A model generated the notes under the pieces. That model saw only the letters and a list, made by a program, of their open reading frames with translations, ran no database searches and was not told the DNA's origin. A DNA stretch of 64,000 nucleotides, from the IMG/VR virus record IMGVR_UViG_3300020432_000004. One strand, 5' to 3'. The translations under genes were made by a program, and so were the position numbers. How positions within the stretch are numbered: position 1 is the stretch's first letter; the number at the start of each line of letters is the position of its first letter. The stretch is from a virus (taxonomy: Duplodnaviria; Caudoviricetes). Below are positions 1 through 64,000 of the stretch, piece after piece.

Positions 1-1035
1 GAAAGATATGGAGACACAATGCCAGAGGGTGCCTTTGGTATTGGATCTAAGAAGACAGATACAGCAAAGAAGAAAAAGGCTTGGTGGAATCCATTTGGTT
101 TTGAAACTGGTGGTAAATTATTAAGAAGGTTACCTCGACTAAACACCAAGCAGTTCTTCTTTGGTAGGATATTCAGAGGTGTTACTAAAGCAATTAGTGG
201 TGTAGTTAAAGGTGTTACTAACGTTGTAAAAAGTGTAGTTAGTTCACCTATCGGTAGTATTTTAGGAACTATTGTTCCAATAGTATTTCCTCCTGCTGCA
301 CCATTTATAGGTGCTGTTCGTGCTATAGGTGCTGCTGCATCTGGTGATATATTTGGTGCAATTACTGGTGGTATCGGTGCTCTAGGTGGTATGTTCCCTG
401 GTACTTTTGGTGGTGTTGCAGATAAGTTTGGTAACTTCATGTCTAATAATCCATTTGGTAAAGCATTAGGTGGGTTTATGCAGGGAGGTATTGGTGGAGC
501 ATTAGGTGGATTGATGGGCGGTCTTGGATCAATATTACCAGAAGGTGTATCAGGAATGCTTAATAAGTTCGGTGGGTTCATGAAAAAGTTCCCAGCCGTA
601 GGTGGACTCATTGGTATGATACCTGGTGTTGCTAACGTACCAGGTTTGTCTCAGTTATTTGGTTTAGATTCCTTTGGTCCTCATGGTTTCTCACCAATGG
701 GATTGATAGGTAACATTGCAGACAGTATGGGATTTGGTGGACTGTTTAGAACTATCACAGGTATGATGGGAGCAGGTGGTCCTGGTGGACTCGTTAACGG
801 TCTAAGAAATATGGCAGCTGAATTAGGTGTCAAACCAGAGGTGCTTGGTATCATGTCACAAACTGCAAAGTCTATGAGTAATAAGAAAGGTGGTATGTCA
901 AGAGAGTATGCTATGCAGTCATCACTTGAGTTCATACCAGTTCCTATGTTACTAGAGAAGTTGGTAGAGATTCAAACACCTGTTCCTATACCTAGGATGG
1001 TACCTGTTCCAATGCCACAACCTGCTCAAGCATAA
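1..1035 (+). CDS. Gly-rich virion protein (tape-measure/baseplate-hub region), 5' end probably upstream of the window
   Basis: Frame is open from base 1; Gly/Met-rich amphipathic repeats and a Pro-rich C-terminal tail (PVPIPRMVPVPMP); lies upstream of the hub genes. Confidence 0.55.
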   Translation, partial: ERYGDTMPEGAFGIGSKKTDTAKKKKAWWNPFGFETGGKLLRRLPRLNTKQFFFGRIFRGVTKAISGVVKGVTNVVKSVVSSPIGSILGTIVPIVFPPAAPFIGAVRAIGAAASGDIFGAITGGIGALGGMFPGTFGGVADKFGNFMSNNPFGKALGGFMQGGIGGALGGLMGGLGSILPEGVSGMLNKFGGFMKKFPAVGGLIGMIPGVANVPGLSQLFGLDSFGPHGFSPMGLIGNIADSMGFGGLFRTITGMMGAGGPGGLVNGLRNMAAELGVKPEVLGIMSQTAKSMSNKKGGMSREYAMQSSLEFIPVPMLLEKLVEIQTPVPIPRMVPVPMPQPAQA

Positions 1036-1041
1036 TAAATA
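1035..1041 (+). promoter_or_regulatory. T4-type late promoter (ATAAATA)
   Basis: ATAAATA just before the ATG at 1047. Confidence 0.55.
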
Positions 1042-1046
1042 TACAT

Positions 1047-4000
1047 ATGGCGATATCTAAAGATACCAAAATAAATGTTTATAAGTTAATCTCTCCAAAT
1101 ATTGCGAAGGGTGCTGCGGCTGGTGCTGCCGATAAAGCATCAGCATCTTATCAGATGAAGAGCATTGAAGCATATAATAATCTTGGAGCATGTATTAATT
1201 CTATTGGTGGTGTTGTTGCTGATATAAAAAAGATAGAACTAAAAAGATTAGAAGACGAAAAGAAAAGACTAAGAGATACATTTGATCCCAAGTATACTAA
1301 GATAGAGAAACCTAAGTTCGTATCATTTGTTAATGAGTTTGTAGGTAGGAACGCACCTAATTTCTTAAAAGGTTTACTACAAATTCTTAGTGGGTTTATT
1401 AAACTAGCAATAATAAAACCTGCGTTAGAATGGTTGTCGGATAAACGGAACCAACAAAAGATAGTCAATGCTATTGAAGCAATTTACAAAGCGTTTAAAT
1501 GGATCAGTAATTTTATACAGAAACGGATCGGAGGAATAGTTGACGGGTTGTATGATCTCTTACGGGATGATGCTACATGGTGGGAACGACTAACTGGATT
1601 TGCTAGGTCATTTGTAAACTTAGGTGCTATCTTTGTAGGAATAAGATGGTTAACTAATCCTGTTAAGTTGATTAAAGATGTTAGGTTTGTACTAACAACA
1701 TTCTATAGATCATTAACTAGATTTTCTAAAGGATTAAAAACAAGAGGAAGATTTCCTGGTGGTTGGAAAGGTAAAGCATTAGGTGCAACCATTGCAGTTG
1801 GCACAACTCTTTGGGGTGCTAATAAGATCAAACAGATGGGTGCTGATGATGAAGCTGATGAAGAGATGTCAACAGGTGGTTACCGTCAGGCACCATTAAA
1901 AAAAGTATTACCTGGTTTTGCTACTGGTGGTTGGATCTCTGGTCCTGACTCAGGTTATCCTGTGTCTACAAGTCCTGGTGGTGGTAGTCCTGAGTTTATC
2001 GGTCATGGAACTGAGTATGTAGCGAAGAAAAATACTGGTGAGAGTTTTGTTATACCATTTAATAACTTTGCTACACGACAATTACCTGGTCTTACTGAAG
2101 CAAACTTAATCCAAGCAAAGCAGCTTGGGTTTGACATGCCACGACTTAGTGACAAACAATTCTTCTTAGGTAAGATGTTTAGCGGTATCAAATCTGGTAT
2201 CGGTAATATGTTTAAGAACACTAGTCTTGGAGGGACTAGTGGCATAGGACCTGTAGCAAACGGATCATCCTATGGTGCGATGCTAAAGGGAGCATCAATG
2301 GGCATAGACTACAAGAATGGTCGTGCAACAATGGGATCTGTCTTAAAGTCCCCACTCCTTACAAACGTAATAGGTAATGTATTTGGTGGTAAAGCAGGTA
2401 ATATTGCAGGTACATTACAGACTGTCTTTGGTGGTGGAGGTAGTGGTGAAGGTGGCAAGGCAACCTTCGGGGACATCCTCAAAGGTGGTATTAATATAGC
2501 AAGTCAGTTCATGAAACCAGGTAGCAAAGCAGCTAACTGGATGAGTACTCTCGGTGGTCTTGGTATGACAATGTTCGGACCAGGCACTGAGGGAATGACC
2601 TTCGGTCAAAGACTTGGACATCTTGGTAGAGATTTCCTTGGCAAGATGGCAAACAATATGGGTGGTCCTCTTGGTAATATCATGGGAACCATGATGGGTT
2701 CAGATGGTGGAGGAATGAACCAAGCATTAGGTAATGTTCTCGGTGCATCTGTAGGTGGAGGAGGAGCTGGTGGTCAAGGTGTAGATCAAAAACTTGTAGG
2801 TGGTGGACAACAGGCAGTAGTAGAGGCAGGTCGTGGATTCTTGAACCAAGGATACACAGTTTATAATCATAAAAACTTTAAGAATAATAGATGGAGAAAA
2901 GGACCTCCTAATAGATCAGGATACGATCCATCTGGTAAACAAAGAAGAGGTAGAGGTGGTTTATATTCTAAGAACCTAGCATTTGATGTCAGTTGGCACG
3001 GTAAAGGTGATAAGACATCTAAGTTACAGATGGTTGCTGATCAAGCGTACGGTAATAGAAGAGGATTAAAATTAACTTCTATCATTGGTAACAAGTGGGG
3101 TAAATGGATCTTTGGTCGTGATAAGAAGGCACCAGGTTCTCATGGTGTAAGAAATAAGATCCAGTTTGGTTTCGGTGACAATCAGGTTGCAGGGTCAGGC
3201 AACATTGGTATGAGTGGAAGTGACCTAGAGCAAATGAAGACTGTCATAGCTCAGTCATCTGGTGGTGATCCAAAACAGATGGCAATTATGGCTAGATCCA
3301 TAATGAATCAGGCAGGTGTAATTGATCAAGGAGCAGGTGCTAACTTCGGTGGTGCACAAACTATGGGTGATATCCTTAGTAAGATTCAAGGTTCATTCAA
3401 TCCAGACGCTCAACTATCACCTTCTCTATCTAATAAAGCATCAGCAGCGATCTTTAAAGCAAGTGATACTAACTGGATGACCTCTATGTTAGGAGGAGAA
3501 GGATACTCTGAGCCTCAAACAATGGCACTGTTGAACTCTACAACGTTTAAGAACACTGGAATATACAATAAGGGTGACGACTCATCACAAATAAAATTTG
3601 GAGAGACTGTCTTTAGTACTGAGGGTAATAAGTTCTTCAATGATTACATGAAGAACACTGATTTAGGTGTAGCAAATGGGGAGAACCCAATGTTCCCTAG
3701 CACAAAAGAAACTTCTACTAAAGCATATCAAAAGAATAAAAGAGGTAGTGCTTTCCAATCTAGCACTAACTATGGTGGTGGTCAGACTGGTGCATCATCA
3801 GGTAATGCATCATCAGGTAGTATATTAGGCACACCCTCTGGTGGACAACAGAAACAGGGTAATAATCAATCTCAAGAAAGACAAGAAGCGTATGCTCTTA
3901 AGAAGGTATATAGTGATAGATCATATGCAAGAGAGCAGATCACAGAGAGAACAAGGAGACTTGTTGCTGAAACTATGGCTGCTGTTGAAGCACATAACGC

Positions 4001-4148
4001 ATCAGTAAGAGCAAACGTTGCAGCTGCAGCATCCGCAGTTGAAAGGTTGAAGTCAGGTGGTGGAGGAATGCGAGGTCTAATGGGTGCCAAGGCATCATTA
4101 AATGCTGCCAACTTACAAAGTAATTTCAGTGTCGCTAAGTTTGCCTAA
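1047..4148 (+). CDS. Tape-measure/baseplate-hub-like protein with degenerate peptidoglycan-hydrolase-like domains
   Basis: 1033 aa; helical N-terminus, FATGGWISGPDSGYPV motif typical of phage tape-measure-like proteins, Gly-rich linkers; context. Confidence 0.55.
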   Translation: MAISKDTKINVYKLISPNIAKGAAAGAADKASASYQMKSIEAYNNLGACINSIGGVVADIKKIELKRLEDEKKRLRDTFDPKYTKIEKPKFVSFVNEFVGRNAPNFLKGLLQILSGFIKLAIIKPALEWLSDKRNQQKIVNAIEAIYKAFKWISNFIQKRIGGIVDGLYDLLRDDATWWERLTGFARSFVNLGAIFVGIRWLTNPVKLIKDVRFVLTTFYRSLTRFSKGLKTRGRFPGGWKGKALGATIAVGTTLWGANKIKQMGADDEADEEMSTGGYRQAPLKKVLPGFATGGWISGPDSGYPVSTSPGGGSPEFIGHGTEYVAKKNTGESFVIPFNNFATRQLPGLTEANLIQAKQLGFDMPRLSDKQFFLGKMFSGIKSGIGNMFKNTSLGGTSGIGPVANGSSYGAMLKGASMGIDYKNGRATMGSVLKSPLLTNVIGNVFGGKAGNIAGTLQTVFGGGGSGEGGKATFGDILKGGINIASQFMKPGSKAANWMSTLGGLGMTMFGPGTEGMTFGQRLGHLGRDFLGKMANNMGGPLGNIMGTMMGSDGGGMNQALGNVLGASVGGGGAGGQGVDQKLVGGGQQAVVEAGRGFLNQGYTVYNHKNFKNNRWRKGPPNRSGYDPSGKQRRGRGGLYSKNLAFDVSWHGKGDKTSKLQMVADQAYGNRRGLKLTSIIGNKWGKWIFGRDKKAPGSHGVRNKIQFGFGDNQVAGSGNIGMSGSDLEQMKTVIAQSSGGDPKQMAIMARSIMNQAGVIDQGAGANFGGAQTMGDILSKIQGSFNPDAQLSPSLSNKASAAIFKASDTNWMTSMLGGEGYSEPQTMALLNSTTFKNTGIYNKGDDSSQIKFGETVFSTEGNKFFNDYMKNTDLGVANGENPMFPSTKETSTKAYQKNKRGSAFQSSTNYGGGQTGASSGNASSGSILGTPSGGQQKQGNNQSQERQEAYALKKVYSDRSYAREQITERTRRLVAETMAAVEAHNASVRANVAAAASAVERLKSGGGGMRGLMGAKASLNAANLQSNFSVAKFA

Positions 4149-4150
4149 TC

Positions 4151-5524
4151 ATGCCAATTAGTAGAAGTAATGTAGGAGAAATTGAATATCGTTTAAGTCT
4201 GTATAGAGATGGAGAACGTCTATCAAATACAGAGGGTGCTTTTAACTTGTACAATTTCTGTAGAGGATTTGAAATTCGTGAGAGAATTGATAGGTCTACT
4301 ATAGAAGCACAGTTTGTTTTTGAGGATGCTGCAGGTATCATCAACATGATGACAGGACATGAGGAATTGAAACTACAAATCACATCCTCTATTGTTGACA
4401 GGACATATAACTTTAGAATATACTGTGTTCACTCACGTTCTAGGACTAACAATTCTAATGATGCATTCCTAGTGGAGGCATGTTCTACAGAGTTTATAAC
4501 TAACGAGTCTGTTAGTGTCTTTGGTCAATCAGAAGTAATATTCCAAAATCCAGAAGCAAGTTCTATAGTAGAGAAACTATTAAAGGAAAGAAGATATCTC
4601 AACACTTCAAAGAAGGTATTTACTGAGGATACTATTAATAATCAAAAGTTTACTGCACCTAACTGGAGACCTATGGATACAATCTATTGGTTGGCACAGA
4701 GGAGTGTACGAAAGTCTAGAAAGGGTGGAGTATTACAAAATGGATTCTTATTCTATGAGAATGCTTTAGGTTATCATTTTAGATCCGTTGATGGTTTGAT
4801 TGATGATATTAATGATCAGACATTTGATAAGCAGACTAATAAAATTACAGGTAAACCAAGATGCTACAAGTATCACTACAGTCCTAAGAAAGTTGATAAC
4901 ACTGGTGCTGATGCCTTTACTATCTCTGGTATTACATTCCCAAGAGAGAAGCATCTCTTAGAACTGATGAGGGATGGTAGTTTCTCTGGTTTCTCAGTTG
5001 GATTTGATCCTGTAACTCTAGGGTCATCTAAGATGGGTTCTAGTACAGAGTTGACTACAGATGATCCTCACTATGAATTAGATGAGACATGGGATAAGAT
5101 GTCACACTTAGATGGTAAGAAAACTGTAAACCCATTGACTCAACTAGATCCATCAGTGCATAAGATGGTGTCGAAACCGAGAAGAATTAGGTATTCATTT
5201 TTACCAAATCAAACATTTGATCCTAAGTTTATAAACAATCCTCAAGCAAACTATCAAGAGTTGATAGACTTACAGGCATATCAGTTCATGAGACTGGAGT
5301 CATTAAAAAATATACAGTTAAAGATTACAATACCAGGCAACCTAGACTTGTATGCAGGTGGTGGAATAGATGTCATCATACCTGCTAACTTTAAATCTGG
5401 TAGACAAACACCATTAGACAGGAAATATAGTGGTAGATATTTGATATCGTCAGTGACTCATAACACAACAGGTACAGTTCTCTACACCGAACTAGACTTA
5501 CTTAAGGACTCTGTGTTAAGATAA
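4151..5524 (+). CDS. Baseplate hub protein (gp27-like)
   Basis: 457 aa; FLFYENALGYHFRSVD and C-terminal ITIPGNLDLYAG...YSGRYLISSVTH pattern of hub proteins; upstream of gp5. Confidence 0.65.
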   Translation: MPISRSNVGEIEYRLSLYRDGERLSNTEGAFNLYNFCRGFEIRERIDRSTIEAQFVFEDAAGIINMMTGHEELKLQITSSIVDRTYNFRIYCVHSRSRTNNSNDAFLVEACSTEFITNESVSVFGQSEVIFQNPEASSIVEKLLKERRYLNTSKKVFTEDTINNQKFTAPNWRPMDTIYWLAQRSVRKSRKGGVLQNGFLFYENALGYHFRSVDGLIDDINDQTFDKQTNKITGKPRCYKYHYSPKKVDNTGADAFTISGITFPREKHLLELMRDGSFSGFSVGFDPVTLGSSKMGSSTELTTDDPHYELDETWDKMSHLDGKKTVNPLTQLDPSVHKMVSKPRRIRYSFLPNQTFDPKFINNPQANYQELIDLQAYQFMRLESLKNIQLKITIPGNLDLYAGGGIDVIIPANFKSGRQTPLDRKYSGRYLISSVTHNTTGTVLYTELDLLKDSVLR

Positions 5525-5527
5525 ATA
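5521..5527 (+). promoter_or_regulatory. T4-type late promoter (ATAAATA) for cp12-cpeT
   Basis: ATAAATA overlapping the upstream stop, followed by a GGAG RBS and ATG 5551. Confidence 0.55.
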
Positions 5528-5550
5528 ATAGTATAGTAACGGAGTTAGCT

Positions 5551-5856
5551 ATGATTGAAACCGAATTTAAAGGTATCGGAGAAAATCCTCAAGCGAAAAG
5601 AACTCACGACCTTGACCATGAAGTCTACCTTGATCCTAAAGATGGTAAGGAGCATATTAATCATGGTATGTTAGAGTATACGAAGTCTGAACTCGAAGAA
5701 GTTCATGCAGACTATGCAAACTATCATAAAGATGATGTGATAGATCCTAATGAAGGAAGGATCAATGATTGGCACACTAGACATGAAGACAAGCATCTAG
5801 AAATTTACTGTGACAATCATCCAGACGCATTTGAGTGTCGTGTTTACGACGACTAG
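5551..5856 (+). CDS. cp12: CP12 Calvin-cycle regulator (phage auxiliary gene)
   Basis: Diagnostic C-terminus LEIYCDNHPDAFECRVYDD. Confidence 0.9.
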   Translation: MIETEFKGIGENPQAKRTHDLDHEVYLDPKDGKEHINHGMLEYTKSELEEVHADYANYHKDDVIDPNEGRINDWHTRHEDKHLEIYCDNHPDAFECRVYDD

Positions 5857-5870
5857 TTCTTTAGTTTGTA

Positions 5871-6317
5871 ATGATTTTTGATGAATATCTGTTAGGACAT
5901 TGGACTAACAGGTCACAAGCACAATCTAATCCCCATAAAGTTGCCCAGACAGAGGTGATCTGGGCAAAGGAAGGAGATTGGTATACCTCTTTGAATTTTT
6001 ACAGAGTAGATGGTCCTCACAAACCATATCGTAATAAAAAACACAAGATAGAAATAGTATCAGATAATTATGTCATCATGCAGAACTATAGACTAGATGG
6101 TTCTCGACATGAGGAATGTGATATGCATTTTAGATTTGAATCTGAACATTGGAGTGGAAAATTAGACAGCGATAAATGTCGAGGAGAGAAGGGGTACAGG
6201 GTTGTGTCAGAAATATATCTCTACGGAGAAAAGTTATTGTCAAGAGACAAGGGATTGAATCAACAGGGCAAGATGGTATGGGGTAGCGAAGAAATGTATA
6301 AGTTCGTCCGTATATAA
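5871..6317 (+). CDS. cpeT: CpeT/CpcT-type phycobiliprotein lyase
   Basis: GHWTNRSQAQSNP, PYR, and SRDKG...MVWGS...YKF motifs of T-type lyases. Confidence 0.85.
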   Translation: MIFDEYLLGHWTNRSQAQSNPHKVAQTEVIWAKEGDWYTSLNFYRVDGPHKPYRNKKHKIEIVSDNYVIMQNYRLDGSRHEECDMHFRFESEHWSGKLDSDKCRGEKGYRVVSEIYLYGEKLLSRDKGLNQQGKMVWGSEEMYKFVRI

Positions 6318-6471
6318 TTCGACCTTTGATTCCCATATAAGTCGAAAAAAAATTCGCCACATTTTTTCGCGTGTAAGGTTTTTTATATTACAAAAAACTG
6401 AAGAAAACCTTAAGACACTCGCGTTTGTGTGTATTTCAAGATAAAATAGAAGAGTAAATCAAATTAATGAC

Positions 6472-6765
6472 ATGAGTGGAGACACAGGAATGCATGAGCA
6501 ACCCTTAAAGTTTTACTCCGATCACATGTCTGAAGCTAAAAGAATCATTATCGAAAAAACCTATTCTTATCAGAATCAGACTGTGGCTAATTCGGAATTA
6601 TCCGATGAAGAGTGGATTGAGATGGTTGCCCTAAAACAAGCAATTAGCGAAAACCCCGCATCTGTACATCCTGATAAAATGGAGTATTATACAGAATTGG
6701 TGGTAAAGTCTGATGTGATGTATCAGACTAAACCTTGGAGGAAGGGAGGAGCGTTACAGGAATAA
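6472..6765 (+). CDS. Hypothetical cyanophage protein
   Basis: 97-aa ORF; ALKQAISENPASVHPDKMEY motif. Confidence 0.7.
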   Translation: MSGDTGMHEQPLKFYSDHMSEAKRIIIEKTYSYQNQTVANSELSDEEWIEMVALKQAISENPASVHPDKMEYYTELVVKSDVMYQTKPWRKGGALQE

Positions 6766-6787
6766 ATAACTAAAAAACTGCTTAAAA

Positions 6788-9133
6788 ATGAAGCTAGTTG
6801 ACGGTATACAGAACGAGAATACATCAGGGTTTGTCGGAAAGGACGGTTTCTTTTGGTGGGTTGGTGAAGTTGAGGATAACGAAGATCCGATGGAATTGGG
6901 TCGTGTAAAAGTTCGTGTTCTTGGTTATTACACCAATCTACAAGGAGCAACCATTGCAGACCTTCCAACTAGTGCTTTACCTTGGGCAACGGTATTACAA
7001 CATACCTCTCAGGCAGGTAATGATGGACAAGGGGAATCTACAGGACAGTTGCAAACTGGTGCTATTGTCATGGGTTTCTTTATGGATGGTGAAACTGCTC
7101 AAATGCCAATAGTTATTGGTGTTATGAGAGTCAAGAAATCTGAAGATACACGTAAAACACAGTCACTTGCCTTTACAGACCAAATTCCTGAGTTTGGAAC
7201 AGCACCTAATTCATCTGCTGTTCATCCTGCAGAGAAAAACACTAATAAACCAATACAACCATTAAGACAGAGTACACATAATAGTGTTGCATATCCTGGT
7301 CAAACTACTACAGAATCAGGTGGTGATGGATCACCAAAAAACATAGGTATTGATATTCACGGTAGTTCATATAATCCAATAAAACCATTAGACCCTACAA
7401 TGCCATTTCCTACTGCTAACGGTGTAGGAGGTGCTTGGAAGAGTTTAGAGTATAAAATGTCTTATCTAGTAGAGGATTTAGCACATACTACCTCTAGTTT
7501 GGTAAAAATCACAGATGGCAAGTATTTGGATATAGTTGTTGGTAAATACGTAAAAACAGAAGATTTAACAGTAAAAATAGATAATTTCTTGACAGTTATA
7601 TACTCTCAAGTCATTTCTGCTATGAGACAAGCAACATCTACGTTAGCAACTAGTTTGCAGGTAGAAGCGTTACAGTCAGATGCTACTGGAATACCATTTG
7701 CATCATATAACTCAATACACGAAGCAGCAGAGACTATATTAAAGTCATTATGTCTAATAGACGCTAATATTGACACTTACAAGAAAGAACCATTAGATGT
7801 AGTTACAAATTACATTTCTGTATGTTTAGGTAACATGCAGACAAAAGAAGAGTTAGTAAAACATACAGTTGACGCTGTTATTAAGAGTATAGTTGACGAA
7901 TCTACTAAAATTGTTAAAAATTTGAGTGATGTAGTAACTACTGTAAAAGATAAGGTAAAAACTACTAATGGATACAATATTATAACTGAGTGGGAGAAAG
8001 GAAGTGGTATATTTGAGTTAAGATCAGATTTATTCAGTCAAACTAGTACAAACCTAACTGGTTTAATGAAAATCTTACTAAAGTTCCGTTCTAGTGATTG
8101 TAATAGAGTTGCTAGTGGAAAAGACCTAATTGGTTGGTTCCCTCTATTTGGTTGCACTCGTTTAACAGGAAAAGACTTAGATAGTATCAATACAATAAGA
8201 GGAGATGACTTATTTGGATCTATGTTTAAGGAAGCTGATCCAAACATGACATCTGCTAAAAGTCACATCAGTGGTGGTTATGATTTGCATCTAGGAACGC
8301 CAGGTCGTAAAGCGGACATTAGCAAGAAAGCAAATGGCACAACTCATACTTCTATAACCTTTAATAATGCTCATCTTTATGAAAAGAAAATAAGAGATGA
8401 ATTAAGAAAGGCAGTTGATTATGAATCTCTATCAGATGAAGTTATAGAGGCAAAAGTCTCTGAATATGTTAATGAATCCACTAATCAAGAAGGTGATACT
8501 GGTTCTTTAGTGGCAGATCATATATCATATGCAGGAGTACTAACTCAAGAAGTTCATGGTGATGACTGTAAAATCGTAAATAAAGATTATGTTCGTAATA
8601 TTGAAGGTGATTATCTACTAAAAATAACTGGTAATTGTCATATTGAAGTAGGAGGAGGATTTTACTTAGGTGCAGAGGGAGGAACACATAAACATGCTCT
8701 TAGATTTGGATCTGACGTTGATATGAATGTTGTAGGATCTAAATTTGAACTACAAGGGACAGAATGTAAGTTAGGATCAATGTCTACTAAGATTACTGGT
8801 AGTATATTTGAGAACTCTTCTTATCAGCAGACTATGAGTGGTATGGAGATTACCATGTCAGCAGAAAACTCTATAGAAATGGTGACACCTCATATACTTC
8901 AGTTAATCAATATAGAACAAAGCGAGACACCTAAAAAAGTCACAGGTATTAGGACAGTTATCAATGGTGGATATGAGACCATAATCAACCCAGTAGTACT
9001 AGAAAACTGGAAAGTGAACCTTTCTTCTACCGCTAGCTTGTATAACAATACCATTACCAACGGTAGATTCAGCATCGTTACGCCAAACTCAACCAATCAA
9101 AATACTGTCACAGGCAACTTGACCCTAGAGTAG
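6788..9133 (+). CDS. gp5: Baseplate hub subunit gp5 (N-terminal OB fold, C-terminal beta-helix; no lysozyme domain recognised)
   Basis: FFWWVGEVEDNEDPMELGRVKVRVLGY...LPWA...VMGFFMDGETAQMPIVIG gp5 OB-fold signature; ATAAATA promoter at about 6762. Confidence 0.88.
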   Translation: MKLVDGIQNENTSGFVGKDGFFWWVGEVEDNEDPMELGRVKVRVLGYYTNLQGATIADLPTSALPWATVLQHTSQAGNDGQGESTGQLQTGAIVMGFFMDGETAQMPIVIGVMRVKKSEDTRKTQSLAFTDQIPEFGTAPNSSAVHPAEKNTNKPIQPLRQSTHNSVAYPGQTTTESGGDGSPKNIGIDIHGSSYNPIKPLDPTMPFPTANGVGGAWKSLEYKMSYLVEDLAHTTSSLVKITDGKYLDIVVGKYVKTEDLTVKIDNFLTVIYSQVISAMRQATSTLATSLQVEALQSDATGIPFASYNSIHEAAETILKSLCLIDANIDTYKKEPLDVVTNYISVCLGNMQTKEELVKHTVDAVIKSIVDESTKIVKNLSDVVTTVKDKVKTTNGYNIITEWEKGSGIFELRSDLFSQTSTNLTGLMKILLKFRSSDCNRVASGKDLIGWFPLFGCTRLTGKDLDSINTIRGDDLFGSMFKEADPNMTSAKSHISGGYDLHLGTPGRKADISKKANGTTHTSITFNNAHLYEKKIRDELRKAVDYESLSDEVIEAKVSEYVNESTNQEGDTGSLVADHISYAGVLTQEVHGDDCKIVNKDYVRNIEGDYLLKITGNCHIEVGGGFYLGAEGGTHKHALRFGSDVDMNVVGSKFELQGTECKLGSMSTKITGSIFENSSYQQTMSGMEITMSAENSIEMVTPHILQLINIEQSETPKKVTGIRTVINGGYETIINPVVLENWKVNLSSTASLYNNTITNGRFSIVTPNSTNQNTVTGNLTLE

Positions 9134-9148
9134 TTCTTGTGCTAGTAT
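9089..9148 (+). promoter_or_regulatory. Palindrome-promoter element (outlying copy)
   Basis: TCAACCAAT-caaaat-ACTGTCACA (9089-9112), TTGACC at 9119, TAGTAT at 9143, then an AAAGGAG RBS. Confidence 0.6.
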
Positions 9149-9169
9149 AGATATATCAAAGGAGTAACA

Positions 9170-9367
9170 ATGTTTGAAGATCTCAACGAAATTTATCTAG
9201 CACATGTTTTCGTAAACATTGCAAAGAGACAAATCAAGATCATTTCTGAAGATGGTTATGAGGACACAGTTACTTGGAAATTCGATGCCGAAGGTGCCGA
9301 AGGTTTCGCAGACACTACAACTGCGATGATTGAATCACTTGATAAAGAAATGTTGACTGTTTTCTAA
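9170..9367 (+). CDS. Hypothetical protein
   Basis: 65 aa with a strong RBS. Confidence 0.75.
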   Translation: MFEDLNEIYLAHVFVNIAKRQIKIISEDGYEDTVTWKFDAEGAEGFADTTTAMIESLDKEMLTVF

Positions 9368-9585
9368 TGACTGACTTTCAAGAAATAACTGAAGAGGAAG
9401 CGGTAGACCAACTACCCTTCCTTTTAACAATGTGTGAGAGGAATAGAACTGTTTGGAAGATCAAACGGAAAGATGGTTCTGTAGCAATTCTTTCTCCTGT
9501 AAAACAATCAGGTCCTCCAGTAGACCCAGAGGTTCTATCAGTTGTTGAAGAATTTCGTAAGAGTATGGTTCTAGAACAACAATGA
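9367..9585 (+). CDS. Phd/YefM antitoxin-like small DNA-binding protein (putative)
   Basis: ITEEEAVDQLPFLLTMCERNRTVWKIKRKDGSVAILSPV follows the Phd N-terminal pattern. Confidence 0.45.
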   Translation: MTDFQEITEEEAVDQLPFLLTMCERNRTVWKIKRKDGSVAILSPVKQSGPPVDPEVLSVVEEFRKSMVLEQQ

Positions 9586-10058
9586 TTGATGTTATTGATG
9601 ATTTTTTTGAAGAGAGTGTACATCAACGATTGTATAACTTTTGCTTGAGAGCAAGTTATCGTTATGGTGAATGTGATGCATATGGTTTACCACCAGTAGG
9701 TATGGTTTCGGATATTCTACCTAACGGACATAAAAGTCCATATGATTTATTTGAAGAGTCTATAGAAAGAGAATTTAATATTTGCGATTTACCTTATAGG
9801 ATGTATATTAATTTGTTTGCACCTAATGAGCAACCATTTTGGCACTCAGATGGTCAAACTGGATATACATTTTTATATTATCCTAACTTAGAGTGGAATG
9901 AAAACGATTTAGGAGAAACACAGTTTCTTATTGATGGTGAAATTAAGGGTATTCTTCCTAAACCTAATAGAATGCTTGGATTTGATGCTGATTTACTTCA
10001 TAGAGCAACTACATTTAGAGATAAACATCGCTTTACTATTGCTATCAAGTACTCATGA
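9582..10058 (+). CDS. 2OG-Fe(II) oxygenase
   Basis: HSD...HRA...RFTIA facial triad and 2OG-binding Arg. Confidence 0.85.
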   Translation: MIDVIDDFFEESVHQRLYNFCLRASYRYGECDAYGLPPVGMVSDILPNGHKSPYDLFEESIEREFNICDLPYRMYINLFAPNEQPFWHSDGQTGYTFLYYPNLEWNENDLGETQFLIDGEIKGILPKPNRMLGFDADLLHRATTFRDKHRFTIAIKYS

Positions 10059-10711
10059 CTGAAAAATTCTTTATAGAACCTTTGTTCTCTAATTTTATTG
10101 CGTCTGATATATTAGATGTTGATTGTGATAAAATTGTAGAGTATATCAAGACTGTAGAACCAGGTTTACCACTTAACTTAAATGAACCTGCTATACATGA
10201 TGTTATAGATGAAGTTCATAACTCTATTCCTGAGTTTATGAAGATATATGGTTTAGGATTGGAGTCAAGACCAAGAGTTACTACATGTTGGGCAAACAGA
10301 AATAATGCTTCTGAACCTTTAAAACCTCATCTTCATGGCACACATTGGATTAGTGCTGTATTTTATCCAGAGGCAGATGAAGAGTCACCAGACTTAGTAT
10401 TAAAAAATCCAATTACAAATGTGATGGAATATGCAGTTCCATATCAATATCATGAACACGCAACTTTATATAATTCTGGAAGGATAAAAATATCACCTAA
10501 AAAAGGACTTTTAGTATATTTTCCTAGTTGGATAGAACATTGGGTAGATCCAGAGTGTCCTTCTACCAGTAATAGGTATAGTTTAGCGTTTAATATAACG
10601 TTAAATCACATATCTAAAGAGTATATTGAACACATATATCACCCTAACAATCAGTTAGGTGAAATGTTTAGTATAGTTAACAAAGAAAGGGATCGTACCC
10701 CTTATAAATAA
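10055..10711 (+). CDS. 2OG-Fe(II) oxygenase-like (TIGR02466 type)
   Basis: WAN...HLH...SAVFY...FPSWIEH...RYSLAFN. Confidence 0.85.
   Translation: MTEKFFIEPLFSNFIASDILDVDCDKIVEYIKTVEPGLPLNLNEPAIHDVIDEVHNSIPEFMKIYGLGLESRPRVTTCWANRNNASEPLKPHLHGTHWISAVFYPEADEESPDLVLKNPITNVMEYAVPYQYHEHATLYNSGRIKISPKKGLLVYFPSWIEHWVDPECPSTSNRYSLAFNITLNHISKEYIEHIYHPNNQLGEMFSIVNKERDRTPYK
10703..10710 (+). promoter_or_regulatory. T4 late promoter TATAAATA
   Basis: Exact consensus upstream of the structural gene at 10738. Confidence 0.7.
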
Positions 10712-10737
10712 AACCGTAGCCAATAGTGTAATTATTC

Positions 10738-12069
10738 GTGGGAACCAAGAAGATTTCTCAGTTGGAAACGATTTCAGATAGCAATATATCTGGAGAAGCA
10801 ATTCTTCCTATTGTTGTTTCTGATCCGTTGATTCCTAATAGAAAAGCAAAAGTTAATCAATTATTCAGAGGTCTAGCACAAGGTAGCAAAGATGCACCTG
10901 GTCTAGCTTTTGACTTAGACAGAGATAGTGGACTATATCAATCAGCATATAACCAAATAGGTATTGCCTTTGGTGATGGTGGTTTGTATATGACACGTCT
11001 TGATAACGGTAATAGTAGTACATCATTATATGTTACTGCTATTGATGATACTGCAAACAATACTGATATAGTTTTCGCACCGAAAGGAACGGGATCTGTA
11101 AAAGTAACGGGTCAGTTTTTGATGTCTGATGAACAGTTTTTGTTAGAAGATGCTCAAGGTCCCAAAATTAGATTTGAAGCAGGTAATGTAGGAACTGGTA
11201 GTAATACTAGAATTATGACATTACCAGAGATAACAGCAGGTAATGGAACTACTCTTGTAGGTGCAGACACTACACAAACACTGACTAACAAAACTCTTCT
11301 TATTGATGAAGATAACTTTGTTATCATTGATGGTGCAGAGGAAGCAATATTCCAGATTAACTGGCCGACTACATCAGGAACTCGTAGATCTTATTTTCTA
11401 CCAGATGCAGGATCTGTAACAACTACCGCAGAACCTACTGCTACATCATCTACACTATTAGACACAAAGACAGAACAAATTATTCTGTCAAAAACACTAG
11501 TAAGTCCTAAAATCTCAAACTCAGCTGAGACTAGTGCATCAACAGCTCAGTTTAACGCAGGTGCGTTAACAGCAGATAGGACAATTACACTACCAGACCA
11601 AAGTTTAGAATTAGTTGGAACTGAAGCATCTCAGACTCTTAAGAACAAGATTCATGAAGATATAATTATTGCAGATTCAACTGATAATACTAGAAGGGTT
11701 ACATTCTTTCTTGATAACTTAAACACTCTGACTAATGCTCAGATGAAGTTCCCATCTACATCACTACTAAATACTGGTGCGGGTAACCCATTATTCAGTA
11801 CTATTGTTACTGAATTTGCTACACAGGTCATACAAAATAAGACCTATTATCGTCCAGTCTTAAAAGACGAAGCAACCGCTACAGGAACTGTTACTTTCAG
11901 AACTGATAACATCACTGCTGCAAGAACAATTAAATTCCCTGATGCTGATGCTACACTTCTTTCAACTGAGAACGTTACCTTAGACGACGTTGCATTTGGT
12001 GCAGGTTTAGCAGCATCACATTTAACTGGTCGAACAAGATTACAACAATACTTCTACGCAGGATTCTAA
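10738..12069 (+). CDS. Virion structural/tail fibre-like protein
   Basis: KKISQL N-terminus; repeated RTITLPD...TLV...QTL.NK fibre repeats. Confidence 0.7.
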   Translation: MGTKKISQLETISDSNISGEAILPIVVSDPLIPNRKAKVNQLFRGLAQGSKDAPGLAFDLDRDSGLYQSAYNQIGIAFGDGGLYMTRLDNGNSSTSLYVTAIDDTANNTDIVFAPKGTGSVKVTGQFLMSDEQFLLEDAQGPKIRFEAGNVGTGSNTRIMTLPEITAGNGTTLVGADTTQTLTNKTLLIDEDNFVIIDGAEEAIFQINWPTTSGTRRSYFLPDAGSVTTTAEPTATSSTLLDTKTEQIILSKTLVSPKISNSAETSASTAQFNAGALTADRTITLPDQSLELVGTEASQTLKNKIHEDIIIADSTDNTRRVTFFLDNLNTLTNAQMKFPSTSLLNTGAGNPLFSTIVTEFATQVIQNKTYYRPVLKDEATATGTVTFRTDNITAARTIKFPDADATLLSTENVTLDDVAFGAGLAASHLTGRTRLQQYFYAGF

Positions 12070-12075
12070 TTAACA

Positions 12076-13575
12076 ATGGCAACTCAAGGACTACTTGCAC
12101 AACTTAAACCGACAGCTAACACGGATACAATTCTTTATGAAGGTCCTGTTGACAGTTCTGCAAGCACTCAATTAACAATAGCAAATGATGGTACTGGTTC
12201 AGCATATGATGTTGCCATTAAAGACTATTGTCAAAAAGTAACTTTAGATGCATCGACATATAAGTTACATAAAGGTGACATACTCACTCATTATCAAGTC
12301 GATTTAAACGTAGCATCACCATTATCGGTAACTGCTAATATTGCAGCAGGGACTCAGTTTATTTCAGCAGATAAAGAAAAGCATTTAAAGTTTGAATCAT
12401 ATCTAGTTCCTTCCTTAACTACAATATTTGTAAAGGTATTTTCAATTAGACAGGTAACACTTGAATCTACAGCAGGTGGATTTGCTGTTGGTGATACTAT
12501 TACTAAAGGAACAGCACCTAATGCTACAACTGCTACTGTTTATGACGTATTTGATGATGTTGGAAACAACTTGATGATTCTTCAAATAGGTCCATCAACT
12601 ATAAATGGAACAGGAACTGAATTTGCAGACGGTGATTCAGTATCAGTAGGAACTAACGGTGCAGGTACAGTCTCAACTGGTGGTGTAGGAACTGCTAATA
12701 ATGAATTTGTATTTTCTACTACAACTGCAGGTGGAATTTATAAGATGTATGTCAATGAAGCAATAGAGGTATTTACTGATAGAACTTATAGATTTGATGT
12801 TGGTGACACTACTATGAGTGGTAGAGATTTTAAATTATCAGTTGAGGCAAACGGAGAATGGGGACCTGATGGAACTGCAGGAAACATAGATGATGGAACT
12901 GAATATACCACTGGTAAAACTACTAGTGGTAGTGCAGGTGATGGTGCTAATGGATATGTTCAATATGATTTTTCTGCCAACTCAAACGCAACTGCAGCAT
13001 ACTATTATTATGATGGTGGCACAGGAACTGCATCTAACTCCAACTATGGTGGTTCAGACAGAGTTTTACAGACTAGCACAAACTTTACCTATAACGGTTT
13101 TTGGGCATATGATGTTCATGGAACATGGACAGCTACTGATACATTCACTGTTGGTGGATCTACTTATACTATAGCTGGCACAACACCTGGTGCTTATGGT
13201 TATGTTCGTGATTACACTGGATCAGTTCTTAAGTTTATAAAAGGTGTAGGATCACCTGATATTACAACTTCTGATACATTCTATGATGTACCAGCTCTTG
13301 CAGGTGGTGCTCGTTCAATCATGAGTGTCAACTCTATTGATGTTGCATCAAATGCAGTTGAAGCATCACATTATATTACTCAAGGTACTACTAATGGTAA
13401 TAATGAAGTAGATAGGATCACTTCATTAGTCATAGGACCTGGTGAGACAGTTGTTGTTAAATCAGTGACTGCTAATAATGTATTTAATTTGATAGGATTC
13501 GAGGATTCAACAACCAGTTTCCCAACTCAAACTTACACTGCTGACTCTGAAGGTGGCGGTGGCGGTGCACCATAA
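12076..13575 (+). CDS. Virion structural protein
   Basis: 499 aa, Thr/Gly-rich beta protein in the structural operon. Confidence 0.65.
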   Translation: MATQGLLAQLKPTANTDTILYEGPVDSSASTQLTIANDGTGSAYDVAIKDYCQKVTLDASTYKLHKGDILTHYQVDLNVASPLSVTANIAAGTQFISADKEKHLKFESYLVPSLTTIFVKVFSIRQVTLESTAGGFAVGDTITKGTAPNATTATVYDVFDDVGNNLMILQIGPSTINGTGTEFADGDSVSVGTNGAGTVSTGGVGTANNEFVFSTTTAGGIYKMYVNEAIEVFTDRTYRFDVGDTTMSGRDFKLSVEANGEWGPDGTAGNIDDGTEYTTGKTTSGSAGDGANGYVQYDFSANSNATAAYYYYDGGTGTASNSNYGGSDRVLQTSTNFTYNGFWAYDVHGTWTATDTFTVGGSTYTIAGTTPGAYGYVRDYTGSVLKFIKGVGSPDITTSDTFYDVPALAGGARSIMSVNSIDVASNAVEASHYITQGTTNGNNEVDRITSLVIGPGETVVVKSVTANNVFNLIGFEDSTTSFPTQTYTADSEGGGGGAP

Positions 13576-13601
13576 TAAATAACTAAAAGGCGAATAGTTA
13601 A

Positions 13602-16600
13602 ATGTCCCTAACGAGATTAAAGAATATTATTACGTCCAGAACTGGACGTATAATCTACGTAAACCCTGACGATTTTGACGCATCTGATGCTATTGATAAT
13701 AGGGGTAATTCAGCGTTGCGTCCTTTCAAATCACTACAAAGGGCATTTTTAGAGGTAGCAAGATTTTCATATAGAGTTGGTCTTAGTAATGACGAGTTTG
13801 ATGCTTTTAGTATCATGCTATATCCTGCTGAGTATGTGATTGATAATAGACCAGGCGAAGTATTATATACTAACGTTGCACCTATTGATGAGAACTCAAA
13901 CCTAGATTTAACTTCACCTAATAACGTTCTTTATAAATTTAATTCCACTGAAGGTGGTATTATAGTTCCCAGAGGTTGTTCTGTTGTTGGAACTGACCTT
14001 CGTCGTACAAAAATTATTCCAAAATATGTTCCATACCCTACTATCTACGCTGCAAAAGGTATTAACACCGAAGATCAAATCCCCCCAAGAACTGCAATCT
14101 TCAAAGTTACTGGTGGTACTTATTTCTGGCAATTCTCTTTCTTCGACGGTGCTGAAGAGGGTGTATACTTCAAACCTGATTCCACTGAAACACTAGCACC
14201 TAAGTTTTCACATCACAGACTTACATGTTTTGAGTTTGCTGATGGTCTTAATACTTTATCAAGTCTTATATCTAATGGAACTGTTCCTAATGCTGACTAT
14301 TCAGCTGTTCCTAACATCTTAGAAAGAACAGACTTAGACATATACTATCAAAAAGTATCAAAAGCATTCGCAACAATTCCCGATACATCAGGTGACCCAA
14401 GTGCAGACCAAATACAGGCAAGAGTTGAGGAAAACAGAATCGTTGGTCCTATTTCTGATGAATATAGGGTATTACAGATTACAAGAAATGGTAACACTGC
14501 AACTGCTGTTACTGTTGACGAGTTTGATAACCCAAGAAATCACGGATTCTCTGTTGGTGTAAACATTAACGTTAGTGGTGTAACTGGTTCAACAGGTCCT
14601 CAGTCAGAAGTTGACGCAAGTTTATATAATGGATCATTTACTGTTACATCTGCATCTGGAAACGTATTTACGTATCAGATGTCAAGTGAACCAACTGGTA
14701 ACGCAGTAGGTACAAACATTGGAGTTAAGACTGAGATTGATACAGTTGACTCTGCATCTCCATACGCATTTAACCTATCACTAAGATCAGTGTGGGGTAT
14801 GAACGGTATGCATGCAAACGGTGCTAAAGCAACTGGTTTCAAATCAATGGTTGTGGCACAGTTTACTGGACTGTCACTACAAAAAGACGATAGAGCATTT
14901 GTAAGATATAATAGTTCGACTGGTAATTATGATGTAGCAACAGCAGGTGATGGTGCACACTTAGATGGATATGCTGAGTACAGAAAAGGATGGGGACATA
15001 GACATATTGTTGCATCAGATGACGCATTTATACAGGCGGTTTCTGTGTTCGCTGTGGGATACTTTGCACACTTTACATGTGAGCGTGGTGCTGACATGTC
15101 AATTACTAACAGTAACAGTAACTTTGGTAATACAGCATTAAGAGCAGCAGGATTTAAGAAGAAATCATTCTCTAAAGATAAGTCAGGTGCATTAACACAT
15201 GTTATACCACCTAAAGCACTGAATGTTATTTCTACAACTGCAACTGGTAGTAATGGTTCTAATACTATTACACTAGCTAATGATGGTAGTGTTAATGGTA
15301 TTATTGAGGGTATGCTCGTTTCTGGAACGGGAATTGGAGAAGGTGCATTAGTTGGTGCTGTTAATACTAATACTAGAGTTATCACACTTGATACTGTCAA
15401 TACAGCAGACTTAGCAAACCAAAACGTTATATTTGGAGAAGAGACATCAGTTAACTGGGTTAACATTGATATTCCAAGAACAAAAGCAATTAACTCTTCA
15501 CTAGCAGGACAAGGTGGAACGCCAGGTACTAGACTATACTTGTATGGTTATACTGTTGAACAATCACCACCAACAACAAGAGTTCAAGGATATACAATCG
15601 GTGCTAGACAAGATGGAACTGGTAATACAGCAGTAGCAGATAAAATTAACTGTTTACTTGTAGCATCAGGAGCAACAGAAGCAAGTGTTCATTATGCATC
15701 TATATCACCTTATGGACCTAATGTTTCTGGTGTATCAGCAGGAGAAGCTGGATCACCGATCCAGTATGATGCAAACTTATATACTATTAATGGTGTAGCA
15801 GGTCAACCAGGTGGTTGGTATCTATCTGTTAACTCAGTAAATAATACCATTTACACTACATTATCAGTTAACACGATCTATAATACTGTTAACTTTACAC
15901 CAACTACATTCTTAAAGAGGATCCCTGATCCAAGAAACCTTGCTGACAGAACATATCGTGTAAGATATGTAATTGATAAGGATAAGACTAATCCATTACC
16001 TAGAGACCCTATCTCTGGTTATGTTATGCAACCATTGAATAGTGACACAACATCATATAAGTTAGACAAATGTTTCTATCTTTATGATATTAATGTTATT
16101 CAAGAATTTGAAAGAGGTGTTGCAGATGGTATCTATTATCTGACTCTCTTGTGTGCATCTATCGCACCAAGTACATCTAACTTTAATGATAGATTCTTCT
16201 CTCAAAACGTTAATGAAGTTTATCCTACATTTGACAGAGATAATCCACTTGCAGACCCAGATGCTGCTGTATCCATTGCTGATAACGTTACTATTGGATT
16301 AGTTAATGCTACAGATGGAGCAACTCCACCAAATATGGATCCTCAAAGATCTATTACTAAAGAATGCACAGAGTTCTTACTTACAGATACAGGTTGGACA
16401 CAACCAGGTACTACACCTAACTATGACTCAGTTAACAAGAGACTATCTAATATTGAGTTAACTGCACGTGCAGGTGATGAAGAAACTCGAAAGATTAATA
16501 TAAGGGAGAATAATGATGGAACAGTCGCACCAATCAACGTTGAGTTTAGACGACACTCAATCCTTAGATCAGGTAACCATACGTTTGAATACCTCGGTTT

Positions 16601-17579
16601 CGGTCCAGGTAACTACTCCACAGCATTCCCTCAGACACAGGTCGAGACTCTTACACAGAACCAAGTTAGATTCTCACAGTCAATTAAGGAAGAAGGAGGA
16701 GTCAGTTTCTACTCTGGTCTTAACTCCAACGGTGACCTATTCATCGGTAACCAAGTTATCAACCCAGTTACAGGTCAGATAACTAATGAAGATATTGCAC
16801 AGTTAAACGTTATTGGTGAAGAGAACACAACTATTGAAACGTTCTCTGAATTGGTGTTAACTGATAAACTAACAGTTATTGGTGGTGCATCAAACCAGTT
16901 AGAATCTATCTTTGCAGGTCCTGTTACCTTCCAGAAACAAGTAACATCACAGGATAATATTTCATCAAGAAAACTATCATACTATAACCAAGATGGTACT
17001 GTTATTAAACAGACACTACTTGCACCAGAAAATCAAGCAGGAAATGCACCTGATTTATCTGCTATTACAAACTATAATACACCTGCAGATGGTGACTTAG
17101 TTTATAATATCAACTGGAATCCTGGTAAATCACTTGGTTGGATCTACTTTAATCAAGGATGGAAAGAGTTTGGTCTTACAAATACAAAAGATATTAATAT
17201 AGAGGAATATAGTGGTAACACTGTTCTTGGTTTAGGAACTGCACCTAACCAATACTATAGAGTCAAAGCACTTGGTAATATATTAATTGATGGTGACTTA
17301 GTTGTTACTGGTAACGGTGGTGTTGGTTCTGATAAGTATATTACCAGAACATATACTGGTGATGGTGTTACATTAACATTCGCACTGACAGTTTACACAC
17401 CAGGTCCTAATGGTCCTATTCAGCACAGTGCTAGCTCAGTACTTGTATACTTAAATGGTGTAGCACAAATTGGTGGCACTAATTATACAGTTGATAGTAA
17501 TGGTGCTAACGTTGTATTTGGATCAGGGGATGCACCTTTAGCGACTGATACAGTTCATATTGTTGAATTACCTATCTAA
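13602..17579 (+). CDS. Large virion structural/tail fibre-like protein
   Basis: 1325 aa; IIYVNPDDFDASD...RPFKSLQRA N-terminus typical of cyanomyophage structural proteins; ATAAATA at about 13575. Confidence 0.75.
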   Translation: MSLTRLKNIITSRTGRIIYVNPDDFDASDAIDNRGNSALRPFKSLQRAFLEVARFSYRVGLSNDEFDAFSIMLYPAEYVIDNRPGEVLYTNVAPIDENSNLDLTSPNNVLYKFNSTEGGIIVPRGCSVVGTDLRRTKIIPKYVPYPTIYAAKGINTEDQIPPRTAIFKVTGGTYFWQFSFFDGAEEGVYFKPDSTETLAPKFSHHRLTCFEFADGLNTLSSLISNGTVPNADYSAVPNILERTDLDIYYQKVSKAFATIPDTSGDPSADQIQARVEENRIVGPISDEYRVLQITRNGNTATAVTVDEFDNPRNHGFSVGVNINVSGVTGSTGPQSEVDASLYNGSFTVTSASGNVFTYQMSSEPTGNAVGTNIGVKTEIDTVDSASPYAFNLSLRSVWGMNGMHANGAKATGFKSMVVAQFTGLSLQKDDRAFVRYNSSTGNYDVATAGDGAHLDGYAEYRKGWGHRHIVASDDAFIQAVSVFAVGYFAHFTCERGADMSITNSNSNFGNTALRAAGFKKKSFSKDKSGALTHVIPPKALNVISTTATGSNGSNTITLANDGSVNGIIEGMLVSGTGIGEGALVGAVNTNTRVITLDTVNTADLANQNVIFGEETSVNWVNIDIPRTKAINSSLAGQGGTPGTRLYLYGYTVEQSPPTTRVQGYTIGARQDGTGNTAVADKINCLLVASGATEASVHYASISPYGPNVSGVSAGEAGSPIQYDANLYTINGVAGQPGGWYLSVNSVNNTIYTTLSVNTIYNTVNFTPTTFLKRIPDPRNLADRTYRVRYVIDKDKTNPLPRDPISGYVMQPLNSDTTSYKLDKCFYLYDINVIQEFERGVADGIYYLTLLCASIAPSTSNFNDRFFSQNVNEVYPTFDRDNPLADPDAAVSIADNVTIGLVNATDGATPPNMDPQRSITKECTEFLLTDTGWTQPGTTPNYDSVNKRLSNIELTARAGDEETRKINIRENNDGTVAPINVEFRRHSILRSGNHTFEYLGFGPGNYSTAFPQTQVETLTQNQVRFSQSIKEEGGVSFYSGLNSNGDLFIGNQVINPVTGQITNEDIAQLNVIGEENTTIETFSELVLTDKLTVIGGASNQLESIFAGPVTFQKQVTSQDNISSRKLSYYNQDGTVIKQTLLAPENQAGNAPDLSAITNYNTPADGDLVYNINWNPGKSLGWIYFNQGWKEFGLTNTKDINIEEYSGNTVLGLGTAPNQYYRVKALGNILIDGDLVVTGNGGVGSDKYITRTYTGDGVTLTFALTVYTPGPNGPIQHSASSVLVYLNGVAQIGGTNYTVDSNGANVVFGSGDAPLATDTVHIVELPI

Positions 17580-17608
17580 ATAAATAACAGGGGTTGGAGT
17601 TGTAACCT

Positions 17609-18043
17609 ATGGCAATCACACGGATTAGCGGAAACCAAATAGCAGATACTACAGAGGCAGTTATTACTACTCTTAGTTTTCTGAATACTAATAGTGTATT
17701 TCGTTTACCAACTGGAACTGAAGCACAGAGACCGTCAGGTGTCTCTATCGGAACTATGCGTTTTAATACTACTGCTGATAGTGCAGAAGTATATGCAAAT
17801 GACGATGGATCTGGAAATGCAGGATGGATCGAAGTTGGTGCGGGTGGTGCTGTTGTAGGTGATAAAGGACAGATCAGATGTAATAATGATACGATTGAAG
17901 AGAATTTAGATCTTGATCCTACGATAGGTAATGAATTTAAGATTGGTTATATGGCAGGTGATGTCACAGTGGGTAATGGTTATACCCTAACCATTGGTTC
18001 TGGGGCTACCCTATATATGATAGGTTCTGATCCTTACACCTAA
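17609..18043 (+). CDS. Tail fibre-associated small protein
   Basis: LPTGTEAQRP...GTMRFNT fibre motif. Confidence 0.65.
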   Translation: MAITRISGNQIADTTEAVITTLSFLNTNSVFRLPTGTEAQRPSGVSIGTMRFNTTADSAEVYANDDGSGNAGWIEVGAGGAVVGDKGQIRCNNDTIEENLDLDPTIGNEFKIGYMAGDVTVGNGYTLTIGSGATLYMIGSDPYT

Positions 18044-18067
18044 ATAGTTTTATAAATCGGATAGAAA

Positions 18068-18871
18068 ATGAGTACACTACGAGTTGCTGCTATTAAAGAT
18101 TTGACAGGGAATACTGGTTTCGTTCTGTCAGCCACTACAGTGCAGACCAATAATACATTGGTGATACCAGGAACCCTACAGATTGATGGTTCTATCACAG
18201 GATCAACAAATAGTATTTTGCCCTCACACTCAGGTCAAAGTGGTAAGATGTTATATACCAATGGGACAAGTCCTTATTGGGATAACCCACCATCTGCAGA
18301 TAATATCTCAAGTATGAGTGTATTTACATCATCAGGTACATGGAATAGACCTGCGGATGTTAAGTATATTAAAGTTCAAGTTATCGGTGGCGGTGGAGCT
18401 GGTGGTGGACATGGAGAAGGTGGAGGAGCAGGTGGATATTCAGAGGAAGTTATTAACGTAGAAAGTATAAGTTCAGTATATTGCACAGTATCAGGAGAAT
18501 CAAACGGAACATATTATAGAGGTGGAGCAGGTAATGGAGGTTCATCTTCATTCGGTTCTTACCTATCAGCATCAGGTGGATATGGTGCTAATAGAAATCA
18601 CCAACATTGCGGTGGTTTAGGAGGAGTAGGTTCTGGAGGAAACTTAAACATCTATGGTGGTGGAGGAGACTCTCATCATGGTCGTTCATCAGTTGGTGGT
18701 GGAGGATTCTGGGGTGGTGCTGTAGCAGGTGGACATCCTCAAGGTGGAAACTTCAGTCATAATCACCAGTCACACTCAGCACCTGGCTCAGGTGGTAGTG
18801 GTGGTTACTTTAACTCACACAGAGGGTCTAATGGTAGACCTGGCATGATCGTTATTACACACTTTAAATAA
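18068..18871 (+). CDS. Gly-rich tail fibre tip/adhesin-like protein, paralogue 1
   Basis: VFTSSGTW.RP...VQVIGGGGAGG...GGGAGGY Gly-rich domain with His-rich loops. Confidence 0.7.
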   Translation: MSTLRVAAIKDLTGNTGFVLSATTVQTNNTLVIPGTLQIDGSITGSTNSILPSHSGQSGKMLYTNGTSPYWDNPPSADNISSMSVFTSSGTWNRPADVKYIKVQVIGGGGAGGGHGEGGGAGGYSEEVINVESISSVYCTVSGESNGTYYRGGAGNGGSSSFGSYLSASGGYGANRNHQHCGGLGGVGSGGNLNIYGGGGDSHHGRSSVGGGGFWGGAVAGGHPQGGNFSHNHQSHSAPGSGGSGGYFNSHRGSNGRPGMIVITHFK

Positions 18872-19705
18872 ATGAGTAGTTTAAAAGTACTAAACATATA
18901 TGATGTCTCAGGAAACTGTGGTCTAACTAGAAGTGGTTCTCAATGGACTATTACTAGAAATGATGGTGGTGACAGGAAATTAACTGTCAGTACTTTACAA
19001 ATAGATGGTAGTGTTACTGGTAATCAAACAGCAAGATTCCTACCGTCACAGTCTGGTAATGCAGGTAAGGTTTTAAAATCTAATGGAAGTTCTCCTTATT
19101 GGGAAACATTCTTAGGACCTCAAGGTAACTTAACCAGTATGAGTGTGTTCACATCAGGTGGCACATGGTCACGTCCATCAGGAGTTCGTTATGCTCACGT
19201 CCAAGTTATTGGAGGTGGAGGAGGTGGCGGTGGTCACGGTGAAGGTGGAGGAGCAGGTGGGTACTCCGAAGAAATTATTAATGTAGAAGGTGTGTCAACA
19301 GTATCAGTAAGCGTATCAGGAGAAGCAGGTGGAACATATTATCGAGGAGGTGCTGGAAATGGGGGATCCAGTTCGTTCGGAAGTTATCTCTCAGCTTCTG
19401 GTGGTTATGGTGCCAACAGAAATCACCAACACAATGGTGGTCTTGGAGGCATTGGATCGGGGGGTAATCTGAATATCTATGGTGGTGGTGGAGACCAACA
19501 TCATGATGGTGGATCATCAAATGCTAACTCTGGAAGAGGATTCTGGGGTGCTTGTGTAGCAGGTGGTCACCCTCAAGGAGGAAACTTCAGTCATAACCAT
19601 CAAAGTCATTCACCACCAGGTTCGGGTGGAAATGGTGGATACTTCAACGGTCATAGGGGTTCTAATGGAAGACCTGGCTTAGTTGTTGTAACTCATTACT
19701 TATAA
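18872..19705 (+). CDS. Gly-rich tail fibre tip/adhesin-like protein, paralogue 2
   Basis: C-terminal ~185 aa very similar to those of 18068..18871. Confidence 0.7.
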   Translation: MSSLKVLNIYDVSGNCGLTRSGSQWTITRNDGGDRKLTVSTLQIDGSVTGNQTARFLPSQSGNAGKVLKSNGSSPYWETFLGPQGNLTSMSVFTSGGTWSRPSGVRYAHVQVIGGGGGGGGHGEGGGAGGYSEEIINVEGVSTVSVSVSGEAGGTYYRGGAGNGGSSSFGSYLSASGGYGANRNHQHNGGLGGIGSGGNLNIYGGGGDQHHDGGSSNANSGRGFWGACVAGGHPQGGNFSHNHQSHSPPGSGGNGGYFNGHRGSNGRPGLVVVTHYL

Positions 19706-19708
19706 ATA
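19701..19708 (+). promoter_or_regulatory. T4 late promoter TATAAATA
   Basis: Exact consensus, followed by a GAGG RBS and ATG 19732. Confidence 0.7.
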
Positions 19709-19731
19709 ACAACGAGGTATTATTCAGACAA

Positions 19732-20232
19732 ATGAAAAAAGTTTTAGTATCTATTGAAGGAAGAGCAATGCAGATTGTTGATCCTGGTCAAGAGTTTGAA
19801 ATTTACAATGGTCCAGATGCTAAGTTTGTCTGGGTTGATGTAGATAACGATAACATAACTCTAGATTGGACTCTAGAGTGGTCACCTGCCCAAGGTAAAA
19901 TGATATGGATTGAGAGAAGTGGAAGTTATACTGATCCAGGTATGGCAAGGCAGGTTGCGTATGGAGAGGTGGGCGAACAATTAGACATGCTCTATCGAGA
20001 CATTGCAGCAGGTAAAAGTTTAGATGCAAGTGATGCAGAGTGGTATCAGCATATTAAGAATATCAAATCCACTTATGTTAAACCAGTTGCTAAATCAGTA
20101 CCAGCAACACCAACAGAATTAAAATCTTATTCGGAAACAGAAGAACCAGGTGCAGACAAGTTCCCTAAAATGTCTTATGCAGAGTTACCTGCATGGAAGA
20201 GATATGAAGGGTGGACAGATCCAAATGCATAG
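19732..20232 (+). CDS. Tail fibre assembly/chaperone-like protein
   Basis: RQVAY...EQLDMLYRD...W..HIK.IKS.Y.K motif, commonly found after marine phage fibre genes. Confidence 0.5.
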   Translation: MKKVLVSIEGRAMQIVDPGQEFEIYNGPDAKFVWVDVDNDNITLDWTLEWSPAQGKMIWIERSGSYTDPGMARQVAYGEVGEQLDMLYRDIAAGKSLDASDAEWYQHIKNIKSTYVKPVAKSVPATPTELKSYSETEEPGADKFPKMSYAELPAWKRYEGWTDPNA

Positions 20233-20240
20233 TGTATAAT
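20212..20240 (+). promoter_or_regulatory. Sigma70-like promoter of the halogenase/oxygenase operon
   Basis: TGGACA-17 bp-TATAAT upstream of ATG 20262. Confidence 0.6.
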
Positions 20241-20261
20241 ATATACTAGTAAAGTTATATT

Positions 20262-21680
20262 ATGAAGGTTAATAAAATTTGCATCGTAGGAGGTGGCACC
20301 GCAGGTTGGATGACTGCAGCCACCTTTTCGCATCTAAATCCTGATAAAGAAATAACATTAATAGAATCACCTAACGTTCCTACTATAGGTGTAGGTGAAT
20401 CTACTACTCAATTTATTTCAGAGTGGTTAAAACTACTTGAAATAAAAGATGAAGATTGGATGAGAGAATGTGATGCTACTTACAAGTATAGTGTCAGGTT
20501 TGAAAATTTTTCTGCAACAGAGGGAGCATTTCACTTTCCTTTTATAAACATAATAGAAACTCCATCATTAGATATATCTAATTGGTTCATACATAAAACA
20601 TTAACAGATTGTCCTGTAGATACATTTGCAAAGTTCTATTGCCCTCACTATAAATCTATTGTAGAGAATAGAATTATTCAACAGGATGTTGATTTCTATA
20701 ATCATAGAGTTCATAGAGGATTTCATATAGACGCAGCAAAGTTTGCTAATTGGTTGAGAATTAATAGGTGTAGAAAAGTTAATCATATCATTAAACATGT
20801 AGATAAAAGTATTCTCAATGAAGATTATGATTTGTTTGTAGATTGTACAGGATTTAAGAGTTTATTATCAGATGCGTATGACTATGAGAACTGGGATAAG
20901 TTTGATAAAGAATTACCTAACGATAGAGCATGGACAGTAAGACTACCTTATACAAATAAATGTGAACAACAAAGAGTTTATACTAATTGCACTGGTATGG
21001 ACAACGGATGGGTATGGAATGTTCCATTAAGAAGTCGTATTGGAACAGGATATAATTTCTCATCTAAATTTGTGAGTGATGAAGATGCACTAGAAGAATT
21101 TAAAAAACATTTAGGTTATCCAAAAGAAACTATATCAGATTACAGATTAATTAAATTTAGAACTGGACTATCAGATAAACCTTGGAGAGGCAAAGTATTA
21201 TCAATAGGATTAAGTGGTGGATTTATTGAACCATTAGAGAGTAATAGTTTATTGAGTGTACATAACTGGTTAGTTGAAGCATCTAAGGTGCTAACCCTAC
21301 CAGTAATTAGAAAAGCAGACATCAATTACTTTAATACATATGTTAGAGAAAGTTTTATTAGTTTTAAAGATTTTGTAGCGTTACATTATCATCTTTCTAC
21401 AAGAGAAGATACACCATACTGGAAATATCTTACTCAAGAACATGAATCAATACCATACACCAAACTTCCTGTAGAAAACTGGACAATGGGCAACTTATAT
21501 GGAGGTGCTTTTATTTGTGCAGGGCATAACTATCATCCTTTTGATAAAGTTATGCTAGAATTATTAAAGAAGGATGGTAAATTTAATGAACAGGGATATT
21601 TCTCTGTTGCCAACTGGAGCCATTTTGATGAATTACAAGAATCTTTTCCCTTTGCAGTAGATTATTATGAAAGTAACTGA
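20262..21680 (+). CDS. prnA: Flavin-dependent (tryptophan-type) halogenase 1
   Basis: GGGTAG FAD motif, IGVGEST, ATYK (catalytic Lys), WVWNVP, FIEPLES. Confidence 0.88.
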   Translation: MKVNKICIVGGGTAGWMTAATFSHLNPDKEITLIESPNVPTIGVGESTTQFISEWLKLLEIKDEDWMRECDATYKYSVRFENFSATEGAFHFPFINIIETPSLDISNWFIHKTLTDCPVDTFAKFYCPHYKSIVENRIIQQDVDFYNHRVHRGFHIDAAKFANWLRINRCRKVNHIIKHVDKSILNEDYDLFVDCTGFKSLLSDAYDYENWDKFDKELPNDRAWTVRLPYTNKCEQQRVYTNCTGMDNGWVWNVPLRSRIGTGYNFSSKFVSDEDALEEFKKHLGYPKETISDYRLIKFRTGLSDKPWRGKVLSIGLSGGFIEPLESNSLLSVHNWLVEASKVLTLPVIRKADINYFNTYVRESFISFKDFVALHYHLSTREDTPYWKYLTQEHESIPYTKLPVENWTMGNLYGGAFICAGHNYHPFDKVMLELLKKDGKFNEQGYFSVANWSHFDELQESFPFAVDYYESN

Positions 21681-23331
21681 ACCAGACCACGTTATAGAAT
21701 TTGAAAACTTCGATCCTTACAAAGGTAAGATTGAAAGTGTAGTTATTGTTGGCGGTGGGTCATCAGGATGGATGACAGCAGCAGCATTATCAAAGTTATG
21801 CCCTCATTTAGAGATTGCTTTAGTTGAATCACCAGATATTAAAACTATTGGTGTGGGTGAATCAACTTTAGGACATTTCAATCAGTACTTAGAACTGTTA
21901 GAATTAGAGGATGAAGATTGGATGCCTCATTGTGATGCAACATATAAAAATGGCATACAATTTACTAACTTTAGAGAAGGAAAGGAAGAGGTATTTCAAT
22001 ATCCATTTTATTCAAATTATGATTTTACTTTTGCTAACGCAGGACTTAACACATGGGGTCACCTAGCATCACATTATCCAGAAGAATTTCCCCCAGAATC
22101 GTTTGCAGAATTTTATTGTGCTAATACTTTTTTATGCAATGAGAATAAACAAACTAGAAATCGTGATGGTGTAACTAGAGATTTTGATTTTAGAAGACAT
22201 ACTGCATATCATTTAGATGCAACAAAGTTTGGTATCTATCTTAGAGATCATATTTGTATTCCTAATGGTGTTCAACATATTAAGGGAGAGATAACTGGAT
22301 ACCAGACAATGTATGAAAGACCTAATGATCAAACCATTAGTTATATCATCATGGATGGTGTTAATGCACTACAGGCAGATTTATATATTGATTGTACAGG
22401 ATTTAAGTCAAAATTATTAGGAGAATATCAGGGAATACCTTTTTATCTTTGTGATAATAAACTTGCAAATGATAGTGCATGGGCAGCTCGTATTCCTTAT
22501 CTTGAAGAAACAAGAGAAAAAGAAATGCGTAATGTAACTGATTGTTGGGCTATGCCTAATGGTTGGACATGGGACATACCACTATGGAATAGAATTGGTA
22601 AAGGATATGTTTACTCAAGTAGATTTTGTCGTAAGGAGCAAGCAAGAAAAGATTTTGTAGAACATCTTAGATATAAAGTTGGTAAGAAGAGAGCAGATGA
22701 AGCAGAGTTATTTCATATTGATATAAAGCATGGAAGGAGAGAAAGAGCATGGGTTAATAATGTAGTAGGTATAGGATTATCATACGGATTTGTAGAACCA
22801 TTAGAGTCTACTGGTCTGTTAACAACACATGAGAATATACTTAGACTAGTATCAGTTTTAAATCAAAGGGATGGATATGTAACAAGAACAGAGAAAGAAG
22901 GATTTAACTGGATATGTAATTATACAGTTGATAACTTTATTGATTTTGTTGCAATGCATTATGCGTTCTCTATGAGAACTGATACAGCATATTGGAGGTG
23001 GTGTACACAACAAAACTTCTATAATCCAGAGCAAGTAACACAGAATGTTCCTATGCATCAAAGTATAGAACAGTTCATGTCATCAACCTATGGTGAAGGA
23101 TGGCATGTAAATATGAATGGAATACCATTTATAGCTGCAGGTCATGGAATAAGATCTACATCGTACTTAAAGAGATCTCTATACCAATTAAAAGAAAACA
23201 TGGTATCAGAAGATGAACTACCAGATGTTAGAAGAAAGTATTTACAATGGAAAGATTACTTCAGTAAATACGTTGCACAATTACCCTCACATTATGAGTT
23301 CTTGAGAGATGAAATTTACAAATCCGTTTAG
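21667..23331 (+). CDS. prnA: Flavin-dependent (tryptophan-type) halogenase 2
   Basis: GGGSSG, IGVGEST, ATYK, WTWDIP, FVEPLESTG. Confidence 0.9.
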   Translation: MKVTEPDHVIEFENFDPYKGKIESVVIVGGGSSGWMTAAALSKLCPHLEIALVESPDIKTIGVGESTLGHFNQYLELLELEDEDWMPHCDATYKNGIQFTNFREGKEEVFQYPFYSNYDFTFANAGLNTWGHLASHYPEEFPPESFAEFYCANTFLCNENKQTRNRDGVTRDFDFRRHTAYHLDATKFGIYLRDHICIPNGVQHIKGEITGYQTMYERPNDQTISYIIMDGVNALQADLYIDCTGFKSKLLGEYQGIPFYLCDNKLANDSAWAARIPYLEETREKEMRNVTDCWAMPNGWTWDIPLWNRIGKGYVYSSRFCRKEQARKDFVEHLRYKVGKKRADEAELFHIDIKHGRRERAWVNNVVGIGLSYGFVEPLESTGLLTTHENILRLVSVLNQRDGYVTRTEKEGFNWICNYTVDNFIDFVAMHYAFSMRTDTAYWRWCTQQNFYNPEQVTQNVPMHQSIEQFMSSTYGEGWHVNMNGIPFIAAGHGIRSTSYLKRSLYQLKENMVSEDELPDVRRKYLQWKDYFSKYVAQLPSHYEFLRDEIYKSV

Positions 23332-24103
23332 AAAAAAATCTTGGATCAGGTTTTATTCGTTAGAACCTGCTGTTACTGATCTCTATCCAATTAAACCTGC
23401 TAGTAATCATAAAAGATCATGGGTTCAAGGTGAGAGAAAGAAATCAAAATGCCCAGTATCAGGTTTAATATCAACTGCTAATTGTCCTGGCATTAAAAAT
23501 TTAATGTCATCAGGTTATATTGTACCTGCACCTGCTGATTTTAAAATAACAACTAATGGTGATGGCATCTCAGTAAATTGGGAAGCACCTTGGTTATTTA
23601 AAATGGGTGGTGATAAAAGATCATATATTGGTAAGCATGATGAAACACAAGTTGAACCATTATTAGACGACCCTAGTAAATCATTAAAGACAGTAGTAAA
23701 GATAGAAACTCCTTGGAGAGTTAAAGCTAGTGATGATATTGTATTACTACAGTTACCAGTCAACTATAATAATGAGAAAAGATTTACAGCAGCAACAGGT
23801 TTATTAGACCCAAGATACGGTCATGTAATACATGCACAATTATTTTGGCATGTATTAGAAGGTGAAACTCATGTCAAGGCAGGAACTCCATTGATACAAT
23901 ATATTCCAATGCATAGAAAATACTTGCAAAATAGTAATTTTGAGACTATAATAGACTCTGCAGGTGATGTAGAGTGGCAGATGGAAGAATCTTTCGAGTA
24001 TGCTAATCAATCACAATTTATTGCAGAAGACACTGTACAGAACCGTCTAAATAGAGTGATGACAGTATTCAACAAGTATCGTAACAAAGGTTTTAAACTA
24101 TGA
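23309..24103 (+). CDS. Conserved phage protein (DUF6065-like beta fold)
   Basis: CPGIKNLMSSGYIVP...AGTPLIQYIP pattern; often found beside oxygenase clusters. Confidence 0.5.
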   Translation: MKFTNPFRKKSWIRFYSLEPAVTDLYPIKPASNHKRSWVQGERKKSKCPVSGLISTANCPGIKNLMSSGYIVPAPADFKITTNGDGISVNWEAPWLFKMGGDKRSYIGKHDETQVEPLLDDPSKSLKTVVKIETPWRVKASDDIVLLQLPVNYNNEKRFTAATGLLDPRYGHVIHAQLFWHVLEGETHVKAGTPLIQYIPMHRKYLQNSNFETIIDSAGDVEWQMEESFEYANQSQFIAEDTVQNRLNRVMTVFNKYRNKGFKL

Positions 24104-24504
24104 GCGAAATTCAATTTTCTGGTTTACCAGGTGATAAGGTGCAAAACCCTGCACCTGCTATTGACCCTAAAACAGGCACACCTTTTGCAGATCATAAACC
24201 AGATGATTCACCAACACATTTGGCAGAATTTAAAATGGAAGGTATTGATGACTTAATCAATAACTTTAATGGTCAGTATAACAAAGCACATGAAAAGGTG
24301 GAGAAACTAGAAGAGGATTTTAAAGACACTAAATTAAATCCTTATGGTGTAACACAAATTGACTTCAGTAAGAGACAAGAACTCAAGGAGCATATGTCTC
24401 GACTAGAAGGTGCTATCAATGGATTAAAAATAGCAAAGGAAACATTCTTTTTAGATGATGTCAAGGTAAGAAATCCTGGACAGAAGTATGAAGAGTTAAC
24501 ATGA
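24100..24504 (+). CDS. Hypothetical coiled-coil protein
   Basis: 134-aa ORF with ATGA overlaps at both ends. Confidence 0.7.
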   Translation: MSEIQFSGLPGDKVQNPAPAIDPKTGTPFADHKPDDSPTHLAEFKMEGIDDLINNFNGQYNKAHEKVEKLEEDFKDTKLNPYGVTQIDFSKRQELKEHMSRLEGAINGLKIAKETFFLDDVKVRNPGQKYEELT

Positions 24505-25187
24505 TAATCGCTGAAGATTATTCTGGCGAAGGATTACATTTATGGCATCCTTATGTTTTTAAATATGAGTTTGATTTTAGTGATATACTACCAAAGATCA
24601 GACCAACATACGAAGCAGCTTTGAATCATTGGGCAGCAAAGACAGATCAAACTAAAGTAGAATCTATACCCAACTCTACTACATCAAGAGTAGGTAGATA
24701 TGAGTACACATTAGAACCTCATAATCAAGAATGTATGCAACCATTTAATAATTGGTTAGGATCAAGAATTAGTTGGGTATGGGATCAATTTGGTTATCTA
24801 GGAGCAGAAAGTGAGATCAGTCAATCATGGTTTAATAGACATGAGAAGGGAGGACAGACTAAAGAACATACACATAATTGTATTGAATTAGTTGTAGCAT
24901 CTTACTTACAAAATGATGGAGAAGGTCAAGGTAATATAGAAATAAAAGACCCATTAGAATATCATAAGACAGGTTATCCTTATGATGCAGAGAAAGAAGT
25001 ATGGAAAGAAATTAAATGCCCTACTAATACAGTTTTAATATTTCCTGGTTGGGTTAATCATAGAAGTCAAGTAAATAAAGTTGGTGGTGAGAGGATGGTG
25101 ATGACATATAATATTAATGCTAGACTATTCAAATGTGATGTTTATGAAAACAGATTTGTTTTACCGAACACTCTTAATGCAGCATGA
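24501..25187 (+). CDS. 2OG-Fe(II) oxygenase-like (TIGR02466 type)
   Basis: WFN...HTH...FPGWVNH...RMVMTYN. Confidence 0.85.
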   Translation: MIIAEDYSGEGLHLWHPYVFKYEFDFSDILPKIRPTYEAALNHWAAKTDQTKVESIPNSTTSRVGRYEYTLEPHNQECMQPFNNWLGSRISWVWDQFGYLGAESEISQSWFNRHEKGGQTKEHTHNCIELVVASYLQNDGEGQGNIEIKDPLEYHKTGYPYDAEKEVWKEIKCPTNTVLIFPGWVNHRSQVNKVGGERMVMTYNINARLFKCDVYENRFVLPNTLNAA

Positions 25188-25920
25188 GTTTCCTGATCTG
25201 ATAAAGATCAAGAAACCAACTGATTGGAATGTAGAGTATATAAAATTAACTGACGATATAGGATATTATGTCGCTGATGACCCTTTTGAAGATGGGTCAT
25301 TTGACTTGTACAAATCATTAGCAGCAACATTTCCTATAATGACTGACACTAATAAAACTAATTGTAGGGATGCAAACCCATTTGCAACTATACATCTACC
25401 ACACTGGTGTTGTATTGAAATTTTTAGATTAATGAGAGGATATTTTAGGACATGGTTTGGTGACGCAGAAGTAGAACAACTACATTTAACAGAGTGGGGT
25501 AATCTATATTTTAAAGAGGAAAGTTTCCCTTGGGATTATTTTAGACTACCTCATGTAGATGGTGCTAAAGGATTAGTTTCTAATTTATGGTTTACAACTA
25601 ACCCTGACTCAGGAACTAAGATATACAAATATCATGGTAATTTATATAAAGGTCAAGATGATAAACTATACTATGATTTCATGGTAGATCAAGAGCATCC
25701 ATTGTTCAATGAAGTCAAAGAGTTGTGTACTCACATGAAGCGATTAGATGGATGGAAAAATTTATCTGATGATGAAGAGAGACACTATGGTTTTGAGTGT
25801 GTTGGAATAGCACCCTGTAAAGAAGGAACTATGACATTATATGATACAGAAATATCACATACACCTTACATAGAAGACTCATGTGATTTTAGATGGTCAC
25901 ACGCATATTGTATTCAATGA
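25177..25920 (+). CDS. 2OG-Fe(II) oxygenase-like (start probably 25177)
   Basis: PHVD...SGTKIY...HTPY...RWS. Confidence 0.7.
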   Translation: MQHEFPDLIKIKKPTDWNVEYIKLTDDIGYYVADDPFEDGSFDLYKSLAATFPIMTDTNKTNCRDANPFATIHLPHWCCIEIFRLMRGYFRTWFGDAEVEQLHLTEWGNLYFKEESFPWDYFRLPHVDGAKGLVSNLWFTTNPDSGTKIYKYHGNLYKGQDDKLYYDFMVDQEHPLFNEVKELCTHMKRLDGWKNLSDDEERHYGFECVGIAPCKEGTMTLYDTEISHTPYIEDSCDFRWSHAYCIQ

Positions 25921-26498
25921 AAGCATTTACACTTCATAAACAAGAAGATAATCTCAATGATTTTATTTTTGAGTCAACAATAACAGACAAGAATGTATGT
26001 AATTATCTCATAGATCAATATCATATGATGGAGCATCATCAAGGTAGAGTCAGTAGGGATGATACAGAAAATTTTGTCAATACTAATATGAAGGTAGCAG
26101 AACAAAGTTTTGTTGAACCAGATCATGCATCATACCAGACAATATATGAGTGTATAGATAAGACAATTAAATCATTACCATACGGATTAACCATACCGTA
26201 TGATATGACATCAACAGAATATTCTATTAGAAGGTATCCGAAAGGAGAAGGACATTTTGGAACTCATGTTGACACTATGAGTAAAGTAACGTATAATAGA
26301 ATACTTGCCTTTATACTATATCTCAATGATGTTGAAGAGGGTGGTGAGACTGAATTTATTACTCTTAACAGATTAGTGAAACCAGAAACAGGGAAAGTAT
26401 TATGTTTTCCTTGTAATTTTATGTTCCCTCATAAAGGCAACATCCCTATTTCAAACGACAAGTACATTGTAACTGCATTTGTGTATCCTCAATGGTAA
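25917..26498 (+). CDS. Prolyl-4-hydroxylase-like 2OG-Fe(II) oxygenase (start probably 25917)
   Basis: HVD...ILYLNDVEEGGETEF...FPH.G...KYI. Confidence 0.9.
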   Translation: MKAFTLHKQEDNLNDFIFESTITDKNVCNYLIDQYHMMEHHQGRVSRDDTENFVNTNMKVAEQSFVEPDHASYQTIYECIDKTIKSLPYGLTIPYDMTSTEYSIRRYPKGEGHFGTHVDTMSKVTYNRILAFILYLNDVEEGGETEFITLNRLVKPETGKVLCFPCNFMFPHKGNIPISNDKYIVTAFVYPQW

Positions 26499-27067
26499 AT
26501 AACGATTACAAATTATATGAAATTGACCCTATTCATTGTGATATAGATCATGATAAATTAGTTCAATATGTCGATATGTCAAAGGCAAAGTTTGAACATT
26601 TATTTGATGATAAAACACATGATACTGGTTTCTATTATCTCTATAATTTTTTTAGTATAGCATCATGTAATAAGGACACATACAATTTATATCTTGCTAT
26701 TGTAAAATGTATTAAAGATTATTTTGAAGTAAATAATATACCAAAAGATAATGTATGGATGCAGATGTGGATGAACATACATGATAAAGATCAAGTATTA
26801 AAATCTCATTCACATGATTTCCCTTATCATGGTTATTTCTCATTAACACCTCAAAAGACTGATACTGTATTTCAAGATAAGATTAATGGAAAAGAATTGT
26901 ATAGAATAAAGAATAGTCCATATCAAGTTTATATTGGTGTTGGTAGCAGACCTCATTATGTTGATGTATTAGAAGATTATACAGATAAAAGAATTACATT
27001 TGGATTTGATATACAAACCAATGAATTAGTTACTGGTAACTTTAGTTTTATACCAATAGTATTATGA
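26492..27067 (+). CDS. 2OG-Fe(II) oxygenase/cupin-like protein
   Basis: WMN...HSH...HYV...RITFGFD. Confidence 0.7.
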   Translation: MVNNDYKLYEIDPIHCDIDHDKLVQYVDMSKAKFEHLFDDKTHDTGFYYLYNFFSIASCNKDTYNLYLAIVKCIKDYFEVNNIPKDNVWMQMWMNIHDKDQVLKSHSHDFPYHGYFSLTPQKTDTVFQDKINGKELYRIKNSPYQVYIGVGSRPHYVDVLEDYTDKRITFGFDIQTNELVTGNFSFIPIVL

Positions 27068-27645
27068 TTAATCTCGATTTATATTTCCCTACACCAGTAT
27101 GGTGGACAGATACTAATCTCAATAATGAATATCTAAAAGATATAGTATATAATAAAAAAACTGATAATCCAGAAGGGAGAGAGATTAGTAATTATGGTGG
27201 ATGGCAGTCAAATGTATTTCCCTCAACTCATGTACCACCATTATGTGAAGTAGCAATTCAAATAGCAGATCAAGTTAAACAAGACATGGGATTAAATCCA
27301 TATACTGCATTTGATGTAGATAATTTATGGTGCAATATTAATAATCAAGGTCACTCAAATCAAATACATATACATCATGGTTCATTCTTATCAGGTGTAT
27401 ATTATGTTCAAGCAAATGAGAATAGTGGCGATCTTATTTTTTATAAAGATTTTGATAAACAATATATGAAAACTACTGATACAGAAATAATAAATCATAC
27501 ACCATTAACAGGTGATGTAGTTAGATATAAACCTAAAACTGGTAGGATGTTTGTATTTCCTGGTTGGTTACCTCACTCAGTTGATACCTGTATAGATAAT
27601 ACAGACAGAGTATCCATTGCTTTCAACATACAAATTAGAAAATGA
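27064..27645 (+). CDS. 2OG-Fe(II) oxygenase-like (TIGR02466 type)
   Basis: SNYGGWQS, HIH...SGVYY...FPGWLPHSV...RVSIAFN. Confidence 0.9.
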   Translation: MINLDLYFPTPVWWTDTNLNNEYLKDIVYNKKTDNPEGREISNYGGWQSNVFPSTHVPPLCEVAIQIADQVKQDMGLNPYTAFDVDNLWCNINNQGHSNQIHIHHGSFLSGVYYVQANENSGDLIFYKDFDKQYMKTTDTEIINHTPLTGDVVRYKPKTGRMFVFPGWLPHSVDTCIDNTDRVSIAFNIQIRK

Positions 27646-28160
27646 TTCAAACTATTGAAAATATTATTCCAGAATCTCATCAAGATTTCCTTTTAAGTAA
27701 GGTAACTGATTTAAGTTTTGATTGGCATTTTATGCCTGATGTAACTTACGTTGAAGAGGGAGAAGGACATAACACACCAGGATTTGCTCACGTTCTAGTC
27801 AATGGACAGAAGAGATCAGGTCAGGAAGATATGTTCATGGCTCCACTCAATGAATATTTGTATAGAACAAATCAAAAGTTAGGTGCATTACATAGAATGA
27901 GATTAGGATGTTTGCTGGCTAATTGTGATTTAGAACATAACAATAAGCATATTGATTTTAACTTTGAACATAAAGTAGGACTGTACTATTTGAATAATAG
28001 TGATGGTGATACGTTGGTATGGGATGATGACATAGTAACAAAAGTATCACCTAAGAAGGGAAGGTTTTTTGTATTTGATGGAAAGTTTCCTCATGCAAGT
28101 TCATGCCCTAAAGAACATACAACTAGGATTGTTCTAACATATAATTTTTCCACAAGATGA
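27642..28160 (+). CDS. 2OG-Fe(II) oxygenase
   Basis: HID...YYLNNSDGDT...HASSCP...RIVLTYN. Confidence 0.85.
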   Translation: MIQTIENIIPESHQDFLLSKVTDLSFDWHFMPDVTYVEEGEGHNTPGFAHVLVNGQKRSGQEDMFMAPLNEYLYRTNQKLGALHRMRLGCLLANCDLEHNNKHIDFNFEHKVGLYYLNNSDGDTLVWDDDIVTKVSPKKGRFFVFDGKFPHASSCPKEHTTRIVLTYNFSTR

Positions 28161-28759
28161 GACTACCATTAACAGTAGTAGATAACTTTTTTGAGACACC
28201 AACACTTGTAAGAAACTTTGCATTACAGCAAGAGTTTTTCAAAGGTGATAGAGGTAATTGGCCAGGTATTCGCACTAAGTTTTTAGATGAATTAGATATA
28301 AATTTTTTCAATACATTTCATGATAAACTATTAAATTATATACCTAGAAATTATAAAGGATTTCAACATTTAGAAGCAACATTTCAGTTAATAGATGAGA
28401 CATATAAAAGAGGATGGGTTCATAATGACGACCCTAAGTGGAATGTAGCAGGGATTATATATTTAAACAACGATAAACCTAAACAAGATTGTGGAACTAC
28501 ATTTTATGATGATAGAGATACATCAAATGATGGAGACCATAGTAAAGAATATTGTGATGATGTAAATGATAATATAGGACAGAATGAAGATGTAAGAGAT
28601 AAAGTCAATTCAAGATGGGTACCTAGTATGCTTGCAGAAAATAGATGGAATCGTTGTGTTATATCTGACTCAACTAGATGGCATAGTGCAGGTAGATTTT
28701 TTGGACATAATAAAGAGACATCTCGATTGACTCTAGTATTTTTTGGGAGAGTGATATGA
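28157..28759 (+). CDS. 2OG-Fe(II) oxygenase-like (DUF6445 type)
   Basis: VVDNFF...WPGIRT...HND...HSA...RLTLVFF. Confidence 0.8.
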   Translation: MRLPLTVVDNFFETPTLVRNFALQQEFFKGDRGNWPGIRTKFLDELDINFFNTFHDKLLNYIPRNYKGFQHLEATFQLIDETYKRGWVHNDDPKWNVAGIIYLNNDKPKQDCGTTFYDDRDTSNDGDHSKEYCDDVNDNIGQNEDVRDKVNSRWVPSMLAENRWNRCVISDSTRWHSAGRFFGHNKETSRLTLVFFGRVI

Positions 28760-29340
28760 ATGATATTATAGTTGTAGATGATTTCATAACAAAAGATTAT
28801 GCAGATCACATAGAACAAATAGTTAATGAAAAAGATTTCCCATTACATTTTAGAAAAGGAATTGTAACTAACGAAGATGAACATGAAGGCAATGTAGATG
28901 GATTCATTCATATGTTATATGAAGTTCAAAAACCTGTATCACCTAGATTTCCATTAATATATCCTATGGTATTAAGTATTAGTGAAGCAACTGGTATTAA
29001 ATGGAATGTATTAGAAAGACTAAGATTTAATTTCATGCTAGGTAATAAGCAGTCTAAACTATTACATCATGCACCACATACTGACAATTACACACCACAT
29101 TGGTCAGCAATATATTATGTTCATGATTGTGATGGTGATACATTTTTCTTTGACCAAAAACTAACAGAGTTTACAGAAGAAGAATCATATAGAATAACAA
29201 ATGAAAATAAGTGGACAATTAAACAAAGAGTATCACCTAAGAAAGGCAGACTAGTCATGTTTGATGGTGTAAGGTTTCATGCTAGTTCATTCACTACAAC
29301 TAATCCATTTAGATGTGTACTTAATATGAATTTCTCATGA
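28756..29340 (+). CDS. 2OG-Fe(II) oxygenase
   Basis: HTD...YYVHDCDGDT...HASS...RCVLNMN. Confidence 0.85.
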   Translation: MNDIIVVDDFITKDYADHIEQIVNEKDFPLHFRKGIVTNEDEHEGNVDGFIHMLYEVQKPVSPRFPLIYPMVLSISEATGIKWNVLERLRFNFMLGNKQSKLLHHAPHTDNYTPHWSAIYYVHDCDGDTFFFDQKLTEFTEEESYRITNENKWTIKQRVSPKKGRLVMFDGVRFHASSFTTTNPFRCVLNMNFS

Positions 29341-29867
29341 TAAACGTAGTCAAACAAGTCATTAATAAACAAACGTGCGAGGTGTTATGTAATAGTATGG
29401 AACTCATGAGAGTGAGTATGGGCAACCCACCAGACCCAACTATCAATAATGCATTTGGATATTATTCACCAGTATTCTTAGAGAGTTTATTGTTATGGAT
29501 GCAACCAGAGATAGAAAATAAAACTGGTAAAAAATTACATCCAACATACTCATACGGTAGGATATATGGACATGGATCAGAGTTAGAGAGACATACAGAT
29601 CGACCAAGTGGAGAGTATGGTGTAACGTGCTGTTTAGAAAAGCAATGTAATTTCCCTATATTTTTTGAGCGTGAAGGACATACTGTAGAAATAGAATTGG
29701 ATGTGGGTGATATATGCATATACAAAGGCATAGACTATCCCCATTGGAGAGAACCATATCAAGGTACAAGACACATACAAGTATTTCTCATGTATGTTGA
29801 TAGATCAGGTTTGTATCAGGATTACAAGTGGGATAAAAGATCGAGTTTGTGCCAACCACCAAACTGA
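29337..29867 (+). CDS. 2OG-Fe(II) oxygenase
   Basis: PTYSYGRIY...HTDRPS...HWRE...QVFL.YV. Confidence 0.85.
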   Translation: MINVVKQVINKQTCEVLCNSMELMRVSMGNPPDPTINNAFGYYSPVFLESLLLWMQPEIENKTGKKLHPTYSYGRIYGHGSELERHTDRPSGEYGVTCCLEKQCNFPIFFEREGHTVEIELDVGDICIYKGIDYPHWREPYQGTRHIQVFLMYVDRSGLYQDYKWDKRSSLCQPPN

Positions 29868-29905
29868 CCACTCAATGTTGCAATAAAAAAAATATGTGAT
29901 AGAAT
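29848..29905 (+). promoter_or_regulatory. Palindrome-promoter element
   Basis: TGTGCCAAC-caccaa-ACTGACCAC (29848-29871), TTGCAA at 29878, TAGAAT at 29900. Confidence 0.55.
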
Positions 29906-29927
29906 ATATGAGTCCACATATACTATT

Positions 29928-30173
29928 ATGCCCTCATTTATTCTAACTGCCACAGACCAAGATGGCACAGTAACAACCAAAACATTTGACTCAGAATTTC
30001 TAGGGGATACCGTAGAGAAAGTAGAGGATTTTCTACATGGAGTTGGATTTTGTTTTGAAGAACTTACTTGTAAGTTTAGTGATGACCATATCATCCCTAA
30101 CATCAAGACAGGAGAACCAGAAACCATTTATCGTGACAACATTCGTGACAATGTTGATATTGGTATCGAATAA
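29928..30173 (+). CDS. Hypothetical cyanophage protein
   Basis: 81-aa ORF downstream of a promoter. Confidence 0.75.
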   Translation: MPSFILTATDQDGTVTTKTFDSEFLGDTVEKVEDFLHGVGFCFEELTCKFSDDHIIPNIKTGEPETIYRDNIRDNVDIGIE

Positions 30174-30246
30174 CACAGCATACTCGACTTAACAGTCGTA
30201 TTATGCTACTATATAAAATGTAGTTCAAAGTTAATTTCATTTAAAC

Positions 30247-30414
30247 ATGGGCAAAACTTTTAGACGAGGCGGTAGTGAGTACGGTAACAACAGTTATGGT
30301 AAATCACTCAGAGACAAACGTGCTAAAGGAAGTAAACGTTATTCTAAAGAGGATTCTTATGGCAAAAAAGTCGAAAGAAAATACGAATACAAAGAAAAAC
30401 GAGACCTTAGATGA
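30247..30414 (+). CDS. Small basic protein (not in ORF track)
   Basis: Hand-translated: MGKTFRRGGSEYGNNSYGKSLRDKRAKG...RDLR*, 55 aa. Confidence 0.55.
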   Translation: MGKTFRRGGSEYGNNSYGKSLRDKRAKGSKRYSKEDSYGKKVERKYEYKEKRDLR

Positions 30415-30493
30415 AGATGATTTTGATGATGGACTAGACTATGATGACATGAGTTATGGACTCATGGACATAGACTATACCACTCAGGACTAA
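30359..30493 (+). CDS. Small protein with an acidic C-terminus (start uncertain)
   Basis: MAKKSKEN...DEDDFDDGLDYDDM; overlaps the previous ORF. Confidence 0.35.
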   Translation: MAKKSKENTNTKKNETLDEDDFDDGLDYDDMSYGLMDIDYTTQD

Positions 30494-30741
30494 TGATAGG
30501 AAAAGAAACACCAGAGATCAAGTATGATCGAGCGTTAACTCTATTTGAAGAGTCAGTATTAAAACCTGACTCTAAACTTAGAGGTTGTGCATATAATCAA
30601 GGATGTTTTAATGAACTCATGGAGATCAGAGAACACGTTTTAGATTATCTTAAAACTTTAAGAGAGGTCACTCGTCACACTAATCCTGATGAGAGTGACG
30701 ATATTGAAACTGCAAAGTTACAAACACTAAAATCAAAGTGA
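30493..30741 (+). CDS. Hypothetical cyanophage protein
   Basis: 82-aa ORF, translationally coupled. Confidence 0.75.
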   Translation: MIGKETPEIKYDRALTLFEESVLKPDSKLRGCAYNQGCFNELMEIREHVLDYLKTLREVTRHTNPDESDDIETAKLQTLKSK

Positions 30742-30938
30742 TCGGACTTAACTCAGCAATTCTAACTACTGAACAAAAATTGATTGTGAAAGATTCTCTA
30801 GTAATGTATGTTTGTTCCCTACAAAAACAATTTTTTAGGGATAAAACTCTTTCGTCTAAAGAATATCATGAGAGAATGAAACAAGTTGATGAAATTGCAA
30901 ACAACTTACATTTAAAAGAACTGTACAAACATGGATGA
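30738..30938 (+). CDS. Hypothetical protein
   Basis: 66-aa coupled ORF. Confidence 0.65.
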   Translation: MIGLNSAILTTEQKLIVKDSLVMYVCSLQKQFFRDKTLSSKEYHERMKQVDEIANNLHLKELYKHG

Positions 30939-31116
30939 ACCGACTGACTTGTATCAAGACATGGAAAAACTCAATATGCTATATGAAGAACTCATGTGGG
31001 ATAATGATGATATTCTAGATTTCGTTCCCGACTATAAAAACAACTGTATTATAGTCAGAAATAAAACACAGGAAGGTATCCGTTCAAAACATGGGAAAGA
31101 TATGGATTCATTATGA
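30931..31116 (+). CDS. Hypothetical protein
   Basis: 61-aa coupled ORF. Confidence 0.7.
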   Translation: MDEPTDLYQDMEKLNMLYEELMWDNDDILDFVPDYKNNCIIVRNKTQEGIRSKHGKDMDSL

Positions 31117-31286
31117 AATATCATTTGTATGATACTGACGAAAGACATCAAGGATGTTTCAACTCTATTGAAGAGTTGAGAAATTTTTTATGTGATCGTA
31201 AGTATGCTATAAATTGTGATAAAGACATAGGTAGTACATTTGATTATATCAAACACATAAAATGGTATTTTGAAATAGAGGAATGA
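31113..31286 (+). CDS. Hypothetical protein (not in ORF track)
   Basis: MKYHLYDTDERHQG...WYFEIEE*, 57 aa, with ATGA overlaps at both ends. Confidence 0.7.
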   Translation: MKYHLYDTDERHQGCFNSIEELRNFLCDRKYAINCDKDIGSTFDYIKHIKWYFEIEE

Positions 31287-31903
31287 TTAAACACTTCAAT
31301 CCTAAATGGTATTTTCAAGATAGACTCACAGAAATAGATCAGCAAAAGATAGAAGATATGTTTGCTGACATCTATAATGATGGGGATGGTTTTGGCATAC
31401 CTAAAGATTGGCAGAGATTATGTAGAGTAACATCTACAGATAGAAAGAGTGACGGAAATCCTATTTGGGAAGATTTCCTCAACATACTAACACCATACCA
31501 AAATAAGTTTCTTAGTGAGATAGAAACATATTGGGAGACAGAGTTAGTATGCGATAACGTATGGGTTAACAAATATACAGAGGGAGATTTTCAAGAGGTT
31601 CATAACCATTGTCATCCTGATTATAATATTGCTATGGTTTATTTTCATAGGTGTGATGGGTCACAGTTTCATTTCTTTGATTCATCATGGACAGAATATA
31701 GATCAAGCGGATTAGATTATATCATGAATGTACCAGGTGATGAAGTGACACAGTTAGAGATAGAGCAAGGAGATATTATTATGTTTCCAACTAACTATCC
31801 TCATTTTGTATCACCTAATATGAGAGAGGAACTAAGGATAACATTTGCAGGTAATTTTAAGATGCAGAGAAAAGCTATGACACTTGGAGAAGTGACCATA
31901 TAA
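31283..31903 (+). CDS. 2OG-Fe(II) oxygenase-like (TIGR02466 type)
   Basis: WVNKY...QEVHNH...FP..YPHFV...RITFAGN. Confidence 0.85.
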   Translation: MIKHFNPKWYFQDRLTEIDQQKIEDMFADIYNDGDGFGIPKDWQRLCRVTSTDRKSDGNPIWEDFLNILTPYQNKFLSEIETYWETELVCDNVWVNKYTEGDFQEVHNHCHPDYNIAMVYFHRCDGSQFHFFDSSWTEYRSSGLDYIMNVPGDEVTQLEIEQGDIIMFPTNYPHFVSPNMREELRITFAGNFKMQRKAMTLGEVTI

Positions 31904-31932
31904 GTGACATACTAGTAATAGTATGTTATACT
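31876..31932 (+). promoter_or_regulatory. Palindrome-promoter element
   Basis: TATGACACT-tggaga-AGTGACCAT (31876-31899); TGn-TATACT at 31927. Confidence 0.55.
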
Positions 31933-31954
31933 AGTATCATAGTTAAAGAGATCA

Positions 31955-32404
31955 ATGAAACTCAGACCTCAAATCGAACTCAACAAAACATATACTTATA
32001 CTTGTGATGCTACATTTGGCACACTATCACAGGAGAAAGTAAATAAGTTATTTACAGATGGTAGAAGAGCATCAGGATTTCTTGAGATTCAATTAGAAGA
32101 GTGGTTTCCTAATCTTACATTTGAAGATGGTAAGGGATATGACCACGTTGATACAGATGGAGTCAAGTATGATGCAAAATGTTTTACCAGAGGTGGAGCA
32201 AAATTTTGCCCAAGTGGTATGTTAGGTATGGGTAGAAAGGTTGATGAGAAAGAGTTATGGGAACACGCAGAGAATATGATTTACATATTTACAGATGTAG
32301 TAGAGTTTCCAAAAGTTCAAGTTAGATTTGTAAAAGGTTCTGACTTGACACAATATACAAAAGGTTCAATTCCATTCAAAGATAGAAATGTTTTATTTGG
32401 GTGA
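31955..32404 (+). CDS. Putative PD-(D/E)xK endonuclease
   Basis: E...GYDHVD...KYDAK catalytic-type motif; overlaps the MTase start. Confidence 0.5.
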   Translation: MKLRPQIELNKTYTYTCDATFGTLSQEKVNKLFTDGRRASGFLEIQLEEWFPNLTFEDGKGYDHVDTDGVKYDAKCFTRGGAKFCPSGMLGMGRKVDEKELWEHAENMIYIFTDVVEFPKVQVRFVKGSDLTQYTKGSIPFKDRNVLFG

Positions 32405-33173
32405 TTGCATAGAAGGTATGCAGAAACTAGATGATAAATCAGTTGATGCTATAGTTACTTCTCCACCATACAATTTGAATATCAAATACAGTAAATATAA
32501 TGATACTAAACCACTAGACCAGTATCTATCGTGGTTAGGTGATGTATTTACAGAGTGTAAACGTGTACTTAAAGATGAAGGTCATCTATTTGTTAACATG
32601 GGATACTCAAATGTCAATCCTACTGTAGGTATAGATGTATGCTGTAAACTAAGAGATAATTATATCTTACAGAATCATATTACATGGGTTAAAAGTATTC
32701 ATACTGATAAGACACATGGACATTTTAAACCTATCAATAGTAAGAGATTCTTATGCCCTACATGGGAGCATCTATTTCATTTTACAAAAGATGGTAAGGT
32801 AGAAATTGATAGACTTGCAGTTGGTGTTAAGTATGAATACTATGAAGCAAATATCAGAGGTAATAATACTAAGGACAATAAACCTAACCTTAGAGACAAA
32901 GGTAATACATGGTTCATACCTTATGAGACTAGACAAAGTAAACTAGAGAAAGGTAACCACCCCGCTATTTTTCCAGTTAAGTTAGTAGAAGATTGTTTAC
33001 TATTAACTGGTATCAGTAATGGTATTGTACTTGACCCATTTATGGGAACTGGAACTACAGCAGTAGCATCAGTTAACTTAGGATGGGATTATATTGGTTA
33101 TGATATTGACCCAGAGTATGTTAAGTATTCTAAACAAAGAGTAGAAGGTGGGTTGAAAAGTTTATTAAGATGA
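32388..33173 (+). CDS. DNA methyltransferase, N4-C/N6-A, beta class
   Basis: TSPPY (motif IV) precedes HPAIFP and LDPFMGTGTT (motif I). Confidence 0.92.
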   Translation: MFYLGDCIEGMQKLDDKSVDAIVTSPPYNLNIKYSKYNDTKPLDQYLSWLGDVFTECKRVLKDEGHLFVNMGYSNVNPTVGIDVCCKLRDNYILQNHITWVKSIHTDKTHGHFKPINSKRFLCPTWEHLFHFTKDGKVEIDRLAVGVKYEYYEANIRGNNTKDNKPNLRDKGNTWFIPYETRQSKLEKGNHPAIFPVKLVEDCLLLTGISNGIVLDPFMGTGTTAVASVNLGWDYIGYDIDPEYVKYSKQRVEGGLKSLLR

Positions 33174-33181
33174 TATATAAT
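33153..33181 (+). promoter_or_regulatory. Sigma70-like promoter
   Basis: TTGAAA-17 bp-TATAAT. Confidence 0.55.
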
Positions 33182-33255
33182 AATGAACAACGCAACTTTA
33201 GTGGAGACACACCAGTCAAGCAAGGTTGCAAAACGTATAACAACGGAGAAAAGAC

Positions 33256-34368
33256 ATGACACCATTAGAGGTGGGAGTATGGTATAGTTTACCAGGTATT
33301 CCAAACGTAGTCATTAGTTTACAGAAAACTAGTGATTTTTTAGCGTACCCAGAGTGGATAACTCAACGCAATACAAAACAAAGAGCAACTAAGAAAAGTG
33401 TAATAGATCACTTAAGGAAATTATTTCCTACACATCATATAGTTGGATTAGGTAAATTAACTAAGGATGATGAGTGGGAAGATGGCACAAAATATAGTGC
33501 AGGTACTATTTGGAGACTTGATGCTAACACTAGATCATACTTGTGGGAAGCAGGGAAAACAGATAGAACACCCGAAAATGTATTATGCGTGATGTATCTT
33601 GAAGATAGTTTAATAAAACTAAGGAGAACATACTGGACATTTGATAATCCTACAGCAGCAGAGGTCGCAGCAGAAGTTGTAACAGGATGTCAGAAGTCAC
33701 TAGGTATGAACTTGAAAACTAAGAAGTTTCAAGAAGGACAATATGTCACAGCATTATCATACTTATGTCAATATGATGACCCAGATAATTATGGTGTCAA
33801 GGGATTATGGACAGAGACAAATGACGATACTATAACTCAGAGTGAGTATCGTAGAACTAAAATGCAAAATGCTATCATGCAATATAAAGATGAAATTATT
33901 GCAGTTGATAACCTATTAAATCAAACTGGTATCAATAAGCATTTCGATCAAACGTTCATCACATCATTATTTCTACTTCACACTAGGAGAGGAACATTTC
34001 ATGATAATATAGAACTTATGATGAAACTAATTAATGAGAGAGTAGAGGATGAGTATGGGGATGTTGTTCCAATCTCAATGTCAACAAAAGGAAGATTAAA
34101 TGCTACTGGATGGATACAGAGAGAGAACAAACAACCCGCATTTGGTGGAACTGTTTACATACCTGATAGAGGTAAGATGGATGGATTTGCTCAGGGAGTG
34201 CCATTTTTTACATACTGGTTAGACATAGCAGTAGAGGAAGGATTAAAGCACAAACAGAATCAAGGAGCAAAAATAGGATACCAAAAATGGTTTCAAGAAT
34301 TTCTTGCTAGACCAAGATTCAAACAAATGAAAGAACAAGTACTAACTACTGGTATCTTAAACTACTAG
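33256..34368 (+). CDS. Hypothetical protein, possibly with a ParB/Srx-like N-terminal domain
   Basis: 370 aa; QRNT...RLDANTR resembles the DG.(H/T)R motif. Confidence 0.45.
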   Translation: MTPLEVGVWYSLPGIPNVVISLQKTSDFLAYPEWITQRNTKQRATKKSVIDHLRKLFPTHHIVGLGKLTKDDEWEDGTKYSAGTIWRLDANTRSYLWEAGKTDRTPENVLCVMYLEDSLIKLRRTYWTFDNPTAAEVAAEVVTGCQKSLGMNLKTKKFQEGQYVTALSYLCQYDDPDNYGVKGLWTETNDDTITQSEYRRTKMQNAIMQYKDEIIAVDNLLNQTGINKHFDQTFITSLFLLHTRRGTFHDNIELMMKLINERVEDEYGDVVPISMSTKGRLNATGWIQRENKQPAFGGTVYIPDRGKMDGFAQGVPFFTYWLDIAVEEGLKHKQNQGAKIGYQKWFQEFLARPRFKQMKEQVLTTGILNY

Positions 34369-34394
34369 ACAAAAAACCTATTTTATACTATACT
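34366..34394 (+). promoter_or_regulatory. Sigma70-like promoter
   Basis: TAGACA-17 bp-TATACT, placing the likely start site at or next to ATG 34400 (possibly leaderless). Confidence 0.5.
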
Positions 34395-34399
34395 AAGTT

Positions 34400-34576
34400 A
34401 TGAGAAAATTCTTTAGTCCAAAAGGACAAATCAGACTCATCAAAAAAGCACTCAAATCTGATACTCACTATACTAGTGAAGAGTTGATTAAATTAAAAAC
34501 ATCACTCAGAAAACTAGAGAAGGAAGTAGAGGAAGAGAGACAATTCCAAAATGGAGGATTTGGTTATGACATTTAA
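34400..34576 (+). CDS. Hypothetical protein (not in ORF track)
   Basis: MRKFFSPKGQIRLIKKAL...GGFGYDI*, 58 aa. Confidence 0.65.
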   Translation: MRKFFSPKGQIRLIKKALKSDTHYTSEELIKLKTSLRKLEKEVEEERQFQNGGFGYDI

Positions 34577-34694
34577 TGTCTATGAAATTATCGAGGACAA
34601 GAAAACTAAAGTCCAAGAGGAAGAAGAAGAGTGGGTATCTGAAATTATTGGTTCAGAGGATGATGAACTAAAACGACTAATACAGGAGTTTTAA
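34566..34694 (+). CDS. Small acidic protein (not in ORF track)
   Basis: MTFNVYEII...EEEEEWVSEIIGSEDDE...*, 42 aa. Confidence 0.55.
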   Translation: MTFNVYEIIEDKKTKVQEEEEEWVSEIIGSEDDELKRLIQEF

Positions 34695-35048
34695 ATGAAC
34701 AGGTATCAAGTATGGTTACAACGTGATAATGGTATTCCAAAAACTGTTATTGTTGATGATTGCTATTATGAAGATGAAGCAAGACTATTAGCAGAATCAC
34801 AGTATGGATTACCAGTATCAAAAGTATTGTATCAAGGCAAATCAAATACAGGTCAATATCAACATGACTTAGAACCCCCATATCCAGACTATAATAAAAA
34901 TATATTCAGAAATGGTATATTTGATTTACAGGTTATTGGCACACTTGGAGGATTACTATTATTGTTTGTTTTTATACAATACTGGTACTTATTTGTTGGT
35001 GCTATGATAATTGGAACTGTATATTGTATCGTTAAAGACGAAAACTAA
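34695..35048 (+). CDS. Hypothetical membrane protein
   Basis: C-terminal hydrophobic segments. Confidence 0.7.
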   Translation: MNRYQVWLQRDNGIPKTVIVDDCYYEDEARLLAESQYGLPVSKVLYQGKSNTGQYQHDLEPPYPDYNKNIFRNGIFDLQVIGTLGGLLLLFVFIQYWYLFVGAMIIGTVYCIVKDEN

Positions 35049-35185
35049 AATAGGCATAAATTCTTGTTACTTTTTACATTAATTTAATGATCTTATTTCT
35101 AAATAATAATGTAGAACTAAGGAGTAACAAGATGCACTAAATCTCATATATTATGAGACTATGTAAACATTACTAGGAGGTTTGT

Positions 35186-35344
35186 ATGACCAACAATTTG
35201 TCTTTCAATCAAATGGCACATTGGAAACATGATGTTAATTATAATTCTCAAGAGAATAAAATAGACGAGTACTTTGAATGTCTAATTGATTGCAAAGATA
35301 ATGATAGAATGTGTAAATCATATTGCACAGAACTACTGAATTAG
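35186..35344 (+). CDS. Small four-Cys protein (not in ORF track)
   Basis: AGGAGG RBS; MTNNLSFNQMAHW...EYFECLIDC...MCKSYC; I recognise it as a picocyanobacterial/cyanophage small-protein type. Confidence 0.75.
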   Translation: MTNNLSFNQMAHWKHDVNYNSQENKIDEYFECLIDCKDNDRMCKSYCTELLN

Positions 35345-35366
35345 AGGGAATCAACCGAATATCTAC

Positions 35367-35401
35367 AGAGGGTTGCATAACCCTCTTTTTTATTGTATAA
35401 T
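35367..35401 (+). terminator. Rho-independent terminator with an embedded sigma70 promoter
   Basis: AGAGGGTT-gcat-AACCCTCT followed by a T run; TTGCAT(35373)-17-TATAAT(35396). Confidence 0.75.
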
Positions 35402-35423
35402 ATTAAATGATATTATATTTAAT

Positions 35424-35507
35424 ATGAATAACATAGGTTTAGAAGTTGTATTCTGGACAGTATTAACAATTTATCTTTTAACAAAGTTAGGAGTCTTTAA
35501 AAAATGA
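35424..35507 (+). CDS. 27-aa single-TM peptide (not in ORF track)
   Basis: MNNIGLEVVFWTVLTIYLLTKLGVFKK*; ATGA overlap with the next gene. Confidence 0.55.
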   Translation: MNNIGLEVVFWTVLTIYLLTKLGVFKK

Positions 35508-35806
35508 AACTAACTCAAGAGATTATCGACCAGATACAGGAAGCAATGCTACACACCAAAAAGGATGGTAGTATTAATTGGAGTGATGATGATGAACTTG
35601 TAGTACAATTAGCAGGGACATTTGCTAACGATAGATTTATTGTAATTAAGAATAAAACTAAAGACCCAGTTATTAGTGCTAAACCTCATCCATATTATGA
35701 TTATGAGAAGAATGTATTTACAAAAGATGGTAGAGAAGAGTATATGAAGGAGCAAAAAGAGTTAGCAACTAAAAGATTACATAATGACATAAAGAAATCA
35801 CAATGA
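35504..35806 (+). CDS. Hypothetical cyanophage protein
   Basis: 100-aa ORF with an RBS. Confidence 0.75.
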   Translation: MKLTQEIIDQIQEAMLHTKKDGSINWSDDDELVVQLAGTFANDRFIVIKNKTKDPVISAKPHPYYDYEKNVFTKDGREEYMKEQKELATKRLHNDIKKSQ

Positions 35807-36930
35807 AAGATACAATCTTATTTGGAGACTGTCGTGAAACACTTAAGAATCTAACAAATTCAAGTGTGCGAACGTGTGTTACATCCCCCCCATATTACGG
35901 TCTTAGGGATTATGGCACAGCAACATGGATAGGGGGAGACCCTAATTGCAACCATAGGAGAGATAGTAAAGTCAAACCTGAGAATTGTAATACAGGACAT
36001 AAGAATCATGATGAAATGTATGGAGTAGGGGATGCAATATATAAAACTGTTTGCCCTAAGTGTGGTGCAATAAGACAAGATAGTCAATTAGGACTCGAAG
36101 AAACACCAGAAGAATATATTGAAAGTCTTGTAGATGTATTTCGTAGTGTCAGGGATGTTTTAACTGATGATGGAACTTTATGGGTTAATTTAGGAGATAG
36201 TTATTATAACTATAGACCAGGAAAAGGTCAATCATATCCTAAACAGTCAGTATCTAAAACTAAACAAGATTTACCTGATGAATGTAATAAACGTGGTAAC
36301 AAATTAGATGGATTAAAAGAGAAAGATTTAATCGGCATCCCTTGGATGTTTGCGTTTGCTATGCGTAAAGATGGATGGTATTTAAGACAAGATATTATCT
36401 GGCATAAACCTAATCCAATGCCAGAAAGTGTAAAAGATAGATGTACTAAATCACATGAGTATATCTTTTTATTCAGTAAAAACAGAAAGTATTTTTATGA
36501 CAATGAATCAATCAAAGAACCAGTCAAACAAGACTGGGGAACAAGAAACCGCACAAATGGTAAGTACCATAATATTGGTAGTGGGTTATCTCCTCATAGT
36601 GGTCTTACCAAGTCTTATGACAGGAAGAATAAACGATCTGTTTGGTCAGTAACAGTTAAACCATATAAGGAAGCACATTTTGCTACTTATCCACCTGACT
36701 TAATCGAACCTTGCATTAAAGCAGGGAGTGAAGAAGGAGATACAATACTTGACCCATTTATGGGTGCAGGAACTACAGCGGCAGTTGCAAAGTCACTTAA
36801 TCGTTATTATATTGGATGTGAACTCAATGAAGATTATGGTAACTTAATTCAGAAAAGAATTGATGACTACTATCAACCAGTTGAAGAAGTGTCACAAAAT
36901 GGACTGACAGAACTTATTGATACACTATAA
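35803..36930 (+). CDS. DNA methyltransferase, N4-C/N6-A, beta class, with a Cys-rich insertion
   Basis: TSPPY, IIWHKPNPMPES, HFATYP and LDPFMGAGTT motifs; CNH...CPKC insert. Confidence 0.92.
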   Translation: MKDTILFGDCRETLKNLTNSSVRTCVTSPPYYGLRDYGTATWIGGDPNCNHRRDSKVKPENCNTGHKNHDEMYGVGDAIYKTVCPKCGAIRQDSQLGLEETPEEYIESLVDVFRSVRDVLTDDGTLWVNLGDSYYNYRPGKGQSYPKQSVSKTKQDLPDECNKRGNKLDGLKEKDLIGIPWMFAFAMRKDGWYLRQDIIWHKPNPMPESVKDRCTKSHEYIFLFSKNRKYFYDNESIKEPVKQDWGTRNRTNGKYHNIGSGLSPHSGLTKSYDRKNKRSVWSVTVKPYKEAHFATYPPDLIEPCIKAGSEEGDTILDPFMGAGTTAAVAKSLNRYYIGCELNEDYGNLIQKRIDDYYQPVEEVSQNGLTELIDTL

Positions 36931-36931
36931 T
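36873..36931 (+). promoter_or_regulatory. Palindrome-promoter element
   Basis: TCAACCAGT-tgaaga-AGTGTCACA (36873-36896); TATAAT 29 bp downstream. Confidence 0.7.
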
Positions 36932-36957
36932 AAAGGAGTCACTCAGACTTTCCCTAA

Positions 36958-37161
36958 TTGACACAACTACAACCTAAACCAACTCGCAAGAGAAGGACAC
37001 GTACTACTTCAAAAATAAATAAAACAAAACCAACCACACAAAAAATGGAAGTAGTCATTACAGAGGATACAAGAGAGAACAAACTTGATACGTTTAGTAT
37101 TATTATTTTACCATTTCTCTATCTTGAAGCATTTGTAAAACTTATCTTGCAAGTCAAGTGA
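36958..37161 (+). CDS. Hypothetical protein (basic N-terminus, hydrophobic C-terminus)
   Basis: 67-aa ORF downstream of a promoter. Confidence 0.55.
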   Translation: MTQLQPKPTRKRRTRTTSKINKTKPTTQKMEVVITEDTRENKLDTFSIIILPFLYLEAFVKLILQVK

Positions 37162-37214
37162 CACTCACATAACTGACTACCCCTCTTAACAGAGGGGTTT
37201 TTTTATGCTATACT
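37157..37214 (+). terminator. Palindrome element + terminator hairpin + -10 box
   Basis: AGTGACACT-cacata-ACTGACTAC; ACCCCTCT-taac-AGAGGGGT followed by a T run; TGn-TATACT at 37209. Confidence 0.7.
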
Positions 37215-37236
37215 ACATTTATTGATATTATATTTA

Positions 37237-38505
37237 ATGACCATTTCTTTGAGACCACATCAAAAAACTTGTTTAAATGCAATGTGGAAGAATGATAAGG
37301 GACAGATCATAGTGCCTACTGGCGGTGGTAAAACTTATATTATGATCGCTGATTTCATGAAGGAATTACAAGTAAGAAAAGCACATACTACAGTTGTAGT
37401 AGCACCTCGCATATTACTTGCAAATCAATTATGTTCTGATTTCTTTGAACATAACCTAGACAATAATCATAATCTTTCAATTCAATGTATGCATGTACAT
37501 AGTGGTGAGACTGGACATTATTCGACAACAAAAGCAAAAGATATTATGATGTGGCATCTAATGTCTAATGTTAATGAAGCGAGAATAATCTTTACAACTT
37601 ATCATTCATTACACAGAATAGTTGAGAGTAATATTCCAGTTGATACAATATACTTTGATGAAGCACATAACTCAACTGGTAAGAACTTCTTTAATGCAGT
37701 TAAAACAATATCAAAACGTATTGATAATAATTGTGGTAGTGCATACTTCTTTACAGCAACACCGAGATATGGTAGAGGTAAGTCAGAAGAGAGAGGTATG
37801 CAAAATTCTGATGTGTATGGACATGAGATAGCAAAAGTAAGTGCTAAAGAGTTAATTGACAATGGTATTATATTACCACCTATGATAGTTCCCTTTGATT
37901 CTAACTTGAATAGAAATAAAGTTAATGCTCATGAAGTTGATGCTAGTAACCTTAAATCTATTCTTACTGATACAATAGAGGATGATTCTAAAGTATTAGT
38001 ATCAGCACCAAGTACTAGAGTCTTAATGAATATGCTATCAAGGACAGATATACTAGAGTGGTTTAAGGAAAATGGATTTGATGTATTACATATTACATCT
38101 AAGTATGGTGCAGTCATCAATGGTAAGAAAGTAGGTAGAGATCAATTCTTTGATACTCTCAATGAGTGGGGACATACAGATAGAAAGTTTGTTGTTTTCC
38201 ATTATTCTATATTATCTGAAGGTATCAATGTAGCAGGTTTAACTCATACAGTATTACTACGCAACTTGCCTGTTATTGAAATGGCACAAACAATAGGTAG
38301 AGTAATAAGGATACATCCTGATGATCGTAAATCAGTTGCTGATGGTATTATACCAGTAGCACAATATTCTTTATATCGCAAGTCCTATGGTAACGTAACA
38401 GTTCCCCTATGCGGTAAGCATGGACAGAAAATTGCTGATAGACTCAATAATGTAGTCAATCAAATATTTGTAGAGGGAAATCCACCAATAGCGTGGGCAT
38501 CATAG
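37237..38505 (+). CDS. SF2 DEAH-box helicase (type III restriction Res-subunit-like)
   Basis: LRPHQ, PTGGGKT, DEAH, TATP, LSEGIN and QTIGRVIR motifs. Confidence 0.88.
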   Translation: MTISLRPHQKTCLNAMWKNDKGQIIVPTGGGKTYIMIADFMKELQVRKAHTTVVVAPRILLANQLCSDFFEHNLDNNHNLSIQCMHVHSGETGHYSTTKAKDIMMWHLMSNVNEARIIFTTYHSLHRIVESNIPVDTIYFDEAHNSTGKNFFNAVKTISKRIDNNCGSAYFFTATPRYGRGKSEERGMQNSDVYGHEIAKVSAKELIDNGIILPPMIVPFDSNLNRNKVNAHEVDASNLKSILTDTIEDDSKVLVSAPSTRVLMNMLSRTDILEWFKENGFDVLHITSKYGAVINGKKVGRDQFFDTLNEWGHTDRKFVVFHYSILSEGINVAGLTHTVLLRNLPVIEMAQTIGRVIRIHPDDRKSVADGIIPVAQYSLYRKSYGNVTVPLCGKHGQKIADRLNNVVNQIFVEGNPPIAWAS

Positions 38506-38586
38506 GACAGTTCAACAAAGTGGCACACAGTACTACCATTATGGTATCAAATGCAGTATTATAATAATATCAACAGCAAAAGCAAC

Positions 38587-38811
38587 ATGATTCATTCACT
38601 TCACTTTGGCAGAGTATTCTGGTTAAACCTTGATAATGAACTCATGTCAGCACCTTGGTTGAAGGATGGCACAGTTTTAGATGGCACATTTGGAACTGAA
38701 GATCAATCTGATTATGTTAGTGAGTGGACTGATCTCGAAGGTTTAAATCTTGAGAGATTACTTGACATTCATAAAGACCTGATTATTGCATCACTAGGAG
38801 AGCAAAAATGA
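38587..38811 (+). CDS. Small early hypothetical protein
   Basis: First ORF after the 38503 element; start adjusted to MIHSLHF. Confidence 0.7.
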   Translation: MIHSLHFGRVFWLNLDNELMSAPWLKDGTVLDGTFGTEDQSDYVSEWTDLEGLNLERLLDIHKDLIIASLGEQK

Positions 38812-38963
38812 ACCAGTCTTATACTAAAGACATTCAAGTCAATGTCACATTTGATGAAAAGTATCAATTTGACAAACTATATGATATACTAAGAGATATG
38901 GATTTTCCACTCACTAGTAAACAACATAGTGTATTTGAAAAAATCTTATTAGGAAACAACTAA
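38808..38963 (+). CDS. Small hypothetical protein (not in track)
   Basis: 51 aa, MNQSYTKDIQ...; AGGAG RBS; coupled. Confidence 0.65.
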   Translation: MNQSYTKDIQVNVTFDEKYQFDKLYDILRDMDFPLTSKQHSVFEKILLGNN

Positions 38964-39172
38964 TGAAAACAGCAGTATTTCAAGTAAGACTTGAAGCAAC
39001 ACCCGAAGCAGAAATCAATCCGTTTCACTTAGCAGAAGAGATACAGGCATATCTTAATGCTCATGTATGTTCAGTAAATGATACTACTGATACATTCGAG
39101 GATGTTAGAGTAATTGGATACAAATTTGATTACGATAACTTTATTCCTACTCAATTCGATTACGAGATTTAA
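38963..39172 (+). CDS. Small hypothetical protein
   Basis: 69-aa coupled ORF. Confidence 0.7.
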   Translation: MKTAVFQVRLEATPEAEINPFHLAEEIQAYLNAHVCSVNDTTDTFEDVRVIGYKFDYDNFIPTQFDYEI

Positions 39173-39173
39173 A

Positions 39174-39311
39174 ATGAACATTCCAACTTACGATTTTCCC
39201 CATTCACCAATATTAATTATTGGATTCTTTGGTATATTAACAGCACTTACAGTACTATTTGTTGCTAATAGATCATACTTTGATAGTCCATTCAATGCTG
39301 ATAAAAAATGA
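39174..39311 (+). CDS. Small single-TM protein
   Basis: MNIPTYDFPHSPILIIGFFGILTALTVLFVANR... Confidence 0.65.
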   Translation: MNIPTYDFPHSPILIIGFFGILTALTVLFVANRSYFDSPFNADKK

Positions 39312-39526
39312 GAGCAACAGTAACATTTGAAATATCAGAAGAAGAAATTGAATTATTTAAGGATAATCTTAATTTCTTTACTGAAGAAGTTGACCTTAAT
39401 GGTAACAGTTGTTCAGAAGAGAGAGCAATTAATCACTTGCTAGGATGTATCAGAAATGAGAACATACGCAATATCCAATACTTAAATAAACCAATTCGCC
39501 CAGTTCACATTTATTTCAATGACTAA
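39308..39526 (+). CDS. Small hypothetical protein
   Basis: 72-aa coupled ORF. Confidence 0.7.
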   Translation: MRATVTFEISEEEIELFKDNLNFFTEEVDLNGNSCSEERAINHLLGCIRNENIRNIQYLNKPIRPVHIYFND

Positions 39527-39785
39527 AAAAGTTTATCACGTTAAATGCTCAGAGACAGTAGAGTTTACTGTATCAATCGAAGCAGAGTCCGAAGAGGAAG
39601 CAAGAGAACTAGCAGTAGAGGACATTAACTCACATGAAGTTATTGCAGAGTCAACAACCGACTGGGATATTGACGAGATTATACTAGAGCAAGAAGAGTG
39701 GTATAATCAACCCGACCCAGTTGGACTAGAGTCAGTTACGGATGCTGATTATAACTCAGAAGGTGAGTTAAAAGATCAAGCATAG
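39519..39785 (+). CDS. Small highly acidic protein
   Basis: 88 aa, E/D-rich, with an IEAESEEEA motif. Confidence 0.7.
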   Translation: MTKKVYHVKCSETVEFTVSIEAESEEEARELAVEDINSHEVIAESTTDWDIDEIILEQEEWYNQPDPVGLESVTDADYNSEGELKDQA

Positions 39786-39868
39786 GACAGTACTACTAGT
39801 GGCACATTGTTTTACCATTATGGTATTATTCACAGTATTATAATAATATACAAATTCAATTAAAGATC

Positions 39869-40009
39869 ATGAGAACTTTAAAACTTGATGAAAAGCAGAA
39901 TGAAACACTTGAAGCAATGCTTAAGTATTTCTATGAAATCAAGATCAATCCAAAATATGAAAAAGGATTTATCGCATTATGGGATAACTTTCAAGATCAG
40001 GGAGAGTAA
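39869..40009 (+). CDS. Small hypothetical protein (not in track)
   Basis: 46 aa, MRTLKLDEKQ..., first ORF after the 39783 element. Confidence 0.6.
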   Translation: MRTLKLDEKQNETLEAMLKYFYEIKINPKYEKGFIALWDNFQDQGE

Positions 40010-40011
40010 TT

Positions 40012-40179
40012 ATGCCAATTATTAAGTTAACAATCGAAGAGCATCAATCACTCACTCGATTTTTAAGTCATCCTAAAGCAATGAAATATAGGAGTGACTT
40101 ATATGACACAGAAACTTTTGACTCAATGGAAGATAAAGTTTATGATGCAGTAAACAATTTAACAGTAGAGGATTTTTAA
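40012..40179 (+). CDS. Small hypothetical protein (not in track)
   Basis: 55 aa, MPIIKLTIEE...; GGAG RBS. Confidence 0.65.
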   Translation: MPIIKLTIEEHQSLTRFLSHPKAMKYRSDLYDTETFDSMEDKVYDAVNNLTVEDF

Positions 40180-40407
40180 ATGGATTTAAAACTATCAGAT
40201 AAAGAGTTTAACATACTAAAAGAGTTTTATGTTGAGCGATTAGTTGATAATATGTCAACAAAAGATTTAGTACAATATGTAAGTGATGACCTAACAAAAT
40301 GGGTGGATTCATTAACATATAATGAAGCAATAGTTGAATTTCAAGAATACTGGGATGAGTATTTTACTGACACTATTGAAGAAGTAAGGGAGTGCATCAA
40401 TGAGTAA
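40180..40407 (+). CDS. Small acidic hypothetical protein
   Basis: 75 aa; GAGG RBS. Confidence 0.7.
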   Translation: MDLKLSDKEFNILKEFYVERLVDNMSTKDLVQYVSDDLTKWVDSLTYNEAIVEFQEYWDEYFTDTIEEVRECINE

Positions 40408-40672
40408 TATTGAAAACAAGTATTCAGATTATGACTGTTACAAAAAAGAGGAAGATTTAAACAGAAAACATAATCTAACATTAACAGAAGGTCAAATCTC
40501 AACTATCCTATACACAATGGAAGGATATATGCAGGGAAGTGATGATGCAGAAGATAGCGACTTTCATAAGGATGTTGATTCTATATTTGAAGTATTAGAA
40601 ACAACTATTGATAAGTTTTATGATAAACTTGCTAAACTTAAAGCATCAAAACCAAAACCAGAGTGGGATTAA
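40400..40672 (+). CDS. Small hypothetical protein
   Basis: 90 aa; GGAG RBS. Confidence 0.7.
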   Translation: MSNIENKYSDYDCYKKEEDLNRKHNLTLTEGQISTILYTMEGYMQGSDDAEDSDFHKDVDSIFEVLETTIDKFYDKLAKLKASKPKPEWD

Positions 40673-40828
40673 ATGATGACTGTTAAAGAAGAACTATTCG
40701 ATCAAATCGAAGAATTAAATACAAGTCTAAGAGAACTAACCGATTATGAGTTAGTTGACTGTAGAAATGCTCTCATCAATAGAACTAACATATTAATGGG
40801 ACTATTGGATGAGTTAGAGGACAGTTAA
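40673..40828 (+). CDS. Small hypothetical protein (not in track)
   Basis: 51 aa, MMTVKEELF...LEDS*; the stop codon lies inside the palindrome. Confidence 0.6.
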   Translation: MMTVKEELFDQIEELNTSLRELTDYELVDCRNALINRTNILMGLLDELEDS

Positions 40829-40902
40829 TTATGTGTCACAATGTACCACGCATAGGTTACAAAATACCTTATAATAAGAGTATTCAAACATCATTAAACA
40901 AA

Positions 40903-41097
40903 ATGGACACAAGAAAAGGATTATCAATCGAAGTTTCCGACAGTCAGTATGATTTCTTATATGAAGTCTTAATGGAAGCGTACTCAAATGATGTAGCAGA
41001 GCAAAAAGGATGGGATGTTCAAACATTCGATAATCTTATTGATAACGTATGCAATGCTAAAGTGACCTACCTATCCAACTCAGTCAAAGGAGTGTAG
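40903..41097 (+). CDS. Small hypothetical protein
   Basis: Start adjusted to MDTRKG, downstream of the 40817 element. Confidence 0.7.
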   Translation: MDTRKGLSIEVSDSQYDFLYEVLMEAYSNDVAEQKGWDVQTFDNLIDNVCNAKVTYLSNSVKGV

Positions 41098-41100
41098 GTC

Positions 41101-41271
41101 ATGAGCAACAAAACATCCGCAGATTTAGTTAAAGAATACGTTTTAGACCATTATAGACATTTTGGTTTTTTACCTCATGATGTAGAGGTTAATGGGACAG
41201 TATTCGATTATGGAACATACAACTTAATGCTAGATTTATTTTTCCCTAAACTAACAGATTATTTAAAATGA
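41101..41271 (+). CDS. Small hypothetical protein (not in track)
   Basis: 56 aa, MSNKTSADLV...; AGGAG RBS. Confidence 0.65.
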   Translation: MSNKTSADLVKEYVLDHYRHFGFLPHDVEVNGTVFDYGTYNLMLDLFFPKLTDYLK

Positions 41272-41414
41272 AAACATTATTAGAAGAGATACATGACATT
41301 ATCGAAGAAGGCGATAATGGAACATCACATGATATAGTTGATATAATGTTCAACTTATTAGATGTTAACCAACTTGCTCAATTACAAGACATTGTTATTA
41401 ATCAAAACTATTAA
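41268..41414 (+). CDS. Small hypothetical protein (not in track)
   Basis: 48 aa, MKTLLEEIHD...; ATGA overlap. Confidence 0.6.
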   Translation: MKTLLEEIHDIIEEGDNGTSHDIVDIMFNLLDVNQLAQLQDIVINQNY

Positions 41415-41415
41415 A

Positions 41416-41592
41416 ATGAAAACATTTATTATTCAAGAGAAATTCATAGGTTATAACGATATAACTATTGAAGCATCTACAGAAGAGGAAGCGATCTCAC
41501 TTTATAATAAAGGTTATTATAAAGATAGTGATGTTGATAGGGATGATATGTTTTATGATTTTCAATTCGATTCAATTAGAGAGGACAACTAA
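41416..41592 (+). CDS. Small acidic protein
   Basis: MKTFIIQE...IEASTEEEA; resembles 39519..39785. Confidence 0.65.
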   Translation: MKTFIIQEKFIGYNDITIEASTEEEAISLYNKGYYKDSDVDRDDMFYDFQFDSIREDN

Positions 41593-41774
41593 TGAAAACT
41601 ATTAAATTAACTGATAAACAATTCCAGGAACTTCACACTTATGTTATTGACACTTGCGAAGATATTATGGATAGATCGCTAGAGTGGGCAGATTCAGATT
41701 TGAGTAATGAAATAATTGATGATAATGAAATAGTATTTACACTTAGATCAATTTTAGATGGAGTATCAAAATGA
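41592..41774 (+). CDS. Small hypothetical protein
   Basis: 60-aa coupled ORF. Confidence 0.7.
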   Translation: MKTIKLTDKQFQELHTYVIDTCEDIMDRSLEWADSDLSNEIIDDNEIVFTLRSILDGVSK

Positions 41775-41938
41775 AAACATACGATAAGAAAACAAGTGTT
41801 TTTGTTAACCTATCTCGACTATATGAAGATAGCGAAAATATGATGTTTTATGACATACTTGACCATATAGTAGAAATTTGTAATGATAAACAATTAGATA
41901 GCATTTTAAACACTATACAAGAGAATTACAACAAGTGA
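41771..41938 (+). CDS. Small hypothetical protein (not in track)
   Basis: 55 aa, MKTYDKKTSV...; the stop codon abuts the 41939 element. Confidence 0.6.
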   Translation: MKTYDKKTSVFVNLSRLYEDSENMMFYDILDHIVEICNDKQLDSILNTIQENYNK

Positions 41939-42025
41939 TGTACCAGTTCAACAAAGTGGCACAATACCTATTGTGTTTTTCTATAATTTCGATTATTATT
42001 AGTTCATAGTTAATTAATCAAGTTT

Positions 42026-42178
42026 ATGACTAACCAAAAACGTTATGAATCATTCCTTAGATGGGAAGCAATGATCGCTAGACAACAGGCAAGAAAAGCA
42101 GGAAAGTCAGTTGATGAACTTTACAATTTACAGAATCGTTCAGAGTGGTTCGATTCCAACTTTAAACTTATTAAATAG
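42026..42178 (+). CDS. Small hypothetical protein (not in track)
   Basis: 50 aa, MTNQKRYESF... Confidence 0.6.
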   Translation: MTNQKRYESFLRWEAMIARQQARKAGKSVDELYNLQNRSEWFDSNFKLIK

Positions 42179-42190
42179 GAGTCTTTTATT

Positions 42191-42361
42191 ATGATGCAAT
42201 ACTTTATAGAAATCCCAAATACACAAATTAGAGAACCAGTAAGCGGTTTTTGTTATGATATATTATATGATATGGCACAGCAGTATGGTCATGCAGAATT
42301 AGTATGGTATGCCAATAATGGCACTAGGATGATACAGGGAGTATATACAGACAAAGATTAA
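42191..42361 (+). CDS. Small hypothetical protein (not in track)
   Basis: 56 aa, MMQYFIEIPN...; AGGAG RBS. Confidence 0.65.
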   Translation: MMQYFIEIPNTQIREPVSGFCYDILYDMAQQYGHAELVWYANNGTRMIQGVYTDKD

Positions 42362-42456
42362 AAAGTCAACCAGTAGTGTGACGGTAATAGTACTGTCACA
42401 CAATTTTACCATACTGGTATTATTACCTTTATAATAATAGTAATTAAACAAACAAA

Positions 42457-42753
42457 ATGCACCCACTTCAAATTGTGAACACTTTAAGACAGATTAATGA
42501 ATTTGTTGATTATGTAGATTCATTCTATGGTCAAAATGACCCATTATACCCATTATACTTAAATGGAGTAGCATTATCTAAAGAGCATATTCGCCACGCT
42601 ATTATAGTATATTTGGATAGATGCCATAATGATGATTTTGAAAATTGCTCTTGGGGTGATGGTGATTCACTTGATCGTGAGAGAGTGAGAGATATTCTAA
42701 CAGATAAATTTGGATATGGCGAGAGCAAATTTTATAGAAGTGTGACAGTTTAA
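42457..42753 (+). CDS. Small hypothetical protein
   Basis: 98 aa; single-gene cassette between two elements. Confidence 0.75.
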   Translation: MHPLQIVNTLRQINEFVDYVDSFYGQNDPLYPLYLNGVALSKEHIRHAIIVYLDRCHNDDFENCSWGDGDSLDRERVRDILTDKFGYGESKFYRSVTV

Positions 42754-42830
42754 TTACTGTCATACTATTCTACACAATAGTCAAAAATTACACTATACTT
42801 AGTATATACAAATCAAAGGAGCATTTTTAA

Positions 42831-43307
42831 ATGACTACTACACTTCCAAACATTAACACTTCACTAAGAGTTAGAGAATGGACAGAGCAACTTTGCAGAA
42901 GTCTAGAGGATAATTACAGAAATTATAAAGTCAGGATGCTAACTAGCAATTCTATCAGATATTCAAAAGGTGATAATATCCTAGGCAAGAGACAAGACTT
43001 ATCTGACTATGCTATTCAGCAATTAAAAGAGATAAATGACGGAGTTGAAGGTAGTTTAATGAAGTTTAGAATAATCGAAGGTAAAAAGTACTTTAAAGTT
43101 GTAAATCAGGAATTTAGATACGGAGAGTGGTCAGACAGTTCAGTAAATTGTTTTGTTAACAAATTAACTGGTGAAGTGCATAAAGCAGCAAGTTGGAAGT
43201 CCCCAGTTAAGGGAGCAAGATTTGACATGAGAATTATAAGACACAGAGAATTGATGCATAACCCAGATTTTACTGACTGGGCAGGTGGTTATCTTTATCT
43301 AAGATAA
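42831..43307 (+). CDS. Conserved phage hypothetical protein
   Basis: GKKYFKV...CFVNK.TGEVHKAASWKSP.KGARF...DWAGGYLY motif. Confidence 0.8.
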   Translation: MTTTLPNINTSLRVREWTEQLCRSLEDNYRNYKVRMLTSNSIRYSKGDNILGKRQDLSDYAIQQLKEINDGVEGSLMKFRIIEGKKYFKVVNQEFRYGEWSDSSVNCFVNKLTGEVHKAASWKSPVKGARFDMRIIRHRELMHNPDFTDWAGGYLYLR

Positions 43308-43329
43308 CCCAATTCTCCAGGAATTTATT

Positions 43330-43527
43330 ATGTTTATCGTTACACATATAGATGTTCATGAATCACTAGACGAGGACATTCAGTTTAAAATTGATAATGG
43401 TCTCGGTCTATGGTCATCTAAAGAGCATGAAATTTGGGATGATGTAGAAAAATACATTCAACCCTATACTCTCAAAAGACTAGAGTATGAAAAAAACAGA
43501 CCTCACGCATTAACTTCTTTTAAATAA
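43330..43527 (+). CDS. Small hypothetical protein
   Basis: 65-aa ORF. Confidence 0.7.
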   Translation: MFIVTHIDVHESLDEDIQFKIDNGLGLWSSKEHEIWDDVEKYIQPYTLKRLEYEKNRPHALTSFK

Positions 43528-43528
43528 A

Positions 43529-43696
43529 ATGACAACTAAAAAACCATTTAAAAAAACAACTGAATACTTCACAGTTAACTTTGAAAGTAAGACCGACTAC
43601 AACAAAGTTATCAAACATTTAAAACTAGAGGGACTAACCTTAGATTATTACCTATTAGAATTTGATTTGGAAGGGGTGCTAGGACAGTCTAATTAG
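43529..43696 (+). CDS. Small hypothetical protein (not in track)
   Basis: 55 aa, MTTKKPFKKT...; the stop codon lies inside the palindrome. Confidence 0.55.
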   Translation: MTTKKPFKKTTEYFTVNFESKTDYNKVIKHLKLEGLTLDYYLLEFDLEGVLGQSN

Positions 43697-43769
43697 TGTC
43701 ACATAGTACTGGTATTTGTTACCAGTATGCACTATAATAAGAGTAATCAAACAAAAGGAGTATTTCAAA

Positions 43770-44168
43770 ATGCCACTAACAGCAGTTGTTTCAAAAAAGA
43801 ACTATAAGACAGTCAAAATTGACACATATCAGAAATTGCTACTTAATGCTATTGATACCTATGGGAGTGGAGACTGGAAGAATAATATGTCAATTCACCA
43901 TAAGCACGATCAGAGTATGTTCAGCAATATTTTAATCGGTTCACAAGTTGTTGCTAAGGTAGTTTATGATGTTGCCCATGATGATATTTCTTGTGATGAC
44001 TATAGAGCAATTCATATTGATAAAACAAAATTCGCTCAGGTTAGTTATATCGCATTTGTAAATGATGTTGACCAGTTTAGAGACTCTCATCAAATCGTTA
44101 GATACAGAAATATGCTCAGTAAATTTTACACAGTTATACAAGTAGCAAATAAGTGCATCAAATACTAG
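43770..44168 (+). CDS. Hypothetical protein
   Basis: Start adjusted to MPLTAVV after the AAAAGGAG RBS; single-gene cassette. Confidence 0.75.
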   Translation: MPLTAVVSKKNYKTVKIDTYQKLLLNAIDTYGSGDWKNNMSIHHKHDQSMFSNILIGSQVVAKVVYDVAHDDISCDDYRAIHIDKTKFAQVSYIAFVNDVDQFRDSHQIVRYRNMLSKFYTVIQVANKCIKY

Positions 44169-44264
44169 TAACAGTATGACAGTACGATTAGTGGCACATT
44201 AACCCACTAATCGACTGTAAAATACACTATAATTAAGATAACAAAACAAAAGGAGCATTTCAAA

Positions 44265-44525
44265 ATGTTATTCACACATGAGACAAAAGAATTTGGAACT
44301 ATCCATACTCAAGCAATGATTAACTCTTTTATTCCCTTTGAAGTCATCATGAGAGAGACTACAGAAGGCGGTGATGCATTATCTGACTTTGAAGGATATG
44401 ACCCTAGTATGGGTGCATCATGTCAAGAGTTAACAGAAGTGTGTGATGACATTTATGACACATTACTATTACACGCTCTTAAAACATATCCAGACAAAGC
44501 AATTAGAGGTATTAAAACAAAATGA
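44265..44525 (+). CDS. Small hypothetical protein
   Basis: 86 aa after the AAGGAG RBS. Confidence 0.75.
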   Translation: MLFTHETKEFGTIHTQAMINSFIPFEVIMRETTEGGDALSDFEGYDPSMGASCQELTEVCDDIYDTLLLHALKTYPDKAIRGIKTK

Positions 44526-44650
44526 GTTGCCTACAGAATGAAATCATCCTCGAAAATCTATTCGAGGAGGTTCAAACCGAATTTCCAGACTTATCCGAGG
44601 ATGAGCAAATTAAAAAAACTTACGAATTATTCGAGGACTTAATTCAATGA
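44522..44650 (+). CDS. Small acidic protein (not in track)
   Basis: 42 aa, MSCLQNEIILENLFEEV...; GAGG RBS. Confidence 0.65.
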   Translation: MSCLQNEIILENLFEEVQTEFPDLSEDEQIKKTYELFEDLIQ

Positions 44651-44817
44651 ACAAAATAGAAGGATTCACACCTAATCGTACAGAATACGATTTAATCTAT
44701 TCAGCATTTAGACATTTTAGATGTTTAATGACTGATGAGCAGGAGGTCATGAGCGAGCAGATACTTGATAAACTATTTTATCCTAGTTTTGATAATTTGA
44801 CTCAAAATGACCTATAA
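44647..44817 (+). CDS. Small hypothetical protein (not in track)
   Basis: 56 aa, MNKIEGFTPN...; ATGA overlap. Confidence 0.6.
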   Translation: MNKIEGFTPNRTEYDLIYSAFRHFRCLMTDEQEVMSEQILDKLFYPSFDNLTQNDL

Positions 44818-45025
44818 ACCAGTATGGTATGACTCTACCAAACAAAAAGAGTCTTTTTACAAAAAGTTCCAGGAAATCCAAATCGGGGACTATGTAAGGT
44901 ATTATAAAGAGTATGGTCAGATCATACTACGTTTTGATGATACCGAACAAGTTTATCTAACTAACGATAAACATTATATGCTTCCAATTAACTGGAAAAA
45001 AACTAAAATCATTGCTAAATTTTAA
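44807..45025 (+). CDS. Small hypothetical protein
   Basis: 72-aa ORF. Confidence 0.65.
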   Translation: MTYKPVWYDSTKQKESFYKKFQEIQIGDYVRYYKEYGQIILRFDDTEQVYLTNDKHYMLPINWKKTKIIAKF

Positions 45026-45026
45026 A

Positions 45027-45254
45027 ATGACTCAACTTGAATTTCTAACCGAAGTATTAAGCGATTATTGCTATAATGAGCAATTACCGTTTATGTCAGC
45101 ATCCGATATACTTCACACATATAAAGCGACTCTTTCAGTATCTCAACGAGAGTGGTTAAGAAATTATATCATAGTATGGGATATTATACAAGAAAATGAT
45201 AGTCTTGTGGATATGCCCGCCCGATTTTTTGGTATAGATAATATAATGGTCTAA
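45027..45254 (+). CDS. Small hypothetical protein
   Basis: Start adjusted to MTQLEFL. Confidence 0.6.
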   Translation: MTQLEFLTEVLSDYCYNEQLPFMSASDILHTYKATLSVSQREWLRNYIIVWDIIQENDSLVDMPARFFGIDNIMV

Positions 45255-45260
45255 TCCCCC

Positions 45261-45289
45261 ATTCTAGTATAATTTCCGAAAAATGTCAA
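45261..45289 (-). promoter_or_regulatory. Antisense sigma70 promoter
   Basis: The minus strand reads TTGACA-17 bp-TAGAAT. Confidence 0.55.
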
Positions 45290-45369
45290 CCCATTTTCAA
45301 TTAATTCCTTGGTGCGAAGTAGTCCACGCTATTGAAGTATTAAGGTATGAAGAGTTAACAAAAGACACT

Positions 45370-45522
45370 ATGACATATAAGCAACTAATCGAAGAGTTAA
45401 AAAAACTTACTGATGAGCAACTTAATATGGAGGTAGTCATATATGATAAGGATTGCGAGGATTCAATAAAAGCAGACTCGCACATAATCATCAAAAATGG
45501 ACAGGTTTACATAGGCATTTAA
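45370..45522 (+). CDS. Small hypothetical protein
   Basis: MTYKQLIEELKKLTDEQLNMEVVIYD, a common phage small-protein start. Confidence 0.65.
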   Translation: MTYKQLIEELKKLTDEQLNMEVVIYDKDCEDSIKADSHIIIKNGQVYIGI

Positions 45523-45524
45523 TT

Positions 45525-45764
45525 ATGGGTGATGAACTTTTAAAAAAATACAATTTCATGAAAGGTGAATTAATCGAAGTTAAAAACGATATAGGGAGGA
45601 TTAACTTTATAAGTGATGAGTACATTACCATAACAACAAAGCACGAAGATAATCAAAATTTCAAAAGTGGATATAAACAAACTAACGTAGTAATAAGCAA
45701 TGCATATTGGAAAGAAATAAAATTCATAACAAGAGAGGAATTAATCAGAGTAACCCATGACTAA
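45525..45764 (+). CDS. Small hypothetical protein
   Basis: Start adjusted to MGDELLKK. Confidence 0.6.
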   Translation: MGDELLKKYNFMKGELIEVKNDIGRINFISDEYITITTKHEDNQNFKSGYKQTNVVISNAYWKEIKFITREELIRVTHD

Positions 45765-45912
45765 GGACAGTAATAAAGATAATAAACTGATTCTAAAAAG
45801 GACATCCGCAGGTATGATAACATACTGTTTTATAGTATGTAAAGAGATCATCATAGGGTTATGGGAGATAGTCAGAAATAAGAAATATTATAGGAGGGAT
45901 ATAGAGAAATAA
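45757..45912 (+). CDS. Small hypothetical protein (not in track)
   Basis: 51 aa, MTKDSNKDNK... Confidence 0.4.
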   Translation: MTKDSNKDNKLILKRTSAGMITYCFIVCKEIIIGLWEIVRNKKYYRRDIEK

Positions 45913-46058
45913 ATCAATATCCGTATAATTTACTGATAATAATAAATATCAAAATAAATCTATTAGTGTTTATCTTATCGTTATTAATATGCGATCTTAA
46001 TACGGTCTTAGCATACATCCTACCGACTTGCAAGGAATATCACAGAATCGTCACAAAC

Positions 46059-46087
46059 TTGACAGGCACAGAGATTTATGGGATAAT
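46059..46087 (+). promoter_or_regulatory. Sigma70-like promoter
   Basis: TTGACA-17 bp-GATAAT with an extended TG. Confidence 0.55.
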
Positions 46088-46112
46088 ATTACATAACCAA
46101 TAGTATGCCCAG

Positions 46113-46295
46113 TTGCCTATGATAGTTCCAGGAAAGTATAAAACACTTGCCGAGAAATTTCCCCTTATCAGTAATGAGCAGACTATAGAATTATGTCAGT
46201 TTTTACTTGATACGGAACAGGTTACGGAGAGATATAAACAGACAGTAACCAGACTATTAGAGGAGGGATTTTTGTACCACGTGCCAATCACATAA
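46113..46295 (+). CDS. Small hypothetical protein
   Basis: 60 aa; the stop codon lies inside the 46280 palindrome. Confidence 0.65.
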   Translation: MPMIVPGKYKTLAEKFPLISNEQTIELCQFLLDTEQVTERYKQTVTRLLEEGFLYHVPIT

Positions 46296-46369
46296 GTGGC
46301 ACATTAGAGGGTGCACACAGGTAACCATATACTATAATAGATGTATACCAAACAAAGGAGCATTTAAAA

Positions 46370-46588
46370 ATGAATCTTACACCAATCGCATCTAACATGA
46401 CTGAGGTAGAGACAAAAACACACCGTATTTTATTCAGTTATAGAACACCAGTTGCTGCTTTTGAATTTGGTAGAGGTTACATCAAAACAGAACAATTTTG
46501 GTCAGTAACTACTAGCAGACACATAAACAAGTGGGGTGCTAAGGGTGGCGAAGAGGTTCCCCAATCTTACTTAGACAACCTAGTGTAA
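46370..46588 (+). CDS. Conserved phage hypothetical protein
   Basis: ILFSYRTPVAA...WSVTTSRHINKW motif; strong RBS. Confidence 0.8.
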   Translation: MNLTPIASNMTEVETKTHRILFSYRTPVAAFEFGRGYIKTEQFWSVTTSRHINKWGAKGGEEVPQSYLDNLV

Positions 46589-46647
46589 TTGACACACAGG
46601 TAAAAAACGATTATAATAGGGTTAACTCACACTAACCCTATTTTTTT
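46589..46647 (+). terminator. Perfect sigma70 promoter overlapping a terminator hairpin
   Basis: TTGACA(46589)-17-TATAAT(46612); AATAGGGTTA-actcacac-TAACCCTATT followed by a T run. Confidence 0.7.
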
Positions 46648-46852
46648 ATGCTTTAATATTTGACAGTTATTATGAAACGATAATCATTTTCATTTAGCCC
46701 TTATGGCAGTTATGGGGGTTATCTTTGGATGGTGGGTGGCCGATATATTAAAAAAGATAGAGACCCTAACCTACAAAGGTTCCCAAACGCATGTTAAATA
46801 TTAATCGAAAATAAAAAAATCCCCAGTACAAAAAATTTCCCAGAGGTAAAAA

Positions 46853-47056
46853 ATGACTTCACAAGATGATCGTGTATGGTGCATAGAGCAACTTATAAGG
46901 AAAGAAGGTTTCCTAGACAATCGAATGTATGAGTGTGCACAACAATGTGCTATATCTGGTAGACCTGAGACTAAGGAAGAACTATATACATCATGGGAGT
47001 TATGGAAGAGTACACATCCAGACAAAAATCCCTTCAATCAGAGAAATAAACTATGA
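46853..47056 (+). CDS. Hypothetical protein
   Basis: 67 aa; GAGG RBS. Confidence 0.7.
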   Translation: MTSQDDRVWCIEQLIRKEGFLDNRMYECAQQCAISGRPETKEELYTSWELWKSTHPDKNPFNQRNKL

Positions 47057-47214
47057 GCACAAGATTCACTACGAGGTTAGACGAAGACGATTACGGTGAC
47101 CTTATACTTACGATACCGTATGAAGTATGTGAAGAACTTGGATGGAATACTGACTCTGAACTAGTGTATGATGCAGTAGATGGTAAATTTACACTGAAAA
47201 AATTAAATGACTAA
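47053..47214 (+). CDS. AbrB/MazE-like small DNA-binding protein (not in track)
   Basis: GDLILTIPYEVCEELGWNTDSELVY...FTLKK swapped-hairpin pattern. Confidence 0.6.
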   Translation: MSTRFTTRLDEDDYGDLILTIPYEVCEELGWNTDSELVYDAVDGKFTLKKLND

Positions 47215-47242
47215 ATAGCCGTGAGGCATTTCTGAACTTACT

Positions 47243-47497
47243 ATGACATTTTTTAAAGGACAAGTAAAAAGATTCTTCACTACAGGTAAGTGGGCATTGA
47301 AGTTGATCTTCATTGTAGTGCTTGCAGAATTAACCTTTGTTGGTGGTGCACTTATTGGTCTTGCTGGTCCTCTTGATGAGAATGATAGCAATAACATCAA
47401 ACATATCTTGTCGTTAGTTGCTACAAAGTCCTTTGCATTATATGCAGCAGAGAAAGGTAATAATGATCCTTATAAGAAATTGAAAGAGGAATCGTAA
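47243..47497 (+). CDS. Small membrane protein
   Basis: Hydrophobic helix; TAAATA upstream. Confidence 0.6.
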   Translation: MTFFKGQVKRFFTTGKWALKLIFIVVLAELTFVGGALIGLAGPLDENDSNNIKHILSLVATKSFALYAAEKGNNDPYKKLKEES

Positions 47498-47522
47498 CCC
47501 TCCACCCCTCGCGATCCACATT

Positions 47523-48131
47523 ATGCCGAGAATATTTGAATTATTTCCTACTCCCCTATTTGAAAGCGGGATTACTCCGAGGGAAGAGTGGGTGCGTTTC
47601 GCTGTCGATGAACCCTATGGGCGAAGTCCCGAAGATCCGAACTCGATTTCGTGTGATAGGAACGTATTAGATCTACTGCCTGACTTAAAAGAAGAGATTA
47701 CAAACGCTTGTAAGGTATACGCACACGAGTACTTGGGTGTCATGGAGCATAATGATGTCTATATTAGTCGTTCATGGTGTGTAAAGCATAAGAAAGGTGA
47801 CTGGGCGGGTCTACATGCTCATATAAACTCGATATGGAGTGGAATATATTACCTTAAGTGTGATGATAGGAGTGGTTCTGTAGTATTTGAGAAAGGTTGG
47901 AACTATAATAATTGCTTTACTAGTACATTACAACCAGATCACTTCCAAAATCATCTAAATCAGGATGCATTTTCGTTTACTCCTGTAGATGGCACTCTAT
48001 TAATCTTCCCTTCTCAGCTTCAACACCGTGTATTACGTAGCGAAAGTGACAGTTTACGATATTGTATAGCGTTCGATGTTTTCATTTCTGGTAAAACAGG
48101 TTATAATGGTGGTAATGGTATAGAACTATGA
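47523..48131 (+). CDS. 2OG-Fe(II) oxygenase-like (TIGR02466 type)
   Basis: LFPTP...HAH.NSIWSGIYY...FPSQLQH.V...RYCIAFD. Confidence 0.88.
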   Translation: MPRIFELFPTPLFESGITPREEWVRFAVDEPYGRSPEDPNSISCDRNVLDLLPDLKEEITNACKVYAHEYLGVMEHNDVYISRSWCVKHKKGDWAGLHAHINSIWSGIYYLKCDDRSGSVVFEKGWNYNNCFTSTLQPDHFQNHLNQDAFSFTPVDGTLLIFPSQLQHRVLRSESDSLRYCIAFDVFISGKTGYNGGNGIEL

Positions 48132-48343
48132 TTAAAGAATGCTCTAAGTGTAGTGCTCGTTGGTTAGATGGTCAATTATACTGGGCTGATGGCAAGATGG
48201 GATGTCCGCATGACCTTGCAGGACTCGTTTGTAACCTTCCTGACCTTAAAGAGGAGGGTATTTGTATTAATCCATGCAAAGGATCCACAAGTGGCATGAC
48301 TTGGCAACATAGAAATATTATGCTAGACTATTGGGATATATAA
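48128..48343 (+). CDS. Cys-rich hypothetical protein
   Basis: CSKC...DLAGLVCN...CINP motif. Confidence 0.75.
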   Translation: MIKECSKCSARWLDGQLYWADGKMGCPHDLAGLVCNLPDLKEEGICINPCKGSTSGMTWQHRNIMLDYWDI

Positions 48344-48353
48344 AATAAAAACT

Positions 48354-48569
48354 ATGGTCAACTTACGAGAGAAAATTCTGAGGGCACAAATCAATTACTA
48401 TCAGGGTTTGATCTGTAAACATCAGCAGAATGTAGAAATCTACCTCAATCAACCTGTAGGTATAGGTGAGCATCCTGATGTCATGGGAGCGATTGATCAA
48501 GAGATCAATTCGATTGCTCAAAATCATGAAAAGATTGACATTATCAATCACTACTTCTTAAATGCCTAA
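48354..48569 (+). CDS. Conserved phage hypothetical protein
   Basis: NVEIYLNQPVGIGEHPD motif. Confidence 0.8.
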   Translation: MVNLREKILRAQINYYQGLICKHQQNVEIYLNQPVGIGEHPDVMGAIDQEINSIAQNHEKIDIINHYFLNA

Positions 48570-48828
48570 GTACGAACTCGAAGGAGCATATGATGAACAC
48601 TGGATGGAACAATGGAAGTTCAACCAGACTGTTAACAAAGCTTTGGAGCAGATAGTAAATAGACTCACAGAATTAGAGAAAAAGGTCTCAGAACAGCCTA
48701 CAAGTGACAAAACTTTCTATAAACCGTATGGTTATGACGATTATTTGTCATTATATGACTCTTTAGACGCTATTTTTAAGCGTTTGGACGATTTAGAGGG
48801 CAAAAAACGCACTTTTGGTAAAATTTAA
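48562..48828 (+). CDS. Hypothetical coiled-coil protein
   Basis: 88-aa coupled ORF. Confidence 0.7.
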   Translation: MPKYELEGAYDEHWMEQWKFNQTVNKALEQIVNRLTELEKKVSEQPTSDKTFYKPYGYDDYLSLYDSLDAIFKRLDDLEGKKRTFGKI

Positions 48829-48838
48829 CACTATTTTT

Positions 48839-48943
48839 ATGAAAAAACCTAAAAAAACACGTCAAGGAAGCAGTATTTGCACAAAATACGCTGCATCTTC
48901 ACGGAATGGTAAAAAGAAGAAATATCGTGGTCAAGGCAAATGA
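48839..48943 (+). CDS. Very basic 34-aa peptide (not in track)
   Basis: MKKPKKTRQGSSICTKYAASSRNGKKKKYRGQGK*; KxYRGQG ending seen in cyanomyophages. Confidence 0.65.
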   Translation: MKKPKKTRQGSSICTKYAASSRNGKKKKYRGQGK

Positions 48944-49134
48944 TGGATGAAGTTGAAGAGTCTTGGAGTGAATCTAGACTCAACAAACCGAAGAAATATC
49001 CAATGCCTTTATGGTTGACTGATGAAGAATTTGACAAAATGGTGGAGTCATTATGGATTCGTAGGAAGTCTGATACATTATGTAATGCATTATATAATAG
49101 AATGAGTGCAATAAAAGGTATACAACCTCGATAA
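48940..49134 (+). CDS. Hypothetical protein
   Basis: 64-aa coupled ORF. Confidence 0.6.
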   Translation: MMDEVEESWSESRLNKPKKYPMPLWLTDEEFDKMVESLWIRRKSDTLCNALYNRMSAIKGIQPR

Positions 49135-49159
49135 ATAATAATTAGTTAGATTATGAATC

Positions 49160-49489
49160 GTGACTTATAGAGCACTTCCTGACGGATTGTACATTTCGAC
49201 CTCACCTGTGGCAGGTCAAGGAGTATTTACTAGTAAATCTCTTCCAGTTGGCACAGAATTAGGTATGAGTCACATAATTATCGCAGATGAGATCATTAGA
49301 ACCCCTTTAGGAGGGTTTATTAACCATAGTGACACTCCAAATTGCGAGAAATTATGTCCAAGAGTCGAAAAAATGTATAATTTGACTAAAACGCACTATA
49401 AATCAATAAAGAAATATTATGTAAAGGTAATAAGACCTATTGCTGAAGGTGAAGAATTATTCTTGAGTTACACTTTCTATAAGGTATAA
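49160..49489 (+). CDS. SET-domain protein (putative protein methyltransferase)
   Basis: SPVAGQGVFT...FINHSDTPNC...I.EGEELFLSY SET signatures; ATAAATA at 49131. Confidence 0.85.
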   Translation: MTYRALPDGLYISTSPVAGQGVFTSKSLPVGTELGMSHIIIADEIIRTPLGGFINHSDTPNCEKLCPRVEKMYNLTKTHYKSIKKYYVKVIRPIAEGEELFLSYTFYKV

Positions 49490-49908
49490 TGGCAATTAAA
49501 GAGGTAAGAGGTACAAAAGACAACCTCTCTCGTGGTTTCAAAGACATAGGTGTAGGTTTTCTATTAAATGCCTTCACTAAGGATGCTGCTGTGGTAAAAA
49601 ATGAGAATGCCATTAAACAATCAATCAAAAATTTAGTACTTACACAGAAGGGGGAAAAGTTGTTCCAACCTGAGATAGGTTCTGGTGTGTATGAATTGCT
49701 CTTTGAACCAATGGATCCGTTTACAGCAGATTCTATTAGGGATGAGATAATAAATACTCTAGGACAGTATGAACCTAGAATTACTATTCAAGGTGTTAGG
49801 GTTATGCCTAACGAAGAAACTAATCAATTTGATGTAACGGTTGAGTATAGAATTGTAGGTCAACCTATTGTGGAAACAGTCAATTTCATCTTGCAGAGAC
49901 CTGAGTAA
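49489..49908 (+). CDS. gp25: Baseplate wedge subunit gp25
   Basis: AIKQSIKNLVLTQKGEKLFQPEIGS...LLFEP...YEPRI. Confidence 0.92.
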   Translation: MAIKEVRGTKDNLSRGFKDIGVGFLLNAFTKDAAVVKNENAIKQSIKNLVLTQKGEKLFQPEIGSGVYELLFEPMDPFTADSIRDEIINTLGQYEPRITIQGVRVMPNEETNQFDVTVEYRIVGQPIVETVNFILQRPE

Positions 49909-51929
49909 TGCAACCAAATAATTTAACAGCATTAGATTTTGGTGATATCAAAGCCTCAATCAAATCATATCTAAGAACTAGACCTGAGTTTACCGATTAT
50001 GACTTTGAAGGTGCTGCTCTGTCGTATCTTATAGACACTTTAGCATATAATACCTATTATACATCATTCAACGCTAATATGGCAATGAATGAGGCATTCC
50101 TACCGTCTGCTACAGTAAGAGATAACGTTGTTAATATAGCAAAACTACTAAACTATGTTCCTACCTCTATAGTTGCTTCTAGAGCGACTGTATCGTTCAC
50201 TATTCAGTGTCAACAAACAAGTGATGCATTTCCTAGTACAGTTACCTTGAAGAAAGGTTCTATATTACAGGGTGGATCATATATGTGGAATATCATGGCA
50301 GATACTACACAATCTGTCGATCCTACTACTGGAGTTGCAACATTTAGTAACATAGTTGTCAAACAAGGAACTATTCTTAACTTTTCATACACTGTTAATA
50401 CCTTCGCTTCTCAAATTTACAAGATTCCTTCAGAGAACTGTGATATTTCTACTTTATCAGTGCAAGTAAGAGCATCAGAGACATCCACAACTTCTGACTT
50501 ATATAATAGAGTAGACACTATAAGTAATCTTTCTGCTACATCTCGTGTATTCTTCATCCATGAAGGTGAGGATATGCGTTATGAGATAAAGTTTGGAGAT
50601 GATAGTATTGGTAGAGCATTAAGTGATGGTGAGGTTGTTACTCTAGAATACCTTGTTACTGACGGTGAAGTTGCTAATGATGTTAATATATTCAATTTTA
50701 TTGGTAGATTAGAAGATAGTCTAGGTAGAACTTATACTGGATCACATGTAACTATGACTTTAGATGAGAAGTCTGGTTATGGTGAGAATGCTGAATCTAT
50801 AGAATCTATCAAATATAACGCTCCGAGGTACTATTCCTCTCAATATAGAGCAGTTACTGCACAAGATTATGCAATCATCACTAAAAAAGTGTATGATAAC
50901 GCACATTCCGTAGTTGCATATGGTGGAGATTCACTAAATCCCCCAATTTACGGTAAAGTTTACATTGCTATTAAGACAAAGACAGGATCTTTGCTCAATG
51001 ATCAGACTAAAAAGAGTATTGCTGCGGATTTACGCGGTTATGCGATGGCATCTATTGATCCTGTGGTCATTGATCCCGAAAATGTATACATTTATCCGAA
51101 AGTATTCGTTCAGTATGACACAGGTTGCGGAAGTGATACATCAACTATCAAAACAAATGTATCTCAAGCAATAGAAGACTGGGCAACACAGACTGAGATT
51201 AATAACTTCAACTCTACATTTAGATCATCTCAATTTGAGAAGGCAATTACTCTAGCAGACAAGTGTGTTAGTGACGTATCACTACAAACTACAATACTAC
51301 GATACATACGACCTACTACCAATCAAACTAATACTTACACTATCTCAACTGGTTCTGCACTCTATAATAGTGCTCCATCTAAAGATGGCGGTGACGGAAG
51401 TAATCCTAAAGAACCTATTCTACTCTCTGGATCTTTTAGAACAGCAGATAGACCTGGTGTTGATCAACAATTTGAAGATGACGGATACGGAAATCTAAGA
51501 ACCTACTACAATACAGGAACAAGAAAAATTTATACTAACAATGCTGCAGGTACATGTAACTATGATACAGGTGAAATCGCTTTTGGTCCTGTATCAATTA
51601 TTGGTGCGGGTGCAAATATTGCAACAGCAGGTATAAATGTTACTAATAATACAACAGGTGCGGGTTCTGTAACTGATTCTACTCTACTTCCAGTAGATTT
51701 ACAAATTCCAGTTCAATTCATTCCTGCTAACTCAAATAGTATTCCTGCTTCTACTCCAGGCACAATTATTAACATTGTGTTGCCAGAAATAACTGTAGCA
51801 CCTGTAGGAACAGCACCACCTCCAACTATCCCACTAAATAGTTTGACACCAAGAGTTTTTGACCAAACACCATCAACTATTGAGGTATCAACAACAAGTA
51901 CAACCAACCTAACCACCGCCTCTTACTAG
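49908..51929 (+). CDS. gp6: Baseplate wedge subunit gp6
   Basis: LDFGDIKASIK...FTDYDFEG...LAYNTYY...QYRAVTAQDY...YGKVYIAIK. Confidence 0.92.
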   Translation: MQPNNLTALDFGDIKASIKSYLRTRPEFTDYDFEGAALSYLIDTLAYNTYYTSFNANMAMNEAFLPSATVRDNVVNIAKLLNYVPTSIVASRATVSFTIQCQQTSDAFPSTVTLKKGSILQGGSYMWNIMADTTQSVDPTTGVATFSNIVVKQGTILNFSYTVNTFASQIYKIPSENCDISTLSVQVRASETSTTSDLYNRVDTISNLSATSRVFFIHEGEDMRYEIKFGDDSIGRALSDGEVVTLEYLVTDGEVANDVNIFNFIGRLEDSLGRTYTGSHVTMTLDEKSGYGENAESIESIKYNAPRYYSSQYRAVTAQDYAIITKKVYDNAHSVVAYGGDSLNPPIYGKVYIAIKTKTGSLLNDQTKKSIAADLRGYAMASIDPVVIDPENVYIYPKVFVQYDTGCGSDTSTIKTNVSQAIEDWATQTEINNFNSTFRSSQFEKAITLADKCVSDVSLQTTILRYIRPTTNQTNTYTISTGSALYNSAPSKDGGDGSNPKEPILLSGSFRTADRPGVDQQFEDDGYGNLRTYYNTGTRKIYTNNAAGTCNYDTGEIAFGPVSIIGAGANIATAGINVTNNTTGAGSVTDSTLLPVDLQIPVQFIPANSNSIPASTPGTIINIVLPEITVAPVGTAPPPTIPLNSLTPRVFDQTPSTIEVSTTSTTNLTTASY

Positions 51930-51934
51930 AGTAG

Positions 51935-54900
51935 ATGACGAATATTAACAAGGTATCACAAGCGGTTGTCTCACAGACACCAGATTTCGTAGAGTCAGAT
52001 TATCCCCTCTTCAACAGATTTCTTGAGTACTATTATGCTTCTCAGGAAAAAACAGGTCTTGGTCAGAATATTTTAAACAATTTTCTAGGATATCTTGACA
52101 TTGATAAACTAGACATCAGTATTTTAGATGGTTCTACGAAAGTTAGAGAAGGAATTACTGCTACTAGTGATAAGATTGTTGTAGAGAGTGTAGATAGTTT
52201 CCTAGAGAAGAATGGAACAATATTAGTAGATAATGAAGTAATATTCTATGAGACCACCACACCTGCTCCTAACATTGCACTAACACCTGGTATTAACTAT
52301 GATCAGGTAAAATTAAAGTGGTCTGAACTAGCAAGTCCTTTAACTAGTTTTGATGGTACTACATCAAGATTCCCATTACTATCACAATCTAATCCTGTAG
52401 GACCTCCATCTGCACAACACATGATTGTAAGGGTGTATGGTGATTGGTTACTTCCTAATGTTGATTATACTGTTGATGGTGATCATATTGTATTCACTAA
52501 TCCTCCAAGAGCGAGAGTTGTAGCAGATGACGCAGCATATACTTACATTACTTACTTAAATGGTTTTACTGAGAACGATATTGTTGCTATGGACAATATC
52601 TCTGGTGCATTTGGTGAGAATAAGAGACAGTTTACTATTACACGGAACGGAGTAAGATATGAACCTACTGTAGATGAATATGTTATTGCAATCTATGATA
52701 ACAAGTTGATGATTCCTAAAATTGACTTTTTCATTGATGGTGATCAGTTTATATTCAAAGAAGCTCCATTAAACGGAAGAATACTTAATTTCTACGCTAT
52801 TGAAGCACCTATACCTTCATTTGGTAAGGATGCTGTTGGATATGCTCAAATTAGTGATGCGGGTACTCTTACTGGAATTAGTGTTAATAATTCAGGTACT
52901 CAATATAGATTCCAATATCCTCCTCAAGTTTCTATTAATTCTGAAACTGGAACAGGTGCATCTGCAACTGCTCTTGTAAATGGTGTTAAAACTCTTTCTC
53001 TATTGAATGGTGGTTTTGGATATAGTGAAACTAACCCTCCAGTAGTTCAAGTTGAATCTCCAACATTAGATGGTTCTCAGCAAGCAACTTTAAAGGCAAC
53101 TGTTACTAATGGTGCTGTATCTGGTCTTGAGGTGGTCAATTCTGGGTCAGGGTATACATTTACCCCTAGAATCACTTTCAGACAGCCAGGAGGTTGTACA
53201 CTAGGCACAGGACAGATCTTAAATGGATCTATTAGTATGGTTCCTCCAATTACCTATGGTGGTTTTGGATATACCACTGCTCCTCATGTTTATGTTGATG
53301 AACCTACAGGTGAATCACCTATTAGAGCAAATATTAAAGCACATTTAGTTGACGGTGCTGTATCACAACTTGAAATCTTAAATGCGGGACAAGGATACAC
53401 TACTACACCTAGAATAGCGATTGTTGATCCAGTTGGTGCACAAGTTTTAGAAACTGTTGTTGATACTGACGGAAGAGTTACTTCTATTGAACTTTTAGAC
53501 GGTGGTGGCGGTTATGAAGATATACCTTCCGTTTATATTGTTGATAACAGAATAGATGATAGAGGAACATTCATTGGTGGAACTGGTGCTAAAGCGGTAG
53601 CATCTATTTTCAATGGTAGAATCACTGATATTAACGTTACTGAGTTTGGAAGAGGATATAGTCAGACTACTCCTCCTATTGTTGTAATTCAAGCACCTCC
53701 CGAAGCGGAAGCATCTGCAACTATAGGTGTTAACGAGGTTACTGGTTTTAATATTAACCAAAGTGGAACAGGATATACAAAAGCACAGTTTGTTGGATGT
53801 GCTAGAGCTGCAAGTGCTATTACTGCATACACTCAGACTGGTAATGCTGTATTTACTAATGAAACTACTGCTAGTGCACATAGTATAGATGCTCCTGTTA
53901 AGTGTCTTGACGCTCTATTTGTTAAAAGATTACTTGACAAGTACACGGAACAGTTCTTACCAGATGTTCCCGCATTAGACTACAATACAATCGACGTAAG
54001 GACTGCAATCAAGACTATTAAAGACTTTTACAGTTGTAAAGGAACTTCTTATAGTATTGCATACCTTTTCAAACTTCTTTACGGTGAGCAAGTCAATATA
54101 TCATATCCTAAAGATCAAATCATTAAACCATCTGCTGCAACATGGTCTATTGATACAATTCTCCGTGCAACTATAGTAAGTGGTGATCCTGCTAATATTA
54201 GAGATGGTCTTTTAACTCAAGATGCTGATATTGCTGATGAAAACATCAGACAAGCAAGTGCACTCGTAGAAAACTTTATTTCAATTAAAACATCAGAAGT
54301 TGAGATATATGAATTAATTCTGTCAGAAGAAACTATTGATGGAACTTTTGTTGTTCCTTATAAGACAAAACTAGCAGAACCTCTTGATCAAACAGAAGGT
54401 ATTATAACTGTTGACTCTACAATCGGTTGGCCAGAAAGAAACGGTGAGTTTTTAATTGGTGGTTCATCTGATGTTGCAGAACTAATTCAATACAAGGAAA
54501 AATCACTAAACCAGTTCATTGAGTGTACTAGATCAGTAAATGGTGTAGTTGAGGACTGGGATTCTGCTACTGAAGTAAAATCTAACTTTAAAGTCTATGT
54601 TAACAAAGGAACTGCTCAAGAAGTAGTCATGAACGTTGTTGGTATCGTTGATGCTCAACAAACTACTCTTACTGACACTGGTTCTTACTACTTACCTGGT
54701 GATAAACTAGCAATTTCTAAGTTAGGTGGAACCGACATCAGTTCAGAACTTACAACTTGGTTGTATAACGTTAAAAAGTTAATTTCAGTTACTGGAATTA
54801 CATTTGGTGGTATTAATGATCAAGCTGCTACTGTAACCTGTGCAAACCCACACGGTCTACTAGTTGGAGATCAGGTTACCATCTATGGTGCTAACCCAAT

Positions 54901-57900
54901 CATCTATAATGGAACATTCTTAGTTACATCAAGAGATTCACCTACTGTATTCCAATATCAACTTCCTCAACCAGGTGGAGTTATACCTCAAGGTAATATT
55001 CTTGTTTCTATTGACCTTAATAAAGGTAAATCAGCAAGTGAACAGATTCTAACTGCTATTGGTTCGTACACCACTAACGTTCAGAATACATTCTTCAATG
55101 ATAATTACGTTTACGTTGCTTCTACAGGTATTCCTAACTATGAGATAGGTCCTTTTCCTGGTTCTGCGTTATTACCTGGCAACCAAAGAAAATTAAACAG
55201 ATTCCCAAGAACTGCTCAAACTATATCTACAAAGAACTTAATTAATCCTGGTCCTGTTGGAACTTGGGTTAATGGTGTTTCTATATGGTCATACAAGTCA
55301 GCTTTCTTCAAAACATTTGGTGCTGTAACTGATATTTCTATTACTAACGTTGGTCAAGACTATGACGCTGCATCTCCTCCTAATATTACTATTGCAGGTG
55401 GTGGAGGATCAGGTGCAACAGGTTCTGTTGTTGTTAACGGTTCTCTTAGTGAAGTAGAAGTTCTTACAGGTGGATCTGGTTATACATCCTCACCATTGGT
55501 CTCTATAGTCGGTGGAGGCGGTTCTGGTGCTGCTGCAACTGCTATTATCACTAAAGGTGTTGTTTCACGTATTCTGATCAATTCTGGAGGAACAGGATAT
55601 ACTTCACAACCTTCAATTACTATTGTTGGAGGTGGTGGAACTGGTGCAACTGCAACTGCAAACGTCAGAGGTCCTATTCAATCTATTGCTGTAACAAGTG
55701 GTGGTGCTTCATATACATCAAATCCTGATGTGACATTGAGTTCTGGATCAGGTGCTGTTGCTCAAGCAATTGTACAGAATGGTCGTATTATATCAATCGC
55801 TATTATTTCTGCAGGATCTGGTTATACAACTGCTCCTATAGTAAGTATTCAAGGTGATGGTTTTGGTGCTGTTGCAAGAGCAGGTATTGATATTGATGGA
55901 GAAAACGCAGGTAGAGTAACAAGTGTTGAGATTCTCAACAGAGGTATTGGATATATTCAAGGAACTACACTTATTAACTTGACTTCTGTTGGTCAAGGTG
56001 CATTATTTACAGCAAATGTATTCCAGTGGACATATAACTTACAAGCAACTAGTTCATTAGATACTGCAAAGGGTGGAGTATTTGAAGGATATAATAATCA
56101 GTATGGTGGTGAATATGCTCACTTATCAAACCCACAGAGACTAAGATATGTTCTTGGTGATAATTTACAAGAACCAACTGTAGGAAACGTAGTTGAACAG
56201 GCAGAACAGTTAAATCACTCTCCTATTGTTGGATGGGCATTTGATGGTAACCCAATATACGGTCCTTACGGTTATGCTGATCCTACAGATCAAGCATCTG
56301 CTATCAATAGATTAAACACTTCATATCGTCTTAAAACAGAACTCGTATATGATCCAGTTACTAATCCTTATCCTGCTAGAATTGCAGGTCCTCTACTTAA
56401 TGATGAGACAGCAGGTAACTTTGTAGAAGATTATGAGTATGTGTTTGGTTTAGGTGATCTTGATCAGTACAATGGTCGTTTCTGTAAGACACCTGAGTTT
56501 CCTGGTGGTAGATATTGTTACTTCGTTACTATTGACACTACTGAACAAGGTAATCCAGTATTCCCTTATGTTTTAGGTCCTAGTTTCAACTCAGTTGTTG
56601 ATACTTGGAACTTAAGTGATGGTGCAACACAACAGAATATTCCTACAGGTGTTGTTAGATATCGTGATCCATATGAGAACGTTGATATTGACGTTGAGAG
56701 GGCACCAAATGCCTCTACAAACGCTCTAACTACTGAAGACGGTGAATTACTCCTATTTGAGGTAGAAGACGAGAATAGGGACGCTGTGATCTCTCAGGAT
56801 GAATTAGATGATCCAGATCAAATCTTTGAAGAATCTCCTCTACAGTTATTTGATTACTTCCCTAAAGTTAAGTTTGACTCTAAGGTTGATATTGAAGTTG
56901 AGACAATTACTAAGTTTGAGGATGCTTCTGTAACTGGATTTACAGTAGAGAATCCTGGTGCATCTTATCAGGTTAATGACCGTTTAGTATTTGATAACAC
57001 AGATACTGATGGTACAGGTGTTTCTGCACGTGTTTCACATATTCAAGGTGAACCAGTATCTACATATGGTTTTGAGAGTATTGGTGGTCTCAACTATGGT
57101 GTTTTAAAAACTCAAAATCCACACAATTTGACAGTAGGAGATAATGTTGTAGTTGACTACACACCTATAATGAACAACACTAACAAAACTTTTGTTGTTA
57201 AACAGATTAAAGGTGTTGAAGAGATTGTTATTGATCAGCAGGGTTCTGGATATAATAGCGAATTACCTCCTACAATAATTCTTGATGGAGATGGAACTGG
57301 TGCTGCATTAGAAGCGGTTGTATCTTCTGTAGGATCTATTTCTTCAGTTAATGTAACTAACTCTGGTCAAAATTATACTACAAACCCAAGAGTTATACTA
57401 TCACACCCACAAATATACAAAAAAGCAGATTATTATATTTCTAAGATTGAAAGTAATGATTATGTTAAGGTTAATGATGTATTTGTAAATGATGCTAAGG
57501 AAATATACATTTGTGGTAAAACAAAAGATTCTTTTGGATATACTATAGCATTTGTATCAAAACTATCTGCTACTGGTGTTAAAGACTGGGAAAAGACAAT
57601 TAAGAGTACTGATGGTCAACAAGAAGTAGAATTTGAGAGAATATTAGTAGACGGTATGGATGTTTATTGTGTTGGTCATAATAGACCTAACTCAAACATT
57701 CTAGAAGCATATAACCCTGATGTTGTTCTTTGCAAGTATACACAGGCAGCTAACGGATTAAGTGCTAGTTTACAGTATCAGAAAGCGTATGCAGGTATAT
57801 CTGGTTCTACTCGTTCTGATAATGTTAGTGCTATTGCAAAATATTCAGATACTAGATTTGTTATTGGTGGACATACTAATACAAACTCTGGTAATCCATT

Positions 57901-60900
57901 TGATGCTTATATTGCTGTTGTAGATACACTTGGTAACTTTGCTGTTAAGAGAAAGATTACTTCTGTAAATGTTTCTGAAAAAATTACAGATTTACTTGTA
58001 AATGGAACTGACATATACTATACATTTGAAATTGCTACAAGTCCTAATGCATCATCAGTTGATACAGGTATTGGTAAAGCAAATGTAGGTACTAGTGCAA
58101 TTAGTCTTCTATGGAATAAGCAATTAACTAATACCTTGTATTCCTTTATGGATACAAGTCTTACAATAGATGAGTTTAGTGAACTTTATATTACTGCTAC
58201 AACTAGACTTAAGGCAGATAATACAACTAAAGATGGATTCTGGGTTGGTAAATTCAATGTTGATGGTGATACTCTTTGGAATTATCGTTATGGAGTTCTT
58301 GGTGGATACAGTATTAATGTTGCTAAGAGAAGTCATATTGATATATTTGGTGATCTTAACGTTGCAATTAACAAGTATCAGAATACAGACGGTGAATTAA
58401 CTGTTGACGTAGTTAAACTTGGATACAATGGTATTATTAAGAGTCATACTAATAATAAGTTTGATGTTAATAACATTGAAGGATTGACTGCACATACATT
58501 ATTCCCTGACAGTTCTGGTGATGTTCATGTATATGGTCAAACTTCTTGGAATAGAAATGAGTTATTACTACCATTTACAAGTGGTGAAACTACAGATACT
58601 ACAGGTCATTACACTCCAACATTCATAGGTGAGGGTAATTCATTAAAATTTGATAGTACTAATGGATATGCACAGATACTAGGAAAAGATACTGTTACTC
58701 CTACTACATGGGTAAATTCAGCAATACAAGTTAATGGTTCTGATTTAGGAACTAAACTAACTAACAACTGGACTATTGAGTTCATGTTGTATAAAGATGC
58801 TGTTGGTAATAACAATACACATAGTCAAACACAACAAACATTAATAGCAATCGGTGATGCTACCTTGAGTACAGGTGGTCTATGGTTGTATTATGATATT
58901 TCTAGTGGAGAATTACAATTAGTTGTTACTGCAAATGGAACAGCACTTAACTCTGCATCTGGTGCTCTTCAATCTGCAGTTACTACAATGTTTGCCGATA
59001 ATACTTGGCAATTCATTTCACTGACTAAATCTGCAGGTCAATACACTGCATACGTCAATGGTATACAAGTTCTTCAAGGAACTATTGATAATACTGCATT
59101 CCAGAATCAAAACCTATACATTGGTAATATTCCTGGTAGAAGTGGAACAACAGGTCAATTCCGTTCTAATGAGCAAGGTCAATATCATGTAGATAATCTT
59201 CGTATTAGAAACAGAGCAGTTACTCCTACAGTTCCTAATGATGTAACTAACTATCCTATTGCAGGTGAATTTAACGAAGGATTTAACTGGCAAGATACAT
59301 CATGGTTCTCTACTTACACAAACAAGTATGATTACATTGATTATGTCGGTTGGGGTCTTAAGATTGATAAAAATGCTGATGCAGCAAGATTAGGTACACA
59401 AACAGCACAAACTAATACACAGATTGGATTCACTAGAACTGCCATAGCAGTTGTGGAGGGAGGAGAACTAACTGTTAATAATACAGGATTTGCTTTAGCA
59501 GAGGCAGGATTCCAGAACTTAGACTTTGATGATGCTGATACATCAATGTCTCAGGATTCTAGCACATTGACATATCTTCAAGATGTTTGGAGTTCTAGAA
59601 CTGCTACTGTTCCTTCACCAGGTTCTCAGAAATTAAGAGTTACTGCTAATGTTAAGGACAGATACTACTTTAAGGTTACACCTACAGTCAAGATTGATAA
59701 TATTCAAGAACTTACTCTTAACCAAGAGTTTAGATTTACCACAGGAACAAAATTAAGACTTAACAATGATGCAGGAGTATTCCAAAATAGTGGATATATT
59801 ATTAGACAAGATGTTACTAATAGAAAGATATATCTTGCAGTTAATAATAATGCTTGGTCTGATAATCTCAATGCAGGTTATATTGTTACAGAACAGTTTA
59901 ATGAGCAAAGCACTTATGGAATTGTAGGACCTATACCTAATGATATTAATGAACTTACATTTACATTTGCACAATTAAACAATACTACACCAGGTGTATT
60001 TGATATTGATCTTAACAATTTCAATCATCCAGAGGGCGGTACAAACAATATGGATGAATTGACTAGATTCAAACCATATACTGATGATGATTACTCTATT
60101 AGAATTGATGAAGTTTCTGGTGGTTCACCTTATATTGTCGGATCTGTTATTAATATTGACTCTGGTGATATTAGTTACAATGCTGAATATACAACTGCAC
60201 AAATTCAAAATCTAACTGGTGTTCTTAAGATTACTCTAATAGCAACTCTTAGAAGAATTATACAAGCAACTGCAGTTGCTAATAGTGATGAAGTTTATAT
60301 TGTTACTGGAAGCAGTCACTACCTCACTGAGGGTGAGATGGTTAATATTGATGGTAACCCATCACAAACTTACAATAGTCTTGTATATGATGAATATGAT
60401 GGTGCTTTCCCAGTTCATACTGTTGTAAGTCCTGTTGAATTTACTTACAAATTACCTAATGCTGCTCTAACATCACCAGCTACAAACTCAGGTCAAGTTA
60501 ATATTTACGTTAAATCTCCTGTTCTTAAGATGTATTATGGACATCAATATCTGTTTGATGTCAGTCATTCTTCAATGGCAGGTGGTAACTTATCATTCTC
60601 TAAAGATAATCTCTACAAACTAGAATACTCATTTAACTCTATTGAAAGAGTAGGTACACCTGGTATTACTGGTCAAGGTGTTCCTAATCCCACTGTTAAG
60701 TTAAAAGTTGATACTGATATTGTTACTAACATTTCTTACTACTTTGACCCATCTAGAACAGGTGATGATTCTCCTGTTATCAAATCTAGTTACTTAGATG
60801 TTGTCAATTCTCCTTACGTAGGAAACTTTACTATTAGTTCTATATCTGGTGCAACTATTACTCGTGGTGCTGATACATTCAAATTCCCACTTGCTAATGA

Positions 60901-63900
60901 ACCAGAAGGAAATGCTGACGTTATCAATACATCTTATAGCACAAGTTCATTAAAGGCAGTTGGTTCTATCAGTGATATACGTATTGTTAATCCTGGTGGT
61001 TTCTATACTAGATTACCTGTTGTCACAACAATTCAATCATCTAGACAGATTGAGAGAGTTCAAATTGATGCACCAGGTACTGAATATGCTGTAGGTGTTT
61101 ATAATAGTGTTCCTATTGCAGGTGATGGAGAAGGTGGATTTGTTTCTATTACTGTTGCTGATGGAACTGATGATGAGGGTGTAACAATTCCTGGTCAAAT
61201 ACAAGAAGTTGTAGTTACATCACCAGGTAAAGGATATACTGTCGCAAGTATTGATGTTGAATCAATATCAGGTATTCTTGGAGCAGGTTTAACAGGTTCT
61301 GGTGTTGATCTGAATGTTGTTATACCTCCTGCAGGAACTGGTGCTTCTATCTTTACTAAAGGAACTAAAGTTGGTAAGATTAAGAAATTACAGAACAATA
61401 ACTTTGGATATGATTATCCTCATGACTATACTTTACGTCCTGAGATTTCATTCCCAATTAACGCACAGTTAACATCCACAAGTATACTTGATAGTATTAC
61501 AGTTACAGATCCAGGTTCTGGATATTCACAAGCACCTGCTGTTGTTATTACAGGTGGTGGTGGAGCAAATGCGACTGCTGAAGCATCTATTAAGAATGGT
61601 CGTTTAGATGATGTTATTGTTAAAGATCCTGGCTCAGGTTATTCATCTGCTCCTACTGTATCTTTAAGATCATCCTTTAACTATGTTGTTAACCTTGACT
61701 TAGGATTACTACAGTTTGCTTTCCCACATGGTATTCAAAATGGTGCTGAAGTTTCTCTAACTGTTACTGATACTGGAGATGGTGCTGACTTCCCATTAGC
61801 AGCAGGTGCTATTGGTCGTTTGAACTCTACTAACACATATTATGCTATTGCAGGTACTGCTAATTCTCTAGAAGAAAACCAGTTAAAGATTGCTATTACT
61901 GCTGCTAACGCTGCATTAGGTGACTCTATTCAGTTTGTTAACGCAGGAACTGGTCGTCAAACAATATTAACTGAATCATTTGGTGGTGCTGCTGAAGCAA
62001 ACGTTGTTACTTCTACATTCTTAGAAGGTGAACTTGTATATCAAGGTGATACATTAGAAACTGCAACTGCACAAGGTTATGTTTCTACTAACCAAGGTTG
62101 GCAGGTAGGACCTAGAGTTATTAAGATTGTTGATTATACTGGTGAATTTAATGCTAACGAAAGAATAACAGGTGTTATTTCTAAATCATCTGGTATCATT
62201 AGTGATCTTAAGATTGCTCGTGGTGTTCTTGAAATTGGTTCTATCACTAAAACAACAGGTCAATTTATTGATGATATTGGTAAACCATCTGAAATTATTC
62301 AGAAGATTCAAGATAGTTACTATTATCAAGACTTCTCATATGCTGTTAAGTCTGCTGTTTCTATCGGAGAGTGGAAAGAGATATTACTTAAGAACGTTCA
62401 CCCTGCATCATTTAAAGTATTTGGTGAGTTAAATCTATCTGATTATGGTCAAATTCCTAACAAGGAAACTGATTTCCAGATTACTAAGTCTGTTGAATTA
62501 GCAAGAGAAGCGATTGTACCTAATATTCAAAGTTTCTCTCTAGTTGAACCAGTATACTCACAGTTCAATAATTCAGAAGTATTATTCAGACAAAAAAGAT
62601 TAACGTCTTCAGAAAACATTTTAACATCTGTTGTACAAAGACTTGATGATATATCCAATTTATTTGATGGTGTTAAGACTCAGTTCCCATTATCAGTTAA
62701 TGGTGAAAACGTAGTTGCTAATGCTAATCAGTTAATGATCATCTTAAATGGTGTTGCTCAAACTCCTGAGACATCATTCTCAATTCTAGGTGATTCTATT
62801 GTATTCAGTCAACCACCACAACCACCTGCTAGTGTTAAGTATGTAAACGTTACTATTGAAGAAATTGATATATCTGAACTTACATTTAGTAATATTAGTG
62901 GTATTTTCCCACTTATAGGTAACTCAATGGGTGGACAGACATCTGGATCTAGATTTACTGTCACAAGTGTTGTTGGTAATAATATTAGAGGATTCTTTAC
63001 AGAAGGAACAGCATTTATTGTAGGTGAATTGGTAAGTAACTCTGCTACTGGATTTATTGCTAATTATGATTCTGTATCATCTATTTCTAATCTTGGATTA
63101 TTTGTATTTGGTGAGCAAGTAACTAACCTTACTGGACAAACTGCTAAAGTTGAAGCAATCAACTTGGCAGGTGGTGCAGAAGATCCACTTGGTCAACTTC
63201 GTTATGGTGTAGGACCTTCAACTGCTGCTATTGAAGTAGTTGCAGATAAAGCACAATCTACTGATCCTGATACTCCACCTCCTAGTGGAACATTTGTTGT
63301 TGGTGGTAATTATCAAGTTGGTTCTGAAATTGTAAATGTCACTCAAATTACTGAGAATAATGATTCTACTATATTAGAGGTAACTAGAGGACAATTAGGT
63401 ACTACTGCAGCAACACAGGCAGAAGATGGTCCTGTATATTCAACTGTAGTTAATGTTAATGACAAATTAACTTTAAGTAAGACTACTGGAACTTACCAGT
63501 CTACACCTGGTTTATTTGACCTTGAACTTAATGATGTTATTATTGGTGCTCAGTCTAATGTAGTTGCAAGATTGACTGCTACATCTACATATCAAGATCC
63601 TGCTACTCAAGAGTTTATTGGACAGGTTAATATTTCAGAGGGATCTTCATTCTTTGGTCTATTATTCAACAGAGTTACATCTATTACATATCCAAATATT
63701 GTTTTAGATGACATTTCAATATCAACAATTAGTGTCGTTGATTTTGAAACATTTACTACTGATATTGACTCTCAATTCCCTGCTAACGAATTTATTAGTC
63801 AAATTGTAATTCCTTATGATAACGCATCAGGTGCATTATCTGTAGGTGAGATGATTAGAAACTACAAACTAGATTATGGTAATAATGTAGGTACATTTAC

Positions 63901-64000
63901 TGCAGGTGAGTCTGGTAAGTCTAGAAAACTAACATTTAAAGAGAAGCAAGGAACTGGTTTATTCTCTGTAGGTCAAACAGTTAGAACTAGAGATACTAAG
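51935..64000 (+). CDS. gp7: Giant baseplate wedge initiator gp7-like protein (>4022 aa, runs off the window; missed by the ORF track)
   Basis: ATG at 51935, MTNINKVSQAVVSQTPDFVESDYPLFNRFLEYYY; frame open wherever spot-checked and still in frame at 64000; IKDFYSCKGT motif; follows gp6. Confidence 0.8.
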   Translation, partial: MTNINKVSQAVVSQTPDFVESDYPLFNRFLEYYYASQEKTGLGQNILNNFLGYLDIDKLDISILDGSTKVREGITATSDKIVVESVDSFLEKNGTILVDNEVIFYETTTPAPNIALTPGINYDQVKLKWSELASPLTSFDGTTSRFPLLSQSNPVGPPSAQHMIVRVYGDWLLPNVDYTVDGDHIVFTNPPRARVVADDAAYTYITYLNGFTENDIVAMDNISGAFGENKRQFTITRNGVRYEPTVDEYVIAIYDNKLMIPKIDFFIDGDQFIFKEAPLNGRILNFYAIEAPIPSFGKDAVGYAQISDAGTLTGISVNNSGTQYRFQYPPQVSINSETGTGASATALVNGVKTLSLLNGGFGYSETNPPVVQVESPTLDGSQQATLKATVTNGAVSGLEVVNSGSGYTFTPRITFRQPGGCTLGTGQILNGSISMVPPITYGGFGYTTAPHVYVDEPTGESPIRANIKAHLVDGAVSQLEILNAGQGYTTTPRIAIVDPVGAQVLETVVDTDGRVTSIELLDGGGGYEDIPSVYIVDNRIDDRGTFIGGTGAKAVASIFNGRITDINVTEFGRGYSQTTPPIVVIQAPPEAEASATIGVNEVTGFNINQSGTGYTKAQFVGCARAASAITAYTQTGNAVFTNETTASAHSIDAPVKCLDALFVKRLLDKYTEQFLPDVPALDYNTIDVRTAIKTIKDFYSCKGTSYSIAYLFKLLYGEQVNISYPKDQIIKPSAATWSIDTILRATIVSGDPANIRDGLLTQDADIADENIRQASALVENFISIKTSEVEIYELILSEETIDGTFVVPYKTKLAEPLDQTEGIITVDSTIGWPERNGEFLIGGSSDVAELIQYKEKSLNQFIECTRSVNGVVEDWDSATEVKSNFKVYVNKGTAQEVVMNVVGIVDAQQTTLTDTGSYYLPGDKLAISKLGGTDISSELTTWLYNVKKLISVTGITFGGINDQAATVTCANPHGLLVGDQVTIYGANPIIYNGTFLVTSRDSPTVFQYQLPQPGGVIPQGNILVSIDLNKGKSASEQILTAIGSYTTNVQNTFFNDNYVYVASTGIPNYEIGPFPGSALLPGNQRKLNRFPRTAQTISTKNLINPGPVGTWVNGVSIWSYKSAFFKTFGAVTDISITNVGQDYDAASPPNITIAGGGGSGATGSVVVNGSLSEVEVLTGGSGYTSSPLVSIVGGGGSGAAATAIITKGVVSRILINSGGTGYTSQPSITIVGGGGTGATATANVRGPIQSIAVTSGGASYTSNPDVTLSSGSGAVAQAIVQNGRIISIAIISAGSGYTTAPIVSIQGDGFGAVARAGIDIDGENAGRVTSVEILNRGIGYIQGTTLINLTSVGQGALFTANVFQWTYNLQATSSLDTAKGGVFEGYNNQYGGEYAHLSNPQRLRYVLGDNLQEPTVGNVVEQAEQLNHSPIVGWAFDGNPIYGPYGYADPTDQASAINRLNTSYRLKTELVYDPVTNPYPARIAGPLLNDETAGNFVEDYEYVFGLGDLDQYNGRFCKTPEFPGGRYCYFVTIDTTEQGNPVFPYVLGPSFNSVVDTWNLSDGATQQNIPTGVVRYRDPYENVDIDVERAPNASTNALTTEDGELLLFEVEDENRDAVISQDELDDPDQIFEESPLQLFDYFPKVKFDSKVDIEVETITKFEDASVTGFTVENPGASYQVNDRLVFDNTDTDGTGVSARVSHIQGEPVSTYGFESIGGLNYGVLKTQNPHNLTVGDNVVVDYTPIMNNTNKTFVVKQIKGVEEIVIDQQGSGYNSELPPTIILDGDGTGAALEAVVSSVGSISSVNVTNSGQNYTTNPRVILSHPQIYKKADYYISKIESNDYVKVNDVFVNDAKEIYICGKTKDSFGYTIAFVSKLSATGVKDWEKTIKSTDGQQEVEFERILVDGMDVYCVGHNRPNSNILEAYNPDVVLCKYTQAANGLSASLQYQKAYAGISGSTRSDNVSAIAKYSDTRFVIGGHTNTNSGNPFDAYIAVVDTLGNFAVKRKITSVNVSEKITDLLVNGTDIYYTFEIATSPNASSVDTGIGKANVGTSAISLLWNKQLTNTLYSFMDTSLTIDEFSELYITATTRLKADNTTKDGFWVGKFNVDGDTLWNYRYGVLGGYSINVAKRSHIDIFGDLNVAINKYQNTDGELTVDVVKLGYNGIIKSHTNNKFDVNNIEGLTAHTLFPDSSGDVHVYGQTSWNRNELLLPFTSGETTDTTGHYTPTFIGEGNSLKFDSTNGYAQILGKDTVTPTTWVNSAIQVNGSDLGTKLTNNWTIEFMLYKDAVGNNNTHSQTQQTLIAIGDATLSTGGLWLYYDISSGELQLVVTANGTALNSASGALQSAVTTMFADNTWQFISLTKSAGQYTAYVNGIQVLQGTIDNTAFQNQNLYIGNIPGRSGTTGQFRSNEQGQYHVDNLRIRNRAVTPTVPNDVTNYPIAGEFNEGFNWQDTSWFSTYTNKYDYIDYVGWGLKIDKNADAARLGTQTAQTNTQIGFTRTAIAVVEGGELTVNNTGFALAEAGFQNLDFDDADTSMSQDSSTLTYLQDVWSSRTATVPSPGSQKLRVTANVKDRYYFKVTPTVKIDNIQELTLNQEFRFTTGTKLRLNNDAGVFQNSGYIIRQDVTNRKIYLAVNNNAWSDNLNAGYIVTEQFNEQSTYGIVGPIPNDINELTFTFAQLNNTTPGVFDIDLNNFNHPEGGTNNMDELTRFKPYTDDDYSIRIDEVSGGSPYIVGSVINIDSGDISYNAEYTTAQIQNLTGVLKITLIATLRRIIQATAVANSDEVYIVTGSSHYLTEGEMVNIDGNPSQTYNSLVYDEYDGAFPVHTVVSPVEFTYKLPNAALTSPATNSGQVNIYVKSPVLKMYYGHQYLFDVSHSSMAGGNLSFSKDNLYKLEYSFNSIERVGTPGITGQGVPNPTVKLKVDTDIVTNISYYFDPSRTGDDSPVIKSSYLDVVNSPYVGNFTISSISGATITRGADTFKFPLANEPEGNADVINTSYSTSSLKAVGSISDIRIVNPGGFYTRLPVVTTIQSSRQIERVQIDAPGTEYAVGVYNSVPIAGDGEGGFVSITVADGTDDEGVTIPGQIQEVVVTSPGKGYTVASIDVESISGILGAGLTGSGVDLNVVIPPAGTGASIFTKGTKVGKIKKLQNNNFGYDYPHDYTLRPEISFPINAQLTSTSILDSITVTDPGSGYSQAPAVVITGGGGANATAEASIKNGRLDDVIVKDPGSGYSSAPTVSLRSSFNYVVNLDLGLLQFAFPHGIQNGAEVSLTVTDTGDGADFPLAAGAIGRLNSTNTYYAIAGTANSLEENQLKIAITAANAALGDSIQFVNAGTGRQTILTESFGGAAEANVVTSTFLEGELVYQGDTLETATAQGYVSTNQGWQVGPRVIKIVDYTGEFNANERITGVISKSSGIISDLKIARGVLEIGSITKTTGQFIDDIGKPSEIIQKIQDSYYYQDFSYAVKSAVSIGEWKEILLKNVHPASFKVFGELNLSDYGQIPNKETDFQITKSVELAREAIVPNIQSFSLVEPVYSQFNNSEVLFRQKRLTSSENILTSVVQRLDDISNLFDGVKTQFPLSVNGENVVANANQLMIILNGVAQTPETSFSILGDSIVFSQPPQPPASVKYVNVTIEEIDISELTFSNISGIFPLIGNSMGGQTSGSRFTVTSVVGNNIRGFFTEGTAFIVGELVSNSATGFIANYDSVSSISNLGLFVFGEQVTNLTGQTAKVEAINLAGGAEDPLGQLRYGVGPSTAAIEVVADKAQSTDPDTPPPSGTFVVGGNYQVGSEIVNVTQITENNDSTILEVTRGQLGTTAATQAEDGPVYSTVVNVNDKLTLSKTTGTYQSTPGLFDLELNDVIIGAQSNVVARLTATSTYQDPATQEFIGQVNISEGSSFFGLLFNRVTSITYPNIVLDDISISTISVVDFETFTTDIDSQFPANEFISQIVIPYDNASGALSVGEMIRNYKLDYGNNVGTFTAGESGKSRKLTFKEKQGTGLFSVGQTVRTRDTK

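Follow-up and report, generated by a model that had tools for sequence, protein, structure and literature searches.

Results

Two-armed units in the small-gene region of a cyanophage contig

The window analyzed here, a 64,000-nucleotide stretch of the IMG/VR virus record IMGVR_UViG_3300020432_000004, is part of a T4-like cyanomyophage contig whose nearest isolates are S-TIM4, P-RSM4, and P-SSM4. It carries an array of two-armed units in the region that T4-like cyanophages give over to small genes of unknown function. As a sequence-only reading of the window had proposed, the units head groups of small + strand genes. The 14 copies listed by that reading are given below in order of position, with scores from the matrix described in the following section.

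9089..9148, + strand: doubtful member; right arm perfect, left arm absent; 12.4 bits, from the right arm alone
29848..29905, + strand: decayed unit at the end of an oxygenase operon, before ORF 29928-30173; −7.4 bits
31876..31932, + strand: decayed unit before ORF 31955-32404; 3.5 bits; a strong unit occupies the corresponding place in S-TIM4
36873..36931, + strand: unit 1, its left arm weak and its right arm strong; 19.7 bits; a 29-nt spacer region including CTGACA, then TATAAT; lies before a 67-aa ORF (36958-37161) that begins with TTG
37157..37214, + strand: decayed unit before a helicase gene (37237-38505); TATACT, with a terminator hairpin and T run ahead of it inside the spacer (37179-37198); the S-TIM4 counterpart dyad is strong
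38503..38565, + strand: unit with a 7-nt arm spacer; TATTAT or an overlapping TATAAT; heads six small ORFs (38587-39785)
39783..39844, + strand: unit, 27.0 bits; heads small ORFs 39869-40828
40817..40875, + strand: unit, 19.5 bits; shares 90% identity with an S-TIM4 promoter over 71 bp
41939..41999, + strand: unit with a 7-nt arm spacer and TATTAT; heads ORFs 42026-42361
42377..42435, + strand: unit with a nearly perfect dyad (8/9 pairs), 21.0 bits; heads ORF 42457-42753
42741..42799, + strand: unit with a nearly perfect dyad and TATACT, 27.0 bits; heads a DUF7717 gene (42831-43307)
43680..43738, + strand: unit, 28.9 bits; heads ORF 43770-44168
44175..44233, + strand: unit, 32.3 bits; heads about ten small ORFs (44265-46295)
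46280..46338, + strand: last unit of the array, 22.4 bits; heads ORF 46370-46588

Detection and number of units

The element had been summarized as a palindrome with 9-nt arms around 6 nt. Pattern search of the whole window found no exact occurrence of this 9-6-9 consensus, whereas four occurrences with three or fewer mismatches were observed against 0.08 expected; the consensus suits related phages better than the window. We report scores from a detection matrix built from 23 sites in S-TIM4, P-TIM40, and Syn9 only, with no window sites. This matrix recovered eight window sites at 19 to 32 bits (anchors 36889, 39799, 40833, 42393, 42757, 43696, 44191, and 46296), all on the + strand and all eight with a −10-like hexamer exactly 29 nt past the right arm. 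Two further copies, with starts at 38503 and 41939, represent the same two-armed unit with an arm spacer of 7 nt. In these ten robust copies, all on the + strand within 36873-46338, 29 nt separate the right arm from the −10 box, and the start codon follows another 21 to 31 nt on. The two-armed element is genuine and far above chance.

Three of the remaining copies (29848, 31876, and 37157) score −7.4, 3.5, and −0.6 bits and retain a −10 box 27 to 28 nt downstream, with a start codon 22 nt beyond. Strong + strand dyads of S-TIM4 (anchors 11706 and 14191) match the places of copies 31876 and 37157, and the S-TIM4 dyad near 10638, at the place of copy 29848, scored on the − strand only. Judged by score and position, the three are decayed units at the places of S-TIM4 dyads. 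Copy 9089 has an ordinary promoter, TTGACC-17-TAGTAT, downstream of its right arm. The earlier count of at least 14 thus comprises ten robust copies, three decayed ones, and one right arm of doubtful membership. The −10 hexamer about 29 bp past the right arm was confirmed in the robust copies and, 1 to 2 nt closer, in the decayed ones. The remark that a good −35 is lacking also held: a scan for consensus −35/−10 pairs returned 66 sites where 60.7 were expected.

Conservation of the arm sequence

Most window copies read TAGGACAGT in the left arm, and the right arm reads AGTGKCACA, so that the arms are asymmetric; the outer end of the left arm is mostly TAGG, not TGTG, and because of this drift most copies are not true palindromes. 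At least eight complementary pairs or a stable fold occur in only three of the ten window copies, and the arm spacers (6 to 7 nt) differ in all ten. An inverted repeat of this kind could act as a hairpin in RNA or DNA where the upstream transcript ends, for example as a terminator, processing site, or cruciform. Copies 42377, 42741, and 46280 do fold well (z −4.6 to −7.4), and read-through from the upstream module would transcribe the dyad. The other seven, however, have 4 to 7 complementary pairs and fold no better than shuffled sequences, the asymmetries recur across many copies without compensation, and any terminator present forms a hairpin of its own, distinct from the dyad and downstream of it. 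We regard a hairpin function as highly improbable. That the arms are kept as sequence even though seven of ten copies cannot form a hairpin argues instead that they are a protein site.

The unit comprises a two-armed site of about 24 bp at which a protein would dock, a spacer of 29 to 30 bp fixed in length and free in sequence, a TATAAT-like −10 box with no −35 box, and a short predicted leader of roughly 15 to 25 nt. A spacer that is free in sequence and fixed in length points to a constraint on the spacing of a bound protein relative to the polymerase. The spacer holds a terminator hairpin in 13 of 67 metagenome units (among the matches listed) and in one of 13 window units, copy 37157. If transcription starts about 7 nt past the −10 box, the dyad center would lie near −53.5, in agreement with the proposal of a protein site at a fixed distance from the −10 box and centered near −54.

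The unit recurs in related phages and metagenomes

S-TIM4 carries 12 copies of the unit, and a matrix trained on the window sites identified eight sites in P-TIM40 and four in Syn9, all on the + strand before annotated small genes. The search of related phages that the sequence-only reading had recommended thus turned up the same unit in S-TIM4, P-TIM40, and Syn9, and a matrix from these phages in turn recovers the window copies. BLAST matches to the unit were found in S-SSM4, P-RSM4, P-SSM3, and P-SSM4. A viral metagenome scan yielded at least 120 matching stretches, and the unit occurs in more than 100 contigs; among the matches listed, a −10-like box follows the right arm at 29 or 30 nt in 67 of 149 distinct ones. 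The two-armed unit is probably the promoter type that T4-like marine cyanophages set before the small genes of their early region, and as such it is not new.

Recombination at the units

The PeSL mobile promoter cassettes of T4-type phages had been named as analogues of the element. The units could double as homology patches where general recombination shuffles small genes, as PeSLs do in T4-related coliphages. An S-TIM4 promoter matches the one at 40820-40890 with 90% identity, and the genes on either side are unrelated; some promoter pairs share 50 to 110 bp at 72 to 87% identity; and promoter and terminator are combined in window copy 37157, as in the 13 of 67 listed metagenome units. When breakpoints were compared with element positions in one close relative (98% identical), one of six fell at a promoter, where a divergent segment (83% identity) ends at 36935-36946, at the −10 box. 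The other five, in contrast, lie at gene borders without a promoter. Moreover, genes of one window module are spread across several S-TIM4 modules, having moved singly and not as promoter-bounded cassettes, and promoters sit between genes anyway, so that some overlap with junctions is expected. We therefore consider a role as homology patches possible but doubtful. The PeSL analogy is at best weakly supported, given the missing −35, the one window copy with a terminator, the one breakpoint of six at a promoter, and the single-gene shuffling against S-TIM4.

The layout of 9-bp inverted arms around 6 to 7 bp had also been likened to a tyrosine-recombinase core site, at which cassettes might be excised or swapped. 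Apart from this layout, the evidence runs the other way. Phage_integrase (PF00589) had no match in the contig or the complete genomes of S-TIM4, Syn9, and P-TIM40, and the element keeps a fixed distance and orientation relative to the −10 box. The central regions are nonidentical among the ten copies, and strand exchange between partner sites would not be compatible with such differing 6- to 7-nt spacers. This candidate is close to refuted.

The arms match a host promoter element

What the sequence-only reading, sound in part, had missed is that the arms equal an element of the host promoters of the small RNA yfr2. We scanned 36 host yfr2 loci (Rfam RF01701; about 6080 positions) with a matrix from 33 phage sites. 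In 18 of the 36 loci, the site just upstream of yfr2 ranked first or second of the approximately 6080 positions, and in 17 of these 18 the anchor lies 42 to 48 nt upstream of the start of the RNA. In the phage, 37 nt separate the anchor from the −10 box, so that the half-site common to phage and host would occupy roughly −64 to −55 in each. Low-GC host yfr2 promoters have the left-arm variant of the window, followed at equal spacing by a block resembling the right arm, and four of the ten exact host matches to this joint pattern sit in front of yfr2. A G/T preference is shared at one arm position (p = 0.018), which may merely follow base composition. The perfect phage dyad, by contrast, is almost absent from host genomes (four sites with two or fewer mismatches vs one control site in 151 host-family genomes), which indicates that the phage site is not a plain copy of the host site.

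From the wording of Lambrecht et al. 2018 (PMC6191309), we take the host block to be CGRE1, the element of yfr2 promoters in Prochlorococcus and marine Synechococcus that responds to PMM1637/PlmA. There, CGRE1 is placed 55 to 57 nt upstream of the start, and PMM1637 is described as binding it in pull-down and gel shift assays and as raising yfr2 promoter output in a reporter. In the MED4 genome, CGRE1 has no location other than yfr2 (PMC6778093).

A candidate docking protein

In the mechanism that we favor, the host primary RNA polymerase would read the −10 box while a dimer bound some five helical turns upstream would substitute for the missing −35 contact. The docking protein would most likely be PlmA, a GntR-type activator of the host (PMM1637 in Prochlorococcus MED4). 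To our knowledge, every cyanobacterium has PlmA before infection. It is the leading candidate because the phage arms equal CGRE1 half-sites and the promoter-distal arm lies at the host distance from the start. No GntR gene was found in the contig or in the three complete phage genomes, which also counts for PlmA. T4-like cyanophages transcribed early genes in each of the 12 resistant strains of Prochlorococcus and Synechococcus examined (PMC6708340), which fits a universal host factor. The anatomy of the unit, its conservation among phages, and its resemblance to host yfr2 promoters are direct observations, and from them we infer early timing, activation rather than repression, and PlmA as the factor. 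On balance, we think it probable that the units are early-type promoters of small hyperplastic-region genes and that host PlmA is the protein most likely to dock there.

The dyad might instead dock a different protein, whether delivered by the phage, another host factor, or the product of an early phage gene acting in shut-off, and the likeness to yfr2 promoters would then reflect shared promoter ancestry or a coincidence of short GT/AC-rich half-sites. Outward-facing arms with a 6-nt gap are indeed phage-specific and nearly absent from host genomes, and host promoters that have a single good half-site gave no shift with PMM1637 (PMC6191309), which counts against PlmA. Yet early promoters have to work before any phage protein exists, and no GntR or other recognizable DNA-binding gene was found among the scanned cassette genes. 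Half-site sequence and distance to the start both agree with host yfr2 promoters, and the strict spacing to the −10 box is easier to reconcile with activation than with repression. We consider docking of a different protein unlikely.

Discussion

We tentatively suggest, with rather less assurance than for the promoters themselves, that T4-like cyanophages start infection by borrowing host PlmA and that their early promoters are rearranged, stronger yfr2 promoters tied into the PII-PipX-PlmA wiring. We found no link between phage early promoters and PlmA in the two papers on CGRE1 (PMC6778093 and PMC6191309). If the suggestion is correct, early phage expression would be wired to host nitrogen and light signaling through the PII-PipX-PlmA axis, and the promoter variants of phage lineages would follow those of their host clades; the phage in the window has the left-arm variant of low-GC hosts. 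The first infection step of very abundant ocean viruses would then hinge on a host nitrogen/light sensor, which might help to account for the dependence of infection on the physiological state of the host. T4-like cyanophages lack Alt, ModA/ModB, MotA, and AsiA of T4 (PMC2984593). The match to yfr2 makes recruitment of host polymerase to cyanophage early genes simple to test, with a named protein. The unit is a reliable annotation marker for starts of transcription units in the otherwise featureless small-gene regions of cyanomyophages and metagenomes.

Among closely similar known systems is an early-gene "novel regulatory element" reportedly described by Doron et al. 2016 (ISME J 10:1437) in the T4-like cyanophages Syn9 and P-TIM40; the abstract is said to call it abundant in other cyanophages and metagenomes. 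We take our unit to be this element, a probable identity, and an upstream motif of cyanomyophage early promoters had reportedly been described, as the sequence-only reading had stated. The phage group is the same, the unit occurs in Syn9 and P-TIM40 before small genes of unknown function, and it too is abundant in other cyanophages and metagenomes. The left arm in the window has drifted (mostly TAGG for TGTG) and most copies are not palindromic.

Class I CRP promoters likewise have a two-fold site fixed upstream of the −10 box, with a weak −35 or none. In activator-dependent promoters of the CRP type, the site is centered at −61.5 or −41.5. The phage center, in contrast, would lie near −53.5, the half-site sequence is another, and the likely reader belongs to the GntR family.

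Compared with CGRE1 as Lambrecht et al. 2018 (PMC6191309) present it, phage promoters share the half-site sequence, the G/T choice at the same arm position, the distance of the promoter-distal arm from the start, the order of the two blocks (in low-GC hosts), and a −10 box with no −35 partner. However, the host half-sites face inward, 1 to 2 nt apart, in a 21- to 22-nt palindrome, whereas the phage arms face outward, 6 to 7 nt apart, so that one dimer may not fit both. The host element, moreover, serves yfr2 only, and the phage element serves 10 to 13 protein-gene groups within 10 to 17 kb.

PeSLs, described in T4-type coliphages and vibriophages (Arbiol et al. 2010, PMC2839356; Comeau et al. 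2014, PMC4122927), are cassettes that combine a promoter with a terminator. Like them, the units are repeated promoters punctuating a hyperplastic region of small, nonessential genes; some units of the window type are joined to a terminator, and some may coincide with junctions between related genomes. PeSLs differ in having near-consensus −35 and −10 boxes, where the window unit has an upstream protein site and no −35, and in a stem-loop that is always present, where the window-type unit carries its terminator as an option.

Dyad units and their count

The sequence-only reading had listed 14 copies of a dyad, with 9-nt arms and a 6- or 7-nt spacer, heading small genes at a fixed distance from a -10 box. 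The exact 9-6-9 consensus is absent from the window, but at three or fewer mismatches it has four matches where 0.08 are expected. Read side by side, the 14 sites show a common core: a left arm ending in GACAGT, 6 to 7 free bases and a right arm AGTGKCACA, whose G lies 37 nt ahead of the T that opens a TATAAT-like box. To keep the test from being circular, we took 23 sites from three other phages as the basis of a matrix and ran it over the whole contig. It found eight window sites at 19 to 32 bits, all on the + strand; in each, a -10-like box follows the arm at exactly 29 nt. Every match of at least 19 bits belongs to the array or is the reverse reading of an array site; shuffled contigs yield a mean of 4.3 matches above 6 bits, both strands together. 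The listed copies divide as follows.

36873, 39783, 40817, 42377, 42741, 43680, 44175 and 46280 (+ strand): dyad units found by the matrix of other phages
38503 and 41939: dyad units with one additional spacer base
29848, 31876 and 37157: decayed units that retain the -10 box and start codon
9089: lone right arm beside an ordinary -35/-10 pair

The ten copies of the first two groups are robust, those of the third are decayed, and 9089, which has the right arm alone, is a doubtful member. A start codon follows every -10 box by 21 to 31 nt. The decayed copies occupy positions of dyads in the S-TIM4 genome, with strong + strand copies for two of the three. The statement that the units have no good -35 is borne out: they are without a -35 box, and a sigma-70 scan of the region is not enriched (66 sites versus 60.7 expected).

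Three promoters (38528-38556, 39807-39835 and 42401-42429) have a further small palindrome in common, TACCAT and TGGTA separated by three bases in the -35 region; two of these promoters are ~81% identical over 70 bp and are thus recent duplicates of each other. ORF 31283-31903 contains a dyad-like sequence of 15.8 bits at 31729-31753 that has no -10 box at the proper distance; it may have arisen by chance or be a relic.

Sequence recognition rather than base pairing

The arms had been described as palindromic. They are nearly perfectly so in S-TIM4, but mostly asymmetric in the window, where only three copies either reach 8 paired positions out of 9 in the arms or clearly surpass shuffled sequences in folding, and the rest pair at 4 to 7. 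Each arm is conserved, and the asymmetries repeat among copies (TAGG in the outer left arm, G as the second right-arm base). This pattern indicates that the dyad is recognized by its sequence, as a putative protein site, rather than through base pairing.

Genomic setting of the array

The whole contig is 86 kb long, and the window comprises its bases 16733-80732. By megablast, the region 36000-47000 matches solely marine T4-like cyanomyophages; S-TIM4, P-RSM4, P-SSM4 and P-RSM3 are ~82% identical to it, confined to the methylase and helicase genes. The array lies between this methylase/helicase pair and the baseplate genes, and the corresponding stretch in S-TIM4, Syn9 and P-TIM40 holds dozens of small genes of unknown function. 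Searches against Pfam and PHROGs assigned the cassette genes to a DNA methylase, a helicase, DUF7717 and otherwise families of unknown function, with no DNA-binding candidate among them. No Rfam family was found in the window, so no unit drives a known sRNA.

An 88-aa protein encoded at 39519-39785 has a DpnD/PcfM-like match marginally below the Pfam cut-off (24.7 versus 25 bits). The methylase/helicase order at 35803-38505 is inverted relative to S-TIM4 (14253-16420). Immediately after the last dyad-headed gene, a perfect TTGACA-17-TATAAT promoter (46589-46642) overlaps with a hairpin of 10 pairs and its T run. This promoter represents a host-like class other than the dyad units; it precedes genes that are conserved in S-TIM4 and Syn9 and stand ahead of the baseplate module.

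Possible recombination at the units

The two-armed layout had also been likened to a tyrosine-recombinase core. No tyrosine recombinase gene was found in the contig or three complete relatives, and the central bases of the dyad vary between copies, which makes a site-specific core very unlikely. Shuffling driven by homology between units was examined against a single metagenome relative of 98% identity. Of six breakpoints in this comparison, the one at 36935/36946 falls at a -10 box and the other five are plain gene borders. The genes of one window module are spread over several S-TIM4 modules, which implies that genes move singly. The promoter at 40820-40890 shares 90% identity with one in S-TIM4, with unrelated sequence on either side. 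Homology-driven shuffling at the units is thus suggested, if thinly, by these alignments.

The small gene at 42184-42361 matches S-TIM4 ORF_75 at 95% identity in protein and 89% in DNA, whereas its neighbors are 40-68% identical or missing, which suggests a recent single-gene exchange; S-TIM4 has one additional gene between ORF_75 and the next promoter. An apparent circular permutation of a gene and a promoter relative to S-TIM4 resolved to simple synteny with one gene-sized indel adjoining the promoter. The DNA methylase gene (35803-36930; PF01555) is a mosaic relative to the otherwise 98%-identical relative: bases 35915-36074 are replaced, 36074-36935 are just 83% identical, and the divergence stops at the promoter's -10 box. 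The mosaic segment may be a swapped target-recognition part.

The unit in other phages and metagenomes

With a matrix trained on the window, S-TIM4 yields 12 units, all within 11 kb, P-TIM40 yields 8 and Syn9 yields 4, at positions 48574, 51016, 51227 and 53012. An exact-pattern scan of IMG/VR identified at least 120 stretches. Among the matches listed, the distance to a downstream -10-like box is 29 or 30 nt in 67 of 149 distinct ones, and any other distance occurs in five or fewer. The sequence between arms and box is not conserved across phages; in 13 of the 67 copies listed, it holds the G+C-rich hairpin and T run of a terminator for the upstream unit, and window copy 37157 likewise carries a terminator inside its spacer. 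A spacer constant in length but free in sequence is to be expected if geometry constrains a bound protein relative to the polymerase.

The units would be early promoters, judging from their gene content and from an early-gene element of T4-like cyanophages reportedly described by Doron et al. in 2016. Full-text searches of the accessible literature turned up no paper that shows the sequence of the early motif.

Likeness to host yfr2 promoters

The perfect phage dyad occurs at control level, both in the five Synechococcus genomes scanned and in 151 host-family genomes. The reading of these counts as an argument against a host factor was dropped after analysis of yfr2 promoters, which showed that the host form simply differs from the phage form. 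Taking RF01701 (Cyano-1) to be the Yfr2 sRNA family, we located yfr2 genes in host genomes through Rfam and read 36 upstream regions, in which the element has two forms. In the first, one base separates two inward-facing half-sites, CAACTGTCAC and GTGACAGTTG; this form agrees with the text description of CGRE1, the upstream element of yfr2 promoters (21-22 nt, palindromic, GTTG/GTTA flanks). The second has TAGGACAGTT or TATGACAGTT as its first block and, five bases on, AGCGCCAC. It is found in loci with a GC content of 40-44% and in many from Synechococcus, and has the order and spacing of the phage arms and the left-arm variant of the window.

A matrix built from 33 phage sites ranked a position just upstream of yfr2 first or second of ~6080 in 18 of the 36 loci, and in 17 of these 18 the matrix anchor lies 42-48 nt ahead of the RNA start. 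Host genomes gave ten exact matches to a joint pattern, four of which precede yfr2. The G/T arm position co-varies significantly with contig GC content; we discarded this, since base composition explains it equally well.

Three Synechococcus yfr2 promoters (L215, L216 and L223) have a phage-like two-block element ~52 nt before the -10 box together with a full inward-facing palindrome across the -35 region, and thus may hold two sites for one regulator, one that activates and one that blocks. One host-family genome contains a phage-like unit not adjoining yfr2 (L255; G038:C1:128295-128314, - strand), whose right arm is AGTGGCAC and whose TATAGT box lies ~31 nt on. This unit may derive from phage DNA or be a second target in the host.

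PlmA as a candidate dyad-binding protein

The yfr2 promoter pulls down PMM1637, the PlmA homolog of Prochlorococcus MED4, and a version with scrambled CGRE1 does not; PMM1637 also shifts the yfr2 and yfr4 promoters in gels and raises the output of both in an E. coli reporter (PMC6191309). CGRE1 occurs nowhere else in the MED4 genome (PMC6778093), and neither paper mentions cyanophage promoters. All resistant strains of Prochlorococcus and Synechococcus that were tested allow early gene expression by T4-like cyanophages (PMC6708340), and these phages are without the T4 proteins Alt, Mod, MotA and AsiA (PMC2984593). A search of the contig and three complete phage genomes found no GntR gene. Sites for NtcA, CRP, LexA and PhoB were set aside, since they do not fit in half-site spacing and sequence.

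The proposed activator site thus persists as a putative protein site at a fixed distance from the -10 box, for which host PlmA is now the named candidate. PlmA is the leading candidate, at a confidence that weighs about equally for and against; the chief reservation is that one dimer may be unable to accommodate the outward-facing arrangement of the phage arms. The value of the finding is that the candidate factor is named and testable. The units would be activator-type promoters whose upstream site consists of the CGRE1 half-sites of the host in rearranged form. The element itself is already known, and the contig contributes a member with drifted, host-like arms.
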